Notes under the pieces: model-generated
What the model was told of the DNA's origin: nothing
The model's input: the letters and a program-made list of their open reading frames with translations, nothing else
Databases searched by the model: none
IMG/VR virus record: IMGVR_UViG_3300025162_000016
Location: 248,001 to 312,000 of that record
Reading direction: 5' to 3' (one strand)
DNA: 64,000 nt
Position numbers and translations under genes: made by a program
Shown: positions 1-64,000 of the stretch, piece after piece
How positions within the stretch are numbered: the first letter of the stretch is position 1
How the letters are laid out: every line of letters begins with the position of its first letter

Positions 1-295
1 GACATACATTTCCCCATTGCTATGGTATATATTGGAGCTTTGCATTTCTGTATAGTGTCGTAAAGTGCAAACATGTCATATTGACATCCCCCATAAGAGC
101 CAACAAAAAGTTCAATTGGGCTCTTAGATGATTCTGTTTCCATCAGATATATCGCCTTAACCACTAATCCGATTGGCATATTTTCTACATCGTCAAATAA
201 AAATACTCTACGGTTATTGCGATCAACGCCGTGAGAAAATAAAATATCGGTCCAATCTATAGTTGTTTTCATGACTATAAATAGAATAGATATTT

Positions 296-1102
296 TTAAA
301 CAATGTCAGCTAATTTGTTAATAGATAATGTTGAACCGTCCCATATTGCATAATGCATGTTTTTCCAAACGTCCAAACACAAATTATATGTTGTATTGGT
401 CGTTTTTGTTTGTTTTTTCGTTGGAGTCCAATTAGAAGATAATTCAAAGTATGGCTGTGAATCATTAGAATCCTGAATCAACCAAGATGCTGATCCGTGT
501 TGTTGGGGACTATGACCATAAATCTGAGAAAGCCCGGTAATAGGGAGCATCTCTTTATTATGATCACACCACGTAATCCCCCCTACTCGTTGAAATCCTC
601 CACGGGAATGTCCCGCACAAAAAATCCAACTATTTTGCCGGTGACCTTCAATAATTTCATTATCAAGATAATTAGATATTTCTTTTAGAAATGCCGGACG
701 ATTTGTATGAAGATTGGCTATATTTTCCGGCAGATTAGATTTATGTAATCCACCATGACTCAATAACCATGTGTTATCGAGGATATGATAGAATTTAAAT
801 TTATTCCAAACGGTATGATCTATTCTATCCCGAACGATAAAATGTTTCCATTGAGTATATCCAGAACATCTCCAATGTTCTGCTGGGAATGCGTAGTGGC
901 AATCATGATTTCCAAATAAATGGATTCGATTAGGTTGTTTCACCGAATTCTCTAACCAATCACACATTTCGTTAACCGATTCCGGGTCGTCATTGAAGTC
1001 ATCGAAAAAATCCCCGAGGAAAATAATGTCATCTGCCCCAACGAAATCAATGATTTTTTGAGCCGCCTCCCATTGTAAATGTAAATCCGGCAGAATTAGC
1101 AC
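296..1102 (-). CDS. Calcineurin-like metallophosphoesterase
   Basis: Motifs DLH, GDFFD, GNHD, SHGG, GHS in the expected order. Confidence 0.85.
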   Translation of the reverse strand: MLILPDLHLQWEAAQKIIDFVGADDIIFLGDFFDDFNDDPESVNEMCDWLENSVKQPNRIHLFGNHDCHYAFPAEHWRCSGYTQWKHFIVRDRIDHTVWNKFKFYHILDNTWLLSHGGLHKSNLPENIANLHTNRPAFLKEISNYLDNEIIEGHRQNSWIFCAGHSRGGFQRVGGITWCDHNKEMLPITGLSQIYGHSPQQHGSASWLIQDSNDSQPYFELSSNWTPTKKQTKTTNTTYNLCLDVWKNMHYAIWDGSTLSINKLADIV

Positions 1103-1119
1103 ATTATTTTTATCGTTCT

Positions 1120-1482
1120 TTACAATGTTATAATTCTACTTTTTTCTTTCCTCTCCCACCCATATGCATTCATTTGGGTTTCAGGAATTACTTCAAGCGA
1201 TTCATCTATCCCCATAAGAATAAAACAAACGTTTTTCTCTCTGAAATGTTGACTCAAAGGACGCAATGCTTTACTAATTTGTTGTCCCGCTGCCATTCTT
1301 TTAGCCGTTTCAGGCTGATCAATTTTAATGATAATAACGCTATTGGGCAATATATCATCAATATTGATTTTTACTACTTCTGCCTCCTTTGGCAATACTG
1401 CTTCTGTAGGTGACGGAGTTATAAATTCCGGTAAAATCGGTAGGTTTATTATATTATTTTCGCTCATATTTTTTAGGTTCAA
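1120..1482 (-). CDS. Hypothetical protein
   Basis: 120-aa ORF in a tight minus-strand operon. Confidence 0.55.
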   Translation of the reverse strand: MNLKNMSENNIINLPILPEFITPSPTEAVLPKEAEVVKINIDDILPNSVIIIKIDQPETAKRMAAGQQISKALRPLSQHFREKNVCFILMGIDESLEVIPETQMNAYGWERKEKSRIITL

Positions 1483-1636
1483 TTAATTTCGGACAAGAAT
1501 TGCTTTTATGATTAGTCCAGTGTTCGCACATGGCACACCATTTGTTATGCCAATTTATATCGCTATAATTGGTGTTCCAGTTTTTTGGATTATAACCAAT
1601 AATAGGCTTCATTCCTTTACCCGCAGATGTTTTCAT
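1454..1636 (-). CDS. Small hypothetical protein (CxxC)
   Basis: Start overlaps the stop of the kinase gene; CAMC motif. Confidence 0.4.
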   Translation of the reverse strand: MKTSAGKGMKPIIGYNPKNWNTNYSDINWHNKWCAMCEHWTNHKSNSCPKLIEPKKYERK

Positions 1637-2091
1637 TTAATCGTGGTTATTTCGTCAAATTCCGGTGATTGTGGTTTTTCGTAATTACCAATCATTCTAT
1701 CGATTACGTCAACGGGAACATTACGCCCTCCCTCATCCGCTCGTTTAGAATTTCTTTCCAACAATATCTCACGAGGAAATTCGAATGTGATTGCTCGTAA
1801 GTGGGCAAGTTTCTTTTTTGCAATATTAACAAAATCTTTGCGAGCTTTTTTAGAACAAAAACAGGCATCGACGACCACGTTTTCACCATTATTTAACCTT
1901 GATTCCATTTCCTCTTTTAAAAGTGCAAAGGCTTGAGCGGATACAGATTGATCGTCTTCGTTTCTTCCAAGTCTGGCTCGATTGCGGTCTGAGGATAAAT
2001 AAGTGTATTGATTATCAATAGCAAACTTTTCCCCCCATGTGCTTTTTCCACTAGCAGGTGGACCTATCAAAATTACAGCAACATTTTTCAT
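1633..2091 (-). CDS. P-loop kinase, polynucleotide-kinase (AAA_33) type
   Basis: GPPASGKST Walker A, SSDRNR, VVVDA, lid RNSKR..RNVP. Confidence 0.85.
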   Translation of the reverse strand: MKNVAVILIGPPASGKSTWGEKFAIDNQYTYLSSDRNRARLGRNEDDQSVSAQAFALLKEEMESRLNNGENVVVDACFCSKKARKDFVNIAKKKLAHLRAITFEFPREILLERNSKRADEGGRNVPVDVIDRMIGNYEKPQSPEFDEITTIK

Positions 2092-2094
2092 ATT

Positions 2095-3183
2095 TTATTT
2101 TTTAAGAACTTGCCAAAATAGTTTACGTATTTGATCGTTTGATAGTGGTTTGGAATCTAGCAAGGTAAAAACCATTGCACTGCGATTTGTTGGTCCGTAT
2201 GCTGCTGTCACTTTTATTGCCTGATCCTTGCGAGCAGATAACGGTTTGAGAGTTTCATCTACATATTTTTGCATACCGGCGGCGATTTGTTGAACTTCTC
2301 GCCCAGCATCACAAATGTTGCTGGCAAATCCTCTTACCATATTCCAGCATTCGAAATCGAATTGTGTCTGTAATTGTTTCTCAAATTCTTGATATGTTGG
2401 TCGTTTGTAATCTAAAAATAATTCTAAAGTATTTTCAAGGGTCGCACTTTCTTTGAACCGATGAAGTTTAAGATAGACACTGGCTTTAATTTTATGTATT
2501 TCTTGAGAATTATTAGAATATAAACAAACTCCTTCTTTATCTGTCCATGTAGATACATTATCTAATAATTCCGGTATGGATGTAAATGAAAAAGATTGAG
2601 GACGTTTTAGATTTAGTGCCATTCCCAATTTTTCTAACTCTGATTGGGGCATCAAGGAATAATCATTTTTATTTACTGCTCCTACTAACCAAAACTCCGG
2701 CTCCGGTCCATAATCTAAAATAATTTTCAAATTGGGAGTGGTGATTTCACATAAAAGAGTATACTGTGGATTTGCTTTTAGCCATTCTACAACCATAGGA
2801 TACTTGGCTAAACAATATTCAAAGTCAGAAGCATTCCCCATGGTTAAATATGAAAGGGTTCCTCTGGTTCGCATGGATAATTGATTATTAATATAATCCA
2901 AAATAGCACAACTTCCATCAATTTTCTCAACGAATGTACAATTATTAATAGATAAAGGAACGGGAAAATTTTCGGGATTTTCCCCGAAATTTACGAATTT
3001 AAAAAATCCTCCGGAAAGCAAATTACCATCAAAATCCCAAATACTCGACCGGAAGATTTTGTTTTTCTGTGTAAATTTTGTACCGATATGATTTGGAATT
3101 ATTAATTTAGCGGATATACCACAAAAAATCCCTTCTTTTATGATAAATTCGGAAAAATCATAATCTTCAAAGTTTATTTTCAT
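2095..3183 (-). CDS. RNA ligase, T4 Rnl1-like
   Basis: EKIDGS motif I, CEI, EGVCL, KIK motif V; adjacent to the PNK-type kinase. Confidence 0.8.
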   Translation of the reverse strand: MKINFEDYDFSEFIIKEGIFCGISAKLIIPNHIGTKFTQKNKIFRSSIWDFDGNLLSGGFFKFVNFGENPENFPVPLSINNCTFVEKIDGSCAILDYINNQLSMRTRGTLSYLTMGNASDFEYCLAKYPMVVEWLKANPQYTLLCEITTPNLKIILDYGPEPEFWLVGAVNKNDYSLMPQSELEKLGMALNLKRPQSFSFTSIPELLDNVSTWTDKEGVCLYSNNSQEIHKIKASVYLKLHRFKESATLENTLELFLDYKRPTYQEFEKQLQTQFDFECWNMVRGFASNICDAGREVQQIAAGMQKYVDETLKPLSARKDQAIKVTAAYGPTNRSAMVFTLLDSKPLSNDQIRKLFWQVLKK

Positions 3184-3300
3184 ATTTTTTCTTCTTACGT
3201 GACATTAGTCTTAGATTTTACTAGGTACTACCACAATAAAGCTATTTTCGTCTGTGTGTTATTCACTTTGTCATGCATTATATCGATCTAATATAAAAAG

Positions 3301-3690
3301 TCAACTCTTATTTTTGAATGCTGCTTGAATTTGTGGAAATCTATCTAAATAATCACAGATGTTCTTTCGTCCTACTGTATTGAACGAATGGACATAAAAA
3401 CCGGGCAAATCCATGTTATTGTCGAGACAATATTCAACCAACCATTTTGCGCAGTCGAGTCCGGTTTTTTCTACGAAGCCCTCGGTTTTGTTTTGATCTT
3501 CGTAACTAAGGTCATGATCATATGCAATTAAAGCTGGTAATCTTCGGAGAGTTATTATTTCTACAAATTCCTTATATGAGCGAACGATTTCCCATTTATA
3601 ATGAGATGGAAAATCTACCCATTCCCCATTATGGATTGCACGTTTAACTGTTGTCGGAATTCTTACATCGTCCAAAAAAAGATTATACAT
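3301..3690 (-). CDS. Receiver-like domain of the cyclic-phosphate-processing type
   Basis: LFLDDVR, YDHDL, G.DCAKWL, VHSFN..G motifs. Confidence 0.65.
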   Translation of the reverse strand: MYNLFLDDVRIPTTVKRAIHNGEWVDFPSHYKWEIVRSYKEFVEIITLRRLPALIAYDHDLSYEDQNKTEGFVEKTGLDCAKWLVEYCLDNNMDLPGFYVHSFNTVGRKNICDYLDRFPQIQAAFKNKS

Positions 3691-3696
3691 AATATT

Positions 3697-4581
3697 TTAT
3701 CTGGAACCGATTTGAAAATTTAAATATGTTTTGTAACTCATTGCTGTTTTTTTACCAATTGCTTTATTTACTGCTTCACTAGGGACAAACTCATTTTGTC
3801 CCTCTCTGTTTACGTCTTCAATCATAGCAGAAATTATATCTCGCATACGTTCTATATTATGTCCTGGCAATTTATCGAGGATATGTTGGAGTCTTGTTGC
3901 TGTAACATATTCTTCGGCAATTTTTTCTGCATCTTCCAATACCTGCATTTTAGTTGGATCAACTACGGGGCGAGGAGTTTTTGTTTCACGGAAGTCATCT
4001 CCTTTGTGTTTAGCAACAATACGAGAACCGTTGTTTCGAGTTAATTCGATAATTGGTTTCAATACAACGCCTTCCCGTTTTTGGGGATTGACGAGTCTAT
4101 CTCCAAATTGTCCATATGGAACAATCGCCATTCCTGCCGGACAATTGATATCCGCTCCATCTGGTGCAATCATACTCACCCCATTCCGAATGGCTTGCAC
4201 TGATGGAGCATCCCGCTGTTCATCGAGAGTTTTCAAATCGGTGGAAACTTTAACGTAGTGAACAAAAGCTAAACCAAGGGTTTTTACAAAACTTTCTGCA
4301 TTTGGCACGTCTAACCACATATTGTCAATAATGACATCGAATGCGACAAATTTCATTTCCTTGCCATATGTTTTGCTCATGCCTTGGCATTTTCCACCAT
4401 ATACCTCCCCATAAACAGTAGCTTTACGTCCCGCCCCTATTCCTGCTTCGAGTAATTTGGATTTGATGGCATCTGCGTTAAATAATAATATGAATTTTTC
4501 ATGTTTCTCCCCGCCTGAGAAGAATGATAAATTAGTTCCATCCCAAGATAAGTGTGCGCTTGATCCGTGTATCTTTTCCAA
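3697..4581 (-). CDS. RNA ligase, Rnl2-like (true start probably further upstream)
   Basis: EKIHGS, YGEVYG, AFDV, REGVVLKP, AKHK; the frame stays open upstream to ~4695 and encodes GYAHISNLY. Confidence 0.8.
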   Translation of the reverse strand: MEKIHGSSAHLSWDGTNLSFFSGGEKHEKFILLFNADAIKSKLLEAGIGAGRKATVYGEVYGGKCQGMSKTYGKEMKFVAFDVIIDNMWLDVPNAESFVKTLGLAFVHYVKVSTDLKTLDEQRDAPSVQAIRNGVSMIAPDGADINCPAGMAIVPYGQFGDRLVNPQKREGVVLKPIIELTRNNGSRIVAKHKGDDFRETKTPRPVVDPTKMQVLEDAEKIAEEYVTATRLQHILDKLPGHNIERMRDIISAMIEDVNREGQNEFVPSEAVNKAIGKKTAMSYKTYLNFQIGSR

Positions 4582-4691
4582 TGCCCAAACTTCTTTAAAT
4601 AAAAAAATTGTTTGTGCTTCTGGGCGATAGAGATTACTTATATGTGCGTATCCGATATATGCCTTTCCAGTGGCAGTAGTTTTAGATTTTA

Positions 4692-4919
4692 CTAAGCACT
4701 ACCACTATCTAATGTTATTATAGTTCTACTCAGTGGGTTGCTTTCCCAAAATCTTGTAATGTAGTCAACTACAGATTTAGGAAGTTTAATATATTTTTTA
4801 TGAATTGGTTGGATAGCCCACCTTGTAGTTCTATAAATTATTGAACGAAAGAGTTTTGAGTCTTGCGTTTTGAGGATTGAATATTGAGACATTGAGACTT
4901 TAGTTTTGAAACAACTCAT
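4692..4919 (-). CDS. Small hypothetical protein
   Basis: 75-aa ORF; its C-terminal coding segment is duplicated at ~4990-5065. Confidence 0.4.
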   Translation of the reverse strand: MSCFKTKVSMSQYSILKTQDSKLFRSIIYRTTRWAIQPIHKKYIKLPKSVVDYITRFWESNPLSRTIITLDSGSA

Positions 4920-5069
4920 TAAATTAAAAAGTTGTCTATCGGCGTCCGTGTCTTTAGTATAGATATCCAGTGTTGTGGCAGTGGTCTTAGATTTTACTAA
5001 GTACTACCGCTGTCCAATATTATTATAATTCTACTCAGTGGGCTACCTTCCCAAAATTTTGTAATTATA

Positions 5070-5531
5070 TTATTCGGGGAGTGATGTAACCGAATTATAT
5101 AAATCTATTTCATCCTGCATCTCGGCTATTTGAGTTTGTATTGTAGATATAAATATATCACATTTTTCTTGATCGATGAAGCTATCCCATTTATAGGTTA
5201 GTTTTTCTTGATTATAGCCGACTGAGGTAATTTCATCCCCGACTCGTTTCGGCAAAGAATTAAGAAATGCGATATGTGATTTCAATTCCGCCATTCGTTC
5301 CAATTTAGAATAAATGCCGATATTGGCGGTGGAAATCTTGCCTTTAATTTCACCTAATTGAATAGATAGTTCTAAAATCTTATCATAGACCGATTTACGC
5401 TCAATGGTTGATACACTATCACTACGTCTAGCATTTTCCCGTTGAAGAATTTGCTGTTGACGAGCAATCTCACCTGCAAGGCGATTTTTTTGTTTCAATG
5501 CCCATGCTAAAGTTTTAGTATTATTTATCAT
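5070..5531 (-). CDS. Coiled-coil hypothetical protein (DIP1984/DUF6847-like)
   Basis: LAWALKQKNRL N-terminus and heptad pattern. Confidence 0.5.
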   Translation of the reverse strand: MINNTKTLAWALKQKNRLAGEIARQQQILQRENARRSDSVSTIERKSVYDKILELSIQLGEIKGKISTANIGIYSKLERMAELKSHIAFLNSLPKRVGDEITSVGYNQEKLTYKWDSFIDQEKCDIFISTIQTQIAEMQDEIDLYNSVTSLPE

Positions 5532-5616
5532 TGCCGCATGATATCATAACTATGGATTTTGTCAAGGAGAAACATTTTAAGTTGGTTGCGGCAATAGTTA
5601 TTGATAGAACAAACAT

Positions 5617-6642
5617 ATGCCGAAAATTTTATTTATTTGCAAGAAACGCCATACAAACTATGGAATTTCTTATGGGTTATTAAATTCATGTCTTTTTGTA
5701 TCTAATGCTCTAAATAAACTAGGCATTAAATCGAAGGCAATATCCGTAGTTGACAATAACTGTATTGATCGAGAAGTATCACATTATCGTCCCACTCATG
5801 TATTTATAGAAGCATTATGGGTGGTGCCGGAAAAATTTAAAGTATTAATACCACTACACCCGACCGTAAAATGGTATGTTCGGTTACATAGTAAAACGCC
5901 TTTTCTAGCCAATGAAGGAATTGCAATGGAATGGCTAATGGGATATGAGGAAATTCGTAAAGAATATGGTAATCTCATGATTTCTCCTAATTCCAAGGAA
6001 TTGTGTCATGATTTAAATATTTCTTGTCATATACCTACTGCTTATACCCCGAATGTGTATTTTCCTCCTGATCTCCCTTCTATTTCAACTGAAGTATTAG
6101 AACAGCATCCTCCCATTCTGAATGTCGGTTGTTTCGGTGCAATTCGCCCCTTTAAAAATCAATTAGTACAAGCTATTGCTGCCATTGCTTTTGCGGAAAA
6201 GATACATAAAACATTACATTTTCATATTAATGCGACTCGGCTTGAGCAGCATGGAGAACAGACTTATCGTAATATTAAACATCTCTTTAAAGGATCGAAA
6301 CATGAATTGGTAGAGCATCCTTGGTGTGATCATGCGGCATTTATATTATTAGTGAAAAAAATGGATATTGGGTTACAGGTATCTTTTTCAGAGACATTTA
6401 ATATTGTCGCCGCCGACTTTGTTTCGGTGAATATCCCGTTAGTTGGTTCATCGGAAATTCAGTGGTTATCATGCGGTTACAAAGCCAATCCGACTAATAC
6501 TGATGATATTATTTTTAGAATGGGATTTGCTTATTATGGGAAAAAAATAGGACTTCAAATTTTTAATAAAATTGGATTGTATTTTCATAACTCCAAGGCA
6601 ATGTCAGCGTGGATGGAATTATTGCAAGTTGGAAATAGTTGA
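5617..6642 (+). CDS. Glycosyltransferase (GT-B, family 4-like)
   Basis: GCFGAIRPFKNQ and SFSETFNIVAAD (ExF-like) nucleotide-sugar motifs. Confidence 0.75.
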   Translation: MPKILFICKKRHTNYGISYGLLNSCLFVSNALNKLGIKSKAISVVDNNCIDREVSHYRPTHVFIEALWVVPEKFKVLIPLHPTVKWYVRLHSKTPFLANEGIAMEWLMGYEEIRKEYGNLMISPNSKELCHDLNISCHIPTAYTPNVYFPPDLPSISTEVLEQHPPILNVGCFGAIRPFKNQLVQAIAAIAFAEKIHKTLHFHINATRLEQHGEQTYRNIKHLFKGSKHELVEHPWCDHAAFILLVKKMDIGLQVSFSETFNIVAADFVSVNIPLVGSSEIQWLSCGYKANPTNTDDIIFRMGFAYYGKKIGLQIFNKIGLYFHNSKAMSAWMELLQVGNS

Positions 6643-6929
6643 TGTCATCGAAAACGTACTTGACTTTTTCTCGATGTGTGATAAGGTGTTTGAAGCTGGT
6701 AATACGCCAGATAAAAACATATATGAAGAATCGTAATAATAAATCAAATCGTAAGCCACGTAATCGCATTGCCATCTATTATAAGAGTCATGGCCAATTT
6801 ATCGGACCTTATAACGGGATGACGTTTTCACAGAAAGAAATCTCTGGTTTGCGTGAGGATGGTACACTCAATCATGTGAGTAATTATGTCCTTCGCTCTC
6901 CGTTGCAACTTCGTCGCCGGGTAGCATAA
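6639..6929 (+). CDS. Hypothetical protein (likely start ~6722)
   Basis: Basic ORF followed by a terminator. Confidence 0.45.
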   Translation: MMSSKTYLTFSRCVIRCLKLVIRQIKTYMKNRNNKSNRKPRNRIAIYYKSHGQFIGPYNGMTFSQKEISGLREDGTLNHVSNYVLRSPLQLRRRVA

Positions 6930-6940
6930 ATAGTTACAAA

Positions 6941-6977
6941 AAATAGCGCACGGAGTCAATAGCTTCGTGCGCTATTT
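6941..6977. terminator. Intrinsic terminator-like hairpin
   Basis: AAATAGCGCACGGAG / CTTCGTGCGCTATTT stem. Confidence 0.75.
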
Positions 6978-7008
6978 AAATTTAATAAAAATAAAATAAA
7001 ATAAAAAT

Positions 7009-7215
7009 ATGTTGTTTTGGATGCGAGTAAAAATTACGGTTAAGGTTTTCGGTATCTCCGGACCTTTTGAAGAAATTAAAGTTCAGTTGGTTAATGCTCA
7101 CTCGGAACATGAGGCTAAAAAGAAATTTGAAGATGCAATTCATAGAAATAAATCTAACATGCAAGCCGAATCTATTCAATTTCAATACCTCGAATTCACC
7201 GGTACCCTTTCTTAA
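7009..7215 (+). CDS. Hypothetical protein
   Basis: 68-aa ORF after an A-rich initiation region. Confidence 0.45.
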   Translation: MLFWMRVKITVKVFGISGPFEEIKVQLVNAHSEHEAKKKFEDAIHRNKSNMQAESIQFQYLEFTGTLS

Positions 7216-7257
7216 TATTTCCTCTTGACTTTTGATTCTATATCGATATAATCCCAT

Positions 7258-7497
7258 ATGATGAATATTAAAACTGAATTTGGCATTGGTGCGAAAGTAT
7301 TTTTCCTTCAAAATAATACTCTTTATTATAAGGAAATTTCGGAGATTAAAATCTCAGTTAGAATTGTGGCGGGAACTGTTATTAGTTACGTATTCCATGG
7401 GTTGGAATATCATGGTTGTGAAGACACCGAAAAATTTGAATCGGAATTGGCTCTTAGTAAGGAAGAATTAATTGCAAAACTAACGGTAAATTATTAA
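7258..7497 (+). CDS. Hypothetical protein
   Basis: TTGACT promoter immediately upstream. Confidence 0.55.
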   Translation: MMNIKTEFGIGAKVFFLQNNTLYYKEISEIKISVRIVAGTVISYVFHGLEYHGCEDTEKFESELALSKEELIAKLTVNY

Positions 7498-7513
7498 ATT
7501 ATTAAATTAATAT

Positions 7514-7753
7514 ATGGATAAAGTTTGGAAAAGTAAACTGGACGACAAATACGACGTATTTGTTGAGAGCGCCGGAAATGGGTATCAGGGGTTTCTTGTT
7601 ATTATAGCGAACAATAAAGAACTTCTTCGAGAAACCGTGTCTATTGCATATGCTGCGAGATTCGGACCTGATGCTGGAGATGTTTCCCTATGGGAAAATC
7701 GGTGTTGCGAATTGATCGACAAGTTAAATGTTATCCCGGTAATGGAATCCTGA
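7514..7753 (+). CDS. Hypothetical protein
   Basis: Operonic spacing. Confidence 0.55.
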   Translation: MDKVWKSKLDDKYDVFVESAGNGYQGFLVIIANNKELLRETVSIAYAARFGPDAGDVSLWENRCCELIDKLNVIPVMES

Positions 7754-7766
7754 TAAAATATAAAAT

Positions 7767-8267
7767 ATGAAAGCTATAGCGGCAATGGATGTTGATCGGA
7801 TAACCGGGTTTCGTAGGAAGTTGCTTTGGACATCAATTCCCGATAATTTGGAATTGTTTAAAGAAATGTCTGTGGGCAATGCTCTAGTCATGGGACAATC
7901 TATGTTTCAATCCGCCAAGATTTTTCCGGATAGATTTATTTATGTATTGACAAATAATGCTGATAAAATTTCTTCTACAAGTCAACTCATTAAATGTCTA
8001 AACGATGACGGATTGCATCATTGCTATATTAGTGGGGAAACTCTGAAAAAGATGATTAAGAATTTTCCTCACCGGACAAATAATTTTTGGCTATGTGGAG
8101 GTATTAAAATATATCAGGAATTTATTCCGTATTGTAATGAACTTTATATGTCACATGTATTAAATCAATATGAGGGGGATACTTATATGCCGTCATTTGA
8201 AGATAATTTTTCGAACTCTGAAATAGTTAAAGAAACTCGGGATTTTTGGGTGGTTCGTTATTGGTAA
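7767..8267 (+). CDS. folA: Dihydrofolate reductase (divergent)
   Basis: IAAMD..RITG, LLW, LVMG, LTNN, LCGGIKIYQEF, Y.GDTYMP. Confidence 0.8.
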   Translation: MKAIAAMDVDRITGFRRKLLWTSIPDNLELFKEMSVGNALVMGQSMFQSAKIFPDRFIYVLTNNADKISSTSQLIKCLNDDGLHHCYISGETLKKMIKNFPHRTNNFWLCGGIKIYQEFIPYCNELYMSHVLNQYEGDTYMPSFEDNFSNSEIVKETRDFWVVRYW

Positions 8268-8917
8268 AAAACATGAATAAAAATGATTATCGGGAGCATT
8301 ATCGGGATTTGTTTGCGGGTGCGGTATACCGAGGTGAGACGAACTCAAAGAACACTAGTATAGTTAGCGGTGTAGCTTTGCCTATAAAGAATTTATTTTT
8401 GAAGGGGAAGATATATGGGAAGGTAATTGACTATGGGTGTGGGCAGGTTGATCGTAACGGCAAGTATTTGCGGGAAAACGGGTTGAAGGTATATTCATAT
8501 GATCTTAATTGGGGTACCGAAGTAGATGGTTACAGTGGGATAAGCAATATACGGATTGAAGATCATTTTGATGTTGGGTATACGAGTTATGTTTTGAATG
8601 TGGTAGGTGAGAATGATCAGGAGGATATATTGAAATATATGGATGTTCATTGTGATCATCAGTATAATGTGGTACGGAATATGGATGTATATCCGATGCT
8701 AGTTAAGGCATTAGAGCGAAGGGATAAGACGGTTATGGATTTTTATTTAAACAAGTTTGGAGGTAAGCCGGAAGATATTGGAAATAAGGAAGTGATGATG
8801 GCGTTTGCTAAATTTGGGACTAAGACGAGCAAGGGGTTTCAGAGGATAGTATATTTGGAAGGTATGGGGTATAGATTAATAGAAAAGAGTACTGGGTTTA
8901 AAATATACGAGAAGTAG
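8246..8917 (+). CDS. Class I SAM-dependent methyltransferase
   Basis: VIDYGCG, YSYD, FDVGYTSYVLNVV. Confidence 0.65.
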   Translation: MGGSLLVKNMNKNDYREHYRDLFAGAVYRGETNSKNTSIVSGVALPIKNLFLKGKIYGKVIDYGCGQVDRNGKYLRENGLKVYSYDLNWGTEVDGYSGISNIRIEDHFDVGYTSYVLNVVGENDQEDILKYMDVHCDHQYNVVRNMDVYPMLVKALERRDKTVMDFYLNKFGGKPEDIGNKEVMMAFAKFGTKTSKGFQRIVYLEGMGYRLIEKSTGFKIYEK

Positions 8918-9111
8918 ATATAACGGAGAAGGAAGCGTTGCATATTGCGAAGAGCATAGCTAATTCGACAAAAAAGTAAAAAACGACAACAGTTTAACCT
9001 AACGGGGCAAGAAATCCCCCGATAAAAAAGTGGGAAAAGAATTGACAAATTGCGATAGATGATATAGAATGTTAGGACTGATAGAAAATCAAAGCCATCG
9101 CATATAACATT

Positions 9112-10329
9112 ATGATTGATAACGATAAAACAAAGCCCGGCAGCACAGTATCCTTCCTCGATCTTTTTTTAACTCAAGCAAAAACAGTGAAACCGTTTCC
9201 TATTCTTTATTCCCGCACTTCAACCGGGGCGATCCAAACATGGCGGGTGGAAACCGATAATAATAAGTATAGATTTGTCACCGGACAAAAGGGAAGTTCT
9301 AATCTTGTAACAAGTGAATGGACCGTATGTGAAGGTAAAAATCTAGGTAAAGCGAATGAGACTACAGGGGAATCTCAGGCTCTTAAAGAAGCTAAAGCTG
9401 CCATGTCAAAGAAGTTTAAAAGTGGAGGATATTGGGAAAACGAAGCAGATATTGATAAAGTTAGATACATTGAACCAATTTTAGCAAAATCATATAAAGA
9501 TTATGCCGATGTTATAGATTTTTCCACGGAGGAATGGGGAGCACAGAACAAGTATAATGGAATATGCTGCCTAATAACTTCGGGCGGTGCTATCTCACGA
9601 AAAGGTGAAAAATTTGTTAGTATTCCTCATATTGTTGAAAGTTTAAAAGAATTTTTTCAACATCATCCATCGGCGGTATTACACGGAGAATTGTTTAATG
9701 ATGATTATCGTCAACAACTAAATGAAATTGCCAAATTATGTCGAAAGACCGTTCATGTCTCTTCCGAGGATTTTGCTCGAAGTAAACAATTAATACGTTA
9801 TTATATTTATGATGGATATTTTCCCGATGACAATTTGGGAGAATCCTCCCCATATAGAAATCGGAAAGCGTTTATTGATTCGGAAATTATAGGGAAATAT
9901 GCGTATTGCGAACATGTTCCTACCATTTCAATTCATAGTGAAGCAGAGTTGGATATTGAGTTTAAAACCCGCCTTAAACGTGGCGATGAAGGTAATATTC
10001 TTAGGAATATGAATATGCCATATGAACACAAACGTAGTCGGAACTTGTTGAAAGTAAAGGAGTTATGTGATTCAGAAGCAATTATTTTAGATATTAAAGA
10101 GGGTAACGGTAATTGGGCCGGGACCGGAAAGATTATTACTCTTAAATGGAATGATAAGGTGTTTGATGCCACATTCAAAGGAACAATGGAAGAGGGTAGA
10201 ATCTTTTTGAGTGAGAAAAATAAATGGATTGGTCGAGAAGTGACATTTCTATATAATGGTTTAACTGGATTAGGAGTTCCTAATTATGCCAGGGTGGAAA
10301 TCAACAATTGTTTAAAGGGAGATCGTTAA
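9112..10329 (+). CDS. ATP-dependent DNA ligase (phage type)
   Basis: KYNG motif I variant, LHGELF, YIYDG, EGNILR, RSRNLLKVK, C-terminal OB fold. Confidence 0.88.
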   Translation: MIDNDKTKPGSTVSFLDLFLTQAKTVKPFPILYSRTSTGAIQTWRVETDNNKYRFVTGQKGSSNLVTSEWTVCEGKNLGKANETTGESQALKEAKAAMSKKFKSGGYWENEADIDKVRYIEPILAKSYKDYADVIDFSTEEWGAQNKYNGICCLITSGGAISRKGEKFVSIPHIVESLKEFFQHHPSAVLHGELFNDDYRQQLNEIAKLCRKTVHVSSEDFARSKQLIRYYIYDGYFPDDNLGESSPYRNRKAFIDSEIIGKYAYCEHVPTISIHSEAELDIEFKTRLKRGDEGNILRNMNMPYEHKRSRNLLKVKELCDSEAIILDIKEGNGNWAGTGKIITLKWNDKVFDATFKGTMEEGRIFLSEKNKWIGREVTFLYNGLTGLGVPNYARVEINNCLKGDR

Positions 10330-10899
10330 TTGAATCGATATATTTGTTTTGATACGGAAACCGGCGGTACAACTCTTGATACCAGCCTGTTTACCGCTTG
10401 TTTTGTTGCATTAGATGAAAATCTTAATGTCGTAGATGAACTTGATTTATTGGTAAAACCTGATAATGATCAATATGTTGTAACAGCTCAAGCTTTAACC
10501 GTTAATCATATTAATATAATTGCCCATGATGGTGTCGCCATTCCATATAAGACAGCAAAGCCAAAATTGTATCAATTCTTACAAAAAAATTCAAATGGCG
10601 GAGCCGAAAAACTTACTCCAATTGGACACGGAATTTATTTTGATATTCTTAGAATTAAACAAGATTTAATTGGCGCTGGAACATGGGATACTTTTGTTAG
10701 CTATAGGACAATAGATACGTCTATCATCTGTCAATTTTTACGAGCGGCTAAATTGTTTCCTGATGACGTTTCTGGATCATTGGGAAGTCTGGTGAGTTAT
10801 TTTAATCTATCTCCACAAGGAGAGTTACACACCGCACGGACTGATACATTACAAACGGTTGCCGTGTTAAAAGAACTACTAAAAATTGTAAAAAAATAA
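10330..10899 (+). CDS. DEDDh 3'-5' exonuclease (DnaQ-like)
   Basis: FDTETGG, GHGIYFD, IDTS, HTARTD. Confidence 0.85.
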   Translation: MNRYICFDTETGGTTLDTSLFTACFVALDENLNVVDELDLLVKPDNDQYVVTAQALTVNHINIIAHDGVAIPYKTAKPKLYQFLQKNSNGGAEKLTPIGHGIYFDILRIKQDLIGAGTWDTFVSYRTIDTSIICQFLRAAKLFPDDVSGSLGSLVSYFNLSPQGELHTARTDTLQTVAVLKELLKIVKK

Positions 10900-10900
10900 T

Positions 10901-11542
10901 ATGATGACGCTTAGGACTACTGACCAGAATGTATTTTTTACTTCTGATTGGCATTGGAATCATGGACAATCATTCGTATGGGAGAAACGGGGATATGCTT
11001 CGGTTCAAACCCATAATGAAGCTTTAATTAAATCCATGAACGATAGTGTTGGTCAGGAGGATATTCTTTTTAATCTGGGTGATTTGGTACTTAATTGTTC
11101 TATAGAACAATTTGAGTCTCTTATTTCTCGTATTATTTGCCAAAATATTTATTTAATGGCGGGAAATCATTCAAACCCGCATTTTAAAAATATTTATAAA
11201 CCAATAGTTCAAAAATTACTTGGGGATAATTATACTCCAGAGAGTGAAGTGTATCCTCTTCGATATAAGAATGTTGTTTATATTAATCATTATATGGAAA
11301 TATCCGTTAATGATCAATTTATTGCGATGTCTCATTATCCAAACCTAATATGGAATCATTCGGGTAAAGGAAGTTGGATGCTTTGCGGGCATAGCCATTC
11401 TAGTTGTCAGATGACAAATAGCAAAAGCAATTACGGAAAAATATTGGATGTTGGATTTGATGAGTTTAAACGTCCATTGACATTTCAAGAAGTGAAAAAA
11501 ATAATGGATATTAAAATTATATCGGCGGTTGATCATCACTAA
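10901..11542 (+). CDS. Metallophosphoesterase
   Basis: TSDWHWNH, LGD, GNH, SHYP, GHSH, DVG. Confidence 0.85.
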   Translation: MMTLRTTDQNVFFTSDWHWNHGQSFVWEKRGYASVQTHNEALIKSMNDSVGQEDILFNLGDLVLNCSIEQFESLISRIICQNIYLMAGNHSNPHFKNIYKPIVQKLLGDNYTPESEVYPLRYKNVVYINHYMEISVNDQFIAMSHYPNLIWNHSGKGSWMLCGHSHSSCQMTNSKSNYGKILDVGFDEFKRPLTFQEVKKIMDIKIISAVDHH

Positions 11543-11577
11543 TCCATACTCATTGTTAGCGATAAAATATAAAATAT

Positions 11578-12162
11578 ATGAATAAATATTTAGATGAATA
11601 TCTTTGTAAAAAATACCCGAAAATATTTCAAGATAGAAACGCTCCTATGGCGGAGACGTGTATGTGTTGGGGATTTCCAGGCAACGGGTGGTTTTTTTTA
11701 TTAGACACTTTATGCGAGGGAATTCAGCATCATATTGATAACCCCCCTTATGTCTATAAGAAATCTGTTAAGTTTGGGTTTAAACGGCTTTGGAATGGTA
11801 TGGTAATTAAATTCCGTTTGCCCTATAAATGGACATACGGCGAATTAATGGAACCCTCAGTAATTTCGCAGGTTATAGCTTTACAGGTTAAGGAAAAATT
11901 TTCATCGTTGCGTTTTTATTATAGTGGAGGGGACAAAAAAATTAGAGGAATGGTTACTTTGGCGGAGCATATGTCGGCTCATATTTGTGAAATATGTGGA
12001 AAGATGAATGAGGAAATAGGTAGGAACACTAAAGGATGGTCGGTTACTACGTGCAAAGGGCATTCTAATGGCGCTCGGGATTTCAAATTTAATTATGATG
12101 CCGCAGAGATAACGACGTGGGAAAATGTTCGTGAGGAGATCGCAGGAAAGCCCGCCTCATGA
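11578..12162 (+). CDS. Conserved phage hypothetical protein
   Basis: QVKEKFSSLRFY and CEICG motifs typical of a phage family. Confidence 0.6.
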   Translation: MNKYLDEYLCKKYPKIFQDRNAPMAETCMCWGFPGNGWFFLLDTLCEGIQHHIDNPPYVYKKSVKFGFKRLWNGMVIKFRLPYKWTYGELMEPSVISQVIALQVKEKFSSLRFYYSGGDKKIRGMVTLAEHMSAHICEICGKMNEEIGRNTKGWSVTTCKGHSNGARDFKFNYDAAEITTWENVREEIAGKPAS

Positions 12163-12602
12163 TAGGCGTGAATAAACCGTTTGATAAAGGTCTTCACACA
12201 AAAAACGATCCGAAATCTCGCCGATTGATTAAAGATTTTTTTGCTGAACGTGGATTGGTTTTAATAGACCATCCAAACAAATATGACATTGACTTAATAT
12301 CGGAAGACGGTATAATTCGAGTGGAAGTTGAACATCGTTTAAATTGGGTAAATGCAGTTTTTCCTTATGCAGAAATAAACGTGCCAGAGAGAAAGGCTAA
12401 ATTCTTTGCGAAAGGAAAAGCTCATTACTGTATTTTATCTAAAGAATATGAATATGTTGGATTTATATCTGCTGAAAAAATTCAGAAGTACATAAAACCT
12501 AGATTTCTAAAAGAATCCAGTAATCGATTTGTAAAAGAAAATGAATTTTTTTATAAAGTCCCAAAAGAAGAATTTGAATTTTATCAAGTAACAGTTGAAT
12601 AA
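12159..12602 (+). CDS. Putative PD-(D/E)XK nuclease
   Basis: YDIDL...VEVEHR pattern. Confidence 0.5.
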   Translation: MIGVNKPFDKGLHTKNDPKSRRLIKDFFAERGLVLIDHPNKYDIDLISEDGIIRVEVEHRLNWVNAVFPYAEINVPERKAKFFAKGKAHYCILSKEYEYVGFISAEKIQKYIKPRFLKESSNRFVKENEFFYKVPKEEFEFYQVTVE

Positions 12603-12722
12603 AACATCGAAAAAGTTAAAATATTTTTGTGGTTGACAAATTGAGGTAATTGGTGTAGGATATTAAGAATGGTCGGAATTCCTCCCCGAGGCTAAAGCCG
12701 TCGGGGTTTCCTTCCTCCAAAA
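12601..12722. repeat. Orphan IS200/IS605-like left-end block containing a + strand sigma70 promoter
   Basis: Near-identical to 28814-28932 and similar to ~31357-31495; GGCTAAAGCC hairpin; TTGACA-17-TAGGAT. Confidence 0.8.
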
Positions 12723-12724
12723 CA

Positions 12725-12943
12725 ATGAATGAACCTAAAGTAGAATATCAATTAGAGAAAGCGGTCACCGGTAAAGTGGAAAAAAAAGTGCCGGTTGTAT
12801 TAGAAGATAAAGAAGGCAATAAAATTCGAGCCCCATGGGCACCAAAAGCAAATTGTAAACGGTGTCTCGGACGAGGTTATATGGGGATGTCAACTATAAC
12901 AAACGTATTACTTCCTTGTCGTAAATGTTATCCTTGGCAATGA
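12725..12943 (+). CDS. Small Cys-rich hypothetical protein
   Basis: CKRCLGRG...CRKC. Confidence 0.55.
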   Translation: MNEPKVEYQLEKAVTGKVEKKVPVVLEDKEGNKIRAPWAPKANCKRCLGRGYMGMSTITNVLLPCRKCYPWQ

Positions 12944-12944
12944 T

Positions 12945-13280
12945 ATGACTAATAATGCCAAAGATTATCTTGTTGAAGGTCCACTATATCCTTCGTTCAT
13001 CCATCTGTGGAAAGACGATTTGTCTATGTTATCCGACGTTCCACTTGATTGGAAAGAGCGAGAAGTATTTCGGATTTTTGCATCGAAAATATATGAACGG
13101 TTAACTCAGCCGCAGGTTATTCAGAAATTTGTCAATGACGCATATGAAGATGGATATCAAGAGGGAAAAGAGAATGTGATAGAAGCCGTTATAATAGAGT
13201 TGACAAAACTGGAAACCGGTAAATCCGAGGATGCTGTGGAGATATTGGAGCAAGCGATAAACTCATTGCGAATTATATGA
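12945..13280 (+). CDS. Hypothetical protein
   Basis: Operonic ORF. Confidence 0.55.
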   Translation: MTNNAKDYLVEGPLYPSFIHLWKDDLSMLSDVPLDWKEREVFRIFASKIYERLTQPQVIQKFVNDAYEDGYQEGKENVIEAVIIELTKLETGKSEDAVEILEQAINSLRII

Positions 13281-13792
13281 TATATTTTTTAGAAAACACA
13301 AATTTATTAACATGGTATGAAGAACAAACAAAGCCTTGTGGTATTGGGCATAGTTGCAACTGCTTTCATACATTCGGAAGTGGCATTGCTAAATCTATTA
13401 AAGACGCATATCCACAAGCATATGCCGCAGATTTAACAACTTTGCGGGCATCAAAAGATAAACTTGGAATTTTTTCTTGTGCAACAATTCAGACAGTCCC
13501 TCATAAGATAATTTATAATATCTATGGTCAATTTGATTTTGGGAGAGATAAGCGATATGATTTTGGGAGAGATAAGCGATATACCTCATATGATGCTTTA
13601 TTTGATGGCGTGTCAGCAATGCGAAGTCATGCTATTGAAAATGATATAGAGCTACTTGGATTGCCGCAAAATATCGGGTGTTATCGGGGCGGAGCAAATT
13701 GGAACATCGTGGAAGCGATTTTACGAGAGATTTTTGCGGCAGATAAAGCGTTATCGTTAGTAATATGTCATTATAATCCTTCGCCGATTTAA
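13277..13792 (+). CDS. Macro domain protein (ADP-ribose binding/hydrolase)
   Basis: GHSCNCFHTFGSGIA, NIYGQ, PQNIGCYRGGANW. Confidence 0.85.
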   Translation: MIYFLENTNLLTWYEEQTKPCGIGHSCNCFHTFGSGIAKSIKDAYPQAYAADLTTLRASKDKLGIFSCATIQTVPHKIIYNIYGQFDFGRDKRYDFGRDKRYTSYDALFDGVSAMRSHAIENDIELLGLPQNIGCYRGGANWNIVEAILREIFAADKALSLVICHYNPSPI

Positions 13793-13794
13793 AT

Positions 13795-13989
13795 ATGAAA
13801 AAATTATTTGTAATATTATTCGGGATTATTGTTCTTATAAGTTTTCCCAGTTGTACAACCTATGTTGGTCCCGGTCCGGTTTATTGTCCTACTCCCGTCT
13901 ATTATTCTTCGCCAGTTTATTATCCTCCACCTGTTATTTTTTATGGGCCATATTGGCATTCGGATCATCGCTATTATTACCGGCGTTAA
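13795..13989 (+). CDS. Small Pro/Tyr-rich lipoprotein-like protein
   Basis: Signal peptide ending FPSC; PVYY repeats. Confidence 0.5.
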   Translation: MKKLFVILFGIIVLISFPSCTTYVGPGPVYCPTPVYYSSPVYYPPPVIFYGPYWHSDHRYYYRR

Positions 13990-14044
13990 AGTTTTTAAAA
14001 AAGGGAGTTGACTTTTTATACCGAACCGGTATACTCGTTTCAAT

Positions 14045-15316
14045 ATGGCAACTGTAATTAAAGAATTGCGATTAATCAACGTTGGGGTAGATGTGAACAT
14101 GAACCGCTGGTGGACGGGGCGAGTTTATGACAATGGGGACTTTGAAGCCGTGTGGGGACGGGTTGGTAATAGTGGGCAGAGTAAACTTTTCCCCGGTGGC
14201 GGAGAAACTAAACTGGAAGAGATGCGCCGGGACAAAATTAAGAAAGGTTATTCCGAACTGAAAACTGTTGGCGGTCCTGCTTCATCGGTTGTATCTGAAT
14301 CAAAACACATGGGCAATAGTGAACTTCGCCAAATCGCTAAAGCACAACTACTTAAAACCCAAAATCCCGTGCTGGATCGGTTGGTTGATCGGCTTATTCA
14401 AGCGAATGTTCATCGCATTACCACCTCTACTCAAATTCAGTTTAATTCTTCAACTGGATTGTTTAGTACTCCGCTCGGTATCGTTACTCCAGATGGCATT
14501 ACCGAAGCTCGTAATTTGCTGGTAACTTTAAATCATTGTGTTTCTCTCCGTGATTGGGCGTCTTATAAAATGTCGAGTGCGGTGAACCAGTATCTTCGCA
14601 TTGTTCCACAAAATGTGGGTATGAAACTGAGTGTCGAAGCTCTTTTTCCAGACGACGGAGCCATTCAAAAACAATCAAACATATTAGATTCCCTCGAATC
14701 TTCTTATCAAGCATTGCAGTCACAACCCGTCACTACCAATGCCACGGCAAAGTCAGTGGAGCAGGTATTCAAAGTGGATTTTGATGTGCTCAACGATCAG
14801 AAAGAGATTGATAGAATTGTACGGTGGTTTAATACGAGTAATAAGGCAATTCATGGATATTCGAATGTTAGGATCATGACTTTCCTAAAAATCAAAATTC
14901 ATGATAACTGGAACAGTTTTAATGAAAAAACTGGAAACATAAAGGAAATCTGGCATGGTAGCAGCGAAGCTAATTTGTTAAGTATTTTGAAAACGGGCCT
15001 AAAGGTAAGTCCTCCATCCACGACAACTCTCACCGGAAAAATGTTTGGTGAAGGTCACTATGGAGCGTTGGATAGTAGCAAATCCATGCAATATACATTT
15101 GGTAGGTTCAGTGGCCAGCATGGTAGTAGTGGATGGCTTTTTATTGCTGATTTTGCAATGGGGAATACATATTTTATCAATTCCTATGGCGGGAATAAAC
15201 CGGTCGGATACGATTCTATATGGGCAAAAGCGGCGAATACCGGACTGCGATTCGATGAACTGATTGTTCCGAGAGATAATCAAGTACGTCTCAAATATTT
15301 GATAGAAGTAAAATAG
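14045..15316 (+). CDS. WGR-domain PARP-like ADP-ribosyltransferase
   Basis: WGRVG N-terminal domain, helical regulatory region, catalytic WHGS, GKMFGEGHY, Y, DELIV (H-Y-E triad). Confidence 0.9.
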   Translation: MATVIKELRLINVGVDVNMNRWWTGRVYDNGDFEAVWGRVGNSGQSKLFPGGGETKLEEMRRDKIKKGYSELKTVGGPASSVVSESKHMGNSELRQIAKAQLLKTQNPVLDRLVDRLIQANVHRITTSTQIQFNSSTGLFSTPLGIVTPDGITEARNLLVTLNHCVSLRDWASYKMSSAVNQYLRIVPQNVGMKLSVEALFPDDGAIQKQSNILDSLESSYQALQSQPVTTNATAKSVEQVFKVDFDVLNDQKEIDRIVRWFNTSNKAIHGYSNVRIMTFLKIKIHDNWNSFNEKTGNIKEIWHGSSEANLLSILKTGLKVSPPSTTTLTGKMFGEGHYGALDSSKSMQYTFGRFSGQHGSSGWLFIADFAMGNTYFINSYGGNKPVGYDSIWAKAANTGLRFDELIVPRDNQVRLKYLIEVK

Positions 15317-15331
15317 TTTATATTATATTAT

Positions 15332-15565
15332 ATGAAAAAAACAATTGGAGTCCTGCTAATTTTAGCAGGGATAGCGTTGGGTTTATATGTCGGATTATAT
15401 CTATGTTTTATTTGTGGAATTATAGATATCATCAAGGAAATTAGATCTTCAGATTTGAATGCCGTCAATGTGGCATGGGATATTGTTCGGATTATGTTTG
15501 CCAGCGTTGCAGGATGGATATGTGCATTCTTGTTCATTACTCCCGGCTACGCAATGGTAAAGTAA
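15332..15565 (+). CDS. Small membrane protein
   Basis: Two hydrophobic segments. Confidence 0.55.
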   Translation: MKKTIGVLLILAGIALGLYVGLYLCFICGIIDIIKEIRSSDLNAVNVAWDIVRIMFASVAGWICAFLFITPGYAMVK

Positions 15566-15650
15566 TAAAATATTCCCTTGACTTTTTATACCGAACCCGT
15601 ATAATGCTGATGTAACGTAGAAAACAATAAAACAATAAAACAATAAATAT

Positions 15651-16280
15651 ATGTGCAATCCAAATACCCTATCGGTGACTTTGCAAACGGCGGTTCTTAT
15701 GCAGATTCAAGAATTCGTGAATAGTGGACAGATGTTCTCCCGCTACGACATTACGTTGGCAATTCGGCGGAAATGTAATGATGGTCTTCTGGAAATTCCA
15801 GCAGTAGAAAATACTAATCCCGGTGCCATTAATCGTTTTCCTATTCATAAGACCGCAGTGGATGATATTTTTGAACAATTATATCAAAACTGTCTTATCA
15901 ATGGACTTCCACCGTTGCGATATGATTTTGATCGAACTAAGGGATATCGATTATTCTCCGTAGATACTACTGCGCAAACAACTATTCCGGTTCCTGTTCC
16001 CATTAGCAATGTAACGCCAATGGATAATAAAGTTGTAAATGTGCCTTCTTTGGACTCAGTATCTTCTTCTACGGCATCTCCCGCTAATACCACGATGGTT
16101 ACTATGAGTGATGGCGAAATTCGTAGGCGAGTGGGTCTATATATGGATCGGTGTAGGAAAATTGGAGCAACTCCTACAATTAAACAGATCCAATCGGCAA
16201 TTAAACGTAAGAATAAAAGCACCGGTCTTTCATATCGGGAAATTACCAATATCACAACTTCCATGGGATATAAAGTTTAA
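15651..16280 (+). CDS. Hypothetical protein
   Basis: Own promoter near 15580; followed by a terminator near 16305-16345. Confidence 0.6.
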   Translation: MCNPNTLSVTLQTAVLMQIQEFVNSGQMFSRYDITLAIRRKCNDGLLEIPAVENTNPGAINRFPIHKTAVDDIFEQLYQNCLINGLPPLRYDFDRTKGYRLFSVDTTAQTTIPVPVPISNVTPMDNKVVNVPSLDSVSSSTASPANTTMVTMSDGEIRRRVGLYMDRCRKIGATPTIKQIQSAIKRKNKSTGLSYREITNITTSMGYKV

Positions 16281-17034
16281 TTTAGTTTTGTTTAATCGAG
16301 CTATTGAGAAGTGGGAGGGGCATTTTGCCGTCCCTTCTCTATTTATATTCATGATTAATGATGGCGTTGTAAATATACCGGCAAAAGAAGAAAAGGCTAT
16401 TAATGCTTTTATAGAAAATATTTCTAATTTCTTTAATAAAAATAAATCTGCTTACATTGACAAGTGGGACATGGCTATTTGTTCTGTGATCAAGCAATAT
16501 GCCAATGAAATATCTCCGAAATATCACTTGGAAAAGATATTCTGGAGGTTTGTGTATGAGGTAGAAAATGTCAACAAGGCGGGATATATTCCGAAGCACA
16601 ATGAAATATTTGTCAATTTAGTATTTTGTGTTAAGAAGCCAAAAGAGAGATTAGGAGGTCAAGCGATTGATTTCAAAGCGGTTACTGTGTATATTTATCA
16701 CGAATGGGTTCATTACAAGCAAGATATTCTTGTTAAGAAGAAACATTCCAAGGGATTGGGTGGATTTTTTGACATGTATAATAAGACTGCTTACCACGAT
16801 ATTAAATGGGAGCAGATGGCATTAGCCCGTCAAGAGATTGAGTGGATAAAGCAGCGGATACGGAAGGTAACGCCGGAAGAAGTGATGAAGTGGTTACGAG
16901 AGTGGGGATTGAAGAGTGATCCTGCGTTAATTAGGCTTAAAAACACGAATCCGATGGCATATAAAAGAATTCTGAAATATGCCGTTATGTTCATTTTGAA
17001 GAAACAAGCTAAAGCTGTTACTAAAACACGATAG
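16108..17034 (+). CDS. Hypothetical protein with HExxH motif (true start probably ~16350-16370)
   Basis: YHEWVH; the 5' part of the ORF overlaps the previous gene and a terminator. Confidence 0.5.
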   Translation: MMAKFVGEWVYIWIGVGKLEQLLQLNRSNRQLNVRIKAPVFHIGKLPISQLPWDIKFNLVLFNRAIEKWEGHFAVPSLFIFMINDGVVNIPAKEEKAINAFIENISNFFNKNKSAYIDKWDMAICSVIKQYANEISPKYHLEKIFWRFVYEVENVNKAGYIPKHNEIFVNLVFCVKKPKERLGGQAIDFKAVTVYIYHEWVHYKQDILVKKKHSKGLGGFFDMYNKTAYHDIKWEQMALARQEIEWIKQRIRKVTPEEVMKWLREWGLKSDPALIRLKNTNPMAYKRILKYAVMFILKKQAKAVTKTR

Positions 17035-17344
17035 TATATTCATCTCCATTCATTTCGTCATCCGGCCATTTTATTTTAATTCTCTGAACTATTTCAGGGG
17101 GGAAATATTTCATATTTAAAATATTCATCATGTCATTATAAGTAATATCGATATGACGATTTAAAGCTAGATTGGAGGTGAACCAAGTAATACGATAAGG
17201 TAATTCTCCCGGTTTGGCATTGGCAGATGCAATTCCAATAAAAGTAGTAGAATTTCCATTCTTTTTCATTTCAATCGGAAATTTCTTTCCAAACGATGCT
17301 TCCAAGAGGATTTCGAGTAGTATATTTTTCAAAGTTAATTGCAT
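17021..17344 (-). CDS. Hypothetical protein
   Basis: N-terminal LKNILLE motif. Confidence 0.5.
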   Translation of the reverse strand: MQLTLKNILLEILLEASFGKKFPIEMKKNGNSTTFIGIASANAKPGELPYRITWFTSNLALNRHIDITYNDMMNILNMKYFPPEIVQRIKIKWPDDEMNGDEYTIVF

Positions 17345-17418
17345 TGTATATAAATAGGTTTTTTAGAAAGAAAACCTTGACTTTTTCCTTAAAACTGATA
17401 GATTACACTAAATTGAAT

Positions 17419-17976
17419 ATGGAATATTCTTGTATAACTCGTGACACCGATGCTCTTATTGGAGAGTCATTTTCTGATTATTCTCCTCCTTCGTGGGACG
17501 TGTATTTTTTGCGATTATCATATGAAGTCGCAACAAAATCCCGTGATCCTTCGACGAAATTCGGGGCAGTTGTGGTAAAAGATAAACGTCCTATATTATT
17601 TGGGTATAATGGATTGCCCTCAAATGTGAAAGATTTGCCGGAACGATTGGCAAGACCGGCTAAATATAAATGGACAATTCATTCGGAAGCCAATGCTCTT
17701 ATTTGTGGAGCAAAATTTGGAATATCAACTAATAAAGCGACATTATATATAGCTGGAATGCCATGTGCGGGATGTGCGACTATGATTGTAGCCGCAGGTA
17801 TTAGCAAAGTAGTTATTCATCGCCCCACTGCATTAATTTTTTCATTGGTAAGTCCATATGGAGAAGACGATGTAATTACGACCACCATGTTCGATGAGGC
17901 CGGAATAGAGGTGGTGTTTGTGGAAGAACCGGTTAATAAGATTGCCTATTTGGGTGGAAAGAAATATAATGTATAA
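17419..17976 (+). CDS. dCMP deaminase
   Basis: SRDPSTKFGAV, GYNG, HSEANA, PCAGC. Confidence 0.9.
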   Translation: MEYSCITRDTDALIGESFSDYSPPSWDVYFLRLSYEVATKSRDPSTKFGAVVVKDKRPILFGYNGLPSNVKDLPERLARPAKYKWTIHSEANALICGAKFGISTNKATLYIAGMPCAGCATMIVAAGISKVVIHRPTALIFSLVSPYGEDDVITTTMFDEAGIEVVFVEEPVNKIAYLGGKKYNV

Positions 17977-18090
17977 TTATGATTAAATTGTTGGAATTAT
18001 TGTTATTTTTAGGTTTTGTGAGTATGCTTGCATGGGGACTGATGTTTGTAATTGAACGAGAAGTGAACGATCCGGACGATAAAGAATAAT

Positions 18091-18939
18091 ATGCTAGGAG
18101 CTATAATTGGTGATATTGCGGGAGCACCCTATGAGGGTGATAAATTAAGTCAAGATAAACGAGACTATCGTCCTTTCTTTTTGAATGGATTAGCTAAATT
18201 TACTGATGATACTAATCTGACAATTGCGGTAGCGGATTCATTATTGACAGGGGTTCCTTTCCATGAAAAATTTTTGGAATGGTATAATAAAAATCCTAAT
18301 CTTGGATATGGATCTTCGTTTAAAGAGTGGGCCGCAACCGGAGGTACCATGCAAAATGATAGTCGTGGTGATGGGGCTGCAATGCGAGTAAGCCCGATTG
18401 CTTTATTTGCATTGAATTTAGAACTATTGGGGGTGGATGGTAAGCCTATTGAGTTGTCTTTTGAGGATAGGTTAGCATGGGCGTATGAACAGGCAGTAGA
18501 GAGTACTAAAATGACTCATAATTGCGATGAATCTCGCAATGGGGCGTTGGCAGTTACTACAGCAGCGATGTTAGCGGCGAAAAAATATACGAAAGCGGAA
18601 ATTAAAGATAACATTGTAAAACTTACTGGTTATGATTTATCTGCCTCGGTAGAAACTGTTAGGGAAACATGGACAAAGCGAGATATTAGATGTGATATTA
18701 CGGTACCTCAGGCATTGATTTGTTTTTTAGAATCTACTAGTTTTGAAGATACTATTCGTTTATCTGTTTATTCCAAAGGAGATGTAGATACCATTGCTGC
18801 CATTGCGGGAGGGATTGCCGAACATTTTTATGGAATAGATAGCATTAATACCGGCATCCTCGTCGAAACTAAATTACGATTACAGCCCGAAATGATTGAT
18901 ATTATAAATAAATGTTATGGAAATACTCTTAAATGGTAA
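18091..18939 (+). CDS. ADP-ribosylglycohydrolase (DraG/ARH family)
   Basis: GAIIGDIAG, FTDDT, GAAMRVSP, THN, GDVDTIAAIAG. Confidence 0.92.
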   Translation: MLGAIIGDIAGAPYEGDKLSQDKRDYRPFFLNGLAKFTDDTNLTIAVADSLLTGVPFHEKFLEWYNKNPNLGYGSSFKEWAATGGTMQNDSRGDGAAMRVSPIALFALNLELLGVDGKPIELSFEDRLAWAYEQAVESTKMTHNCDESRNGALAVTTAAMLAAKKYTKAEIKDNIVKLTGYDLSASVETVRETWTKRDIRCDITVPQALICFLESTSFEDTIRLSVYSKGDVDTIAAIAGGIAEHFYGIDSINTGILVETKLRLQPEMIDIINKCYGNTLKW

Positions 18940-19048
18940 TAAGCCGGAATCACGCTGGCTTATTTACCGACGAAAGGTTTGGATTAAAAATACTATTATC
19001 GTTCCGACGATCGGGATTATAACATATTGGTTTTCATCCTGAAAAAAC

Positions 19049-19636
19049 ATGAAAAAACATTCTAATCCTTATGAAGTTTTAGGAGTGCCTCCAACTTCGA
19101 CTGTGGAAGAAGTGTCCGCTGCTTATAAAAAATTAGTTAAAACTCATCATCCAGATCTTCATCAAGATGCCGCTAAGAAAAAAGAGTCAGAGGAAACGAT
19201 GAAGAAAATAAATGTGGCTTACGATGAAATAACTAATCCTAAGCAACATTCTCGGGGAGGTTCTCCGTTTAATGATGACAACCTTAATGAAATGTTCGGC
19301 GATTTGTTTGGGAACAGACAAGGTGGAAGAAATCCATTTCATGATTTTTTTGGAAGAGGCGGTAATACATTTCATTTTTCATCCACTCAAACAATTTGCT
19401 GTGAATTGCCTCTCTCTATAACCAAGGCGGTTTTAGGCGGGGAAGTTGAATATGAGTCTCCGGTAGGTAAACTTAAATTTAATTTACCGCCTGCAACCCA
19501 GCCGGGGTTTGTATTCAACCTTCAAGTAAATAAAGATAGTAATTCTACAATAATTCTACAAATTCACGTTAAGGTTATTATTCCTTCTAATTTAACGGAT
19601 GAACAGAAGAAAAAATTAGAGGAATTAGGAATTTAA
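19049..19636 (+). CDS. dnaJ: DnaJ-like co-chaperone (J domain plus partial C-terminal domain)
   Basis: PYEVLGV, HHPD motif, G/F-rich linker. Confidence 0.85.
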   Translation: MKKHSNPYEVLGVPPTSTVEEVSAAYKKLVKTHHPDLHQDAAKKKESEETMKKINVAYDEITNPKQHSRGGSPFNDDNLNEMFGDLFGNRQGGRNPFHDFFGRGGNTFHFSSTQTICCELPLSITKAVLGGEVEYESPVGKLKFNLPPATQPGFVFNLQVNKDSNSTIILQIHVKVIIPSNLTDEQKKKLEELGI

Positions 19637-19639
19637 TTT

Positions 19640-20044
19640 GTGGATAGAATAAAACAAATTATTATCATTCGACGGGATTTAAAAAATGTTGATGGGCAAA
19701 AAGTTAGAAGTGGAAAAATTATTGCGCAAGCGTGTCATGCGAGCATTGCGTTTTTAACTAATTTTATTAGAAAAAATCCCGAATCAAACATCGGCCAAAA
19801 ACTATCGTCTGTACAAAAAGAATGGATTGATGGTTCATTTTTTAAAATTTGTTTAGCAGTGGATAGCGAAAAAGAATTGCTTGACATTTTAGAAAAATCT
19901 CGTAATATTGGATTAGATGCTCATTTGATCACGGATAAGGGACACACTGAATTTGGTGGAATATCAACTAATACTTGTTTAGCATTGGGTCCGGATTATA
20001 GTAGCCGACTTGATCCTATTACCGGGCATTTAAAATTGTTTTAA
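19640..20044 (+). CDS. pth2: Peptidyl-tRNA hydrolase type 2
   Basis: GKIIAQACHA, KICL, ITDKGHTE, TCLALGP. Confidence 0.9.
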   Translation: MDRIKQIIIIRRDLKNVDGQKVRSGKIIAQACHASIAFLTNFIRKNPESNIGQKLSSVQKEWIDGSFFKICLAVDSEKELLDILEKSRNIGLDAHLITDKGHTEFGGISTNTCLALGPDYSSRLDPITGHLKLF

Positions 20045-20048
20045 AATT

Positions 20049-20483
20049 ATGAAAAAATATACTGGTCCAAAAGTTCTACCTACCGTAGATATTGCTGCAA
20101 TCAATTTGGAAGACGATATGCTTGTACTAGTTCGTAGACCGAATGAACCCTTGTGGCGGTTTCCCGGTGGATTTGCTGACGTCAATTGTGAATCCTATGA
20201 GAATGATGCTCTACGGGAACTTAAAGAGGAAACAAATATTTATGGTAATAATATAGAATATATTGGATCTACTTGTATAGATGACCCTCGCTACAAAAAA
20301 AGCAAAGATAAAATTAAAACAATGTTCTTTGCTGTTACTAAATGGAACGGGGAATTCAATGCGGCAGATGACTTAAAAGGAGGCGAAATCAAACTTCTGG
20401 ATGCTCATACTGTTACACCGGAAATGCTTATGCCCGAGCATAGAGTGCTGTTGACTATGTTATTGAATTGGTTACAATGGTGA
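20049..20483 (+). CDS. NUDIX hydrolase (ADP-ribose pyrophosphatase-like)
   Basis: FPGGF...ALRELKEET Nudix box; AADD. Confidence 0.9.
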   Translation: MKKYTGPKVLPTVDIAAINLEDDMLVLVRRPNEPLWRFPGGFADVNCESYENDALRELKEETNIYGNNIEYIGSTCIDDPRYKKSKDKIKTMFFAVTKWNGEFNAADDLKGGEIKLLDAHTVTPEMLMPEHRVLLTMLLNWLQW

Positions 20484-20621
20484 TTAAATTATCAAAGTAG
20501 ATTATCGACTTAAAGTGCCAACGGGCGATATTCTTATTGTAAATGGAGATAAATGAAAACCTGAAATGCTATTCTTTCGGGAACACTGCCATTAGTTAAT
20601 TACGAAAAAATATAAAATAAA

Positions 20622-21398
20622 ATGAAAAATACTCACCTATTTGTTATTGATCCTCAGAATGATTTCACTGAAGAGAACGGAGCATTATATGTTCCCGGTG
20701 CCAATCCGGATATGACTAGATTGTCTTCATTTATTAGGAAAAATTTAAATAGATTCGGAGAAATTCATTGTTCCCTTGACAGTCATCAAAGTGTTCATAT
20801 CGCTCATCCTATTTTTTGGTTGAATTTAAAAAATGAACATCCTGCACCATTTACAATCATTACACGAGAAGATGTTCAAAGTGGAACATGGAAGCCTTTT
20901 CATAGTGATTTACAAGAATATGTTCAACGATACATGGACGTTGTGCAAATCATAACAATTTGGCCTCCTCATTGTATAATTGGAAGTTGGGGACATATGA
21001 TTTCATCTCTCGTTTCAAACGCTTTTATCGAATGGGAAATCACTCAACTAAGTAAAGTTAATTATATAATGAAAGGGATGAATTATCTTACCGAACAATA
21101 TAGTGCGGTTAAAGCCGTCGTTGAAAATTCCGAAGATATATCTACTCATCTAAATACCCAATTAATTGAAATTCTCTCAACTGCTGATGAGATTTTAATT
21201 GCGGGAGAAGCATTAAGTCATTGTGTTAATTATACGGTTGTGGACATTGCTGATAATATCGGGGAAGAGAATATTAAAAAACTTGTATTATTAACCGATG
21301 TTTCGTCAAACGTGTTGGGATGTGAGAAAATGGGACAGGAGTTTGTTGAAAAGATGGTGACTCGTGGAATGCGTCTTTCAAATACAATTGAATGGTAG
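20622..21398 (+). CDS. pncA: Nicotinamidase / isochorismatase family
   Basis: IDPQNDF, D.H, WPPHC, KG..E.YS, GEALSHCV; lies upstream of pncB and nadE. Confidence 0.85.
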   Translation: MKNTHLFVIDPQNDFTEENGALYVPGANPDMTRLSSFIRKNLNRFGEIHCSLDSHQSVHIAHPIFWLNLKNEHPAPFTIITREDVQSGTWKPFHSDLQEYVQRYMDVVQIITIWPPHCIIGSWGHMISSLVSNAFIEWEITQLSKVNYIMKGMNYLTEQYSAVKAVVENSEDISTHLNTQLIEILSTADEILIAGEALSHCVNYTVVDIADNIGEENIKKLVLLTDVSSNVLGCEKMGQEFVEKMVTRGMRLSNTIEW

Positions 21399-21611
21399 AT
21401 AATATGCGTTTCTAAAAATGAAATTATGTCCGATAAAATTGCGGGGATTACATGTTTCCAAATCTTTAGTAGAAAAAAAAGCAATTCCTTTAAATATAAG
21501 TTTTTTACAGTGGATGTTGTACCGAGAGCCATCTAAAGAAGCCGCAGTGTGGCGATTCCCTCAAACGAGATTAAAAACTCTAGATATACAAACGATGCCT
21601 TGTTTGATTAA

Positions 21612-21866
21612 TTGGAAATTGCCACGAAAGTCATTAATGATGAGATTGTCAAGAAGTGTACTATGAAAGTTATAAAAAAGGGAAAAATTTCTAAGCCAAA
21701 ATATGAATATATTGCGGAATGTTCAAATTGTGGATATACCGCATTGTGTTCGGGAGCAGAAGTAACTTTTGTTGAAGATAGAGGACAAGATTATCCAACC
21801 GTCATGTGTCCTACATTGGGATGTCAACACGTTATATGGTGTCATGCACATCCAAGAACAAAGTGA
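21612..21866 (+). CDS. Zn-ribbon hypothetical protein
   Basis: CSNC...CPTLGC. Confidence 0.5.
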   Translation: MEIATKVINDEIVKKCTMKVIKKGKISKPKYEYIAECSNCGYTALCSGAEVTFVEDRGQDYPTVMCPTLGCQHVIWCHAHPRTK

Positions 21867-22138
21867 GAAGTCTGTGTTGTTTTGATTGTGGAGGTGAACC
21901 GTGGGGACACGGCGAAGATTTCTATGTTAGAAATTCATTGTGGTTGTTAGTGATTCCTAGTAGAAAACGTACGGGAATAATTTGTTTAGATTGTTTTGAA
22001 AAACGATTAGGAAGACGGCTTATCAGAAAAGATTTTCAAATATGGTTTAGGGAGAATCGCTGGTTTGGCGACAACCGGCGTAAAATAAACCATCCTATTT
22101 CATTGAAATTGTCTCAGAGAATCAAAAAACGGGCTTGA
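21806..22138 (+). CDS. Hypothetical protein (CxxC pairs)
   Basis: CFDC...ICLDCFEKRLGRRL. Confidence 0.5.
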   Translation: MSYIGMSTRYMVSCTSKNKVRSLCCFDCGGEPWGHGEDFYVRNSLWLLVIPSRKRTGIICLDCFEKRLGRRLIRKDFQIWFRENRWFGDNRRKINHPISLKLSQRIKKRA

Positions 22139-22160
22139 CTTTTCGCCCAAAATCATTATC

Positions 22161-23339
22161 ATGCCAATAATGAAATTTGATGAACCAATTATAACCTCAA
22201 TACTGGATACCGATTGTTATAAGTTTTTTATGGGACAACTAGTGTTCCATGATTTACCAGTAGCGATGGTTGAGTATTCATTCATAAATCGTGGCGATAC
22301 TTCATTTCCCAAAGAGTTTGACAAAGTATTGAATTGGCAGATAGAGCAGATGGCAACGTTGAAATTAACGGATGATGAAGCTAATTTTCTTAATACTATT
22401 CCCGGCATTCGTCCTACCTATGTGGAATGGTTTAAAAATTACCGATATGATCCCGGCGAGGTTGTTGTTCAACAAAATGAAGGTAAACTTTCTATTTCTA
22501 TAAAGGGATCGTGGTATCGAACCATTTTTTGGGAAATTCCATTGATGGCATTAGTTTCGGAACTCTTCTTCAAAATGACCGGTCAGACGCCGGATATTGA
22601 AACTGATTCACGTCTTACTAAAAAAACTGAAAATCTTTCAAACGCTAGATGTCAATGGTCTGATTTTGGAACCCGGCGACGGTTTTCGTATGACACCCAA
22701 GATTGTGTAGTAAACCACATGAAATTTTTCAAGGGTTTCATTGGCACCAGCAATGTTCATTTAGCTATGAAACATGAAATCCGACCGATTGGTACGTCTG
22801 CTCATGAAATGGTAATGGGATTATCGGCTCTCTATGGTTCTAAAATGGCAAATAAAATGTGGATGAAACATTGGAGTGATCATTTCGGTGGACTTAATGG
22901 TATTGCCCTCACAGATACTTTCACTACCGAAGTGTTCCTTCGGGATTGGGATAATTATTTCGCTCGCTTATTTGATGGGGTCCGGCAGGATAGTGGCGAT
23001 CCATTTGCGTGGGGTAAAAAAATGTTGACTCATTATACCAAACTCGGGATAGATGCGACGTCGAAAAAATTCGTGTTCAGTGATGGATTGAACGATGAAG
23101 TGTTTATTCGATTAACAAAACATTTCAGAGGATGGGCTCAGGTTATCGGAGGCATAGGAACTTTTCTCACGAATGACTGTGGAAAACATATAACTCCACT
23201 GAATATGGTAATTAAAATGACCACTGCTGATTTCGGATATGGTCCGGTGGATGTGGTTAAACTTTCAGATGTTATGAATAAACATACGGGTAAGTTAGAC
23301 GCCATAGAATTAACAAAGAAAGAATTGAAAGCACTGTAA
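22161..23339 (+). CDS. pncB: Nicotinate phosphoribosyltransferase
   Basis: LDTDCYKFFM, DFGTRRR, GTSNV, GTSAHE, LTDTF, RQDSGDP, FSDGL, VKLSD. Confidence 0.95.
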   Translation: MPIMKFDEPIITSILDTDCYKFFMGQLVFHDLPVAMVEYSFINRGDTSFPKEFDKVLNWQIEQMATLKLTDDEANFLNTIPGIRPTYVEWFKNYRYDPGEVVVQQNEGKLSISIKGSWYRTIFWEIPLMALVSELFFKMTGQTPDIETDSRLTKKTENLSNARCQWSDFGTRRRFSYDTQDCVVNHMKFFKGFIGTSNVHLAMKHEIRPIGTSAHEMVMGLSALYGSKMANKMWMKHWSDHFGGLNGIALTDTFTTEVFLRDWDNYFARLFDGVRQDSGDPFAWGKKMLTHYTKLGIDATSKKFVFSDGLNDEVFIRLTKHFRGWAQVIGGIGTFLTNDCGKHITPLNMVIKMTTADFGYGPVDVVKLSDVMNKHTGKLDAIELTKKELKAL

Positions 23340-23345
23340 AAAAAT

Positions 23346-24134
23346 ATGAAAAATTTAGCAGTTGAGATATCTATTTGGTTAGAAAAATACGCAATTAAAA
23401 ATAATCGTGCGGCATGGGTAGTTGGGGTATCTGGGGGAGTAGATAGTGCTCTTGTATCTACCTTATGTGCGTTAACGGGAATGCCGACGCATTGTGTAAT
23501 AATGCCTTGTCAATCTAGACCCGATAGTATGGAGCTTGCAAGAAGCCATGTAGATTGGCTTACAAAAAAATATGGTGAAGAGGTTGTTACATATCATAAG
23601 TTTGATTTAACCAATACCTTTGAACAATTTGCAACTGCATGTGCTGGTAAGTATGATAATGATTTAGCATACGCTAACACTAAAAGCCGTCTTCGTATGA
23701 TTGTTCTTTATCAGATTGCTACCTGTTGTGATGGATTAGTAGTTGGAACCGGCAATAAAGTAGAAGATTTTGGGATCGGATTCTTTACAAAATATGGAGA
23801 TGGGGGGGTTGACATTAGTCCAATTGCTGATATAATGAAAAGTGAAGTTCGTCAAATGTGTCGTGCATTAAAAGTTCTACCTGAACTATGCGAAGCAATT
23901 CCTACCGATGGATTGTGGGCAGATAATAGAACAGACGAAATTGCAATTGGCGCAAGTTATGATGAATTAGAATGGGCGATGACATTTTCGGAGAGAGGGG
24001 GCGGTTCGGATATTGTGAGAGAACGGTTAACAGAGCGACAAAAAGAAGTTTTAAAAATTTATGATAAGTGGCATAATGCGGGAGCCCACAAAATGGTTCC
24101 TATTCCCACTTTTAAACGGATACTGAAATATTAA
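23346..24134 (+). CDS. nadE: NH3-dependent NAD+ synthetase
   Basis: GVSGGVDS, N.KSRLRM, GTGNKVE, GFFTKYGDG, PIAD..KSEV. Confidence 0.95.
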   Translation: MKNLAVEISIWLEKYAIKNNRAAWVVGVSGGVDSALVSTLCALTGMPTHCVIMPCQSRPDSMELARSHVDWLTKKYGEEVVTYHKFDLTNTFEQFATACAGKYDNDLAYANTKSRLRMIVLYQIATCCDGLVVGTGNKVEDFGIGFFTKYGDGGVDISPIADIMKSEVRQMCRALKVLPELCEAIPTDGLWADNRTDEIAIGASYDELEWAMTFSERGGGSDIVRERLTERQKEVLKIYDKWHNAGAHKMVPIPTFKRILKY

Positions 24135-24300
24135 AAAAAAATAACATGAAATATACTAGAGTAATAACATTTGAATTCGATGATATCGAAGATGCGGAAG
24201 CTTTTACCGATTTTTTACGAGATGCTAGCGACGAGAATAATATGCAAATTGTGAAAATTGAAAACCCAAGTGAGAAACTTGTTGACAAAAAGAAATAAAT

Positions 24301-24585
24301 ATGCTATTTTCAGGTGAAATAATTGGCGCAGATTCTTCTAATAAAGAACTCACCGTTCGCTGTGATGATGATATTAATGGAATCATTATTGGGGAACGAG
24401 TGATTATTGAAGAGCTACTTGACCGCCGTGTAATAAACCGAAAACGATTATATGAATTATACATGTATCAAATAAACGAAATATCTGAAAAGTGCGATTG
24501 GAAGAGCGTTTTCAGTCCCAAAGAAATTGTAGATATAATTTGTAATATCGTAGAAAATCATCCGGAATTATTTGATCGTGCATAA
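24301..24585 (+). CDS. Hypothetical protein
   Basis: Operonic ORF. Confidence 0.5.
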   Translation: MLFSGEIIGADSSNKELTVRCDDDINGIIIGERVIIEELLDRRVINRKRLYELYMYQINEISEKCDWKSVFSPKEIVDIICNIVENHPELFDRA

Positions 24586-25234
24586 TGAGGTAATTTTCGG
24601 AATTTGTGGTACCGCTGGAAGGAAACAAGATGCAGAACGTCTTTCTCGCAATCACTTTGATGCTATGTGTGAATGCGTTCGAGTATTACTTAAACAATTC
24701 AACGAGGGTGGATATGATGTGACAACACTTGCGGCGGGGGGTGCGGCGTTTGCTGACCACTCCGCCGTTACTTTATATTTAAATAAAGAAGTTCCGAAAC
24801 TTAAACTTTTTTTCCCCTGTCAATTTCTTGGGGTTGATGAGGGATTTGATACTACTCCTTCAAGTGATAATGAGCGAGCCAAAGGATATTCCACCGGAGA
24901 TATCGCTAATAGACTTCATGCTCGTTTCTCACGTAAGTTGGGAGTTAATTCTTTGAGTGAACTATCCATCGCAATTCAACAAGGGGCAGAGGTTCACGTT
25001 GCTAAAGGATTTTGGGCAAGAAATGCTTTAGTAGCTCAATCGGATATACTTCTAGCAATGACGTTTGGGGATCGTGAATGGGTTAAGCCCGGCAGTGGAA
25101 CTGCTCACTGTGTAATGACTTATTTAAACAGAGTAAAGAAACATGGTTTCTTTGATAAAAGCTTCCACTATAATTTACAAGACGGGGAAATTTACATGGG
25201 GTGTAAAGCAAAAACTGATCCGAGTAGCCCATAG
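24572..25234 (+). CDS. SLOG (Smf/DprA-LOG) superfamily protein
   Basis: GGAAFAD, RNALVAQSD..LA, GTAH motifs. Confidence 0.6.
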   Translation: MIVHNEVIFGICGTAGRKQDAERLSRNHFDAMCECVRVLLKQFNEGGYDVTTLAAGGAAFADHSAVTLYLNKEVPKLKLFFPCQFLGVDEGFDTTPSSDNERAKGYSTGDIANRLHARFSRKLGVNSLSELSIAIQQGAEVHVAKGFWARNALVAQSDILLAMTFGDREWVKPGSGTAHCVMTYLNRVKKHGFFDKSFHYNLQDGEIYMGCKAKTDPSSP

Positions 25235-25342
25235 AAAGTTACTCGTATCGACTCAATATTAATGCGAATATAACGGAAATGGGAAGAATAATAAATAAAA
25301 CAAATATTTGTTCTATCGCCCATAATAATTTTGCTATTGATT

Positions 25343-25540
25343 TCATTGGTTTTTTCTTTTTTCAACAAAGTATTTAATTGTACCCGCCGTGAATCCTACT
25401 GCCATGATAATAGTTACAATTTGGTTCGATGGCGGATCATGATAAATCGCATGACAACCTTTCACCAAACAATAAATAGAAAACACAAACAAAACTGTTG
25501 ATAGTATTTGTTCGCCGGTGTCCTGTAAAAATTTGCCCAT
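25343..25540 (-). CDS. Small membrane protein
   Basis: Two hydrophobic helices. Confidence 0.45.
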   Translation of the reverse strand: MGKFLQDTGEQILSTVLFVFSIYCLVKGCHAIYHDPPSNQIVTIIMAVGFTAGTIKYFVEKRKNQ

Positions 25541-25545
25541 GTTGA

Positions 25546-25878
25546 TTGTATTATATCGGTTATCATGAAAATGTCAACACAAAAAAAAAGGTTGACTTTT
25601 TTGAAAAAAACGATAAGATGCTAACGATGAACAATGTAGTTTGCATTTTTAATAATGATTATATTAGCATCTTGCTTGGTAATCGACAAATTGGAACGGT
25701 TCAAGAAGTCAATGGAGAGCCCACCATGTTTCTTGGAACCAATTGGAAAGATTCGGTAATGATGTTAACATTTACCGATGTTGAAATCATTCAGGATAAT
25801 TGGGCAGCATTTAAAGAATGTGAAAATAATATTCTTGAAAAAATTAAACAAACCGAATTGGATTTTGTAAATAAATGA
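25546..25878 (+). CDS. Hypothetical protein
   Basis: TTGACT promoter near 25592 suggests a later start. Confidence 0.5.
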   Translation: MYYIGYHENVNTKKKVDFFEKNDKMLTMNNVVCIFNNDYISILLGNRQIGTVQEVNGEPTMFLGTNWKDSVMMLTFTDVEIIQDNWAAFKECENNILEKIKQTELDFVNK

Positions 25879-26054
25879 CCGCAAAATGGAAAGTTAAGTG
25901 TTTGTGTTGCAACAAAATAGATACGTTTGAAGATGCCAAAAGTATTACTTACGCCAGATGGCGTATCATAGGATGGGATGTTGGAACTGCCGAGCCCAAA
26001 GTATCGTGCCCCGCTTGTGACTATTTTCCGGTGGAACAAAAAAAGAAGAAATAA
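25875..26054 (+). CDS. 59-aa Cys-rich protein (below the ORF-track cutoff)
   Basis: ATGA overlap with the previous stop; CLCC...CPAC. Confidence 0.5.
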   Translation: MTAKWKVKCLCCNKIDTFEDAKSITYARWRIIGWDVGTAEPKVSCPACDYFPVEQKKKK

Positions 26055-26282
26055 TCCATATATATAGCGGTTGTTGAGAATCGGATTGGATGTCAGAAAG
26101 TTCGAGATAAATATCCGGGAAAGAAAATCCTTTTTGGAACTATAGGACGTGTAGGAGAATACGGTAGAACACCACAAATGATACGTGAATCATTAACATA
26201 ATTTGACAACAGAACACAACATAATCAACGGCGACTGTGTAAGTGAACTTAAAAAAATTCTTACTAACACCCAATATAACAT

Positions 26283-26645
26283 ATGACATTAAACGAAGCA
26301 CATGAACGGTTAGAGGCGCAGGATGTATCAATTGATACTGTCGCCATCTCAATTGAATGGCTATTAAAGGAATGTAAAACTAAAGACATTAAGCCGTTTA
26401 CTAAATTGGGGAATGAAATGATACAACGATTTTTTTCAATTTATCGAGATTGGCAAAAAATCCGAAAAGAGACAATTAAATTGGCAGAAAAGATTCATGC
26501 TGCTGACTTTAAAGATTATTCGGAAGGATTAGTTTATGCCGCTGCGGCTGATTTGTTGGTGCAAAAATGCCAAGTAGGACTGTTTGAGCAAATTGTATGT
26601 GTCGCTGAAACCGGAGAATTGCCGGAAAACGATGTTCCCTTTTAA
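26283..26645 (+). CDS. Hypothetical protein
   Basis: 120-aa ORF ending DVPF. Confidence 0.55.
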   Translation: MTLNEAHERLEAQDVSIDTVAISIEWLLKECKTKDIKPFTKLGNEMIQRFFSIYRDWQKIRKETIKLAEKIHAADFKDYSEGLVYAAAADLLVQKCQVGLFEQIVCVAETGELPENDVPF

Positions 26646-26651
26646 TTTTAT

Positions 26652-27056
26652 ATGAAATATAAAGAGTTATCTTCCCGACATAAAACTGCTATTATCAATC
26701 AAATTAAATTGATGCTGGCGGCTCACCGGAACTATGTATGGAACCGCTGGAGTAATTATGATGATGCCAATCCAATTGATCCCGTAATACATTCGGTGAT
26801 TTGTAATGAAGGATATTATGGAGAGGCATTTGGGATTATGCGAGGATTGCGGGAAGTTGGATATGGTTATTTTGGAACGACCGACAAAAGTGCGGTAGAA
26901 GAAGATAAAAGTTATACTCCAGAACATAACTTGAGATGGTGGTTTCATACATTACAACGGGAATATTTGGTTGAAGAAGGATTTTTTAACTATACCTGTT
27001 CTGCCAAAAAATGTTCCGAATTGCTTGATAAATACCGTTCACTCGTTTCGGACTAA
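26652..27056 (+). CDS. Hypothetical protein
   Basis: Operonic ORF. Confidence 0.55.
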   Translation: MKYKELSSRHKTAIINQIKLMLAAHRNYVWNRWSNYDDANPIDPVIHSVICNEGYYGEAFGIMRGLREVGYGYFGTTDKSAVEEDKSYTPEHNLRWWFHTLQREYLVEEGFFNYTCSAKKCSELLDKYRSLVSD

Positions 27057-27285
27057 CATGTCAAATAAAACCATTAAAATTATTACAAATATTCTGAAAT
27101 CTCTGAAAGCAATGCGAGAAGAAGATGTGCCTGTTTATTGGTGTCTGTTGGTGTTCGGAGGAATTTCGTTTGGAGTTATTATTACGGTTCTACTAAAAGA
27201 AATAGGCGTTTATTCATTAATGGTGGTGTTATTCATATTATGGGTAAATTTGTTTATTGATCGATGGTTAGATAAAAATAATTAA
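26971..27285 (+). CDS. Membrane protein (likely start ~27058)
   Basis: Two TM segments. Confidence 0.45.
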   Translation: MKKDFLTIPVLPKNVPNCLINTVHSFRTNMSNKTIKIITNILKSLKAMREEDVPVYWCLLVFGGISFGVIITVLLKEIGVYSLMVVLFILWVNLFIDRWLDKNN

Positions 27286-27290
27286 AATAT

Positions 27291-27647
27291 ATGCAATCTG
27301 AAAAAGGTGATAGCTATTGGACTCTTAAAAGTGAAATACTTACTCTAGAAGATTTTGAACTTCCGGATGGCAGATATATTGGTGCTACTATTGAGTTTAG
27401 TGGCATTTGGGAAGATGACGCATTTGATTATGAATATGGTAGTATCTGTGGCACTCATCGTGAAGATCCCTATTTTACCATAGAGAAGTGGTGGGTGACA
27501 GGTGTTTGGGATATGGCAACAAAAACCGCTATTCCAATGGATGATGTCATTCAAATCGCAATAGATAAAGAAATGGATATTATTGCCAATTCAGTTGCGA
27601 CTGAAGTCGAATTTCCCGAGCCGGATTGTCAACAACCCCTACCCTAA
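27291..27647 (+). CDS. Hypothetical acidic protein; 3' end interrupted by an IS right end
   Basis: Last codons run into the TnpB1 right-end hairpin. Confidence 0.55.
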   Translation: MQSEKGDSYWTLKSEILTLEDFELPDGRYIGATIEFSGIWEDDAFDYEYGSICGTHREDPYFTIEKWWVTGVWDMATKTAIPMDDVIQIAIDKEMDIIANSVATEVEFPEPDCQQPLP

Positions 27648-28932
27648 AGGGATAGGGGCTTGCCAGAGTTATGTCCGACAATTGGTGAGTTGACGTTCAC
27701 CTGTCCATCAAGTGCTTCACAGCACGAGTTGGAGTGTTTGCTTCCTCTTAATTTAATATTATTTGCAGCATTCAAGTCCGCATCTAATATAATTCCATCC
27801 GAAGCATAATACCTACAGCCCTTCCTCTTACCACTCTCAATTCCTCTATGGTCATTTTGACTGGTGAAGTAAGGCTTAACCATTTCCACTCTCTTCCCGA
27901 GAGATTGTGCTTTGTAGGTCAGTATGGTTTTTAACAAATAATAAGGTACTTGAGATTGTCTATTATTAAATTTCTTTCCCCTATTCTTTGATTTGATTTT
28001 CGATAAATCCTCAATAACAATCGTATTAGCATCATTTTTTAATAATGTATTAACGATATGATGTATGTAATTTTTACTAAAATTATGTTCTTTTCGTTTA
28101 AGTGTGTTTAATTTTTTCCTTGCCGAGTGAGAATGATTTTGTTTAGATTGAAGTTTTCGCTTGCTCCATCTTATTTTTCGCTTGTAAGTATTAAACTCAT
28201 TCCCCTTTATAATATCTCCTTCACTGGTTGCTACTAATCGTTTGATTCCCAAATCAAAACCAATAGATTTTTGATTATCAATAAACGAAGTTTCATCATT
28301 GAATACGACCGATAAATAGATATCATTGTTTTTAACAAAGAGAGATGGGTCTTGGAGTTTGTATTTAGCATACATTTCATTCAATTTATCATATGGAATA
28401 AAACTACAAACAATTCTTTTTGTATGAGTAGTGAGCTTGATTTTATCGTTACCAACCCATTTATATATTCTTTTATCTAAATTGATGGATAATTTATCGG
28501 TTTGTGGGGCTTCTTCTAACTGATGTTTATTTTTTCGGATAGCTTGATATTTTGATACAACATCTTGTTCTGCTTTGATAATAAATTGAGAAGGAATGGT
28601 TGGAATTGCTTCTTTAATTTTATAATAGCATCTATCATGGAGACCTTTAAGACCTTGGCATACATCCATTTCAAATCTAATTTTGGAGATTAGATTAAAT
28701 GCCTGTTTCTTCAGTTCTAAAGAATCAAGAAGAAGTTGTTTATCTTCTTTACTTTCAAATTGAAGTTTAATATTATAGGTCTTCACAATAAATAAATAGT
28801 GTTGTGAAACCGAAAACATCGAAAAATTAAAATATTTTTGTGGTTGACAAATTGAGGTGGTTGGTGTAGGATATTAAGAATGGTCGGAATTCCTCCCCGA
28901 GGCTAAAGCCGTCGGGGTTTCCTTCCTCCAAA
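27628..28932 (-). mobile_element. IS200/IS605-family tnpB-only element (TnpB1)
   Basis: Right-end hairpin CCCCTACCCTAAAGGGATAGGGG ending TTGAC; left-end GGCTAAAGCC hairpin; no tnpA. Confidence 0.8.
27644..28819 (-). CDS. tnpB: RNA-guided endonuclease TnpB
   Basis: GFDLG, IVIEDL, DADLNAA; lacks the CxxC Zn finger. Confidence 0.92.
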   Translation of the reverse strand: MFSVSQHYLFIVKTYNIKLQFESKEDKQLLLDSLELKKQAFNLISKIRFEMDVCQGLKGLHDRCYYKIKEAIPTIPSQFIIKAEQDVVSKYQAIRKNKHQLEEAPQTDKLSINLDKRIYKWVGNDKIKLTTHTKRIVCSFIPYDKLNEMYAKYKLQDPSLFVKNNDIYLSVVFNDETSFIDNQKSIGFDLGIKRLVATSEGDIIKGNEFNTYKRKIRWSKRKLQSKQNHSHSARKKLNTLKRKEHNFSKNYIHHIVNTLLKNDANTIVIEDLSKIKSKNRGKKFNNRQSQVPYYLLKTILTYKAQSLGKRVEMVKPYFTSQNDHRGIESGKRKGCRYYASDGIILDADLNAANNIKLRGSKHSNSCCEALDGQVNVNSPIVGHNSGKPLSL

Positions 28933-28937
28933 AAAAT

Positions 28938-29309
28938 ATGAAATCTCCCGATTTTGGTTGGTCGTTGATATTTATACGACGGAGGAATCCGGCGATGACT
29001 ACAATAATAAATATTAATAATGGACATATATATGATGTTTATATCGGACGTGCGGGGTTTGGAAAAGATGGATATTTTTGCAATCCATTTACGCACGACA
29101 AAAGCGCAGTCAAAGCAATGTTTTTATTACCAACCCGAGAAGAATCAATTAAAGAATATACGAATTATTTTTTAGATCGAATTCAACATGATGCGGAATT
29201 TAAACGTCGAGTAATGGAATTAAAAGACAAAACGCTGGGATGTTTTTGCAAACCATTTGCATGTCACGGAGATATTATAGCAAAATGGCTTAATAGTTTA
29301 CCGAATTAG
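28938..29309 (+). CDS. DUF4326-like protein
   Basis: DVYIGR, NPF, LGCFCKP..CHGD. Confidence 0.75.
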   Translation: MKSPDFGWSLIFIRRRNPAMTTIININNGHIYDVYIGRAGFGKDGYFCNPFTHDKSAVKAMFLLPTREESIKEYTNYFLDRIQHDAEFKRRVMELKDKTLGCFCKPFACHGDIIAKWLNSLPN

Positions 29310-29442
29310 ACGTTAGTTTGTGATTAATGTTATAGCCTCTCACCGATATAGTGAGAGGCTTTTTTATGCGGGATATGGGGGTTTTTCCTACCGTATAACT
29401 ACTGACGCTTTATTAGATAAGGTTGATATATGTATTATCACA

Positions 29443-29928
29443 ATGAAAACTTTCACTTACATTTTATTTTTGTGTATGGCATTGTCTTGTTTCGGACAAT
29501 CCAATACATTCCTTTATAATATCGATCAGATAGTGCCCGATAAAGGACAATCGGTATCTGTGACATTTTCTCCCGGTGCTCAATTTAATACCAATCCATT
29601 TCAAGCTACTTTATCGTATTCATTATCAAAAGGGCCTATTAGTTCTATTGCGGCGGTATTGCAACATGGACCGGTTCATTATGATTTGATTTCAGTCGGA
29701 GATGTTGTAACGGGAACAACTTTTACATCTGAGCCTATTGTTGATTTTCTAGGTAGTAAATATAATAATTGGACCCTTATTGTAACGGATGGTAGTCATG
29801 ACAATGCTACAATGTTTCTTAATTCAATTAGATTAACGATACCAGAAGCTCCAAGTGGGGCATTATTGTTGCTGGGAATATTCTTTTTATTTGTTCTTAT
29901 GATGTATCAAAGAACGAAATATGAATGA
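29443..29928 (+). CDS. Secreted protein with PEP-CTERM-like sorting signal
   Basis: Signal peptide; C-terminal IPEAPS + hydrophobic helix + basic tail. Confidence 0.6.
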   Translation: MKTFTYILFLCMALSCFGQSNTFLYNIDQIVPDKGQSVSVTFSPGAQFNTNPFQATLSYSLSKGPISSIAAVLQHGPVHYDLISVGDVVTGTTFTSEPIVDFLGSKYNNWTLIVTDGSHDNATMFLNSIRLTIPEAPSGALLLLGIFFLFVLMMYQRTKYE

Positions 29929-30128
29929 GAACCAAATATTCATTCAGTAGAAGTGGTATTTTTTTAGGAGCCCACCATGTTAAATCATCTTATACTACTA
30001 TTAAGATGATGGTTATTTATTTTTTCGTAATATTATTTATAATTCTCATTGGAGTTAGTGTGGGTAGTATTAATAGTTCAAAGACTCCTCGTATGAAAAA
30101 TATATTCAAATCGATTGTTGAGAATTGA
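29925..30128 (+). CDS. Small membrane protein
   Basis: Single TM helix; ATGA overlap. Confidence 0.45.
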   Translation: MRTKYSFSRSGIFLGAHHVKSSYTTIKMMVIYFFVILFIILIGVSVGSINSSKTPRMKNIFKSIVEN

Positions 30129-30162
30129 CATTTTTCAAAAAATCGGTAGCTTCCCGCCTACA

Positions 30163-31497
30163 GTCAACAACCCCTAGGCTAAAGCCATGGGGGCTTGAAA
30201 GACACCGAGCTTTCTCAGTGATTTATATTCATTCGGCGAATTGACTGTCGCCTGCCCATAAGTCAAACGGTTAGTTTGTGATATGGGATGTTTGGATAAT
30301 TTAGCAATGTTAATCGCTGCATTTATATCCGCATCGTATATCATTCCATTAACTTTAGAGTAAAATCTACAACCTCTTCTCTCACCTTCAACCTTGCCTG
30401 TTACGGAATCGGTTTTAGATGTGTTGTAAGGGCAAACGAGCAGAACAGTTTTACCTTGATTCTGTGCCTTATAGGTTATTACTCTACGAAGTTCAAATAA
30501 TGGAACTTGTGATATACTTCTTTTGTTTTGGTATTTATTTTTCTTTACTTTTATGGATTTGAGATTTTCTAAGCAAATTATGTCTGCTTCGGTATTGAGA
30601 ACGGAATTAGCAATTAGATGGGTCTGGTTTTTGTTTTGATTATGTTCTTTTCGTCTTAAAGAATATCTTAATTTTCTGCGGGCAGATTTTGTCCCCTTAG
30701 ATTTGAGGATGTCTTTTTGGTGTCTTAATCTTCGTTTACGTTCATTGAATTTTTTATCTATAATTAATTTTCCTTCGCTTGTTGCGGCAGACCTACGAAT
30801 ACCTAGATCGACTCCAATTGCCAATCTGGGTTTCAATTGAGGTTGTTTATTTTCAAATGACAAACAAATATAGATGTTTCCCATGTCCTCATAAATCAGA
30901 GGGTCTTGATAGGAATATTTATTAAGTAATTCTTTAAGTCGTGGATAAACCGTGAATTCAAATGTTTGTCTTTTATTTGCGGTTGTTATACGAATTGAAG
31001 ATTTATTTGGTATTGAATAAAGTCTTTTATCCAACCGCATTGATAATTTCTTTTTTTCAATCGGAGATTTTATTTTATGTTTATTTGATTTAACGGAACG
31101 ATACGACGAAATACATTCATTTAGAGAACGAATGATTACTTGTGATGTTATTTCGGGGTATTGTTTTCTAATATTATGATATACTTTGGAGTGTAATATT
31201 TTTGGAACAATTTTAGATTCGGAAAACTGTTCTTTAGAAGCAAAATTAAATACAAGTTTTTGATGTTCAAGCAACTTTTTAAGTTCGCTTGTATCACCGA
31301 TTAGTTTTGTATTATAAGTAATCATTTGTTACAACAATATATATCACACGATAAACGAAAACATCAAAAAAAGTTAAAATATGTGATTTATTTTATGGTT
31401 GACAAACTGAGGTGGTTGGTGTAGGATATTAAGAATGGTCGGAATTCCTCCTCTACCCTAAAGGGATAGAGGCTTCCTTCCTCCAAGAAAGTGAACA
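30163..31497 (-). mobile_element. IS200/IS605-family tnpB-only element (TnpB2)
   Basis: Right end ending TTGAC at 30163; left-end hairpin ~31447-31480. Confidence 0.8.
30174..31325 (-). CDS. tnpB: RNA-guided endonuclease TnpB
   Basis: GVDLG, ICLENL, DADINAA; no Zn finger; paralog of TnpB1. Confidence 0.92.
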   Translation of the reverse strand: MITYNTKLIGDTSELKKLLEHQKLVFNFASKEQFSESKIVPKILHSKVYHNIRKQYPEITSQVIIRSLNECISSYRSVKSNKHKIKSPIEKKKLSMRLDKRLYSIPNKSSIRITTANKRQTFEFTVYPRLKELLNKYSYQDPLIYEDMGNIYICLSFENKQPQLKPRLAIGVDLGIRRSAATSEGKLIIDKKFNERKRRLRHQKDILKSKGTKSARRKLRYSLRRKEHNQNKNQTHLIANSVLNTEADIICLENLKSIKVKKNKYQNKRSISQVPLFELRRVITYKAQNQGKTVLLVCPYNTSKTDSVTGKVEGERRGCRFYSKVNGMIYDADINAAINIAKLSKHPISQTNRLTYGQATVNSPNEYKSLRKLGVFQAPMALA

Positions 31498-31554
31498 AAA
31501 AAATTTGGAAATATAGTTGACTTTTTATAAATCTTCGGATAGAATATATCCAGC

Positions 31555-31854
31555 ATGAAATCAAAAACACTTCATCCTTACAAACCAAATTATTGCTCGC
31601 ATCCCGGTGAAACCCTTCTCGAAACTATAAACCAATATGGGCTTACCATATCTGAGTTTTCCAAACTGGTGGATGTTCCCCCGCTGAAAATTACTAACAT
31701 AGTTAATTGGCAAGCTCCGATCACCTTGACAATTGCCGAGAAGTTGGAAAACACCCTCCATATCTCATCCGATTTTTGGATGGCGATGCAAGAGAATTAT
31801 GATCGGTTTCAAAGGAATAGGTTGACAAAGACTATGCAATCTGATAGCATATAG
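31555..31854 (+). CDS. higA: HigA-like antitoxin / XRE HTH protein (orphan)
   Basis: HPGETLLE, HTH, IT..IAEKLE..L..S.DFWMAMQ.NYD. Confidence 0.8.
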   Translation: MKSKTLHPYKPNYCSHPGETLLETINQYGLTISEFSKLVDVPPLKITNIVNWQAPITLTIAEKLENTLHISSDFWMAMQENYDRFQRNRLTKTMQSDSI

Positions 31855-31856
31855 GA

Positions 31857-31892
31857 AGTAAAATGCCGGAACAGACCAGCCACTACATCACC
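31857..31892 (+). repeat. Solitary degenerate CRISPR repeat in the 5' UTR of ORF 31903
   Basis: 29/36 identity to the array repeat; begins ~6 nt after TTGACA-17-TAGCAT. Confidence 0.8.
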
Positions 31893-31902
31893 AACATATC
31901 AC

Positions 31903-32241
31903 ATGACTGATCAAGAAATAAACGTTGCAATTGCAACTGTGTGTGGAGAAGAATATCATGAACCTACCGGAGAAGAAATTAAATCTGGTAGTTATTATCA
32001 ATATCAGCCAAACTACACCGGCGACTTAAATGCGATTCATTCTGCATGGTCGCAATTATCCATCGCAAAACAGGTTCTGGCCTGTAGCGAGCTTGAACGC
32101 CTGTGCTATGGCCCTTGCGATACAAAATTGAGGGTCGTCAATGCAAGTGCTCGTCTGAAATCGGAAGCCTTTTTGCGGGCAGAAGGAAAATGGAAGACTA
32201 GTTCAAAAATGACACCCGCTCAGAAAGCTAGCCGAAAGTAA
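31903..32241 (+). CDS. Hypothetical phage protein
   Basis: MTDQEINVAIA...PNYTGDLNA motif common in phage proteins. Confidence 0.65.
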   Translation: MTDQEINVAIATVCGEEYHEPTGEEIKSGSYYQYQPNYTGDLNAIHSAWSQLSIAKQVLACSELERLCYGPCDTKLRVVNASARLKSEAFLRAEGKWKTSSKMTPAQKASRK

Positions 32242-32275
32242 AATCTGAGACTGTGACAGCGAAAGCGACAGGGGC

Positions 32276-32515
32276 GTGGAAATCGCCTGGGTGTCACCAT
32301 TTTTTAAAATTATGAAATTAAATGACCTACCACCATTAGATCAAGCAGAAATCATTGCAAACAGAATTGCCAATATGGATGCTCTACGGGAACACGCCTT
32401 GAAGAGTCGCAATCCAATTGAGTTGATGACGATTGAATTGGATGCACAGGCCAGACTTATGGGACTCAATATGGATTATTGTGAGGAATTAGATGATGAT
32501 GAATATGATCAATAA
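32276..32515 (+). CDS. Hypothetical protein
   Basis: Operonic ORF. Confidence 0.5.
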   Translation: MEIAWVSPFFKIMKLNDLPPLDQAEIIANRIANMDALREHALKSRNPIELMTIELDAQARLMGLNMDYCEELDDDEYDQ

Positions 32516-32517
32516 TA

Positions 32518-32724
32518 ATGACTAAATCACAACTACAAAAACACTTGGGGACCAAGCTAACATTTGAATTAGAAACATTCAGGATGTTATTTACGGACCT
32601 AGATGATAACCAACGTTTGGAATTAATCAAATCCCTTATTTGGACTTCGATTGACGCTCACGCTATGCATAAACGAGTTGTTAACGCAATTTTAAATCCT
32701 TCTTTTGAGAAAACACTTGATTAA
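32518..32724 (+). CDS. Hypothetical protein
   Basis: 5' end duplicated at ~33907-33955. Confidence 0.55.
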   Translation: MTKSQLQKHLGTKLTFELETFRMLFTDLDDNQRLELIKSLIWTSIDAHAMHKRVVNAILNPSFEKTLD

Positions 32725-32774
32725 CTCGGGAGCCAGCAAACCCCTGCCCTAAACATTTTATCTTGGCGGGAGCA

Positions 32775-32809
32775 GAAAACCCATCTGCTTTAGCGGGTGG
32801 GTAGTTCAT
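32775..32809 (+). repeat. Orphan IS605-type right end (TnpB3 family)
   Basis: GAAAACCCATCTGCTTTAGCGGGTGGGTAGTTCAT resembles the TnpB3 right end. Confidence 0.7.
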
Positions 32810-33011
32810 CAATATGAAAATTAGGCACATATATACAGTTATTAGAGAATACGAGATTGGTGCTGATGATCTCAAAGAAGAAATTGACTTTTTCAATGGT
32901 TCTATTATCGATGCATCGGGAGAATTTCTATATTCTGGAACTAGTGGGAAAGAAACAATCACAGTAAAAATGGAAATTGGAGATTAACATCAAAATACAG
33001 TTAAACAAAAT

Positions 33012-33431
33012 ATGACAAAATATAAAAAAATAATATGGGGTTTTGAACCTACTGATGATGTAACTTGTCTGGAACTTCCACAGAGGATTGCTTTTACTTT
33101 CGGTTATAATTGGGAAACGTCTACCATATATTCGAGAATGATTCCAATGGTTATAACTGATAAGAATTTTCGAGTTGGATTTGATCCCAACAGAAAATTA
33201 ATGAATCTGGTTAAGGATTATAAATCCTCGGAATATTTGGTAGTATGGACAGGTGAATTTTTGATTAAAATGTTAAATAATCCTCCGTTGAATCCAATAG
33301 TAATCGAATCTACTGACGGTAAACTATCGGTTCACATTGAATCGGATAATGTGGTTTTTGTGGATAGCGATAAGTCGATTCAAGTTAGTGTTCCAAAGAA
33401 ATTAGTACGGCAGACGGCGGGATTGTGTTAG
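33012..33431 (+). CDS. Hypothetical protein, paralog of ORF 34129
   Basis: Shares KI.W.F.P...QRIAF.FGY.W. Confidence 0.6.
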   Translation: MTKYKKIIWGFEPTDDVTCLELPQRIAFTFGYNWETSTIYSRMIPMVITDKNFRVGFDPNRKLMNLVKDYKSSEYLVVWTGEFLIKMLNNPPLNPIVIESTDGKLSVHIESDNVVFVDSDKSIQVSVPKKLVRQTAGLC

Positions 33432-33469
33432 TGTTCCAAAGAAATTAGTATGGCAGACGGCGGGATTGT
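33384..33469 (+). repeat. 43-bp tandem duplication at the gene end
   Basis: Two copies differing by one base. Confidence 0.9.
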
Positions 33470-33545
33470 TATTAAAATAGAATAAAGACTCCATCGAACG
33501 AAAGATGGGGCTTCTTTTTGTATATAGTTGGATATTTATATCTAT

Positions 33546-33887
33546 ATGATTAAACTTAAAGATATAATATTAGAATTTTTTGATAGATATTGGACATTGG
33601 AAATGGCTAAACCAATAGCCGATAAACTTGGGGCAAAAATAGTTGGTTCTGTTGCTAAATATGGAAAATCAAATCATGATTTAGATCTTAGAGTCGAACA
33701 TAATGACATTTTATCTATAACAAAAATTTTAAATATTTTGGGTTTTGAATCATATGGAAGTGAAGTAGTTTCACCAGAAGAAGCAAAAAAATCCAAAAAT
33801 ATATATGGAAAAGGTTGGCAAAGAGCATATAATTTTATAAATAAAGATGATAAAATAATTCAAATTTGGATGGATCAAAATGATTAA
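33546..33887 (+). CDS. Minimal nucleotidyltransferase-like protein with MIKLKDI N-terminus
   Basis: IVGSVAKYGKSNHDLDL matches hGS-x9-DhD. Confidence 0.6.
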   Translation: MIKLKDIILEFFDRYWTLEMAKPIADKLGAKIVGSVAKYGKSNHDLDLRVEHNDILSITKILNILGFESYGSEVVSPEEAKKSKNIYGKGWQRAYNFINKDDKIIQIWMDQND

Positions 33888-33955
33888 ATTAAAAGATATA
33901 ATAGATATGACCAAATTACAACTACGAAAACACTTGGGGACCAAGCTAACATTTG

Positions 33956-34074
33956 ACAATGTGGAACTTGCGAAATATGGCGTTTGATGTTGACAAATCA
34001 GGGATAATAGAATACATTACCGCTCGCAAATTGATACACGGTTTTTTGATAATACGATAGTTACAATGGATACA
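33956..34074 (+). promoter_or_regulatory. Second copy of the CRISPR leader with promoter
   Basis: Homologous to the reverse complement of ~50345-50463; TTGACA-17-TACATT, CCGCTCGCAAATTGATACAC. Confidence 0.9.
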
Positions 34075-34110
34075 GGTGAAGTGCTGGAACAGATCAGATA
34101 CTATATCACC
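34075..34110 (+). CRISPR. Solitary CRISPR repeat after the duplicated leader
   Basis: 34/36 identity to consensus. Confidence 0.9.
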
Positions 34111-34128
34111 ACCACCCAGAATAAAAAT

Positions 34129-34680
34129 ATGAAAAATATGAAAAATATGAAAAACTACAGGAAAATAGTATGGTCATTCAATCCTTCGATTGACAGCGAA
34201 GTCATTCAGAGGATTGCATTTAGTTTCGGATACGATTGGGAGGACAATGACAGTTATGATGCTCTGACTAAGATAATTTTTTCTGAGGAGAGGATGATGT
34301 TTGATCCTAACACAAAGAAAATCTCGGCGGTTCATTGTAAATATGATTGCACACACACACGTTGGACGTCTAGTCTGCCCCATTTCATGGAATCCCTCAA
34401 AGACCCTCCTGAAATTATTCCAACTGTCTCTTCACCGGCACCGGATACAAAATCGAATCTAAACTTTCCGGTGGTCAGCTTTATGTATCACGACAAGATT
34501 CGTCGGGTTCGGGTTACTAAAATGTATGATAACCACCTGGAAGGGTTTGAAACCTCCTGTGGCGGGAAACCCTACCTAATAGAATCCTACAAGAAATATC
34601 GGATTGATGAGATGGAATCCGATGTTGTCTTGATAAGTTTCGTGCAAGATATTCCCAAAACTATAGATTACGAACCATGA
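34129..34680 (+). CDS. Hypothetical protein between two CRISPR repeats; possible C-terminal WYL-like domain
   Basis: FMYHDKIRRVRV...YKKYRID pattern. Confidence 0.55.
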   Translation: MKNMKNMKNYRKIVWSFNPSIDSEVIQRIAFSFGYDWEDNDSYDALTKIIFSEERMMFDPNTKKISAVHCKYDCTHTRWTSSLPHFMESLKDPPEIIPTVSSPAPDTKSNLNFPVVSFMYHDKIRRVRVTKMYDNHLEGFETSCGGKPYLIESYKKYRIDEMESDVVLISFVQDIPKTIDYEP

Positions 34681-34811
34681 CTAAAGATGAGTTGCAAGAA
34701 ATCCTAATGCAGTGCTGGCATAGGGAAACATCGGTGGATGACGCATTGGACGCCATCTGTGGAGAAACGATGGTCGAGGAAACGCTGTGACTGAATGCAG
34801 ACGAATTGCGT

Positions 34812-34847
34812 GGTGAAGTGCTGGAACAGACCAGCTACTATATCACC
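34812..34847 (+). CRISPR. Solitary CRISPR repeat
   Basis: 35/36 identity to consensus. Confidence 0.9.
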
Positions 34848-34965
34848 TTGTATGGTATGAATGATTGCTGGAACCCGGTTGACCTAGCGGCTGAATATGA
34901 TGCTCTCATAGTTCAACCGGAAAACGATTGACAAATTAATATAATTCTGATAGTCTTTACCCACA

Positions 34966-35298
34966 ATGAAAAACGAACAATTGAAGTGGTTTCCATATTA
35001 CCAGAATAACAGCGGGGGCACGCTCCTAATTGACAACGAGGTTGCCGAGACAGTATATGTCCAAGCTCATTCCGCCAATGAGGCGAATAAAATTGCTGAA
35101 TCACATGGTATCTATTTCGACGGTTGCACCGAGGGAACAGATTGTTCCTGCTGTGGAGATCGTTGGAGTCGAACTATTGACCGATGCGGAACGGATGTTC
35201 CCTGCCACTATGGGAAGCCGATTTCGTCGTGGGACGTGCCTGACAACGGAGTTGATAAGACTCGCCGTTATCGACGGTTTCATCGGTTCGGTCTGTGA
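34966..35298 (+). CDS. Conserved phage hypothetical protein
   Basis: Y.QNNSGG...GIYFDG...DC.CCGDRW motif. Confidence 0.7.
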   Translation: MKNEQLKWFPYYQNNSGGTLLIDNEVAETVYVQAHSANEANKIAESHGIYFDGCTEGTDCSCCGDRWSRTIDRCGTDVPCHYGKPISSWDVPDNGVDKTRRYRRFHRFGL

Positions 35299-35343
35299 AT
35301 CGGGCTTGACTTATTATAATAATTCTGATAGTCTTTACCCAAG

Positions 35344-35637
35344 ATGAAAAACACACAAAGCAATGACGTGATGACTAAAGACGAGATGCAAAAACTCCTA
35401 ATGCAGTGCTGGCATAGGGAAATATCGGTGGAAGAAGCTATGGCATCATTTATCTGGGTAGAACCGCTGGTCGAGGAAACGCTGGGAACGAATGTCGAGG
35501 TTAATGATGAGTGTCTTGAGGCTTTGCAGCCGGTAGATAAAAAAACAGATGATTTTTATTACACTGGAATCCCTGACATAGATATGCGGCGGGTGATTCA
35601 AATGGAAGCCAATAGAATATATTCAGATCGAAGTTGA
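35344..35637 (+). CDS. Hypothetical protein
   Basis: Cassette promoter; truncated paralog at ~34677-34790. Confidence 0.6.
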   Translation: MKNTQSNDVMTKDEMQKLLMQCWHREISVEEAMASFIWVEPLVEETLGTNVEVNDECLEALQPVDKKTDDFYYTGIPDIDMRRVIQMEANRIYSDRS

Positions 35638-35671
35638 CATTGTATAATAATTCTGATAGTCTTTACCCAAG

Positions 35672-35872
35672 ATGAGCACAGACTATATAAACAGATCAGA
35701 ATTTGACGGATTAACGGATTGGCAGAAGCGGTTGTTGATGCGTTGGGGCCGGCGATATGGAGCAGGTTATCCTCCCGGCAGGCCGTTGGCCTTGGCTTCC
35801 ATGAAATTCAACAAGCGATATAGTTATGATCGAATTGACCAGAGGTTTATAAACTGGCTTTACACTTACTAA
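35672..35872 (+). CDS. Hypothetical protein
   Basis: Cassette promoter. Confidence 0.6.
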   Translation: MSTDYINRSEFDGLTDWQKRLLMRWGRRYGAGYPPGRPLALASMKFNKRYSYDRIDQRFINWLYTY

Positions 35873-35927
35873 AATAATTCAGATCGAAGTTGACATTTTA
35901 GAATAACTCTGATAGTCTTTACCCGAG

Positions 35928-36155
35928 ATGAAAAACGAAGAACTTGTATTATTGCTTAAGGCTGCATTTGCGGCGGGGTTCCGTTACGGGCACGACGCCG
36001 GGGCGGATGCAGAATGGGGCCATGGATGTTCAATAAGTAACAAGCCACAAACGCCGGATAAGGCGTGGTCGGAGGATGTCCAATGGAGGATCGACACCGA
36101 TAGTAGTTATCACCTGGATGTTGAAAACCGAGAGCATTGGAACAACGTTCCATAG
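35928..36155 (+). CDS. Hypothetical protein
   Basis: Cassette promoter. Confidence 0.6.
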   Translation: MKNEELVLLLKAAFAAGFRYGHDAGADAEWGHGCSISNKPQTPDKAWSEDVQWRIDTDSSYHLDVENREHWNNVP

Positions 36156-36203
36156 ATAGCAGACAATGGTTGACTTATTATAGAACCGTGGATTATTATT
36201 TAT

Positions 36204-36509
36204 ATGAAAACATTTTTATCATACGAAGAAATCCAAATTGGCACTTGGTGGGAAATTGCCCAAGGTGGCGAATATGGTTATTGCGTTATTGGAAAAAATG
36301 ATCAAACTATATCCAAGATGAATAACGAAACATTTGAAACTTTCGATTGTGGAGACAAAGTAGATGTTCGCTGGCGACATGATTCTGATTTCAATGATGA
36401 CTTTACCGGGCGAGTTGTGGAGTTTAGAGGTAAGTATATCATCGTTGAAGATCAAGCCGGTGACTGTTGGAGTTGTGATCCCGGGCAGATTAGTTTGAAT
36501 ACGGATTAG
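36204..36509 (+). CDS. Hypothetical protein
   Basis: TTGACT promoter near 36171. Confidence 0.55.
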   Translation: MKTFLSYEEIQIGTWWEIAQGGEYGYCVIGKNDQTISKMNNETFETFDCGDKVDVRWRHDSDFNDDFTGRVVEFRGKYIIVEDQAGDCWSCDPGQISLNTD

Positions 36510-36581
36510 TGATTGGTAAACAATAAATAAATTCAGATCGAAGTTGACATTTTAGAATAACTCTGATACTCTTTACCCAAG

Positions 36582-36821
36582 ATGAAAAACGAAAACGAAA
36601 ACGAAATAACGAACGAAAACTTAATCCTAAATTGTCTTCTCCGTGAGCCGATGCGGGTGCATACGACGCTTGCTAAAAAGTGGCTACACCAGAATCAAAC
36701 AATCATCATGGGCGGCGTGGTTCGTTATTTGGCTATCCGCCCCCTGGGATTAGGTATCTTCGAAATAAAAGTCGCACCCGTTACCGTTCGATCAACCGAA
36801 ATGACAAACAATGAAGATTAA
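36582..36821 (+). CDS. Hypothetical protein
   Basis: Cassette promoter. Confidence 0.6.
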   Translation: MKNENENEITNENLILNCLLREPMRVHTTLAKKWLHQNQTIIMGGVVRYLAIRPLGLGIFEIKVAPVTVRSTEMTNNED

Positions 36822-37206
36822 AGATTTGATGATTAACGATTTGATCAAAAACTACACCGAGTTGCTAAACGTCCTAATAGCGGAGCCAATGACGCCGGAG
36901 GACACACAGCAAGCATACATCCTCAAGAAGGTAGTTGAGGATTTGAAAATGGTAAAAAACTATAAAAATAAAAATTGAGGCCATGAAAAAAGACATGTCA
37001 TCAAAGGCACAGAACCAACGCCTACTTCGGCGGTTGGCGTATGCTTATAGCACACCGACACGCCGGATTCGATTCGAGCGGGAAGTGAAAAAAGCGAACG
37101 AGCGGTGGAATGTGGCATACCCGGCTCGAACGAAAGTTTAGGTTGGGCTTGACTTATTATAATAACTCTGATACTCTTAGGGAGTTAAATATAAAACACT
37201 AAAAAG

Positions 37207-37410
37207 ATGAAAACACGTATATTTAAAGATCGAGATGGAGTCAGTAGAATAGATATGGGGCTTTCAAAGCCACGACGGTTTGTTTATATATTACATTGTT
37301 GTGCCGCCGATCAGAGACGTGCAAAACGGCAGGGTCAAGGACGAATTAACGCCTTAGTATATTTTGTGGTCAGTGCCATAAAACAAACATGGGCATGTTG
37401 GGGACGGTAA
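37207..37410 (+). CDS. Hypothetical protein
   Basis: After the promoter at 37149. Confidence 0.45.
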   Translation: MKTRIFKDRDGVSRIDMGLSKPRRFVYILHCCAADQRRAKRQGQGRINALVYFVVSAIKQTWACWGR

Positions 37411-37413
37411 AAT

Positions 37414-37719
37414 ATGCGTTTTAAACCCCCCATTAAAATAGTTCTTCCCATACTGGCATGTGGAGCGGTGATTGCATCTGTAATATTTATGACGGGGCGG
37501 GAAATAGTTAAAGTTTTTCCAAAACTACCGTCACCGGGTGATCTATATACAGATTTTCACTCCAGTCCGTGGAAATGGCGAAATACTAATACAATTTTAG
37601 AAATAAAATCCGGCTGGGTTCGATACGTTGACTTGAACGGCAAAACAAACGAAGCTTCTGTTTCAAGGTTTCGTAGCGTCTATTCCTACGTTGGAACTGT
37701 GCCAAAGAATCACAAATGA
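37414..37719 (+). CDS. Membrane-anchored hypothetical protein
   Basis: N-terminal TM helix. Confidence 0.5.
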   Translation: MRFKPPIKIVLPILACGAVIASVIFMTGREIVKVFPKLPSPGDLYTDFHSSPWKWRNTNTILEIKSGWVRYVDLNGKTNEASVSRFRSVYSYVGTVPKNHK

Positions 37720-37756
37720 GTGTTGACAATTAGAAAAATATCGGTATAATGTTCCT

Positions 37757-38101
37757 ATGAATGAAATATACGAATATGTGAGAACACAAAAGGGCAGTAG
37801 TGTGTTTGTTAATAGTCACGGACAAAAACGTCGCCGTGGTGGAGAGCCAATTGGCGTCGTTCTAGCAACGGTATTAACAAATAGTGATTGTCCAAAAATC
37901 GTTTTTGGTTGGAGTAAAGCTAACCAAAAAAGCGGTGACATTTTTGATAAAGCAAAGGGAATTAATATCGCTCGCACTAGAGCTATTTATGGATTGCCTA
38001 AGAATATCAAAATTCCTGCCGAAGTCGCAAAAGCCCAAGCATGGCTGGCAACTCGGGCAGTTAAATACTTTAAAGGCGCAATTGTTGGGGAAACATGTTG
38101 A
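37757..38101 (+). CDS. Conserved phage hypothetical protein
   Basis: GWSK...D.FDK..G..IA..RA motif; leaderless promoter. Confidence 0.65.
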   Translation: MNEIYEYVRTQKGSSVFVNSHGQKRRRGGEPIGVVLATVLTNSDCPKIVFGWSKANQKSGDIFDKAKGINIARTRAIYGLPKNIKIPAEVAKAQAWLATRAVKYFKGAIVGETC

Positions 38102-38136
38102 CAATTAGAAAAATATCGGTATACTTATAAAGTAAT

Positions 38137-38212
38137 GCTTCGGTAGCTCAGTTGGAAGAGCAATCGGCTTTTAATCGATTGGTCGTGAGTTCGAGTCTCA
38201 TCCGGAGCACCA
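38137..38212 (+). tRNA. tRNA-Lys(UUU)
   Basis: Cloverleaf, anticodon loop CTTTTAA, encoded CCA. Confidence 0.95.
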
Positions 38213-38217
38213 ATTTT

Positions 38218-38305
38218 GCCGGTGTGGCGTAATGGCAGCCGCACAAGACTTAAAATCTTGGGACTATAAAAAGTTGTGCGGGTTCAAGTCCCGCCACCGG
38301 CACCA
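38218..38305 (+). tRNA. tRNA-Leu(UAA)
   Basis: Long variable arm, loop CTTAAAA, CCA. Confidence 0.95.
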
Positions 38306-38312
38306 ATTCATT

Positions 38313-38390
38313 GCTCCCGTAACTCAGTTGGATTAGAGTAGTGTTTTTCTAAAACACGAGTCGCAGGTTCAAGTCCTGCCGGGAGTACCA
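38313..38390 (+). tRNA. tRNA-Arg(UCU)
   Basis: Loop TTTCTAA, CCA. Confidence 0.93.
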
Positions 38391-38394
38391 ATTT

Positions 38395-38466
38395 GGCCCG
38401 TTCGTTTATCAGCTAGGACATAGGATTTTCAATCCTAAAAAGAGAGGGCGGCACTCTCACGGGCTA
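38395..38466 (+). tRNA. tRNA-Glu(UUC) with atypical T-loop
   Basis: Acceptor GGCCCGT/ACGGGCT, loop TTTTCAA, T-loop GGCGGCA, no encoded CCA. Confidence 0.7.
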
Positions 38467-38630
38467 CAAATTTTGTTCTTTGATCGAGTAATGGTCCTCG
38501 GAAACAATCTGAAATATGGTTGAAAAGGTTCCGTAGGATAAGTGTGATAGCGGTGTAGCGTTAGAAGGACTAACTAACCTTTCGCTCGCAATGCGGTTCA
38601 CACTAAAACGGGGGAGTAACCTATACCATT

Positions 38631-38667
38631 ACTCTATTTGATTTTACAGTATGGGCGGCGTCTGATA
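38631..38667 (+). repeat. 37-bp direct repeat, copy 1 (copy 2 at 40006-40042)
   Basis: ACTCTATTTGATTTTACAGTATGGGCGGCGTCTGATA identical in both. Confidence 0.9.
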
Positions 38668-38759
38668 AATTTATAATTTTATGGCCGTAACTCAAAATAT
38701 TTTTCATTTATTTCAGGAATCTTGTTGACATTGACCAAGAATTCCTGTATATTATATCC

Positions 38760-38933
38760 ATGATGAAAAACGAAAACACCGGTTATGATATAACGGTTGG
38801 TGATTCGGGTATATGTCCAAATTGTGGGCTTTATTTTGATGCTCCGCAGATAAACGATGAGGGTGAAGATGGTATATGTCCACATTGTGGGCTTTATCTC
38901 AATTATGCTGATGATCCGCAGGAGGACAATTGA
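38760..38933 (+). CDS. 57-aa double Zn-ribbon protein
   Basis: GICPNCGLY and GICPHCGLY repeats; promoter directly upstream. Confidence 0.6.
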   Translation: MMKNENTGYDITVGDSGICPNCGLYFDAPQINDEGEDGICPHCGLYLNYADDPQEDN

Positions 38934-39108
38934 TGATCCGCAGTCATAAATTCACTTTCTTGGAGCAAGGAAGCCCCTATCCCTTTAGGGTAGGGGGGGA
39001 GGAATTGTGACCAATCTAAAATAATTGAAAATAATTTAATGTTTCGTAAATCTTCCCCATAAACAAAATTTGTTGTGTTTTTGAAATAACCACACATATG
39101 TATTACAT

Positions 39109-39786
39109 ATGAAATACAACGAAGAGAAAGCCCAATGGTATAGAATATGTCCATTCTGTAAAAATGAAATATATCATAAATCAAAAAGTAGTTGCCAAGT
39201 ATGTGAACGAAGAAGCAGGTCTTGCCTTCAATGTCTTCCAAAGTTAGTCAAATGCACTGTATGCGGTAAACAAGGTCATACGAAGAGATTTCACGATGTT
39301 ATACCTACAGAAAAAGTATGTTCTTTATGTAAACACAATTTACCGATAGAAAATTTCTATTATAGAAATAAAAAAAGAAAAAATGGTAAGTTGAATTATA
39401 GTCCCTATTGTAAAACGTGTGAACAAAAAAAATACAATGAAAGATTCAATAGTTCTCCCGAAAAAAGAGCAATCATATTATGGAACTCGACAAAAATTAG
39501 ATGTAAAAAAGAAAATGTTCCATTTTCAATAAGTGTTGAAGACATCATCAATCAATATAAACTCCAAAATGGAAAATGTTTTTATAGTGAACAACTTATG
39601 TCTCCCATTGCTAAATCACCAACAAAGATGAGTATTGATAGAATTGATTCTTCTAAAGGATATACAAACGAAAACATCGTATTATGCACTTGGAGAATAA
39701 ATGCAATGAAAAATAATGATTCTCAAGAAAGTTTCATTTCTATGTGTAATCAAATAAGTAGATTTTCAAATGATAGGAAATTTTAA
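39109..39786 (+). CDS. Zn-finger plus HNH-like endonuclease
   Basis: Multiple CxxC; CFYS...SIDRIDSSKGY..N..LC...N.MK. Confidence 0.7.
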   Translation: MKYNEEKAQWYRICPFCKNEIYHKSKSSCQVCERRSRSCLQCLPKLVKCTVCGKQGHTKRFHDVIPTEKVCSLCKHNLPIENFYYRNKKRKNGKLNYSPYCKTCEQKKYNERFNSSPEKRAIILWNSTKIRCKKENVPFSISVEDIINQYKLQNGKCFYSEQLMSPIAKSPTKMSIDRIDSSKGYTNENIVLCTWRINAMKNNDSQESFISMCNQISRFSNDRKF

Positions 39787-40006
39787 TATGGTTGGCAAAC
39801 GTGTAAAAGGAACGTGTAGGTATGTAGGAGTAGATAACAAGATATTAGATGCCGATATAAATGCTGCAAATAATATAAGAAACCGTTATCTTCAACTTCC
39901 CTCCAGTATGTGTAAAAACTTAATGGAAGGGCAGGCTATAGTCAAAGAGCCTTATGCTGGAAACTTGTCTGGCAAGCCCCAACCCTTTAGGGTTGTGGGT
40001 AATTGA
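39770..40006 (+). pseudogene. C-terminal remnant of tnpB
   Basis: KGTCRY...ILDADINAANNI matches the TnpB1 C-terminus. Confidence 0.8.
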
Positions 40007-40026
40007 CTCTATTTGATTTTACAGTA

Positions 40027-40100
40027 TGGGCGGCGTCTGATAGCTCTACAACGGGTTGCTCCGTTGAACACTAAATAATGACGAGAATTCCCGCCCACCA
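40027..40100 (+). ncRNA. tRNA-like element (non-canonical)
   Basis: GGGCGG/CCGCCC acceptor plus ACCA and a CAACGG/CCGTTG stem, but no normal T-arm. Confidence 0.35.
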
Positions 40101-40107
40101 ATTTTAT

Positions 40108-40184
40108 AGCAATGTAGCTCAATTTGATAGAGCGTGTCTTTTATAAAGGCTTGGTTGTGGGTTTGAGTCCCACCATTGCTACCA
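40108..40184 (+). tRNA. tRNA-Ile(UAU)
   Basis: Acceptor AGCAATG/CATTGCT, loop TTTATAA, CCA. Confidence 0.85.
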
Positions 40185-40254
40185 TTTTCCATCGTTTGCT
40201 TATTCCGCCTCTTAACACCAGTCAAGTTTTTGTATATCAAATTCAATATTAAAT

Positions 40255-40503
40255 TTGTTGACAAGTAATCAACTATCTGATAGATTATCCCTAATGGAAA
40301 CCGAAGAAACTGAGAATCACAATGTATATGAGTTAGGAGTTGTTTCTGGAAAGCGAGACAATAAGATTTGCTTCAATTATGATCCAACTCGCTGGACTAC
40401 TTATAATAGATTAGAGCAGGAACAGGATTTAATTAGATTAGCATTGTTTGTAGAAGGGTATACCGAAGGATATGGAGTCCAACTGCTTGGTAAACTTGAT
40501 TAA
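40255..40503 (+). CDS. Hypothetical protein (likely start 40294)
   Basis: TTGACA...TCTGA-TAGATT promoter. Confidence 0.5.
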   Translation: MLTSNQLSDRLSLMETEETENHNVYELGVVSGKRDNKICFNYDPTRWTTYNRLEQEQDLIRLALFVEGYTEGYGVQLLGKLD

Positions 40504-40677
40504 TTATGATGTATTCTGAAATTTCGGTTGAGGTTTTAATTTTCTTTAATTTATTGGCATTTTTAATTGGATATAATTTCGGGAGAAATGGTAATTTTAA
40601 ACTATGATGTTCATAATTTCCATAATTATTACATTCCTAATAGGATATATTTCCGGAAGAATTGACGAATCCCTCCC

Positions 40678-40860
40678 ATGAAAATAAAAAATGAGTGTTG
40701 GTTTTGTAGTAAGCATATCACCCCGTCCAAAACATGGACTATTCAGTTGAAAAGTCAGTTTAGAACAATTGGATTATATTGTTCGGAGAAATGTGCTAAA
40801 TATGATTCTTGGGGTCCGCTATATAAATATAGCACGCCGGTAAGACTGACAAAAGCTTGA
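40678..40860 (+). CDS. Small Zn-binding hypothetical protein
   Basis: CWFC...YCSEKC. Confidence 0.45.
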   Translation: MKIKNECWFCSKHITPSKTWTIQLKSQFRTIGLYCSEKCAKYDSWGPLYKYSTPVRLTKA

Positions 40861-40891
40861 CTTGTTATAATAACTCTGACACAATATTATT

Positions 40892-41089
40892 GTGATTAAA
40901 ACTACAATAACCGTTCCCGCCGTGGAAATCTCCCGTGAGGAACGAGAAGACATGTTGGCAAGGTGGATAAAGTACGGAGTTTTACCGCCAGATGTTTTAG
41001 ATTGGAATATCGACGCTAACCCAGAAACAATGCGGTTTGTGGGTGACTTTTGTCAGCGAGTGGTAGTTGAATCAAAAATTAAAAAATGA
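40892..41089 (+). CDS. Hypothetical protein
   Basis: Cassette-type promoter at ~40858. Confidence 0.45.
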   Translation: MIKTTITVPAVEISREEREDMLARWIKYGVLPPDVLDWNIDANPETMRFVGDFCQRVVVESKIKK

Positions 41090-41207
41090 AACGTAAACAT
41101 ACATCGTGGTGTTGCTGTGCCAGTTGCGAAAAGAAATGGAAAACAATCTGTAGGCTTTGTGGCAAACCATTCCCTAAGCACCCCAATGGACGAATGAAGC
41201 CGTGTAA

Positions 41208-42134
41208 TTGCCCAATAAAATAAACAATTCCGGCTTTGTCGTATATTTATACAGTATGCGTAAAAGTCAATTTCGAAAATTAATTAAAGAAATCGTAAAA
41301 CAAATTTTTGAAGATCCAGATAGTCTGGAAACCAAAAATGGATTTGTCTCTTATGATGTAAATGATGGCGTAGAGGCGGTTGTTCTATTCGGAACCCTCG
41401 ACAGTATAAATAGTTATATGGTTTATTTCCCATCGAAAAAAACCGTTCTTTGTTCAGACCCTAAAATAAATGCATTATTGGCAGATGCCATAGCTAAAGG
41501 AGCAAGTAATCAAATATCTGGCGGCAGAGCTTGTGCTCATATGGAGATGAGAAAAGTTATAATGAATGCTCTTAAAGCAAGTCCGATCAATTGGGAAGAA
41601 TATACTAGTGCGAGGTTATTTAAAATATATAATCAGTGCGTGTTTAGTTTCTGGGATGCTACACCAACCTTAAGAAGCATAATGCCTATTATCTTTCAAT
41701 TTCTAAAAGATTTTAAATATAATCCCGCCGAAGTTCTATATCAACCTTGTGGTTATGGAGATACTCAATTACAACCATATAAGGAATTCCAAGACGGTGC
41801 GCCACCGGTTAACCGGGGATTATTGAATGAAAATATATATCCGAGACTGTTTTGGCTAAATCCGAGCGGGGAATTTATTAAAGTAGGAATGTATCAGCAT
41901 GATCCATGGGCGACCGCATATTTAACTAAAATAAATAAAATGCCAGATGATGGGGATATATTGGGTAAAATGGCAGAGCTTGGATGGTATCGGACATCAC
42001 ATGTGACTTCTTTCGGTAGAGAAGTAGTTGAATATGATTTTCCGAGAACGAGACCACCGAGCCCCAAACAAATTATGGCGCTTGAGGATTATGCTCAGGA
42101 AAACAAAGCGGAGTTATCCCCCAGAGCATTCTAA
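41208..42134 (+). CDS. Hypothetical protein (likely start MRKSQFRKLIKE)
   Basis: 308-aa ORF. Confidence 0.65.
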   Translation: MPNKINNSGFVVYLYSMRKSQFRKLIKEIVKQIFEDPDSLETKNGFVSYDVNDGVEAVVLFGTLDSINSYMVYFPSKKTVLCSDPKINALLADAIAKGASNQISGGRACAHMEMRKVIMNALKASPINWEEYTSARLFKIYNQCVFSFWDATPTLRSIMPIIFQFLKDFKYNPAEVLYQPCGYGDTQLQPYKEFQDGAPPVNRGLLNENIYPRLFWLNPSGEFIKVGMYQHDPWATAYLTKINKMPDDGDILGKMAELGWYRTSHVTSFGREVVEYDFPRTRPPSPKQIMALEDYAQENKAELSPRAF

Positions 42135-42488
42135 ACAGACAGGAGTAGCTGTCCCCGGTGCATCTTCTCCTAATATTCTTATCCAGTATCTTGCTTCGAA
42201 TTTTCTTACATTCCATTCATCGCCAATAATGTAGATTCGATCCCAAACCACACTATGAAGTTTTTTAATTTTACTGAAGAGTAATTCCGATTTCAATAGT
42301 TTTCTAAATACAATATCTAAATCTTTCTCGATTTTATTTAGGCTATAATTAGGTTGATCTCTTACGTCTATTTTAATTGGCACGCAGCTTAATACGTGCT
42401 CACGACAGTTAATATCGGTATCTGTATAGACCATTCCCATCTTCTCAATAGCTTTACGTCCTTTAATTTCAAAGTGAATAGAATTCAT
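42114..42488 (-). CDS. Hypothetical protein
   Basis: Downstream of thyX. Confidence 0.5.
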   Translation of the reverse strand: MNSIHFEIKGRKAIEKMGMVYTDTDINCREHVLSCVPIKIDVRDQPNYSLNKIEKDLDIVFRKLLKSELLFSKIKKLHSVVWDRIYIIGDEWNVRKFEARYWIRILGEDAPGTATPVCLECSGG

Positions 42489-42493
42489 ATTAT

Positions 42494-43183
42494 TTATAAT
42501 TCAAATGCGGATATTGTATATTGAAATGGATTTTTGTCAATATTTTTTACAAGCCGCAACATTTCTGCCGCAATTTCTTTTATCTCTTTTTGAGCCGATG
42601 GTTTATTACGAAGTTCTAAAAAGTGATAGAATGACCTCCAATTGAACATTACATCCGCTTGTATTTGTGAATTGTATGTCTTAAAAAATCTCGCCGACTC
42701 TTTGGCTCGTTTCCGTCCCAAAATAGGTTCTAATTCAGACAAGCATTGGTGATATAGCTTATTACCTAATTGAGTATAGGATTCTAATGATTTCGCCCAA
42801 TCATAATTTTTAAATGTCCCGGCAAACTCAGATTCTCCCATATCTACTTTGATACCAACCCAATCATTTGGAATAAGATACTTGTCTTCTTTTATTTCTT
42901 TATATCTAGCCGACTCCCCATTGATGGATACTCCCACCCGATGTTTAAGTAGGTGAATATGACTGGCGATATCAGTATCTACGAGAAAATGCAGAGATGA
43001 TTTTTCAAATGGGGTATGATGGTTATTCTTTGCGAGGGTCTTTAACAATTCGGGAATGCGGTTTCTTTTCTCTTCGGTCAAATCTCTACTTGTAGATGTC
43101 CATGCAGATAACGCATGGATTTCATCGTCCCCATAGTGCCCAATAAGTTCTACTGTATTATTCATGTTTTTTAACTTCTCCAA
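42494..43183 (-). CDS. thyX: FAD-dependent thymidylate synthase
   Basis: H.TPFE, HLLKHRVGVSINGESARY, FNWRSFYHFLELR, AQKEI. Confidence 0.93.
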   Translation of the reverse strand: MEKLKNMNNTVELIGHYGDDEIHALSAWTSTSRDLTEEKRNRIPELLKTLAKNNHHTPFEKSSLHFLVDTDIASHIHLLKHRVGVSINGESARYKEIKEDKYLIPNDWVGIKVDMGESEFAGTFKNYDWAKSLESYTQLGNKLYHQCLSELEPILGRKRAKESARFFKTYNSQIQADVMFNWRSFYHFLELRNKPSAQKEIKEIAAEMLRLVKNIDKNPFQYTISAFEL

Positions 43184-43704
43184 CCTGAAGGCGGTGATTT
43201 AATTTGATACAGCACATTTTCAATTGCTCGAACCTTTTCCAATTCATCTGCGGTAGGCTTACCTCCGATGGGACTCACCATTAGAATATTATCTAGTTCG
43301 TGCAGTTCTATTTGTCTCACGAAATATGGAGTTTCTACGAAATATTTGTTTAGACATTCTACTTTTTCCATAGCAGAACCGTTACGAAGGAATATATCTC
43401 CAATCTCTTTTTTATATTGTCTTTCAATTGACCGTTGTTGATCGATGATAACATGTTTTTCTTTTAATGACTTATATTTATCATATAGATCACACCAAAA
43501 TGTTTCATCATCTGATTGTTCCGTATAATCCATCAAAGTTAGAATAAGTTGTGCAACCCATTCTTTCTTTTCTTCTTGAGTGTAGTCTGCTAGATATTCA
43601 ATGTCCATATTTAACTTCTCCAACCAAAAGAATCCGGTTAACAACATCATCGGTGTAAAGAGCAACAAATTCAGCCTCTCCATCGATCTTATTATAGGAC
43701 TCAT
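43171..43704 (-). CDS. Hypothetical protein (start probably MDIEY)
   Basis: Operonic ORF. Confidence 0.5.
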   Translation of the reverse strand: MSPIIRSMERLNLLLFTPMMLLTGFFWLEKLNMDIEYLADYTQEEKKEWVAQLILTLMDYTEQSDDETFWCDLYDKYKSLKEKHVIIDQQRSIERQYKKEIGDIFLRNGSAMEKVECLNKYFVETPYFVRQIELHELDNILMVSPIGGKPTADELEKVRAIENVLYQIKSPPSGWRS

Positions 43705-44047
43705 TCATTAATCTTTCGAGCAATTTTTTATGACCATCCACCCATTTCTTACAATCATCATATAGCCAATCAACCAATGGGAATTTATCGGGAGGAACAC
43801 GATCATATACACGTCTGACAATAGGAATCATCATGCCGCATAAATGCTCTGAATTTTTCTCTTTTATTAACCGAGTTGCAACGGTATCCAAATAACCAGC
43901 AAGTTTATCACAGGTAGTCTCATTTATCAAACCATCAAGCAATCCCGTTACTCTCCATTTTTCTGTTAGTTTATTCATAATTTTATTATAAAACGTGGAT
44001 ATCATTTCTTTAAGTAAATTTCCGTGATCACCAAACCATATAACCAA
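43598..44047 (-). CDS. Hypothetical protein resembling the N-terminus of T4-type major capsid proteins (start probably MNKLTEKW)
   Basis: LTEKWRVTGLLDGL motif. Confidence 0.4.
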   Translation of the reverse strand: MVIWFGDHGNLLKEMISTFYNKIMNKLTEKWRVTGLLDGLINETTCDKLAGYLDTVATRLIKEKNSEHLCGMMIPIVRRVYDRVPPDKFPLVDWLYDDCKKWVDGHKKLLERLMNESYNKIDGEAEFVALYTDDVVNRILLVGEVKYGH

Positions 44048-44075
44048 TCCACCAATGGGAATTTATCGGGGCCGT

Positions 44076-44110
44076 TCAAGCCCCTATCCCTTTAGGGTAG
44101 GGGTTGTTGA
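44076..44110 (+). repeat. Orphan IS605-type right end (TnpB1 family)
   Basis: CAAGCCCCTATCCCTTTAGGGTAGGGGTTGTTGAC identical to the TnpB1 right end. Confidence 0.85.
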
Positions 44111-44206
44111 CCTTCCACATGTACTACACAATAATATACACAAAATTCCTGATTTGTATCAGTTATAGTTACTACATCACCCACCTTAAACGTATTTTCA
44201 ATCACA

Positions 44207-44452
44207 TTAATCTTTTTCTGTTTTTCGTGTGAGATAATCGAATAAGATATCGGTGTATCCTTTATCCCAACATTCTTCGTTGTCAGAGTCATAATGAATT
44301 AGTCTGAGTTTACAGTTATAATGCAAACTAAACCATTGATGGATATCCTCATTTTTATCACTCAAAAGATGTGCGGTAGTTAGAGGATTATTAATAAAAC
44401 AATCACACATCTCTTTATGCTCGTCGCAAACAGCTTTATACCACGTTTTCAT
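44207..44452 (-). CDS. Hypothetical protein
   Basis: CDEH, HYNC motifs. Confidence 0.5.
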   Translation of the reverse strand: MKTWYKAVCDEHKEMCDCFINNPLTTAHLLSDKNEDIHQWFSLHYNCKLRLIHYDSDNEECWDKGYTDILFDYLTRKTEKD

Positions 44453-44465
44453 ATTTTTATATTTA

Positions 44466-45065
44466 TTAATTCATTTGTTTGAGGTATAAATTATAATGAT
44501 ATTTTGATAAACCTCGGGCAAATGGTACAAATTGAGGATCGCAATCGGGCGTTTTATCTACTCTGGCATAAGAAACTGAACACACGTATTCCATTGTGTC
44601 TTTAATTTCATCAACTATTTTTTCAACTGACCACGCACTACCATCTAGTCTAACGCCACCCCGAACCTTGCCAATCACCGGGTTAACATAAGATGGGTTA
44701 TCCGAATGAATTATTGGTAAACATTGTAATCTATACGTTTTTACGATAAATACTGTAAAGTTTCCACCGCCACGAACAATTGCTTCTTTGTTTAAAACAT
44801 CCGAATATCCCGAGCCACAAGCTTTAGATTCATGTTCGTGAGCAAAATAACCATTTTTATCCACGAACGTCATACAGTAATCAGATGCCCGTATTCCATA
44901 AGGCTTTAACCACGCAATAGGTATGATTTCATAAAACTCACCCCGTGTATAGATATGTTCTGCTTTGTCTGACAATAATATGGGAGGTGAAGATATTGCA
45001 GATACGATCATAGGAGCACCAACTGCCCCTATGACTCCCGATTTAATAAAGTTTCTTCTATTCAC
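44466..45065 (-). CDS. Hypothetical protein with twin-arginine signal peptide
   Basis: MNRRNFIKSGVIGAVGAP. Confidence 0.65.
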   Translation of the reverse strand: MNRRNFIKSGVIGAVGAPMIVSAISSPPILLSDKAEHIYTRGEFYEIIPIAWLKPYGIRASDYCMTFVDKNGYFAHEHESKACGSGYSDVLNKEAIVRGGGNFTVFIVKTYRLQCLPIIHSDNPSYVNPVIGKVRGGVRLDGSAWSVEKIVDEIKDTMEYVCSVSYARVDKTPDCDPQFVPFARGLSKYHYNLYLKQMN

Positions 45066-45070
45066 GCCGA

Positions 45071-45424
45071 CTAGATGCTTTCAGTTTCCAATCTATTCAG
45101 TTCATTTTCAATTTCATTCACTTCAAGATTGAGGTCATTCAACCGTGTATGTAATAGTTCAATTTTAAACTTATTAATCTTCTCTTGTTCAATTCCTTCA
45201 ATTCGATGTAAAATTGCCCCAATTTCATCATCTCCACTGGCATTAACAATGTCGCAAGCCCAATCTTCTACACCGTCTTCTTCTTTACCCTCTAGACAGG
45301 GAAATAGGATTAATAGTTCGGCTTCAATTTGGGCGGTAAGCGAATTTATTTGAGTGTCGCTGATGAATCTCAATTTTGATGCCGCACTCATAATGATATT
45401 TTTAGATGTATTAATATTCTTCAT
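45071..45424 (-). CDS. Hypothetical protein, C-terminal coiled coil
   Basis: Operonic ORF. Confidence 0.55.
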   Translation of the reverse strand: MKNINTSKNIIMSAASKLRFISDTQINSLTAQIEAELLILFPCLEGKEEDGVEDWACDIVNASGDDEIGAILHRIEGIEQEKINKFKIELLHTRLNDLNLEVNEIENELNRLETESI

Positions 45425-45455
45425 ATATTTTAATTTTTTCTACTGTTGTTGATTT

Positions 45456-45860
45456 CTACAAATCGTAAAACTGTCTCAGAATTTCTTTATCCTGTTCACT
45501 AAGATGTTCTGGTATAAGCAGATTGACGCCAGCCGGATTTTTTGTATGTATTCTATCATCTCCACCTGTCCATCCTAATATCGGATTAGTTACCGGTGTT
45601 TTTTGTCGGCGACTGTTCGCATACTCAGCTAATTCTTCATCGCTCTCCCTTCGATCTCGCTCCCTTAATCTCTCATTTAATTCTAGTAATTCTTTCCCTA
45701 TTTGTTCGCCGGTATTACTGCTCGGTTGAATTTTCTCTGAATGTAATGGTGATTCTTCTTTTAATAATAGAAGTTTTTTTATTTCTATCAAATTAATCAC
45801 AATGGCTATCCCTATAAGAATTCCAACTACCGTCAATGCTATTCCCCAAACCAAATTCAT
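45456..45860 (-). CDS. Membrane-anchored hypothetical protein
   Basis: N-terminal TM helix. Confidence 0.6.
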   Translation of the reverse strand: MNLVWGIALTVVGILIGIAIVINLIEIKKLLLLKEESPLHSEKIQPSSNTGEQIGKELLELNERLRERDRRESDEELAEYANSRRQKTPVTNPILGWTGGDDRIHTKNPAGVNLLIPEHLSEQDKEILRQFYDL

Positions 45861-45863
45861 ATT

Positions 45864-46244
45864 TTATACTAACATTATCCCTTCTCCTCCCAATAATTCT
45901 TTTAAATTAATCTTCTTTGATTTCGATGTCTTAGATGACATTACATCTCTCCCACATCTTTTTTTTACATTCTCCTTTAATATTTGCATTTTTTTATCCA
46001 TCCCATTTAATTCCCTCACCGATTCATTCAACCTCGCATATAACTCTTCCATCTCTCCTCTTACTCTTTCCCGCTCATCCCATGGTAATTCATCTACTAT
46101 TTCCGATGGGTATTTCTTCAAGAATTTATCAACTTGTTTGTCCTGCCAAATAACTGTCTTTTTAAGTATTTCAGAAGCATTTAATAACTTCAAGGCTTCC
46201 TCATATAAATCTACCGGCAATTTATTCTTTTTGTGACTTTTCAT
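45864..46244 (-). CDS. Coiled-coil hypothetical protein
   Basis: Operonic ORF. Confidence 0.55.
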   Translation of the reverse strand: MKSHKKNKLPVDLYEEALKLLNASEILKKTVIWQDKQVDKFLKKYPSEIVDELPWDERERVRGEMEELYARLNESVRELNGMDKKMQILKENVKKRCGRDVMSSKTSKSKKINLKELLGGEGIMLV

Positions 46245-46317
46245 AATAATATCATATCACAATTAACTTGAATAGCAAGTTATTATAGCCGGAACTATGA
46301 TTTATATATATATGATA

Positions 46318-47022
46318 TTAACGCCGAGGTTTACGCCGAGGTTTACGTTTTGGAACATATCCAAACTCATGTACACTATCTCCACTACTATATAACTCTT
46401 TCGCCGTAACCGTAAGACTTAATATTTTATAATTACCGTTGACGTGATTCTTCCCATGCTCAATAGCATAATCTAAATTCAACGTAACCCAATCGCCGGG
46501 ATTTATTTTTAATTTATTCTTTTTATGCTTCTCTACTATTATTTTTATATCGTTGTTTAATTTATCAAGATATTCCTGTTTATTATATTTCATTTTTCTA
46601 AACACATCATTTTCCTTTGAATCTTTCATTGGTGGAAATCCATATTCAATAAAATATTTCCTTAACTTATTATAATATCTGATTTTATCTTCGATTTCTG
46701 AATGGATATTTGGCACTGCTCTATATATCTTCACCTCTGCATTCGGTTTATTTCGATAGAATTGCATCATACTAACACTATTCTTATCTCTATCATCGCC
46801 GCCGTTATCTCCATAACATCTGGCGGCATTTTTCGAATAAATGCCAAATTCGTCATCAGGATATATTTTAGTCAAATCATACAGTGGCGCACTACTCGTT
46901 TTGCCCGGTGCGGTATGTGGGCCTCTATAATCCTCCTGTTCCTTTATCATTTCATCCGGCTTCTCTGTTAGTGGTTTAGACTGATTGCTCATCTCCATCA
47001 ATATATCTTTTAACTTAATCAT
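46318..47022 (-). CDS. Putative R-S-E type ADP-ribosyltransferase-fold protein with MIKLKDIL N-terminus
   Basis: IYRAVP...INPGDWVT..YA..HG...GDSVHEFGY. Confidence 0.5.
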   Translation of the reverse strand: MIKLKDILMEMSNQSKPLTEKPDEMIKEQEDYRGPHTAPGKTSSAPLYDLTKIYPDDEFGIYSKNAARCYGDNGGDDRDKNSVSMMQFYRNKPNAEVKIYRAVPNIHSEIEDKIRYYNKLRKYFIEYGFPPMKDSKENDVFRKMKYNKQEYLDKLNNDIKIIVEKHKKNKLKINPGDWVTLNLDYAIEHGKNHVNGNYKILSLTVTAKELYSSGDSVHEFGYVPKRKPRRKPRR

Positions 47023-47768
47023 ATTTTATTCCAATAATTCGCTAGTTTAGATAACATTTTATTTTTCAATTTTGGATTCTTATTAAACACTCCTCTTTCA
47101 TACCGGCTAAATATTTTGGAATGTCTGATCGACTCACTAAAAGATATATCCGGATATTTTAACTTAATATGCTTCAATTCATTATTTAATTGCGATACGT
47201 AAGCATGTATCTCTGATTTCTGAGTTAAATAGTTATTATACCATTCTTGTTCATTCTCATTTCGGGCATTTCCTTTAGAAGAAATTTGATATAATTTTTG
47301 AATAAATTTAACTAAATGTACCGCCTCATGATGAGCTAACTCCTCAATATAATCCCGGTGTATTAAAATATTATTTACGGAATATACCGGATTAATTTGT
47401 AAATAAATCTCAATTGGATTACGATACAAATCAACGACGGCTCCATTTATTATAATATCTTCTCTTTTATTTTCCAATGCTAATAAAACATCAACTCTTT
47501 GTTCTTTTTCAATATTTAAATCAACCTCATGTTCTTTAATAATAAAAGAACTTCCATCGTCAATCTGTTTTTTAAAATATGTTTTATCTCCCGATAGAAT
47601 ATCCTCAATGCTATTATCTTTGTCCTTTACTTCTTCTAATAATTCTAGCCAGCAATTGAATATTTTATTGGAAATATATTGATGAAGCCGGTGATCACTA
47701 TAACCAGAATTAGATTCGGTTAATATTAACCACACCCCCTCACTCAATATATCTTTTAACTTAATCAT
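47019..47768 (-). CDS. Hypothetical protein with HExxH motif and MIKLKDIL N-terminus
   Basis: AHHEAVH, E..AY; internal ATG at 47768 lies just past the IS right end. Confidence 0.55.
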   Translation of the reverse strand: MIKLKDILSEGVWLILTESNSGYSDHRLHQYISNKIFNCWLELLEEVKDKDNSIEDILSGDKTYFKKQIDDGSSFIIKEHEVDLNIEKEQRVDVLLALENKREDIIINGAVVDLYRNPIEIYLQINPVYSVNNILIHRDYIEELAHHEAVHLVKFIQKLYQISSKGNARNENEQEWYNNYLTQKSEIHAYVSQLNNELKHIKLKYPDISFSESIRHSKIFSRYERGVFNKNPKLKNKMLSKLANYWNKI

Positions 47769-47774
47769 ATTAAG

Positions 47775-49112
47775 ATGAACTACCCACCCTCTAAAGAGAG
47801 TGGGTTTCCGTTCCAACCAATTGCCCATTGTTTCCAATAGGTCTTACATCAGGACAAACGGCTAACCCAGTCGTTCCGACTGTTAAATTTAATCCTTGTT
47901 TTAGGATATTCAGAGATGCATTTAAATCTCTATCGTGTTTGTAGTTACATTTTGGACAATTCCACTCTCTATCTTTAAGTGTTAAATCATCTTTAATATA
48001 TCCACAGTTACTACAAGTTTTACTGGATGGGAAGTATCTATCAATTTTAATGACTTTTCTTCCATACCATTCACTTTTATAACATATCTGTCTTACTAAT
48101 TCTGACCAAGAACAATCTCCAATGGATTTAGCATATCTATGATCTCCCATCATATTTTTTACGGACAAATCTTCAAGTATAAGAGTTTGGTTTTCGCTCA
48201 CTAACTTGTGAGATATTTGATGTAAATGATTACTACGAATATTGGCAATTTTAACGTGGAGTTTTCCGAGTTTTAACCTTGCTTTAATTCTCCCGATGGA
48301 TTTTTTCCCAGTCCTACTAACTGATTTCTGTCTAATTCTAACTAATTTTTCTAATTGTTTGAGCGGTTTTATGTTTTTAAATCTAATTCCGTCTGAGCAT
48401 ACTACTAAGGATTTAATTCCCAAATCAATCCCAACAGCATTATTTAATTCTGATTTGATTTCAATGTTTTTAGTAACACCAATACACGCAAAATATTGTC
48501 CTGCTACATTACGACTAATAGTAGCATTTTCAATTGATCCTTCAATTTTACGATGTTGATCGATTTTTATTCCTTCTTTAAATTTGGGAAAATATATTCT
48601 TCCATCTTCTACAGAGACAAATTGTGGTAATCTAAATGATTGTTTACTTCTTCTATTTTTAAATCTTGGATATTTGGATTTTTTCTTAAAGAAACGATTA
48701 AAAGCAGTTTCTAGATGTTTTAAAGAATGTTGGAGTGATTGAGAATTACACTCATTTAACCATTCGGTTTCCGTGTTTGATTTGAGTTTTGTTAACTCTG
48801 CTGACATTTCATTATAATTTAATGATTTTTTAGCAAGTTGTTTTTCTTTTGCATTTAAGTAAAACTTAGTTCGTTTATCTAAAAATAGATTATACACATA
48901 ACGAATACTTCCGAAATGTTTAGACAATAATATCTCTTGTTCCTTTGTAGGATAGATTCTAAATTTATATGTATATTGTCTATTCATTTATACGAAATTT
49001 TGTTTCTCGTATAATACATATCGTTCATTTTCTCAAAACATCAAAATAATTTAAAATATTTTATTGGTCGCCATTCATCCCAAGGTCTAAAGACACTTGG
49101 GTTTTCTGGCGA
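47775..49112 (-). mobile_element. IS200/IS605-family tnpB-only element (TnpB3)
   Basis: Right-end hairpin ending GTAGTTCAT; left-end CCCAAG-GTCTAAAGAC-ACTTGGG hairpin. Confidence 0.8.
47791..48987 (-). CDS. tnpB: RNA-guided endonuclease TnpB (canonical, with Zn finger)
   Basis: YKFRIYPT HTH, GIDLG, LILEDL, SSKTCSNC..CPKC, HDRDLNA. Confidence 0.95.
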   Translation of the reverse strand: MNRQYTYKFRIYPTKEQEILLSKHFGSIRYVYNLFLDKRTKFYLNAKEKQLAKKSLNYNEMSAELTKLKSNTETEWLNECNSQSLQHSLKHLETAFNRFFKKKSKYPRFKNRRSKQSFRLPQFVSVEDGRIYFPKFKEGIKIDQHRKIEGSIENATISRNVAGQYFACIGVTKNIEIKSELNNAVGIDLGIKSLVVCSDGIRFKNIKPLKQLEKLVRIRQKSVSRTGKKSIGRIKARLKLGKLHVKIANIRSNHLHQISHKLVSENQTLILEDLSVKNMMGDHRYAKSIGDCSWSELVRQICYKSEWYGRKVIKIDRYFPSSKTCSNCGYIKDDLTLKDREWNCPKCNYKHDRDLNASLNILKQGLNLTVGTTGLAVCPDVRPIGNNGQLVGTETHSL

Positions 49113-49168
49113 CACAGAGATAAAATAATTTATTGACTTTTATCGCACTCTGTGATACATATATAAAT

Positions 49169-49369
49169 ATGACTATTTCAATTAAAACCGCATCTCGTAA
49201 AGATATTCAGCAGTTCCAACGATGGGTTAAGTTACAACCTTGGTCTGAAATATCTTTTCTCCACGAAACTTACCTCCGAGATGATTGCCGTGAAGAAAAA
49301 TTGAAAATTCTCTTCGCCAAATTCTCCGCTCTACCACTAAATCAACGGTTTCCAGCGGGTGATAGGTGA
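49169..49369 (+). CDS. Small hypothetical protein converging on the array trailer
   Basis: TTGACT-17-TACATA promoter; stop codon lies inside the terminal repeat. Confidence 0.45.
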   Translation: MTISIKTASRKDIQQFQRWVKLQPWSEISFLHETYLRDDCREEKLKILFAKFSALPLNQRFPAGDR

Positions 49370-50344
49370 TATAGTGACTGGTCTGTTCCAGCACTTCACC
49401 GGCGAAGCACCTGCTCGGCAAGGACCGCTACCACGAGGTGGTGATATAGTAACTGGTCTGTTCCAGCACTTCACCATTACCGATGTTTCTTTATAGCATA
49501 TACATATAACGGCGGTGATATAGTAACTGGTCTGTTCCAGCACTTCACCTAGGCGACTGAGTTAGGGGCTTTTCCTATATAGCGGTGGTGATATAGTAAC
49601 TGGTCTGTTCCAGCACTTCACCTGAATATGCATTGCCTCTGGTGCAACAATTCGGATAGGTGATATAGTAACTGGTCTGTTCCAGCACTTCACCCAGATA
49701 GAAGATGATAAACCGGATTCTCTACTGATGGTGATATAGTAACTGGTCTGTTCCAGCACTTCACCTTGAAAGGATACCATAGGAAGGATATGTATTACTC
49801 ATGGTGATATAGTAACTGGTCTGTTCCAGCACTTCACCTAGAGTTTGCTTTTGATGAAAGCCAATATGCTGCGGGTGATATAGTAACTGGTCTGTTCCAG
49901 CACTTCACCTCTTTTTTTATTGCTCTATGAGCAGAGACTTGGCTCTGGTGATATAGTAACTGGTCTGTTCCAGCACTTCACCTCTTTTTTTATTGCTCTA
50001 TGAGCAGAGACTTGGCTCTGGTGATATAGTAACTGGTCTGTTCCAGCACTTCACCGTAGAGTTCAGCACTTGGAATATCCATTACTATGATAGGTGATAT
50101 AGTAACTGGTCTGTTCCAGCACTTCACCCATATTTTCCAGTTGGTTCGGGCAAATCAATCGTGGGTGATATAGTAACTGGTCTGTTCCAGCACTTCACCT
50201 TCTTTACTCCATTCCCAGAAGGCTAATGCGAGCGGTGGTGATATAGTAACTGGTCTGTTCCAGCACTTCACCAAATGCAAGTTATCACTATATTTCGCCA
50301 ACTCGAACGGTGATATAGTAACTGGTCTGTTCCAGCACTTCACC
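49365..50344 (-). CRISPR. CRISPR array: 14 repeats (36 nt, GGTGAAGTGCTGGAACAGACCAGTTACTATATCACC as transcribed), 13 spacers of 35-39 nt
   Basis: Read directly; variant trailer repeat at 49365; spacers 49910-49946 and 49983-50019 identical. Confidence 0.99.
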
Positions 50345-50465
50345 TGTATCCCTCGTAAGTAACGTATTATCAAAGAACTGTGTATCAATTTGCGAGCGGC
50401 AGTGTATTCTATTATCCCCGGTTTGTCAACATCAAATATCATATTTCGTAAGTTCCATATTATCA
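50345..50465 (-). promoter_or_regulatory. CRISPR leader with sigma70 promoter
   Basis: Minus-strand TTGACA-17-TACACT; CCGCTCGCAA motif recurs at ~50390, ~50480 and inverted at ~50514. Confidence 0.85.
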
Positions 50466-50523
50466 GCGAGTTACAAGTTGCGAGCGGCTACGGCATATTT
50501 GACGCCACCTAACCGCTCGCAAA

Positions 50524-52800
50524 TTAACATAAAAGTCCCAGCTCAATATCATAATTAATATGATAGTTATTCAATGCCCACATTGTAATTGGGTCATCGG
50601 CATCGTCCCGAATTTTCTCTAGCGGTTCAATAATTCCGGCATTAAGTAATCGTTGGTGTACATTTCCAAATACCGTTACCGAATTTCTGCTAATATCCGC
50701 ATATCCGAGGGTAATATCTTTAGATTTAATTCTTTCAATGACAGTCGGATCGATTACAACTGTAAATTTTTGAGTTTTTATCAATCGCATTAAATTACCT
50801 ACGGTGCGGAGATTTCCCTTGGAAAAGTTATCTTCAATCCGAGAAATCATATTCCAATTGCTAGTTGTTAACGTGTCTCTCGCTGCCGATGTTCCCATTG
50901 CCGGAATCCATTCATTTTTTTCTAATTTACGAAATACATTAATCGCTCTTTGTGTCGTAGGATTAATAGTTATTGTTCCCTTTCGGATTAATGATTCAGA
51001 AAAACAAAAAACATATACTTTTCCGATTTTAAATTCATTATTCCTATTACATCTTCCGGTGCATTGTTGAAGTGAATCTAAACTGGTTTCTTCTCGATAA
51101 CACCGCTCAAATGATATATCAATACCACATTCTACCATTGAGGTGGCAATTAATATGACCGGTAATTCATCTTTTATTTTTTGTTTTATTAATTCCAATC
51201 TTTTTTCTCTAAACTCCGGTGTCACTCGACTACTCAAATGATAGACATTCCCATTTCCGCTATTCAATAATTTAAATAAAACCTTCGCATTATTAGTGGT
51301 ATTACATACTATTAAAGTAGAATGTTTGTTTTTATATCCATTAGTTATATGCCGACATAATTTACCTAATCCAATAGCTCCCAGATGCGATTTTTTAACC
51401 CGTGTATTTTCTCTCGCCTGAAAATGCTTCCATTCCGTATGTGTAAGCATATTATCCACTACTATATTTTTATGATATAAATCCCAAAAATCAATGGGAG
51501 TCCCGGAACTAAAAATAACGTGAACATTATAATTGTTTACTAATTTTTCTAATAAAAATAACGCATGTGACCATAATTCATATGGCATCGCTTGATGATA
51601 CTCATCAAGAACAATGACCGAATCCGTAAAATGAATGAGTTTCCCTATCGCTGCGGGATGATAAGTAGTCAATGCCTCGAAAAATTGCACGCAAGTAGTA
51701 TACGTTAATGGACCATCTAATCTATTATTATATTTTCGCAACCGCCAATCTGTAAACTGAACCATAGAATGATGCTCGTTAATAACCCCTACCTGATACT
51801 CTCCCGGTAACAAAAGAGATTCTTTTGCTTTACCAACAAGTTGATTGATAACATTAATATATGGGGCCACAATAAATATTCGTTCACACCCATATTTTTT
51901 TGCCATTTTCAATGCCTTTTTATGATTAGCATTGGTTTTACCCGAACCTACCGTACCATCGTTTTTTATCCAAGATGAGATAGATTCCCTATCCGCCGAC
52001 GCATAAAGAAGCTTCCGATCTTTAATTCTTTTACCGGGATTTATTTTACTTAATCCATCATTATATTTATCAAAATTTTCAATACGCTCATCCTCTCGAA
52101 GTTTATATGGCTCAGGTAGCACATATCCATCATTACGAAATTGATTGGTGTCGGCGTGATCAGCAGACACCATGCAGGAAAAACACTCTGATATATCATG
52201 CCAATCAACATTTTTAATATTAATGTTATACCCAACATCCGGCATTGAATCCGTAATAATTATATCTTCTTTATGTAGTTGTTCCCATATAATAAGATTA
52301 GCATCTACATAATCTCTTATACGATAATCCCGCCATTTTTCTTTAAGATGTATTTTGGTCGGCGATAACATTTGTGACGGATTAACAAGAGTAATTTTAG
52401 TTAATTCTTCCCAATCTATATAACCAATATGATGAGCCAATATCAGCCACGCTGCTAAAAGATAATATAATTCATTGGTTCGTTCATATTCCTTAATACA
52501 ATGCGATACTCCTGCATCAACATGGTTAAGCATTGACGTATCGCTTTCGCTTGATTGTGAAAGAATTGCTTGACATTCCGGCATCAATTTTCCCAAATCA
52601 TGCCATTCTGTAGCAGTTTCAAGTATTTTCCGATAGAAATTTACCATTTTTCTATTCTTATAATGACGAAATCTACGATCAAACTCCCGCAAGGCGTTAT
52701 TACGTACCGCATGAATGTGATCCCGATATAATTGCGGAGCAACTGTACGGTTCGATGCGTTCACCTGATAACCGGAATGGGCAAAATTTTCTGTCAGCAT
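50524..52800 (-). CDS. cas3: Cas3 helicase-nuclease (HD + SF2)
   Basis: DH, WHDLGK, NH..AG, AHH, SADH; GSGKT, APYINVINQ, DEYH, SGT, NT, ATSMVECGID, QCTGRCNR. Confidence 0.93.
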   Translation of the reverse strand: MLTENFAHSGYQVNASNRTVAPQLYRDHIHAVRNNALREFDRRFRHYKNRKMVNFYRKILETATEWHDLGKLMPECQAILSQSSESDTSMLNHVDAGVSHCIKEYERTNELYYLLAAWLILAHHIGYIDWEELTKITLVNPSQMLSPTKIHLKEKWRDYRIRDYVDANLIIWEQLHKEDIIITDSMPDVGYNINIKNVDWHDISECFSCMVSADHADTNQFRNDGYVLPEPYKLREDERIENFDKYNDGLSKINPGKRIKDRKLLYASADRESISSWIKNDGTVGSGKTNANHKKALKMAKKYGCERIFIVAPYINVINQLVGKAKESLLLPGEYQVGVINEHHSMVQFTDWRLRKYNNRLDGPLTYTTCVQFFEALTTYHPAAIGKLIHFTDSVIVLDEYHQAMPYELWSHALFLLEKLVNNYNVHVIFSSGTPIDFWDLYHKNIVVDNMLTHTEWKHFQARENTRVKKSHLGAIGLGKLCRHITNGYKNKHSTLIVCNTTNNAKVLFKLLNSGNGNVYHLSSRVTPEFREKRLELIKQKIKDELPVILIATSMVECGIDISFERCYREETSLDSLQQCTGRCNRNNEFKIGKVYVFCFSESLIRKGTITINPTTQRAINVFRKLEKNEWIPAMGTSAARDTLTTSNWNMISRIEDNFSKGNLRTVGNLMRLIKTQKFTVVIDPTVIERIKSKDITLGYADISRNSVTVFGNVHQRLLNAGIIEPLEKIRDDADDPITMWALNNYHINYDIELGLLC

Positions 52801-52916
52801 TTTTTAGCTTAACTTTTTTCCTCCGCAAAGTCAATATTTTATTCGGTTTTTTGGATCAATCGATTTTCCCTAAAATAAATCTTGCTTTTTTTCGACAATA
52901 GTGTTAGGTTAACACC
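52801..52916. promoter_or_regulatory. Back-to-back sigma70 promoters for cas3 and cas12, both (near-)leaderless
   Basis: Plus TTGCTT-17-TAGGTT, 6 nt before the ATG; minus TTGACT-17-TAAGCT, 5 nt before the ATG. Confidence 0.75.
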
Positions 52917-55900
52917 ATGACAAAAGAAAAAATCAAAAAAACCAAAAAGGCAAAAGTAGAAAAAGACTCCGTAACACGGGCGGGTATTTTGCGGATATTG
53001 TTGAATCCAGATCAACATCAAGAACTCGATACTCTCATCTCTGACCACCAAGAGGCTGCTAGAGAAATTCAGACTGCGACATATAAATTATCTGGACTAA
53101 AGCTATATGACAAAACCAACAACATGGTGGTCGATGGTAGCAAAGCAACCCCCGAAGAACAAGAGGCTTATTATAAAATAATTAATTGGGAAGGTCAGCC
53201 AATTTCAATTTCCAATCCAATGGTGCGGGCTACATTTAAAAGTATAGCGAAAGTCAAAGAAGATATTCGTCGAAAACAGGAAGAGTATGCTAAGCTTGAA
53301 GAAGCGGATTTGACAAAAATGTCAACCGGTGATGTAAAAAAACATAAAAATGAACTTAGAAAAGCAGCAAACAGAATTAAACATTCTGAAGAGATTCTTC
53401 AGTTTGCCAAATGGCGACTTGCCGACATTTTTCCGCTCCCTCTATCGCACAACTCTCAGTTACATCTTAAAAATAACTATCACCAAAATGTATTCAGTGG
53501 ATTCCATGCACGAGTTAAAGGATGGAACGCATGTGATATTGCGGCTCAAGCAAATTATGCTGAGATAGATAACCGATTAACGGAGTTGTCTTCGGAATTA
53601 TCCGGTGATTATGGGAGCGAAGTTATAACCGATTTGATGGGCTTGTTACAATACACTAAAGAACTAGGAGAAGGATACACGGATACTTCTTATTTGAATT
53701 ATAAATTTTTATCGTTTTTTAAGGAATGCTGGCGACCCAATGCAATTGCTAATAACACCGGATTGCTAGAAGGATTTTGGCTGGCAAATAATAAACACAC
53801 CAATAAAAAAAATCAAGTTGCTTATTCTTTCAATCCAAAAATTAGTGAAGAATTGTTCCGACGAAGAAGTTTATGGGAATCTGATAAATGCCTTTTGTCT
53901 GATCCAAGATTTGAAAAATATGTTGAATTATTTGATAAACATGGTCGTTATCGTAAAGGAGCTTCCCTTACTTTAATTTCAAAAGAATCTCCCATTCCAA
54001 TCGGTTTCTCAATGGATCGCAATGCGGCTAAATTAGTCCGTATAGATAATGATACCGCCAATCGTCAATTAACCATTACTATCGAACTTCCCAATAAAGA
54101 AGAACGTTCTTATGTAGCTGCGTATGGACGTAAACATGAAACTAAATGTTATTATAATGGGCTTACAACAAGATTACCTCGTAGTGAGAAGGAGTTGCTT
54201 GCATTAGCCAAAGCAGAAAATCGTGAACTCACGGACAAAGAAATACATGAGGCATCACTTGAAAAGTGTTATATTTTTGAATATGCCCGAGCCGGTAAAA
54301 TACCGGTGTTTGCTGTCGTAAAAACATTATATTTTCGACGCAACCCGTCTAATGGTGAATATTATGTTATTCTTCCAACTAATATTTTTGTTGAATATCA
54401 CGCCAATAATGAATTCAATTCCAAGGAATTATTCAAAATTAGATCGGAGCTCCAAAAGGCATGGGATGAAGTTCGCACGCCTAAACGTAATGTTCAAAGC
54501 TGTGTTTTGGATAAAGACCTAAGTAAACGTTTTGCCGGTAGAACTTTGAAATATGCGGGAATAGACCTTGGATATAGTAATCCATATACGGTTAGTTATT
54601 ATAACGTGGTGGGAACAGAAGAAGGTATTCAAATCAAAGAAACGGGAAATGAAATTGTTTCTACGGTTTTTAATGAACAGTATATTCAACTCAAAGGGAA
54701 TATATACCAACTTATAAATATCATTCGTGCCTCCCGTCGATACTTACAAGAGAGCGGTGAATTAAAGCTAAGTAAAGATGATATTAAAAGTTTTGATCAA
54801 CTCATGGAGTTACTCCCATCCGAACAACGAATTACTATCGATCAATTCATTAAAGATATTAAAAAAGCAAAACAAGAGGGAAAGTTAATACGAGACATTA
54901 AAGGAAAACTCCCGGTTGAAGGGAAAAAGAAAGAATATTGGGTTATCAGTAATTTAATGTATGTTATTACTCAAACAATGAATGGTATTCGGGGAAATAG
55001 AGATTCTAATAATCATCTCACCGAGAAGAAAAATTGGTTGTCGGCTCCCCCATTAATTGAATTGATTGATGCTTATTATAATCTTAAAAAAACATTCAAT
55101 GATTCCGGTGATGGAATTAAAATGCTTCCTAAAGATCATGTATATGCCGAAGGAGAAAAACAACGGTGTACTCTAAGAGAAGAAAACTTCTGTAAAGGTA
55201 TTTTAGAGTGGCGGGATAATGTTAAAGATTATTTCATTAAAAAATTATTCTCCCAAATCGCTCACCGCTGTTACGAATTAGGAATCGGTATCGTAGCAAT
55301 GGAGAATCTTGATATAATGGGATCATCTAAAAATACTAAACAAAGTAATCGTATGTTTAATATCTGGCCCAGAGGACAAATGAAAAAATCTGCCGAAGAT
55401 GCGTTTAGTTATATGGGTATATTAATCCAATATGTCGATGAAAATGGAACCAGTCGCCATGATGCCGATTCCGGTATTTATGGTTGTCGTGATGGTGCAA
55501 ATCTATGGCTACCTAATAAAAAATTGCACGCCGATGTAAACGCCTCTCGAATGATCGCTCTACGAGGACTTACTCATCATACTAATCTGTATTGTAGAAG
55601 TTTAACCGAAATAGAAAATGGAAAGTACGTTAATACATATGAATTGTTCGATACCACAAAAAATGACCAAAGTGGAGCGGCAAAACGACTCCGTGGAGCA
55701 GAAACTCTTCTACATGGTTATTCCGCTACCGTATACCAAATCCATACCACAAACACCGGTGCCGGTGTTGCCTTACTACCTGACTTAACTGCAACCGATG
55801 TCATTAAAAATAAAAAAATCACCGCCACAAAAGAAAATACAGCCAAATATTATAAATTAGATAATACTAATACCTACTACCCATGGAGTGTATGTGAAAA

Positions 55901-55928
55901 ACTTCACAAAAATTGGAAACTATCATAA
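52917..55928 (+). CDS. cas12: Class 2 type V effector (Cas12h/Cas12b-like), 1003 aa
   Basis: RuvC-I GIDLG, RuvC-II VAMENL, GTS..D..SG..G.R, RuvC-III HADVNA..IALRGL.H; adjacent array. Confidence 0.88.
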   Translation: MTKEKIKKTKKAKVEKDSVTRAGILRILLNPDQHQELDTLISDHQEAAREIQTATYKLSGLKLYDKTNNMVVDGSKATPEEQEAYYKIINWEGQPISISNPMVRATFKSIAKVKEDIRRKQEEYAKLEEADLTKMSTGDVKKHKNELRKAANRIKHSEEILQFAKWRLADIFPLPLSHNSQLHLKNNYHQNVFSGFHARVKGWNACDIAAQANYAEIDNRLTELSSELSGDYGSEVITDLMGLLQYTKELGEGYTDTSYLNYKFLSFFKECWRPNAIANNTGLLEGFWLANNKHTNKKNQVAYSFNPKISEELFRRRSLWESDKCLLSDPRFEKYVELFDKHGRYRKGASLTLISKESPIPIGFSMDRNAAKLVRIDNDTANRQLTITIELPNKEERSYVAAYGRKHETKCYYNGLTTRLPRSEKELLALAKAENRELTDKEIHEASLEKCYIFEYARAGKIPVFAVVKTLYFRRNPSNGEYYVILPTNIFVEYHANNEFNSKELFKIRSELQKAWDEVRTPKRNVQSCVLDKDLSKRFAGRTLKYAGIDLGYSNPYTVSYYNVVGTEEGIQIKETGNEIVSTVFNEQYIQLKGNIYQLINIIRASRRYLQESGELKLSKDDIKSFDQLMELLPSEQRITIDQFIKDIKKAKQEGKLIRDIKGKLPVEGKKKEYWVISNLMYVITQTMNGIRGNRDSNNHLTEKKNWLSAPPLIELIDAYYNLKKTFNDSGDGIKMLPKDHVYAEGEKQRCTLREENFCKGILEWRDNVKDYFIKKLFSQIAHRCYELGIGIVAMENLDIMGSSKNTKQSNRMFNIWPRGQMKKSAEDAFSYMGILIQYVDENGTSRHDADSGIYGCRDGANLWLPNKKLHADVNASRMIALRGLTHHTNLYCRSLTEIENGKYVNTYELFDTTKNDQSGAAKRLRGAETLLHGYSATVYQIHTTNTGAGVALLPDLTATDVIKNKKITATKENTAKYYKLDNTNTYYPWSVCEKLHKNWKLS

Positions 55929-55929
55929 T

Positions 55930-56390
55930 CGCCAAATGTTGTAACATATCAGTTATTATATCACCGGCGAACTGTGAACTCTCGCAGAAACAAAAGAAAT
56001 GCTTTCTGCTTGACTTTTTCAAAAATATCGGTATCATACCAATATGAATGAATCATTGGTATGTGGACGGTTAACCGCCCATAAAAAACCTTGTCAAAAT
56101 TAACCCGTTTTTTATATTATATATATATAAAAACATATCTACGTATTCTTAAAGGTGAAGTGCTGGAACAGACCAGTTACTATATCACCGATATAATATC
56201 GGTAACATACCAATATGAATACAAAAACAGATATGAAACAATATGATACCGAAACCCTGTCCCCTCTCATCTATATAGTAAAAAAAATATCCTTACCTAC
56301 ATAAAGATATATCTACATATTCAAAATATAAAAACATATCTACGTATTCTTAAAGGTGAAGTGCTGGAACATATCAGTTACTATACCACC
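55930..56390 (+). CRISPR. Three widely spaced repeat copies after cas12 (55930-55965 degenerate, 56154-56189 perfect, 56355-56390 3 mismatches)
   Basis: Direct comparison with consensus. Confidence 0.8.
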
Positions 56391-57240
56391 CTATATCCCC
56401 CCCCTCCCCCCCCATATCACCAAAAAATAAAATATACCCTTATTCCTTTTTATATTCTATACCCTTCCCCCATCGCTATATGCTATTTTATAAAAACTAA
56501 ATATCTACAATATTAGTAGATTATAGGGTGTATATACGTATATACACGCCTTTTTTATACTATATTAATGTATTTCACCAATAATTTACAAAAATATATC
56601 CATAAATACGTATAAAGAATTATGGCGATAATAGTTTATAAAGCTTATAACGGCAGTGGTTTATATAACATAATATATTGCCGATATATCCTATATTAAT
56701 GATTTTATAAATAATTATAAAAGGATAGGCTGGCGACAAAAAGTTTCATTTAAAACGGGTATTTCACCAATTTATTTTTATAAAAATAAATATTAACTCT
56801 AAGAATGGTATTTCACCAATTTATTTTATAAAAATAATTATTAATTCTAAAAATGGTATTTCACCAATTTATTTTTATAAAATAAATATTAACTCTAAGA
56901 ATGGGTATTTCACCAATTTATTTTTATAAAATAAATATTAACTCTAAGAATGGGTATTTCACCAATTTATTTTTATAAAATAATTAATAACTCTAAGGTT
57001 AGAGTTATTTTTTTTTTTAATAAATCTAAGGTTAGAATTAATCGGTGAAAATACCACTTGACGGGATAACTCTAAGGTTAGAGTTAATGAGAGGAATAAA
57101 TCTAAGGTTAGAGTTGATCGGGATATGGGTATAGTTGTACGTACTGGGAGGGAGAGAGGGAGGGAGGGGAGAGAGCGGGATATTTGGATTGGAAAGATTG
57201 CGGAAAGAATAGCTTGCTTTTTTACGAGGGAGTAGTAAGA
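56390..57240. other. Putative replication origin
   Basis: Gene-free and very AT-rich; C-tract at ~56390-56415 vs G-tract at ~57145-57180; iterons and palindromes. Confidence 0.6.
56757..56997. repeat. Five ~49-bp iteron-like tandem repeats
   Basis: GGTATTTCACCAATTTATTTTTATAAAATAAATATTAACTCTAAGAAT at ~56758, 56807, 56855, 56904, 56953. Confidence 0.92.
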
Positions 57241-57250
57241 TGTAAGGAAT

Positions 57251-57436
57251 ATGATAACTAAATATAAATGTCCTCTATGTGATGGGTCAATGACGGCGAT
57301 ACCGGATAAGAAGGGTGTTATGGTGAAGTGCTATAATGAACCTTGTGATCCACAATGTAAGGAGAATGTCTTTGGACATGGGAAGAATGAAAAAGATGCT
57401 TGGGAAACGGCGTGTGAGAAATATCCGAAGAAATAA
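57251..57436 (+). CDS. Small Zn-ribbon protein
   Basis: CPLCDG...CYNEPC; promoter upstream. Confidence 0.6.
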   Translation: MITKYKCPLCDGSMTAIPDKKGVMVKCYNEPCDPQCKENVFGHGKNEKDAWETACEKYPKK

Positions 57437-57532
57437 AACAATCTGGTTGACAAAAACAAATAAATCGGTATAGTTTGAAGTGTAATAGATAAACACGGTA
57501 AACAAAAAGCAGAATCGAAAGAAACAAAAATT

Positions 57533-58561
57533 ATGGCGCATCGCATCTTTGAGTATGACAGGCAGCAGGGTAAGGAGCAAGCATGGCACGGTAAGACGGT
57601 AATCACGCCGGATTTGACATTGGACAACAATTGGTTGCGGGAATGGGATTTGGTTCCTCGCAAGATTGCGGATTTGGAAAATAACGAAGAATTGCCTTGG
57701 GTGTATCTGCGTTGTTCGGATAATTCGGTTATTCGTGTTGGCCAGCCATATAATCCGGCGACTTTTCAGCCGGTGAACAATGCGGATTTCTTGGATATGA
57801 TTAAGGCCAGCATATCGGGCACACCGCATACGGTGAGTTCAGTAGGTTCCTTGCGCAATCGGGGCCGGGTATTTGTGAGCATTGAATTGATGGGAATGGA
57901 GAAATTCAAGGCGGCGGGCCGGGATTTTGGTGCATTCCTGAATTTCGGTAATGGACATGATAAGTCTTCGGTACTTTGGGTCAATACCAGCAACATTTGT
58001 ACGGTTTGCGACAATACGTTTTCGTGCAATCTGGTATCTGTAGAAAATAAGGTGACTAAGACGGATGATGATAACGTCCGAATCAGCCAGCGGCATACTA
58101 AGAATGTTAAATTGCGGTTGCCGGACATTGCTTCAATGGTAGATAAGGCTATTAGGGTACAGGCGGAATTCAAGCTGGAAATGGACAAGCTAGCTGCAAT
58201 AGCCGTAAGCCGAAACGGAGTTACCCAGCTCTTTGCTGGGTTCATTGGGCGCAATGTATCGGATAAAGCCAAGGGGTTATCAACTAGGGCGGTCAACACG
58301 GTTGCCAAGTTGGATGATTTGTTTGTCAATGGGCGGGGAAACAGGGGTGAAACGTTGGCCGATGCGTTTTCAGCTACCACGGACTTTTACACTCACTTTT
58401 CTTCTGGCGGTGAAAATGTGATGCGACAAATGGTATCGAGCGATTATGGGTCTGGTCAAGCCAACAAAGCAGAATTCTGGAATCTGGTTAGGAATGGGGA
58501 ATTGCGGGAAACAACCAGAGCACGGGGCGAAGAATTGTTAGTGAATACTGCTAAAGATTAG
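57533..58561 (+). CDS. DUF932-family phage/plasmid protein
   Basis: MAH...AWHGK, Y.P..N, GSL..G..VF, N.HD.S, VC.NT. Confidence 0.85.
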   Translation: MAHRIFEYDRQQGKEQAWHGKTVITPDLTLDNNWLREWDLVPRKIADLENNEELPWVYLRCSDNSVIRVGQPYNPATFQPVNNADFLDMIKASISGTPHTVSSVGSLRNRGRVFVSIELMGMEKFKAAGRDFGAFLNFGNGHDKSSVLWVNTSNICTVCDNTFSCNLVSVENKVTKTDDDNVRISQRHTKNVKLRLPDIASMVDKAIRVQAEFKLEMDKLAAIAVSRNGVTQLFAGFIGRNVSDKAKGLSTRAVNTVAKLDDLFVNGRGNRGETLADAFSATTDFYTHFSSGGENVMRQMVSSDYGSGQANKAEFWNLVRNGELRETTRARGEELLVNTAKD

Positions 58562-58644
58562 GGGTGAGGAATCAGGGAGGGAGCCTAAAAACCCCCTCTC
58601 TTTTTTAATTTGACAAAAACAAATAAATCGGTATAATTCTGATA

Positions 58645-58908
58645 ATGAGAAATAAAACATTATATGCAGTGATACATCGTCACGAGTATGGAGCCGGATT
58701 TTATCTTGTTCGGTGTGCTCATGTTCCTAAGAAAGAAGAAGTTATTCAACATCTTGATATTGATATTGCTGATACGTTGGACGAAGAAGAAATAATTATC
58801 GAAGAAATTATTTCAAAAGAAGCGGTAGAAATCCCTGAACCGGATGGCACTGAGGGACAAGACCGAAAGAGCTATACCGATACACAAGACCGTAAAAATT
58901 ATTACTGA
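58645..58908 (+). CDS. Hypothetical protein
   Basis: Leaderless promoter TTGACA...TATAAT. Confidence 0.6.
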   Translation: MRNKTLYAVIHRHEYGAGFYLVRCAHVPKKEEVIQHLDIDIADTLDEEEIIIEEIISKEAVEIPEPDGTEGQDRKSYTDTQDRKNYY

Positions 58909-59082
58909 TTTCGCTTGACTTTTTTTGGTCAATCGGTATAGTGTTATCTGCTCTCTCTCGGTATAGTGCCGGGAGGGGCATTTTTTATTTATTCACCGGC
59001 AACAATTCTAAGGTTAGAGTTGATCAACTGTGGGGGGGGGATATGATTTCGTTTGACTTTTGCATGTTCTGGAATATGCAAT

Positions 59083-59198
59083 AGTGAAGTGCTGGAACAG
59101 ACCAGACACTATATCACTAAAAAATGAAACTTTGTAGTTGATAATTTTGAATAAACCGGTATAATTTATTTAGTGAAGTGCTGGAACAGACCAGACAC
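59083..59198 (+). repeat. Two solitary repeat copies (59083-59118 full; 59172-59198 partial)
   Basis: 32/36 identity with compensatory AGTGA/TCACT ends. Confidence 0.85.
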
Positions 59199-59294
59199 AA
59201 TAAGACGTAAGACGAAACAAGTAATCATTGACAAAATAAAAAATATCGGTATAGTTAGTAAAGTTAAGCGATTAAACAAATAAAACAATAAAAA

Positions 59295-59747
59295 ATGAAA
59301 AAACAAAATACGGAAGTAGTTGTTGTGACGGAAACGGAAACGGTAACGGCGACAGAAGTTAAGCGTGGGCGTGGGCGGCCCAGGTTTGAAATTAAGAAGC
59401 CGGAGACAAATACGTGGACAATGAATGATGTTAAGGCATTGAACCCTGATGTTTGTGCATTGAGTTTATATCAGCATAAGAATAGGTGGATTGCGGAAAA
59501 TTGGTGTGTGGATAGTGGGGAGCGAATTCCTACGGGCGGGGTGGGAAAGCCATTGACTGTGTTTATTGCGGTTGCGGCATTGCAACGGTCTAAGGCGGCA
59601 AAGAAGGCTGCAAAGACTCGTAAGATGAACAGCAAGCTTCCGGTGGCCCCTCCGGTGGATATGGTTGCGGTTCCGGTGACTGATACGGTTGCGGTGACTG
59701 ATGCGGTTCCGGTGACTGATGCGGTGGAGAATCTGGTGACGGTATAA
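59295..59747 (+). CDS. AT-hook-containing putative DNA-binding protein
   Basis: KRGRGRPR; low-complexity V/T/D tail. Confidence 0.6.
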   Translation: MKKQNTEVVVVTETETVTATEVKRGRGRPRFEIKKPETNTWTMNDVKALNPDVCALSLYQHKNRWIAENWCVDSGERIPTGGVGKPLTVFIAVAALQRSKAAKKAAKTRKMNSKLPVAPPVDMVAVPVTDTVAVTDAVPVTDAVENLVTV

Positions 59748-59832
59748 TGGTTTACAATAAAGACGGCGAGAAAAGTAAAATATTCTTTCCGTCTTTTCTT
59801 GACTTTTTATATTATATTCATACACTATACCC

Positions 59833-60642
59833 ATGAATAAAACAAAATTAAGTTTCACTCACGGCAATGCAAAGTTATCAAAAGACACTGCAATTCTTTC
59901 CCTTCCGGCAGGATATACATGTCCTTTTGCGAACGAGTGCCGGTCTTGTTCGGATAAAGTTACCGGCAAGATTAAAGATGGTCCACATACGCAATTCCGT
60001 TGTTATGCCACAACGGCAGAGTGTTTATTTCCTAACATACGGAGAAGTCGGTGGAATAATTTTGAGCTTATTAAAAACGCTAAAACAACAATCGGTATGG
60101 CAAATTTGATTGAACAATCTTTGGAAGGGAAGAAAAAAATCAAATTGGTTAGATTTCATCAAAGCGGCGATTTCTTTTCGCAAGCATATTTCGATGCTTG
60201 GCTTATGGTTGCTCAAAATCATTCTAATCTAATTTTCTATGGTTATACTAAGGCATTGCCTTATTGGGTAAAGCGATTAGAGGCAATTCCTGCTAATTTT
60301 AGGATTGTAGCCTCAAGGGGTGGGACGCATGACAATTTGATTGAAATGTTTGGGTTGCGGTCGGTGCGGGTTGTGTTATCTGAGCGAGAGGCACGCCGGA
60401 AATGGAAGCTTCAAATTGACCATGATGATTCGCATGTCTGGAATTATGACAAGGACTTTGCCATTGTCATACATGGCATCCAACCGGCGGGAACAAAGGC
60501 TAGTAAAGCATGGCAGAAAATTAAAACGCATGGCAAAGGTGGATATAAAGCCAAATATTTTGGTGACAAGAAAGTTAAAAAGCAGAATAGTGCAGAAGGC
60601 TGGAAAGTTAAACGAGTTTTTGCCGATAAAATAGCGGCATAA
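59833..60642 (+). CDS. Gene product 88 (GP88)-like protein
   Basis: GNAKL, LSLPAG.TCP.A..C, CYA, RFHQSGDF, YGYTK. Confidence 0.75.
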   Translation: MNKTKLSFTHGNAKLSKDTAILSLPAGYTCPFANECRSCSDKVTGKIKDGPHTQFRCYATTAECLFPNIRRSRWNNFELIKNAKTTIGMANLIEQSLEGKKKIKLVRFHQSGDFFSQAYFDAWLMVAQNHSNLIFYGYTKALPYWVKRLEAIPANFRIVASRGGTHDNLIEMFGLRSVRVVLSEREARRKWKLQIDHDDSHVWNYDKDFAIVIHGIQPAGTKASKAWQKIKTHGKGGYKAKYFGDKKVKKQNSAEGWKVKRVFADKIAA

Positions 60643-60693
60643 AAAACACTAAATACCGTTGACTTTAATCAAGTTAACGGTATTCTTTTATTT

Positions 60694-60882
60694 ATGAGAA
60701 CAATACTTGGTCCCGGTGCAAAGTGCCGGGGATATGTTAAAGAGACTGCTAATGGTAAGGAATTGCTTTCTTCTGGCGGTACCTTACTGGGATACTATAA
60801 TGAAGATACTGATCAAACACTTGAGCCAGGGGGAAACTTGTATTCCTATGGTGATTGTCTTATCGAATTGCTTGAAGATTAA
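60694..60882 (+). CDS. Small hypothetical protein
   Basis: Leaderless promoter; G.LLGYY repeat-like sequence. Confidence 0.6.
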   Translation: MRTILGPGAKCRGYVKETANGKELLSSGGTLLGYYNEDTDQTLEPGGNLYSYGDCLIELLED

Positions 60883-60898
60883 TGTTAACACTATGAAC

Positions 60899-61210
60899 AT
60901 GAATAATAGAGTTACCCTACAGCGAACAATATTTACTAATTGGAACACCCAAAATCAGACTTACGGATACCGTGCGTATGATGATCAAGGGCAAACGTAC
61001 GGGAATTGTTTTTCTCTTTTGCAAATGAATTTGCCGGATGATCAATTCTTTAGATTGGTTTATTCGCAGTGTGATGAAATGGTGGCGGCAATGGTAGATT
61101 CCTGTTATGAGAATGCGCTTGGAATTGAAATTGATGGGGACGATAAATCGTATGAATGGGTGAAAGAAACACTTGCAAAAGAGACAGAAATCAGTAATAT
61201 GACGGTATAA
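60899..61210 (+). CDS. Hypothetical protein (start at MNNRV or slightly upstream)
   Basis: 3' part of ORF 60707-61210. Confidence 0.55.
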   Translation: MNNRVTLQRTIFTNWNTQNQTYGYRAYDDQGQTYGNCFSLLQMNLPDDQFFRLVYSQCDEMVAAMVDSCYENALGIEIDGDDKSYEWVKETLAKETEISNMTV

Positions 61211-61223
61211 GAATAATAAAAAC

Positions 61224-61529
61224 ATGAAAATTACATTGAATCAAGCATATCGGTTATTGGAAGATTGTTCGGCGGTTATTTGGGCGGATTATTTTCTTAC
61301 ATTCCCAGCATTGCAAGATGAGGATAATGAGCCAAAAATGTTTTTGTCCTTAGACTCTACGGATGAACACGGGAAAGTGTTTCTGGTGGAATTCTATCGA
61401 CAAGATAATCAAGAAGTTAAAGCGATTGGGAATTCTTTATTTCTCACGGATACAACGGGTGAAGAAATTCAACTAACATTATTGCATGCAATGAACACGG
61501 AAATTTATTTGGATGGAAAACCGGATTAA
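61224..61529 (+). CDS. Hypothetical protein
   Basis: Operonic; terminator at ~61543-61572. Confidence 0.6.
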   Translation: MKITLNQAYRLLEDCSAVIWADYFLTFPALQDEDNEPKMFLSLDSTDEHGKVFLVEFYRQDNQEVKAIGNSLFLTDTTGEEIQLTLLHAMNTEIYLDGKPD

Positions 61530-61609
61530 TTAAATCTATTAGTTTCCCGTCTATAACAGGGCGGGGAACTAAGTCTTGACAAAACAGAAATGTAGTATAT
61601 TATCCTAAT

Positions 61610-61822
61610 ATGATTATTAACAAAATTACCTATGGGTTTGTAGTTCAACAATGGGATACAGAAAAAAAACAATGGGTTGGACAAGACTTTGTTGCCGGGG
61701 ACGTGGTTGAATTTGAAGATGAAACGGGGGATATGATTGATGATGCGGAAATGGAAGAAATCGAGAGCAAGCCAGCATTATCATTTAAAATGGTTCAACC
61801 AGAAAACGAAGCAAAGGCTTGA
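61610..61822 (+). CDS. Hypothetical protein
   Basis: Own promoter near 61577. Confidence 0.6.
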   Translation: MIINKITYGFVVQQWDTEKKQWVGQDFVAGDVVEFEDETGDMIDDAEMEEIESKPALSFKMVQPENEAKA

Positions 61823-61894
61823 CAATTCCAACTAAAGCAGTATAATTTAAGTCGGTGGTTGCATGTTCTGGAATATGTGCTATATATGATAGAC

Positions 61895-62120
61895 AGTGAA
61901 GTGCTGGAACAGACCAGTTACTATATCACTTTATGTTGTTATCTTTTTTAAATTTATCCCTTGTGAATAAATCTAAGGTTAGAGTTAAAATAACTTGCAT
62001 GTTTCGGGGATAAGTGCTATATATGATAGACAGTGAAGTGCTGGAACAGACCAGTCACTAAAACACTGGGAATATGTGCTACTGTATGCGATAATGAAGT
62101 GCTGGAACAAACCGACATTG
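61895..62120 (+). repeat. Three repeat copies (61895-61930, 62032-62067, partial 62093-62120), the first two behind TTGCAT...TATATA promoter-like units
   Basis: 34/36 and 31/36 identity to consensus. Confidence 0.88.
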
Positions 62121-62153
62121 AAAATAGTTGACTTTTGATGGTGTATCGGTATA

Positions 62154-62804
62154 ATGAGCAAGATGAAACAAATTGAAGTTGAATTCAAAACTAATGCCAA
62201 TGGCACCGGGATGCAATTTTTCCGGCAAATTAAAAAAGGTTTTACCCCTAAAGGTAAAGCTGTATACATATATGAACGTATTCATGCGATTGGAGATAAA
62301 GAAGGGGAAACATTTGGATTTGAAGTTATTGCGCCTTCGATAAAGAAGGCAGGAACGTATTCGTTACCTGGTGGCAAATCAATTACGTATGCTGAGGATT
62401 TTGAGGAATATCCTGGGGCGTCTAAGTTTGGAATATCAGCCTGGTCGTATCCCGCTTATCAAGCTGGCGGGGCACGATGGAAATTTGAACAGCTTACAAA
62501 AGAACTAATAGAAATTGAAGAAATCGAAGAAACTAATAATATGATTGAAAACGATAATGTAGATACAAATGAAGTGCCGTCTAATGTTACTAAGTCGAGG
62601 GGACGGCCCAAGAATGATCGTCCGTTGCTAAGTATTCCGTCGGGGGAGTTTAGTACAACGGAGCTATGTAAACTAAACAATACTGATTATTCTGTGGCGG
62701 CAGTGTTTTTGAGGGACTGTGAAGCGGCTGGGACGGTAAAGCGAACCCGTACCGAGAGGCGTAATGCTAAGGGGAAGGAAACTCAATTGTTTCAAGTTGT
62801 GTAA
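62154..62804 (+). CDS. Hypothetical protein with AT-hook and C-terminal winged-helix-like region
   Basis: RGRPK motif; TERRNAKGKETQLF. Confidence 0.6.
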   Translation: MSKMKQIEVEFKTNANGTGMQFFRQIKKGFTPKGKAVYIYERIHAIGDKEGETFGFEVIAPSIKKAGTYSLPGGKSITYAEDFEEYPGASKFGISAWSYPAYQAGGARWKFEQLTKELIEIEEIEETNNMIENDNVDTNEVPSNVTKSRGRPKNDRPLLSIPSGEFSTTELCKLNNTDYSVAAVFLRDCEAAGTVKRTRTERRNAKGKETQLFQVV

Positions 62805-62806
62805 AT

Positions 62807-63130
62807 ATGAAATCGAATAAGCCTATCCCTGAAACATATACGAACCGTGTAGCTCAATTTAACAAGACTGAGCAACGATTGCCTAATGTTCCTGTTAAAG
62901 GCAAGGAGCCGGGTTCTACGCTCACGGATACGACCAAAGAAAACCCTTATATGATTGCTCGTCTTAAAGTTCTTAATGACTATAAAGAGGGTAGGCGTAT
63001 TGAAGTGTTGGCAATGGAAAGAGATAATAGAATTGATCACCGGCATTATGAGGAATTCGTTACCGATGTTCTTAGGGTAGCCGGGGATATTCCTTCTCTG
63101 GCTATCCGAAATCGAATCAAAGGAATCTAA
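62807..63130 (+). CDS. Hypothetical protein
   Basis: Followed by a terminator at 63151-63180. Confidence 0.6.
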   Translation: MKSNKPIPETYTNRVAQFNKTEQRLPNVPVKGKEPGSTLTDTTKENPYMIARLKVLNDYKEGRRIEVLAMERDNRIDHRHYEEFVTDVLRVAGDIPSLAIRNRIKGI

Positions 63131-63189
63131 TCTAATCTAATCTAATCTACAAATCCCCTGTCAAGTGACGGGGGATTTTTTATATATTT

Positions 63190-63388
63190 AGTGAATTACT
63201 GGAACAGACCAGTCACTATCAACTCTAAGATTAGAATTAAAACGAATTGCATTTTTTTGAAATTTCTAGTGAATTACTGGAACAGACCAGTCACTAAAAC
63301 ACTACCGGAGAAGGAGTAATAATTTTTTATCACCCTTCTCCGGCATATATGTAGTGACGTGCTGGGATATATCAGTCACTAAAACACT
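63190..63388 (+). repeat. Degenerate three-repeat mini-array (63190, 63268, 63353)
   Basis: CTGGAACAGACCAGTCACT core; gaps of 42 and 49 nt, the second a CCGGAGAAGG/CCTTCTCCGG hairpin. Confidence 0.8.
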
Positions 63389-63644
63389 CAGACTGTACGG
63401 TAAAGGTATCAGCACTTTCCCAACTAAAATGATCTACGATTGCTTTACCGGCAGCATCATCTTGATCAAATGCCAATTTGGGTTCAAAATCCGCTTGTTC
63501 CGCTTTATTCATAGCAAATTTATAATGATACCCATTATCGTAATCATCTTCGGTACAGATTAATTTACAAAAGTAAAAGTCTGGTTCTCCATTACTGTTA
63601 ATCCCGGCTACCATCATCTTTAAGTCAAGCATAAAGTCAAGCAT
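63372..63644 (-). CDS. Hypothetical protein
   Basis: Stop overlaps the repeat copy at 63353. Confidence 0.55.
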   Translation of the reverse strand: MLDFMLDLKMMVAGINSNGEPDFYFCKLICTEDDYDNGYHYKFAMNKAEQADFEPKLAFDQDDAAGKAIVDHFSWESADTFTVQSECFSD

Positions 63645-63734
63645 ATTTTTGTTTTTAATCGGTTAATTGTTTTTTTACTGTGATATGATTATACGGATTT
63701 ACGGATAGGAGTCAACTAATAAATGTATATATTT

Positions 63735-63770
63735 AGTGACGTGCTGGAACAGACCAGTCTCTATATCTCT
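63735..63770 (+). repeat. Solitary degenerate CRISPR repeat
   Basis: 30/36 identity to consensus. Confidence 0.85.
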
Positions 63771-63789
63771 ATATCACTAAATTACTAAA

Positions 63790-63975
63790 TTATTCTTCTT
63801 CTAATTTTTCTAGGCGATATTGGCGCAAAGCTTCATTGGTTTGCATTTCGTCTATAATATCGCATTCTTGGGGTTGAAATAATCCCATTATACCGACATT
63901 TTCGGCATCTATTGATCCGATGATTTCACCGAATTCATTAACTTCTACGTTTTTATTCTTTCTCGGTCTGCCCAT
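63790..63975 (-). CDS. Small hypothetical protein (N-terminal AT-hook MGRPRK)
   Basis: 61-aa ORF. Confidence 0.55.
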   Translation of the reverse strand: MGRPRKNKNVEVNEFGEIIGSIDAENVGIMGLFQPQECDIIDEMQTNEALRQYRLEKLEEE

Positions 63976-64000
63976 AATTTTGTTTTTGGTTTAATTGTTT

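Follow-up and report, generated by a model that had tools for sequence, protein, structure and literature searches.

The stretch of DNA analyzed here (the window; 64,000 nucleotides, positions 248,001 to 312,000 of IMG/VR virus record IMGVR_UViG_3300025162_000016) lies on a phage contig of 368,758 bp (~369 kb) and contains a cas12 gene paired with a cas3 gene beside a CRISPR array. The comparisons reported here support the conclusion that cas12 and cas3 form one conserved module that lacks Cascade, in which the two genes have co-diversified and both active sites are intact. We put somewhat better than even odds (about 0.55) on this module being a self-contained, phage-borne type V interference system in which Cas12 makes an R-loop or a nick, and Cas3 loads there and shreds the DNA. 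The first-pass annotation of this DNA had left it undecided whether such a pairing was known; it has been noted computationally twice (PMC10691335 and PMC10910872), and the window is a new phage-borne example.

The array, cas3 and cas12 have the arrangement given in the first-pass annotation, with cas3 and cas12 diverging and the array located 180 bp beyond cas3 (Table 1). The gap between the two genes has exactly the length claimed for it, but the back-to-back promoters that it was said to contain are putative; a promoter consensus scan gave only one weak minus-strand match and none for cas12. The tnpB reported on the left is a true IS605-type gene, and the region described on the right as non-coding and origin-like is non-coding over the interval listed. 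None of the 62 other window ORFs matches models of Cas1, -2, -4, -5, -6, -7, -8, or -11, in agreement with the reported absence of cas5/7/8/11 and cas1/2/4 from the flanks. Cascade and adaptation genes were likewise not found beside the three further arrays of the contig (10 ORFs; ~100 kb of the 369-kb contig was read) or among the called genes of 14 related loci.

Table 1. Features of the Cas12-Cas3 locus and solitary repeats in the window
Feature	Position	Strand	Description
Solitary repeat-like unit	31857-31892	+	Between two plus-strand ORFs
Solitary repeat, 2 mismatches	34075-34110	+	18 nt upstream of ATG of 183-codon ORF
Solitary repeat, 1 mismatch	34812-34847	+	Intergenic
TnpB, IS605-type (true)	47791-48987		Left flank of module
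Main CRISPR array	49365-50344	-	14 repeats of 36 nt; 13 spacers (12 unique) of 35-39 nt
Array leader	50345-50523	-	Promoter-like TTGACA-17-TACACT at 50429-50401, ~50 nt upstream of first repeat; consensus match only
cas3	50524-52800	-	758 aa; HD nuclease, SF2 helicase and C-terminal domain; type I-C-like
Divergent cas3/cas12 intergenic region	52801-52916		116 bp
cas12	52917-55928	+	1003 aa; Cas12b/h/o lineage; RuvC D550, E796, D873
Right flank	55929 to ~57250		Non-coding
Solitary repeat, degenerate	55931-55966	+	Directly after cas12 stop; same position occupied in L003, L004 and L006
Solitary repeat, perfect	56154-56189	+	25-nt box upstream, duplicated at 56330-56354
Solitary repeat, 3 mismatches	56355-56390	+	
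Solitary repeat, 4 mismatches	59083-59118	+	Intergenic
Solitary repeat-like unit	59172-59207	+	Starts 6 nt past TTGATA-16-TATAAT promoter-like site
Solitary repeat, 2 mismatches	61895-61930	+	Intergenic
Solitary repeat, 5 mismatches	62032-62067	+	Upstream 18 nt common to 61895 copy
Solitary repeat-like unit	63190-63225	+	Just past terminator-like hairpin
Solitary repeat-like unit	63268-63303	+	
Solitary repeat-like unit, 6 mismatches	63735-63770	+	

The window Cas3 scores 103.8 bits with TIGR01587 (cas3_core; cut-off, 102.45) and also matches PADLOC Cas3c (1e-88) and PF22590; its HD domain is also matched, with TIGR01596 scoring under its cut-off. The AF2 model (pLDDT 80.5) superimposes over its full length on the type I-C Cas3 structures 8zns and 8g9u with TM scores of 0.70-0.73. 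Across 10 sequences, the HD residues His28, His67-Asp68, His93, His123-His124, and Asp214-His215 are invariant, as are helicase motifs I (GxGKT), II (DEYH), III (SGT), and VI (QxxGRxNR). An "armadillo repeat" match at the C terminus was disregarded, having no aligned stretch.

The window Cas12 is a member of the Cas12b/Cas12h/Cas12o lineage. Its C-terminal part is a TnpB-like RuvC domain (TnpB-related matches were under the cut-off) in which Asp550, Glu796, and Asp873 are invariant across 7 relatives; among the 40 members of the family, Asp550 and Glu796 are invariant, and Asp873 is kept in at least 90%. With the Cas3 residues listed above, this bears out the earlier view that both enzymes are intact. 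The best structure and profile matches are Cas12o1 and Cas12X2 (PDB 8xca, 8wru, 8zqb, and 8zqc), with Foldseek E values of ~1e-22, TM scores of 0.40-0.58, and profile E values of 4e-69 to 1e-66 at an identity of only ~15%. Cas12o1 has also been deposited as Cas12-2, Cas12j19, and Cas12X. The family profile matches Cas12h1 more weakly than Cas12o1 (E 2.5e-33; Foldseek E 2e-18) and Cas12m4a with an E value of only 3e-8. The window protein itself matches no PADLOC Cas12 model, including those for Cas12h, and 15 members of the family of 40 match PADLOC Cas12h and 26 match Cas12b. The assignment of protein P0047 (908 aa) as Cas12o1 was ruled out. No relative of the window Cas12 was found in GenBank phages by tblastn or in species-representative genomes, and scans of IMG/VR and the JGI metagenomes for relatives returned only the source contig, near-identical copies, and one relative with 58% identity.

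The pairing of the two genes extends to all 14 related loci, in each of which cas3 directly adjoins cas12. These loci encode 13 distinct Cas12 proteins, ranging from 98% down to ~18% identity, and show both divergent and co-directional gene orders. An all-against-all comparison of their ORFs identified Cas12 and Cas3 as the only common proteins, with no third conserved gene among the 14 loci. Pairwise identities among the Cas3 proteins track those among the Cas12 proteins (correlation of the two matrices, r=0.95), and none of 5000 permutations in a Mantel test reached this value. Such strict linkage and co-evolution form the pattern that would be expected of an effector partner.

The repeat of the main array reads GGTGATATAGTAACTGGTCTGTTCCAGCACTTCACC on the plus strand and GGTGAAGTGCTGGAACAGACCAGTTACTATATCACC on the minus strand, and the chance expectation for this 36-nt sequence is 0. 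The sole variant copy is that at the 49365 end, which places the leader at the 50345 end. All four arrays of the contig have the same AT-rich 36-nt repeat, and cas12 is the only effector gene that adjoins any of them. The arrays contain 32 different spacers, and the duplicated spacers (A5=A6 and CD8=CD15) point to growth of the arrays by duplication. The 35 spacers screened yielded no protospacer, neither the main array nor the two arrays in L022 had a match among GenBank phages, and a 22-mer of the repeat is missing from 185,579 species genomes of bacteria and archaea (species representatives). Related 36-nt repeats adjoin the cas genes in loci L004, L005, and L028, and L030 has a two-repeat mini-array just 3' of cas12 with a different, less similar repeat. 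The repeat hairpin covaries, with compensatory changes in 9 of 12 pairs among 10 variants of the 36-nt repeat. A match to the repeat core in L014 lies inside a coding region and was attributed to chance, and an Rfam scan of positions 47000-64000 gave no matches.

Solitary copies of the repeat occur at no fewer than 13 intergenic positions in the window, and 3 others were found outside it on the contig. Each has the orientation of the genes around it, several closely follow promoter-like sites, and the distance from the repeat to the next start codon is variable (18 to 270 nt). In L005 the 5' leader of cas12 also includes repeats, as does that of cas3 in L008. The possibility that these copies belong to a tracrRNA was dropped because they are same-sense copies rather than anti-repeats. 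The array orientation behind this reading was deduced from three features, namely the degenerate end, the promoter of the leader, and the co-directional arrays of L028 and L030. Comparison of the sequences 3' of the solitary repeats with the cas promoter region gave matches of chance length only, together with one 15-mer that corresponds to a duplicated promoter-like box. Stand-alone repeats beside cas12a are known regulatory candidates (bioRxiv 10.1101/2023.03.03.530964), and the abundance of solitary repeats here hints that Cas12 may also act at the RNA level, in a way that a two-protein interference model does not cover.

In type I systems, the loading of Cas3 is normally licensed by Cascade. 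In the interference model that we favor, the arrays would be transcribed (the main array from the minus strand), and Cas12 would bind the crRNAs, in which the repeat forms a conserved hairpin; no tracrRNA would be expected. The crRNA-guided Cas12 would then open an R-loop on foreign double-stranded DNA, where its intact RuvC domain would act on the displaced non-target strand. The type I-C-like Cas3 would load on the displaced or nicked strand and proceed to long-distance unwinding and degradation of the target by its HD nuclease, so that competing phages, plasmids, or host DNA might be destroyed beyond repair. The order in which the two proteins would act, any physical transfer from Cas12 to Cas3, and the kinds of DNA attacked are all inferred. 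Cas12h1 nicks the non-target strand preferentially and is mainly a nickase (PMC11830025), and nicking of this type would suit a hand-over to Cas3. Altae-Tran et al. read Cas12-Cas3 pairs in the same way, and in their Cas12-Cas3 system, Cas12 was purified with a cognate ncRNA (PMC10910872, PMC10691335).

The closest solved relative of the window Cas12, Cas12o1, edits DNA in human cells alone (PMC13717751), and therefore Cas3 need not be required for cutting. This would allow for Cas12 cutting alone while Cas3 feeds DNA fragments to Cas1-Cas2 of the host in a priming-like acquisition of spacers, a route that the first-pass annotation had also raised. The variety of spacers in the arrays fits this reading, because no locus has adaptation genes and the spacers must nevertheless have some source. 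However, the repeat 22-mer and relatives of the Cas12 are both missing from the species genomes, so that no compatible host adaptation system is in sight; the duplicated spacers suggest another way for arrays to grow, and the linkage of cas3 to cas12 is that of an effector partner. We regard the acquisition route, which thus found no support, as quite improbable. It is less probable still, and in our judgment very unlikely, that Cas3 serves Cascade genes located at another site in the phage or in the host and lies next to cas12 incidentally. In favor of this reading, the window Cas3 is a full-length type I-C-like enzyme, and the sequence read covers ~100 kb of the 369-kb contig. Against it, the adjacency persists in every related locus through deep divergence and two gene orders, Cas5, -7, -8, and -11 have no match among the 62 ORFs of the window or beside the other three arrays, and the one repeat shared by all four arrays is accompanied by no effector gene other than cas12.

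The solitary repeats suggest a different alternative, in which Cas12 is mainly an RNA-binding or RNA-processing regulator acting at these repeats in phage transcripts and Cas3 is a helper that displaces Cas12 or clears R-loops rather than a shredder. Their number, their orientation with the genes, their position past promoter-like sites and in the cas12 and cas3 leaders, and the precedent beside cas12a are all consistent with this proposal. Conservation of both the RuvC and the HD active sites points instead to cleavage of DNA, the contig also has ordinary arrays with multiple spacers, and the variable spacing between repeat and start codon does not favor regulation, so that we consider this alternative unlikely. 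An RNA-regulatory role could coexist with two-protein interference. A Cas12 with such a double life might stand in for Cascade in licensing Cas3 at crRNA-matched sites and also process or regulate phage transcripts through the solitary repeats in intergenic regions and cas-gene leaders; we view this combination as unlikely. If true, it would mean that a CRISPR effector is tied into the expression of phage genes.

Cas3 is generally assumed to require Cascade. If one Cas12 protein can license it instead, the shredding enzyme of class 1 systems can be served by a class 2 effector, which would offer a two-protein means of making long programmable deletions and would explain why phages fighting other phages keep both nucleases. 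The window offers a complete natural example from a 369-kb phage that has four arrays and can be compared with clear relatives, so that the question is directly testable, and the solitary repeats raise the further question of whether a phage applies the CRISPR effector that it encodes to RNAs of its own.

The window Cas3 shares its fold and catalytic motifs with the Cas3 of type I-C Cascade-Cas3, but the window system lacks Cas5, Cas7, Cas8, and Cas11, and its RNA-guided part is a single Cas12. Cas12o1 has a repeat of 36 nt, as in the window system, and is used as a stand-alone editor. Cas12h1 (type V-H) is of the same lineage as the window Cas12 and is also described without an adaptation module; V-H loci are described without other cas genes, in contrast to the window family with its invariable cas3. 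CasPhi/Cas12j (Al-Shayeb et al. 2020, PMC7162821) is likewise encoded by huge phages, lacks cas1/2/4, and has a compact type V effector with arrays nearby, but belongs to another Cas12 lineage, and a Cas3 partner of a type V effector is not described in that paper. The literature search found no mechanistic study of Cas12-Cas3 pairs, nor any experiment on interference or on whether it depends on Cas3. Altae-Tran et al. (Science 2023, PMC10910872) named a Cas12m-Cas3 pair a "putative Class-1-2 hybrid"; as in the window, a type I-C-like Cas3 lies beside Cas12 and an array, and Cas3 is proposed to give interference. The signature genes of that hybrid encode Cas12m proteins of ~690-740 aa that are not known to cleave DNA, whereas the window Cas12 is larger and has an intact RuvC domain, and its family is far closer to Cas12h than to Cas12m4a. 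The two pairings probably arose independently. Altae-Tran et al. (PNAS 2023, PMC10691335) describe in one paragraph a "Cas12h variant" associated with an active Cas3. That text lists no loci, and the likeness to the window family is one of description; the paragraph does not describe a phage context, multiple arrays, or solitary repeats, which are features of the window. The variant resembles the window system in belonging to the Cas12b/Cas12h branch, in its size (~900-1000 aa), in having no adaptation module, in a Cas12 predicted to be active, and in an adjacent Cas3 with intact HD and helicase domains. The window family likewise pairs a Cas12b/h-branch Cas12 with a Cas3, each with its active site intact, and has no adaptation module.

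The module comprises a CRISPR array, cas3 and cas12 within the 368,758-bp contig IMGVR_UViG_3300025162_000016 (IMG/VR), on which the window starts at position 248,001. The array and both open reading frames were recovered with the anatomy described in the first-pass annotation, including the 116-bp gap between cas3 and cas12; the "back-to-back promoters" placed in this gap are unsupported by a promoter consensus scan. The window Cas3 exceeds the curated cas3_core cut-off and matches the PADLOC Cas3c model at 1e-88, and its AF2 model (pLDDT 80.5) superposes over its full length on both solved type I-C Cas3 structures with TM of 0.70-0.73. The module is bounded on the right by ~1.3 kb without ORFs. 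Flanks lacking Cascade and adaptation genes, as originally proposed, were confirmed with PADLOC and Pfam: none of 62 other ORFs scanned in the window matches Cas1, Cas2, Cas4, Cas5, Cas6, Cas7, Cas8 or Cas11.

Features of the window, of other pieces of its contig (L011, L012, L022, L023) and of DNA around relatives of its Cas proteins (L003, L005, L008, L027)
Feature	Sequence	Position	Strand	Details
Main CRISPR array	window	49365-50344	minus-strand transcription likely	14 repeats of 36 nt, 13 spacers of 35-39 nt
cas3	window	50524-52800	minus	758 aa, complete Cas3
cas12	window	52917-55928	plus	1003 aa, TnpB-like C-terminus; RuvC residues D550, E796, D873
Further array	L011	2800-3257		same repeat, 7 repeats
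Further array	L022	626-1098		same repeat, 7 repeats
Further array	L022	2117-2890		same repeat, 11 repeats
Spacers A5 = A6	window	49910-50019		main array
Spacers CD8 = CD15, CD7 nearly equal to CD14	L022	2152-2265, 2668-2781
Mini-array	L005	5014-5172 and 5400-5435		two repeats; 5' leader of cas12, downstream of TATAAT box; with spacer match in cas12
Split cas3	L005	2515-4777		two overlapping frames (576 and 168 aa)
Two repeat-like units	L008	1-84		back to back
Solitary repeats	window	31857-31892, 34075-34110, 34812-34847, 55931-55966, 56154-56189, 56355-56390, 59083-59118, 59172-59207, 61895-61930, 62032-62067, 63190-63225, 63268-63303, 63735-63770
Solitary repeat	L011	6633-6668
Solitary repeat	L012	325-360
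Solitary repeat	L023	3201-3236
True IS605-type TnpB	window	47791-48987		left flank of module
Other TnpB or IS607-type elements	window	27644-28819, 30174-31325
Other TnpB or IS607-type elements	L011	1242-2318, 4696-6536
Other TnpB or IS607-type element	L023	1613-2788
Other TnpB or IS607-type element	L003	3340-4965
tRNA cluster	window	38137-40184		four genes (Lys-UUU, Leu-UAA, Arg-UCU, Ile-UAU)
AT-rich 49-bp unit	window	56757-56997		4.9 tandem copies
Palindromes	window	56990-57120		several, CTCTAAGGTTAGAG-type, after the 49-bp units
C-rich and G-rich tracts	window	56398-56420, 57140-57175		same 1.3-kb non-coding stretch
Major-vault-protein-like protein (Vault_3, MVP_shoulder) and DUF2828/DUF7788 protein	L027	5022-7529 and 1-1207

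A word-index search yielded six relatives of the window Cas12 with 24-58% identity and one 98% copy, and when 1.84 billion representative proteins were searched with a profile, 139 clusters reached E<=1e-10, 33 of them E<=1e-30. Genomic context was taken for 12 relatives with identity down to ~18%, mostly on short contigs, giving 14 loci with 13 distinct Cas12 proteins including that of the window; two proteins are each also present on a second, different contig. A Cas3 gene (750-790 aa) directly adjoins cas12 in all 14 loci, either divergent as in the window or upstream and co-directional, which bears out the co-occurrence that the first-pass annotation had left as a question. All-against-all ORF comparison identified Cas12 and Cas3 as the only families common to all loci, with no third conserved gene. 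Pairwise identities of Cas12 and of Cas3 rise and fall together between loci (correlation of the two matrices r=0.95; Mantel, 0 of 5000 permutations as high), so that the pair has evidently been co-inherited from the origin of the family onward. In Cas3, relatives share invariant HD residues and invariant helicase motifs I, II, III and VI; in Cas12, D550 and E796 are invariant among 40 family members, and D873 is nearly invariant; as judged from the sequences, both nucleases are under selection. The cas3 of one relative, in L005, is split, either by a frameshift or by an assembly error, and the 26-repeat array and cas12 of this locus are intact despite the split.

The repeats of the main array are identical except for a single deviating copy at the 49365 end, which places the leader next to cas3. 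This far-end deviation, together with a promoter-like consensus match on the minus strand at 50429-50401, ~50 nt upstream of the first repeat, points to the minus strand as the one most likely transcribed. Read in that direction the crRNA repeat is GGUGAAGUGCUGGAACAGACCAGUUACUAUAUCACC, which folds into a terminal 5-bp stem and an inner hairpin whose loop has 6 nt; comparison of 10 variants of the repeat from different loci revealed compensatory changes in 9 of the 12 stem pairs. The three further arrays lie at ~9.2 kb and 331.6-333.8 kb of the contig, distant from cas12 and cas3, and have no Cas genes beside them except TnpB. Across the four arrays there are 35 spacers with 32 different sequences, and searches that included GenBank phages found no target for any. 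The duplicates suggest segmental duplication of array units and not new acquisition.

The spacer of the L005 mini-array matches the coding sequence of its own cas12 at 29 of 36 positions, the last 19 nt exactly, and may serve to target a rival cas12 allele or act as a partially matching autoregulatory guide, a kind of guide described for other systems (bioRxiv 10.1101/2023.03.03.530964). The 5' ATTT that flanks this protospacer on the coding strand, the sole pointer to a PAM, hints at a T-rich one.

Solitary full-length copies of the repeat, for which the chance expectation is 0, number at least 13 between genes of the window, and three others are found on further pieces of the contig. Every copy is sense-oriented with its flanking genes, and several directly follow promoter-like or terminator-like sites. 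A degenerate copy lies directly 3' of the cas12 stop codon in the window and in three related loci (L003, L004 and L006). These solitary repeats may be sites that Cas12 binds or processes, or may act as single-guide units. In L008, where cas3 and cas12 are co-directional, the paired repeat-like units occupy the leader immediately 5' of the cas3 start codon. TnpB or IS607-type elements adjoin every array and several solitary repeats. Of two loci with the same Cas12, L003 has a resolvase-plus-TnpB element after the first repeat, at the point where the array of L004 continues; the repeat or its vicinity may be an insertion site for such elements.

With a single sequence, the match of Cas12 to PDB entries (named Cas12-2, Cas12j19, Cas12X and Cas12o1) is confined to the RuvC part of those entries. 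Against solved structures, a profile of the 40 family members gave E-values of 4e-69 for Cas12o1, 1e-66 for Cas12X2 (full length), 2.5e-33 for Cas12h1, 4e-24 for Cas12b, 6e-16 for Cas12f and 3e-8 for Cas12m4a. Foldseek with the AF2 model, of moderate confidence (pLDDT 67.7), returned the same ranking, and PADLOC matched 26 members to Cas12b models and 15 to Cas12h models. Because of these E-values, the Foldseek order and the PADLOC matches, the family is assigned, on profile and model comparison, to the Cas12b/Cas12h/Cas12o lineage. This lineage is named among the Cas12 types without a need for tracrRNA, and Cas12o1 is reported with a 36-nt repeat (PMC13717751).

The window looks like part of a huge phage. 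Besides genes for NAD salvage, nucleotide metabolism and RNA ligases, it carries two further TnpB genes, and all four tRNAs read A/U-rich codons, which fits a huge phage of 36% GC. Related loci have phage-like neighbors (homing endonucleases, class II tRNA synthetase, ADP-ribosyl enzymes), and no relative of the window Cas12 was found in 185,579 bacterial and archaeal species, one genome each. The right flank, initially read as origin-like, does have an iteron-like appearance, but the GC-skew turn there also coincides with a gene-strand switch, so that it is a candidate origin at most. In L027, the vault-like and DUF2828/DUF7788 genes lie just upstream of cas3 and cas12.

A two-step interference pathway from Cas12 to Cas3 is the best-supported reading, because both nuclease sites are retained and because the substrate of Cas3 in type I interference is the displaced non-target strand. 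It is further favored by the relative Cas12h1, which is mainly a non-target-strand nickase (PMC11830025). We infer that Cas12-crRNA would open an R-loop and then cut or nick the displaced strand, at which Cas3 would load and degrade the DNA processively. In conflict between phages, shredded DNA would presumably be repaired less easily than DNA cut once. Weaker is the proposal that Cas3 serves primed acquisition with host Cas1-Cas2, since a compatible host repeat is absent from the 185,579 species genomes searched and the arrays show spacer duplication. Use of a distant Cascade by Cas3 is likewise weaker, being contradicted by the linkage of cas3 to cas12 at every locus and by the absence of Cascade genes from all sequence examined (about 100 kb of the contig and the related loci). 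A mainly RNA-level role of Cas12 is also less well supported, although Cas12 may have such a function in addition.

No mechanistic study of a Cas12-Cas3 pair emerged from literature searches, and a type V-Cas3 variant goes unmentioned in those passages of the 2025 CRISPR classification that were searched. A type I-C-like Cas3 paired with Cas12 has been described as a "Cas12-Cas3 ... putative Class-1-2 hybrid", and purified Cas12 from that system carries its cognate ncRNA (Science 2023, PMC10910872). Its effector is called Cas12m and its signature genes encode ~690-740 aa, whereas the window Cas12 has 1003 aa; this hybrid is probably an association separate from the window family. The same group (Altae-Tran et al., PNAS 2023, PMC10691335) also described a Cas12h variant with Cas3 in which HD, helicase and Cas12 are described as active. 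Because every feature named there is found here, the window family is most likely this Cas12h variant, matching the published description.

What the first reader, a model, noticed from the sequence alone, without database searches (positions are those of the whole stretch)
52917..55928. Divergent 1003-aa Cas12 of the V-H/V-B neighbourhood, possibly a new subtype
Seen: the C-terminal run GTSRHDADSGIYGCR...HADVNASRMIALRGLTH...Y follows the pattern I recall from Cas12h (GTS..SG..G.R...D...I..RGL.H) and more loosely Cas12b. The N-terminal half is not recognisable to me. The repeat folds into one long hairpin (GGUGA/UCACC, AGUG/UACU, CUGG/CCAG), and no convincing tracrRNA was found. Inference: tracr-independent, self-processing effector with unknown PAM.
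Basis: partly seen in the sequence, partly recalled or inferred. Interest (0 to 1): 0.72.

Follow-up and report, generated by a model that had tools for sequence, protein, structure and literature searches.

The report
Huge-phage Cas12 paired with Cas3
The 1003-residue gene is a real CRISPR Cas12 nuclease, carried by a complete 369-kb freshwater phage and always found next to a Cas3 helicase-nuclease, so it looks like a hybrid of single-protein and Cas3-type CRISPR systems that has been noted by computation but never tested.

Summary
The ORF, the C-terminal motif and the hairpin repeat are all as described. P0001 is a Cas12. Its RuvC residues D550, E796 and D873 are invariant in the family. 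The AF2 model (pLDDT 84) matches Cas12o1/Cas12X (Z 24-25), Cas12h1 (Z 22) and Cas12b (Z 16-18) over its full length, at only 11-18% identity. The V-H/V-B placement therefore holds, with V-O slightly closer.

The divergent neighbour at 50524-52800 is a type I-C-like Cas3 with intact HD and helicase motifs. All 12 related cas12 loci with enough flank have an adjacent Cas3, down to about 21% Cas12 identity. Cas12 and Cas3 identities track each other (r 0.99).

The window is identical to part of a complete 368,758-bp phage genome with terminal repeats. That genome has four arrays of this repeat (36 spacers). Searches found no Cas1, Cas4, Cas5 or Cas7.

Best reading: crRNA-guided Cas12 opens or nicks the target and Cas3 then degrades it. 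This step is inferred.

A Cas3-linked "Cas12h variant" was reported in 2023, so this is a new member of a known, uncharacterised kind.

Nineteen solo copies of the repeat lie scattered through the phage genome and remain unexplained.

The parts
52917..55928 (+). cas12 (P0001, 1003 aa), in the supergroup of Cas12o1/Cas12X, Cas12h and Cas12b. RuvC-I D550 (GIDLG), RuvC-II E796 (AMENL), RuvC-III D873 (HADVNAS).
   Evidence: The catalytic triad is invariant in alignments A1 and A2. AF2 model pLDDT 83.9. Foldseek and VIA-align give full-length matches to Cas12o1/X, Cas12h1 and Cas12b. Profile hits in PDB.
50524..52800 (-). cas3 (758 aa), an HD nuclease fused to an SF2 helicase, type I-C-like, transcribed divergently from cas12.
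   Evidence: PADLOC Cas3c E 1e-88; Pfam Cas3-like_C_2, Helicase_C and DEAD; NCBIfam cas3_core and cas3_HD. HD, Walker A, DExH and motif VI residues are invariant in 12 homologues. Nearest solved chains are two Cas3 entries, 8zns and 8g9u_P.
52801..52916 (.). 116-bp AT-rich intergenic region between the divergent cas3 and cas12 starts. It is the presumed site of their promoters.
   Evidence: Sequence read. No repeat copy lies in it. Promoter function is inferred only.
49365..50344 (-). CRISPR array B: 14 repeats of 36 nt and 13 spacers (35-39 nt; spacers 5 and 6 are identical). crRNA sense is on the - strand, downstream of cas3.
   Evidence: The one degenerate repeat is at the 49365 end.
50345..50540 (-). 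Array leader of 196 nt. It is 92-96% identical upstream of all four arrays of the phage and contains TTGACA-17 nt-TACACT.
55930..55965 (+). Degenerate repeat copy (9 mismatches) that starts 2 nt after the cas12 stop codon.
56154..56189 (+). Exact solo copy of the repeat, in cas12 sense, 226 nt after cas12.
56355..56390 (+). Solo repeat copy (3 mismatches) with the same 24-nt upstream flank as the 56154 copy.
59083..59207 (+). Two solo repeat copies (59083-59118 and 59172-59207) in an intergenic region. The second begins 7 nt after an 11/12 sigma-70 consensus site.
61895..62067 (+). Two solo repeat copies (61895-61930 and 62032-62067) of the AGTGA...TCACT variant, which keeps the terminal base pair. 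They share a similar upstream flank of about 35 nt.
63190..63770 (+). Four degenerate solo copies (63190, 63268, 63353, 63735), all intergenic.
31857..34847 (+). Three solo copies (31857, 34075, 34812). The 34075 copy is preceded by a partial copy of the array leader (leader positions 76-196, 87% identity).

Best explanation
This is the effector gene of a phage-borne type V CRISPR-Cas system that works as a two-protein module with Cas3 and has no adaptation genes. The phage transcribes four arrays that share one leader and one 36-nt hairpin repeat. Cas12 binds the repeat hairpin as the 5' handle of each crRNA, probably without a tracrRNA. It then finds a PAM-flanked DNA target and forms an R-loop. 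Its intact RuvC site probably nicks the displaced non-target strand, as its relative Cas12h1 does. The neighbouring Cas3, which has no Cascade to work with in this genome, loads on that single-stranded or nicked DNA and degrades the target processively. The targets are most likely competing phages or other mobile DNA in the same host.

Shown: Cas12 identity and fold; the intact RuvC, HD and helicase motifs; the strict Cas12-Cas3 linkage and co-divergence; no Cas1, Cas4, Cas5 or Cas7 detected in the complete genome; and the repeat hairpin with covariation.

Inferred: physical recruitment of Cas3, the order of events, nicking as opposed to double-strand cleavage, tracr-independence, and the nature of the targets.
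For: Cas12 identity: the RuvC triad is invariant in 7 close and 28 wider homologues. The structure matches Cas12o1/X (Z 24-25), Cas12h1 (Z 22) and Cas12b (Z 16-18) over residues 14-1003.

Cas3 linkage: a Cas3 gene is adjacent in all 12 Cas12-anchored loci with enough flank. These are the window, L001/L002, L003, the P0005 contig, L004, L005, L006, L030, L028, L036 and L039, plus L035 reached from the Cas3 side. The pairs come in two gene orders, divergent and co-directional, and Cas12 identity falls to about 21%.

Co-divergence: pairwise Cas12 and Cas3 identities correlate at r 0.99, Mantel p 2e-4.

Cas3 activity: the catalytic motifs are invariant.

No other partner: the complete 368,758-bp phage gave no match to the Cas1, Cas4, Cas5d or Cas7 models, and the controls responded.

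Arrays: all four carry the same repeat and leader.

Literature: Cas12h1 preferentially nicks the non-target strand (PMC11830025). Cas12o1 is a crRNA-only DNA nuclease with a 36-nt repeat (PMC13717751). A Cas12h variant with an active Cas3 was noted (PMC10691335). A Cas12 from a 'Cas12-Cas3' system co-purified with crRNA (PMC10910872).
Against: There is no direct evidence that the two proteins touch. The one complex prediction that fitted the size limit gave no answer. No protospacer was found for any spacer tested, so the target type and PAM are unknown. One related phage contig (L033) has cas3 and two arrays but no cas12 within 6 kb upstream or 10 kb downstream, so adjacency is not absolute. 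An intact RuvC triad does not prove DNA cleavage, since the updated classification counts V-C and V-M among DNA-binding, non-cleaving subtypes (PMC12669027); that Cas12c and Cas12m keep the triad is from my own knowledge. Co-divergence of two genes on one genome also follows from plain co-inheritance. No RNA data could be listed.
Confidence: 0.6

Rival explanations
1. Cas12 is only the RNA-guided DNA binder and pre-crRNA processor, a single-protein stand-in for Cascade. Cas3 does all the DNA cutting, including the first nick.
For: This is how the 2023 Science paper read its Cas12-Cas3 system: a Cas12m not known to cleave DNA, with Cas3 providing interference (PMC10910872). DNA-binding, non-cleaving type V effectors exist (V-C and V-M; PMC12669027). 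In type I systems the Cas3 HD domain makes the first nick itself (established knowledge).
Against: The nearest characterised relatives, Cas12o1 and Cas12h1, do cut DNA. The PNAS paper predicts an active Cas12 in the Cas3-linked Cas12h variant. The Cas12m structure is a poor match (Foldseek TM 0.18). R858, in the conserved GxR motif of the domain beside RuvC, is invariant in the 7 close homologues and at least 90% conserved in the 28.
Confidence: 0.2
2. Cas12 is a self-sufficient nuclease. The neighbouring Cas3 is a leftover of a lost type I-C system, or serves phage replication or recombination, and has no functional link to Cas12.
For: Cas3 is most similar to type I-C Cas3 models. In L033 cas3 and its arrays occur without an adjacent cas12.
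Against: The pair is kept in 12 of 12 loci across deep divergence and in two gene orders, and all Cas3 catalytic motifs are preserved. A remnant would decay or be lost. No Cascade gene was detected in the complete genome. In every case where an array is seen it carries this hairpin repeat and lies beside cas3 or cas12.
Confidence: 0.08
3. The system needs a tracr-like RNA. Some of the solo repeat copies, for example those just downstream of cas12, are transcribed antisense and pair with the pre-crRNA repeats.
For: Three repeat copies lie in the ORF-free 1.6 kb after cas12, a typical position for a tracrRNA gene. Cas12b, a structural relative, is tracr-dependent (established knowledge). Weak promoter-like sites (9/12) exist on the - strand at 56353-56325 and 56270-56243.
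Against: Covariation supports a hairpin within the repeat, which is the pattern of tracr-independent effectors. The closest relatives, Cas12o1 and Cas12h1, use crRNA alone. All 19 solo copies are in the sense orientation on the main coding strand (349 of 460 ORFs). A perfect 36-nt anti-repeat is not typical of tracrRNAs.
Confidence: 0.07
4. The module's main job is not defence against competitors. It may control the phage's own or the host's gene expression or DNA, through the dispersed repeat copies acting as fixed single-guide units or as Cas12 binding and processing sites in phage transcripts.
For: There are 19 solo repeats, all in sense orientation and mostly intergenic. The terminal base pair co-varies, two copies carry leader fragments, and one sits 7 nt after a strong promoter-like site. 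Repeat copies beside cas12 recur in L003, L006 and L036. No spacer target was found.
Against: The four ordinary arrays hold 33 different spacers of canonical length, as expected for interference against foreign DNA. No spacer matches the phage itself. A processive shredder such as Cas3 is poorly suited to regulation.
Confidence: 0.1

Closest known systems
Cas3-associated 'Cas12h variant' (Altae-Tran et al. 2023, PNAS, PMC10691335) and the 'Cas12-Cas3' candidate system (Altae-Tran et al. 2023, Science, PMC10910872)
   Same: A Cas12h-like effector of about 900-1000 aa without an adaptation module, next to a type I-C-like Cas3 with intact HD and helicase domains. Cas12 is predicted to be catalytically active. 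The system is rare, with only a handful of loci in metagenomes.
   Different: I could not retrieve the published sequences, so identity with those loci is untested. Sample identifiers do not overlap. The signature genes listed in the Science supplement are 686-743 codons and are called 'Cas12m', whereas this family is about 900-1040 aa and does not resemble Cas12m. Neither paper, as far as I could read them, describes the complete huge-phage setting, the four arrays or the dispersed solo repeats.
Cas12o1 / Cas12X / Cas12-2 (PDB 8xca, 8wru, 8zqb, 8zqh)
   Same: Best structural match: Z 24-25 over residues 17-1003 against 1-894. It has a 36-nt repeat, a crRNA-only guide, no zinc-ribbon cysteines in the domain beside RuvC, and the same C-terminal motif pattern.
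   Different: Identity is only 16-17%. With P0001 alone, only the RuvC C-terminal part aligns (E 3e-7). Cas12o1 is 908 aa and is described as a stand-alone editor with an ATG PAM. Whether its native locus has a Cas3 could not be checked because the paper is not held.
Cas12h1 (type V-H; PDB 8y9l, 8y9n)
   Same: Full-length structural match (Z 22). Its preference for nicking the non-target strand suggests how a Cas3 partner could be useful.
   Different: Identity is 14%. Cas12h1 is 870 aa against 1003 aa here. With the close-family profile the match is marginal (E 0.011). No Cas3 occurs in the text of the Cas12h1 paper searched (0 occurrences).
Type I-C CRISPR-Cas (Cascade plus Cas3)
   Same: The Cas3 is most like I-C Cas3 models. 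The expected outcome is processive degradation starting from an R-loop.
   Different: No Cas5, Cas7 or Cas8c was detected in the complete phage genome (the Cas8c control was silent). The repeat is a 36-nt full hairpin. The R-loop former would be a single class 2 protein.
Cas12b (type V-B)
   Same: Same overall architecture (Z 16-18) and a related C-terminal motif.
   Different: Cas12b is tracrRNA-dependent, about 1100 aa and usually comes with cas1, cas2 and cas4 (established knowledge). None of these genes was found here.

Membership tests
Type V effector (Cas12) | Split RuvC-like nuclease domain with the D-E-D triad | tested here: met
   D550, E796 and D873 are invariant in A1 and (D873 at least 90%) in A2. 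The RuvC region matches TnpB and Cas12 profiles.
Type V effector (Cas12) | Bilobed Cas12 fold (WED, REC, RuvC and the domain beside RuvC) | tested here: met
   AF2 model pLDDT 83.9, pTM 0.76. Full-length matches to solved Cas12 structures, Z up to 25.
Type V effector (Cas12) | Genomic association with a CRISPR array | tested here: met
   Array at 49365-50344 and three more arrays with the same repeat in the phage. Related loci carry co-varying repeats.
Type V effector (Cas12) | crRNA-guided nucleic-acid targeting | not testable with these tools
   No RNA run was listed and no protospacers were found.
Cas3-linked Cas12h-like variant (PMC10691335) | cas3 encoded next to cas12 | tested here: met
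   Found in 12 of 12 Cas12-anchored loci.
Cas3-linked Cas12h-like variant (PMC10691335) | Cas3 with intact HD and helicase motifs, and Cas12 predicted active | tested here: met
   Invariant motifs in A3. RuvC triad conserved.
Cas3-linked Cas12h-like variant (PMC10691335) | Loss of the adaptation module | tested here: met
   No Cas1 or Cas4 match in the complete 368,758-bp genome, with responsive controls. Cas2 was not searched.
Cas3-linked Cas12h-like variant (PMC10691335) | Sequence membership in the published clade | not testable with these tools
   The published sequences are not retrievable here. Only contig names and coordinates were read.
Subtype V-H (Cas12h) | Specific sequence relationship to Cas12h1 | tested here: inconclusive
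   E 0.011 with the close-family profile and 9e-26 with the wider profile. 14% identity in the structural alignment, with Cas12o1/X scoring higher.
Subtype V-O as used for Cas12o1 in PDB and PMC13717751 | Specific sequence relationship to Cas12o1 | tested here: inconclusive
   It is the best match of all (E 7e-60 with A2; Z 24-25), but identity is 16-17% and P0001 alone aligns only over the RuvC part. The repeat length of 36 nt is the same.
Subtype V-M (Cas12m) | Small (about 600 aa) Cas12m fold | tested here: not met
   The protein is 1003 aa. Cas12m 8pm4 gives Foldseek TM 0.18 and Cas12m4a only E 3e-7 over RuvC.
Type I-C CRISPR-Cas | Cascade genes cas5, cas7 and cas8c alongside cas3 | tested here: not met
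   No PF09704 or PF05107 match in the complete genome, with working controls. PF09709 also gave no match, but its control was silent.

The most novel reading that the evidence does not exclude
The phage has spread its CRISPR repeat through its own regulatory regions as 19 solo copies. The terminal base pair co-varies among them, and some carry leader fragments or sit beside promoter-like sites. If so, the Cas12 of a Cas12-Cas3 hybrid would double as an RNA-binding or RNA-processing factor for phage transcripts, or would be armed by dispersed single-guide units. Cas3 would meanwhile be recruited by a class 2 effector to shred targets. Either function would be a new way for a virus to use CRISPR parts.
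Probability: 0.2. Interest if true: 0.85.

Novelty: new member of a known kind. Interest (0 to 1): 0.62.

Why it matters
Class 1 and class 2 CRISPR systems are treated as separate designs. In one, Cas3 is recruited by the multi-subunit Cascade. In the other, a single protein does everything. A conserved Cas12-Cas3 pair in a genome without Cascade suggests that a single-protein effector can hand a target to Cas3. That idea has been raised from genome data but, in the papers I could search, never tested.

This locus is a good test case. It sits in a complete natural genome with its native arrays, leader and both genes, so nothing has to be guessed when the system is rebuilt. If it works as proposed, it could give a compact tool for long-range deletions, with one guide protein plus Cas3. 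It would also show how huge phages fight competitors without acquiring spacers themselves.

The dispersed repeats raise a separate question: does a phage use its own CRISPR repeat as a regulatory element?

Tried and rejected
1. Pfam, PADLOC and PHROGs gave nothing for P0001.

2. Megablast of 24 kb of the window against GenBank phages and PLSDB plasmids found no match.

3. Spacer targets were not found. There are no self-matches in the 369-kb genome. Arrays B, C and D have no convincing hits in GenBank phages. Exact 28-30-nt searches of spacers D1 and B1 in IMG/VR hit only the array itself, and spacer B13 had no hit in 185,579 species genomes.

4. No family member was found in the species genomes. 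A metagenome scan returned only loci already known. The wide alignment A2 was too diverse to search with.

5. No RNA sequencing run could be listed.

6. Complex prediction of full Cas3 with Cas12 residues 60-301 gave no answer (score 0.00). The 1000-residue limit prevents a full-length test. This result counts neither for nor against binding.

7. The Cas12o1 discovery paper and the Tordoff 2025 paper are not held. No paper on 'Cas12X' was found.

8. I first thought that every solo repeat follows a promoter. The promoter scan supports this clearly for only one copy (59172) and for the array leader, so I dropped the general claim.

9. Cas12i, known from huge phages, was considered and rejected. 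It ranks well below the top matches (Z 14) and was not hit by either family profile.

10. The record behind L033 could not be searched for a distant cas12.
Full report
**The observation**

The ORF at 52917-55928 (+) is open from an ATG for 1003 codons.

A CRISPR array of 14 repeats of 36 nt lies at 49365-50344. The repeat folds into a single hairpin that pairs its own two ends (-13 kcal/mol, z -2.9). I aligned 20 distinct versions of the repeat from this phage and from three related loci. Nine of the 13 base pairs change on both sides while staying paired. Pairing is 89.6% against 77% in shuffles, with 0 of 500 shuffles as good, and it collapses when the partners are slid. The hairpin is therefore real and under selection.

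The degenerate terminal repeat marks the far end of each array. This places the crRNA sense of the window's array on the - strand, downstream of the neighbouring gene and not of cas12.

**What the protein is**

Pfam, PADLOC and PHROGs find nothing. NCBIfam sees only a weak TnpB-like C-terminus.

The family is very rare. Seven proteins were found among 5.8 billion clusters, and 68 distant hits among 1.8 billion representatives. Within it, D550 (GIDLG), E796 (AMENL) and D873 (HADVNAS), the three RuvC motifs, are invariant.

An AlphaFold2 model built on 28 homologues is confident (pLDDT 83.9, pTM 0.76). It superimposes over its whole length as follows:

| Solved structure | Z |
|---|---|
| Cas12X / Cas12o1 / Cas12-2 | 24-25 |
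| Cas12h1 | 22 |
| Cas12X2 | 20 |
| Cas12b | 16-18 |
| Cas12f | about 15 |
| Cas12i | about 14 |
| Cas12g | about 13 |

Cas12m is a poor match (Foldseek TM 0.18). Sequence identity to all of these is 11-18%.

A profile of the wider family gives E-values of 7e-60 for Cas12o1/X, 9e-26 for Cas12h1 and 4e-20 for Cas12b. The close-family profile reaches Cas12h1 only at E 0.011.

The protein is a distinct lineage within that supergroup.

The gene at 50524-52800 (-) starts 116 bp from cas12 and is transcribed divergently. It is a Cas3 (PADLOC Cas3c E 1e-88; HD and helicase domains). Across 12 homologues the following are invariant:

- the HD motifs H8, H67-D68, H93/D95, H123-H124 and D214-H215;
- Walker A (G285, G287, K288);
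- DExH (D399-E400);
- motif VI (Q579, G582, R583, R586).

Its nearest solved relatives are two Cas3 chains, 8zns and 8g9u_P.

**How strong the link is**

Every related cas12 locus with enough flanking DNA has a Cas3 gene beside it.

- P0003, P0004, P0005, P0006 and P0007 (45-58% identity) have it in the divergent order, as does P0009 (37%).
- P0008 (24%), P0012 (28%) and P0015 (31%) have it directly upstream on the same strand. In P0015's locus it is split into an upstream 244-aa ORF, presumably the HD part, and a helicase gene.
- A virus contig, L039, has a 936-aa Cas12 (21.5% identity) in the divergent order.

I also started from the Cas3 side. The next tier of Cas3 relatives (34% identity) is followed by a gene that matches the Cas12 family profile at 99.5% probability. 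Pairwise identities of the Cas12s and of their Cas3s correlate at r 0.99 (Mantel p 2e-4). This fits a two-gene module inherited together since the base of the clade, although co-inheritance alone would give the same result.

There is one exception. Contig L033 carries a 67%-identical Cas3 and two arrays but no cas12 within the 6 kb upstream or 10 kb downstream that could be read.

**Genomic setting**

The window is 100% identical to positions 248001-312000 of IMGVR_UViG_3300025162_000016. This is a 368,758-bp virus genome with direct terminal repeats of about 7.1 kb, rated 100% complete. It has 35.8% G+C and 7 tRNAs. The phage is found in lake and freshwater metagenomes from two studies.

The genome holds four arrays with the same repeat, 40 repeats and 36 spacers in all, of which 33 are unique. 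Each array is preceded by the same 196-nt leader at 92-96% identity. It gave no match to the Cas1, Cas4, Cas5d or Cas7 models, and the controls responded. A Cas8c search was also empty, but its control was silent. The Cas3 therefore has no Cascade to serve, and the phage cannot acquire spacers with the known machinery.

Several relatives also sit on large phage-like contigs: L036 at 168 kb with Thg1, EF-Ts, DHFR and ThyA genes, L033 at 107 kb with rIIB, and L039 at 60 kb. No member was found in 185,579 species genomes.

**Mechanism**

What is shown: an apparently active Cas12, an apparently active Cas3, strict linkage between them, arrays with a selected hairpin repeat, and no other Cas partner.

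What I infer: Cas12 loads crRNAs whose 5' handle is the repeat hairpin, recognises a PAM and forms an R-loop, and Cas3 then acts on the displaced strand.

Two facts from relatives shape the details. Cas12o1 is a crRNA-only DNA endonuclease with a 36-nt repeat (PMC13717751). Cas12h1 cuts the non-target strand about 13 nt from the PAM and hardly touches the target strand (PMC11830025). A nick there would leave a 3' flap on the PAM-proximal side. Cas3 translocates 3' to 5' (established knowledge from type I systems), so that flap would be a suitable entry point.

The main rival is that Cas12 only binds and Cas3 also makes the first nick. The 2023 Science paper proposed this for its 'Cas12m'-Cas3 system.

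A complex prediction limited to Cas3 plus Cas12 residues 60-301 gave no answer and is not evidence either way. Targets and PAM are unknown because no protospacer was found in the phage itself, GenBank phages, IMG/VR or the species genomes.

**Tracr question**

Several points favour a crRNA-only system. The covariation is intramolecular, and the two closest characterised relatives use crRNA alone. Rfam finds nothing but tRNAs. This remains untested. The solo repeats described below would be perfect anti-repeats if they were transcribed antisense.

**Comparison with the literature**

Only one paper in the searched library uses the term 'Cas12-Cas3'. It describes a candidate class 1-2 hybrid with 7 loci, a type I-C-like Cas3 and a Cas12 that co-purified with crRNA (PMC10910872).

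A companion paper states that a Cas12h variant of about 900 aa lost its adaptation module and gained a Cas3 with active HD and helicase domains, with Cas12 predicted to be active (PMC10691335). That description fits this locus on every point I could test.

I could not fetch those sequences. Sample identifiers differ, and the Science supplement lists signature genes of 686-743 codons, shorter than this family. The main text of the 2025 classification update does not mention Cas12h, V-H or a Cas3-linked type V system.

I found no experimental study of interference by such a system in the library. I therefore file this as a new member of a known but uncharacterised kind.

**Dispersed repeats**

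Besides the arrays, the phage has 19 solo copies of the repeat. Fourteen are in the window: 31857, 34075, 34812, 55930, 56154, 56355, 59083, 59172, 61895, 62032, 63190, 63268, 63353 and 63735.

All are in crRNA sense on the + strand, and 15 of the 19 are intergenic by a crude ORF map. Several read AGTGA...TCACT where the array repeat reads GGTGA...TCACC, which keeps the terminal pair. Two carry part of the array leader. One begins 2 nt after the cas12 stop codon, and one begins 7 nt after an 11/12 sigma-70 consensus.

Repeat copies or two-repeat mini-arrays next to cas12 recur in L003, L006 and L036. I could not test what they do. The candidates are listed in the notebook and in the rival explanations.

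**Verdict**

- Interest: 0.62. The Cas3 pairing on a complete huge-phage genome makes the open question of a class 2 effector working with Cas3 directly testable, but the pairing itself has been reported.
- Novelty: new member of a known kind.

Noticed in passing
window 31857-63770 (14 sites); G001 12987, 229885, 314770, 330454, 350540: Nineteen solo copies of the CRISPR repeat lie outside the arrays. All are in crRNA sense on the + strand and most are intergenic. The terminal base pair co-varies (AGTGA...TCACT), and two copies carry partial copies of the array leader.
   Followed up: partly
window 47791-48987 (-): An IS605-family TnpB gene (HTH_OrfB_IS605, OrfB_IS605 and TNB domains) lies about 380 bp beyond the far end of the array. 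In the related locus L001, a resolvase and TnpB fragments sit where the array would be, leaving a single orphan repeat after cas3.
   Followed up: partly
window 49910-50019; G001 333100-333729: Some spacers are duplicated within arrays. Spacers B5 and B6 are identical. D1/D8 and D2/D9 repeat as a block, which points to internal duplication and not to new acquisition.
   Followed up: no
window 56757-56997: A 49-bp tandem repeat of 4.9 copies (93% matches) contains TTTCACCAAT. The same motif recurs twice just after the solo repeat at 66770 in the genome. It may be an iteron-like protein-binding array.
   Followed up: no
window 56396-56413: Two runs of eight C separated by a T lie directly after the solo repeat at 56355, in the ORF-free stretch after cas12.
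   Followed up: no
window 38137-40181: A cluster of five tRNA genes by Rfam. Aragorn finds seven tRNAs in the whole phage genome.
   Followed up: partly
L003 5028-5137: A two-repeat, one-spacer mini-array in cas12 sense lies immediately upstream of cas12 and overlaps the annotated start. The called 1035-aa product probably starts at a later Met.
   Followed up: no
L033 8677-9368 and 12606-12860: A related phage contig has cas3 followed by two arrays. Their repeats differ by compensatory changes in the inner stem (CTCG...CGAG against CTGG...CCAG). No cas12 lies within the fetched flanks.
   Followed up: partly
window 46318-47022 (-), 57533-58561 (+), 59833-60642 (+): Neighbouring genes match a ParB C-terminal domain (phrog_2579), DUF932/TIGR03299 phage-plasmid-like protein, and GP88. 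This fits a phage genome.
   Followed up: no
window 12601-12726 and 28813-28937; G001 328728-328849: A 126-nt segment is present three times in the phage genome at about 97% identity. Its function is unknown.
   Followed up: no
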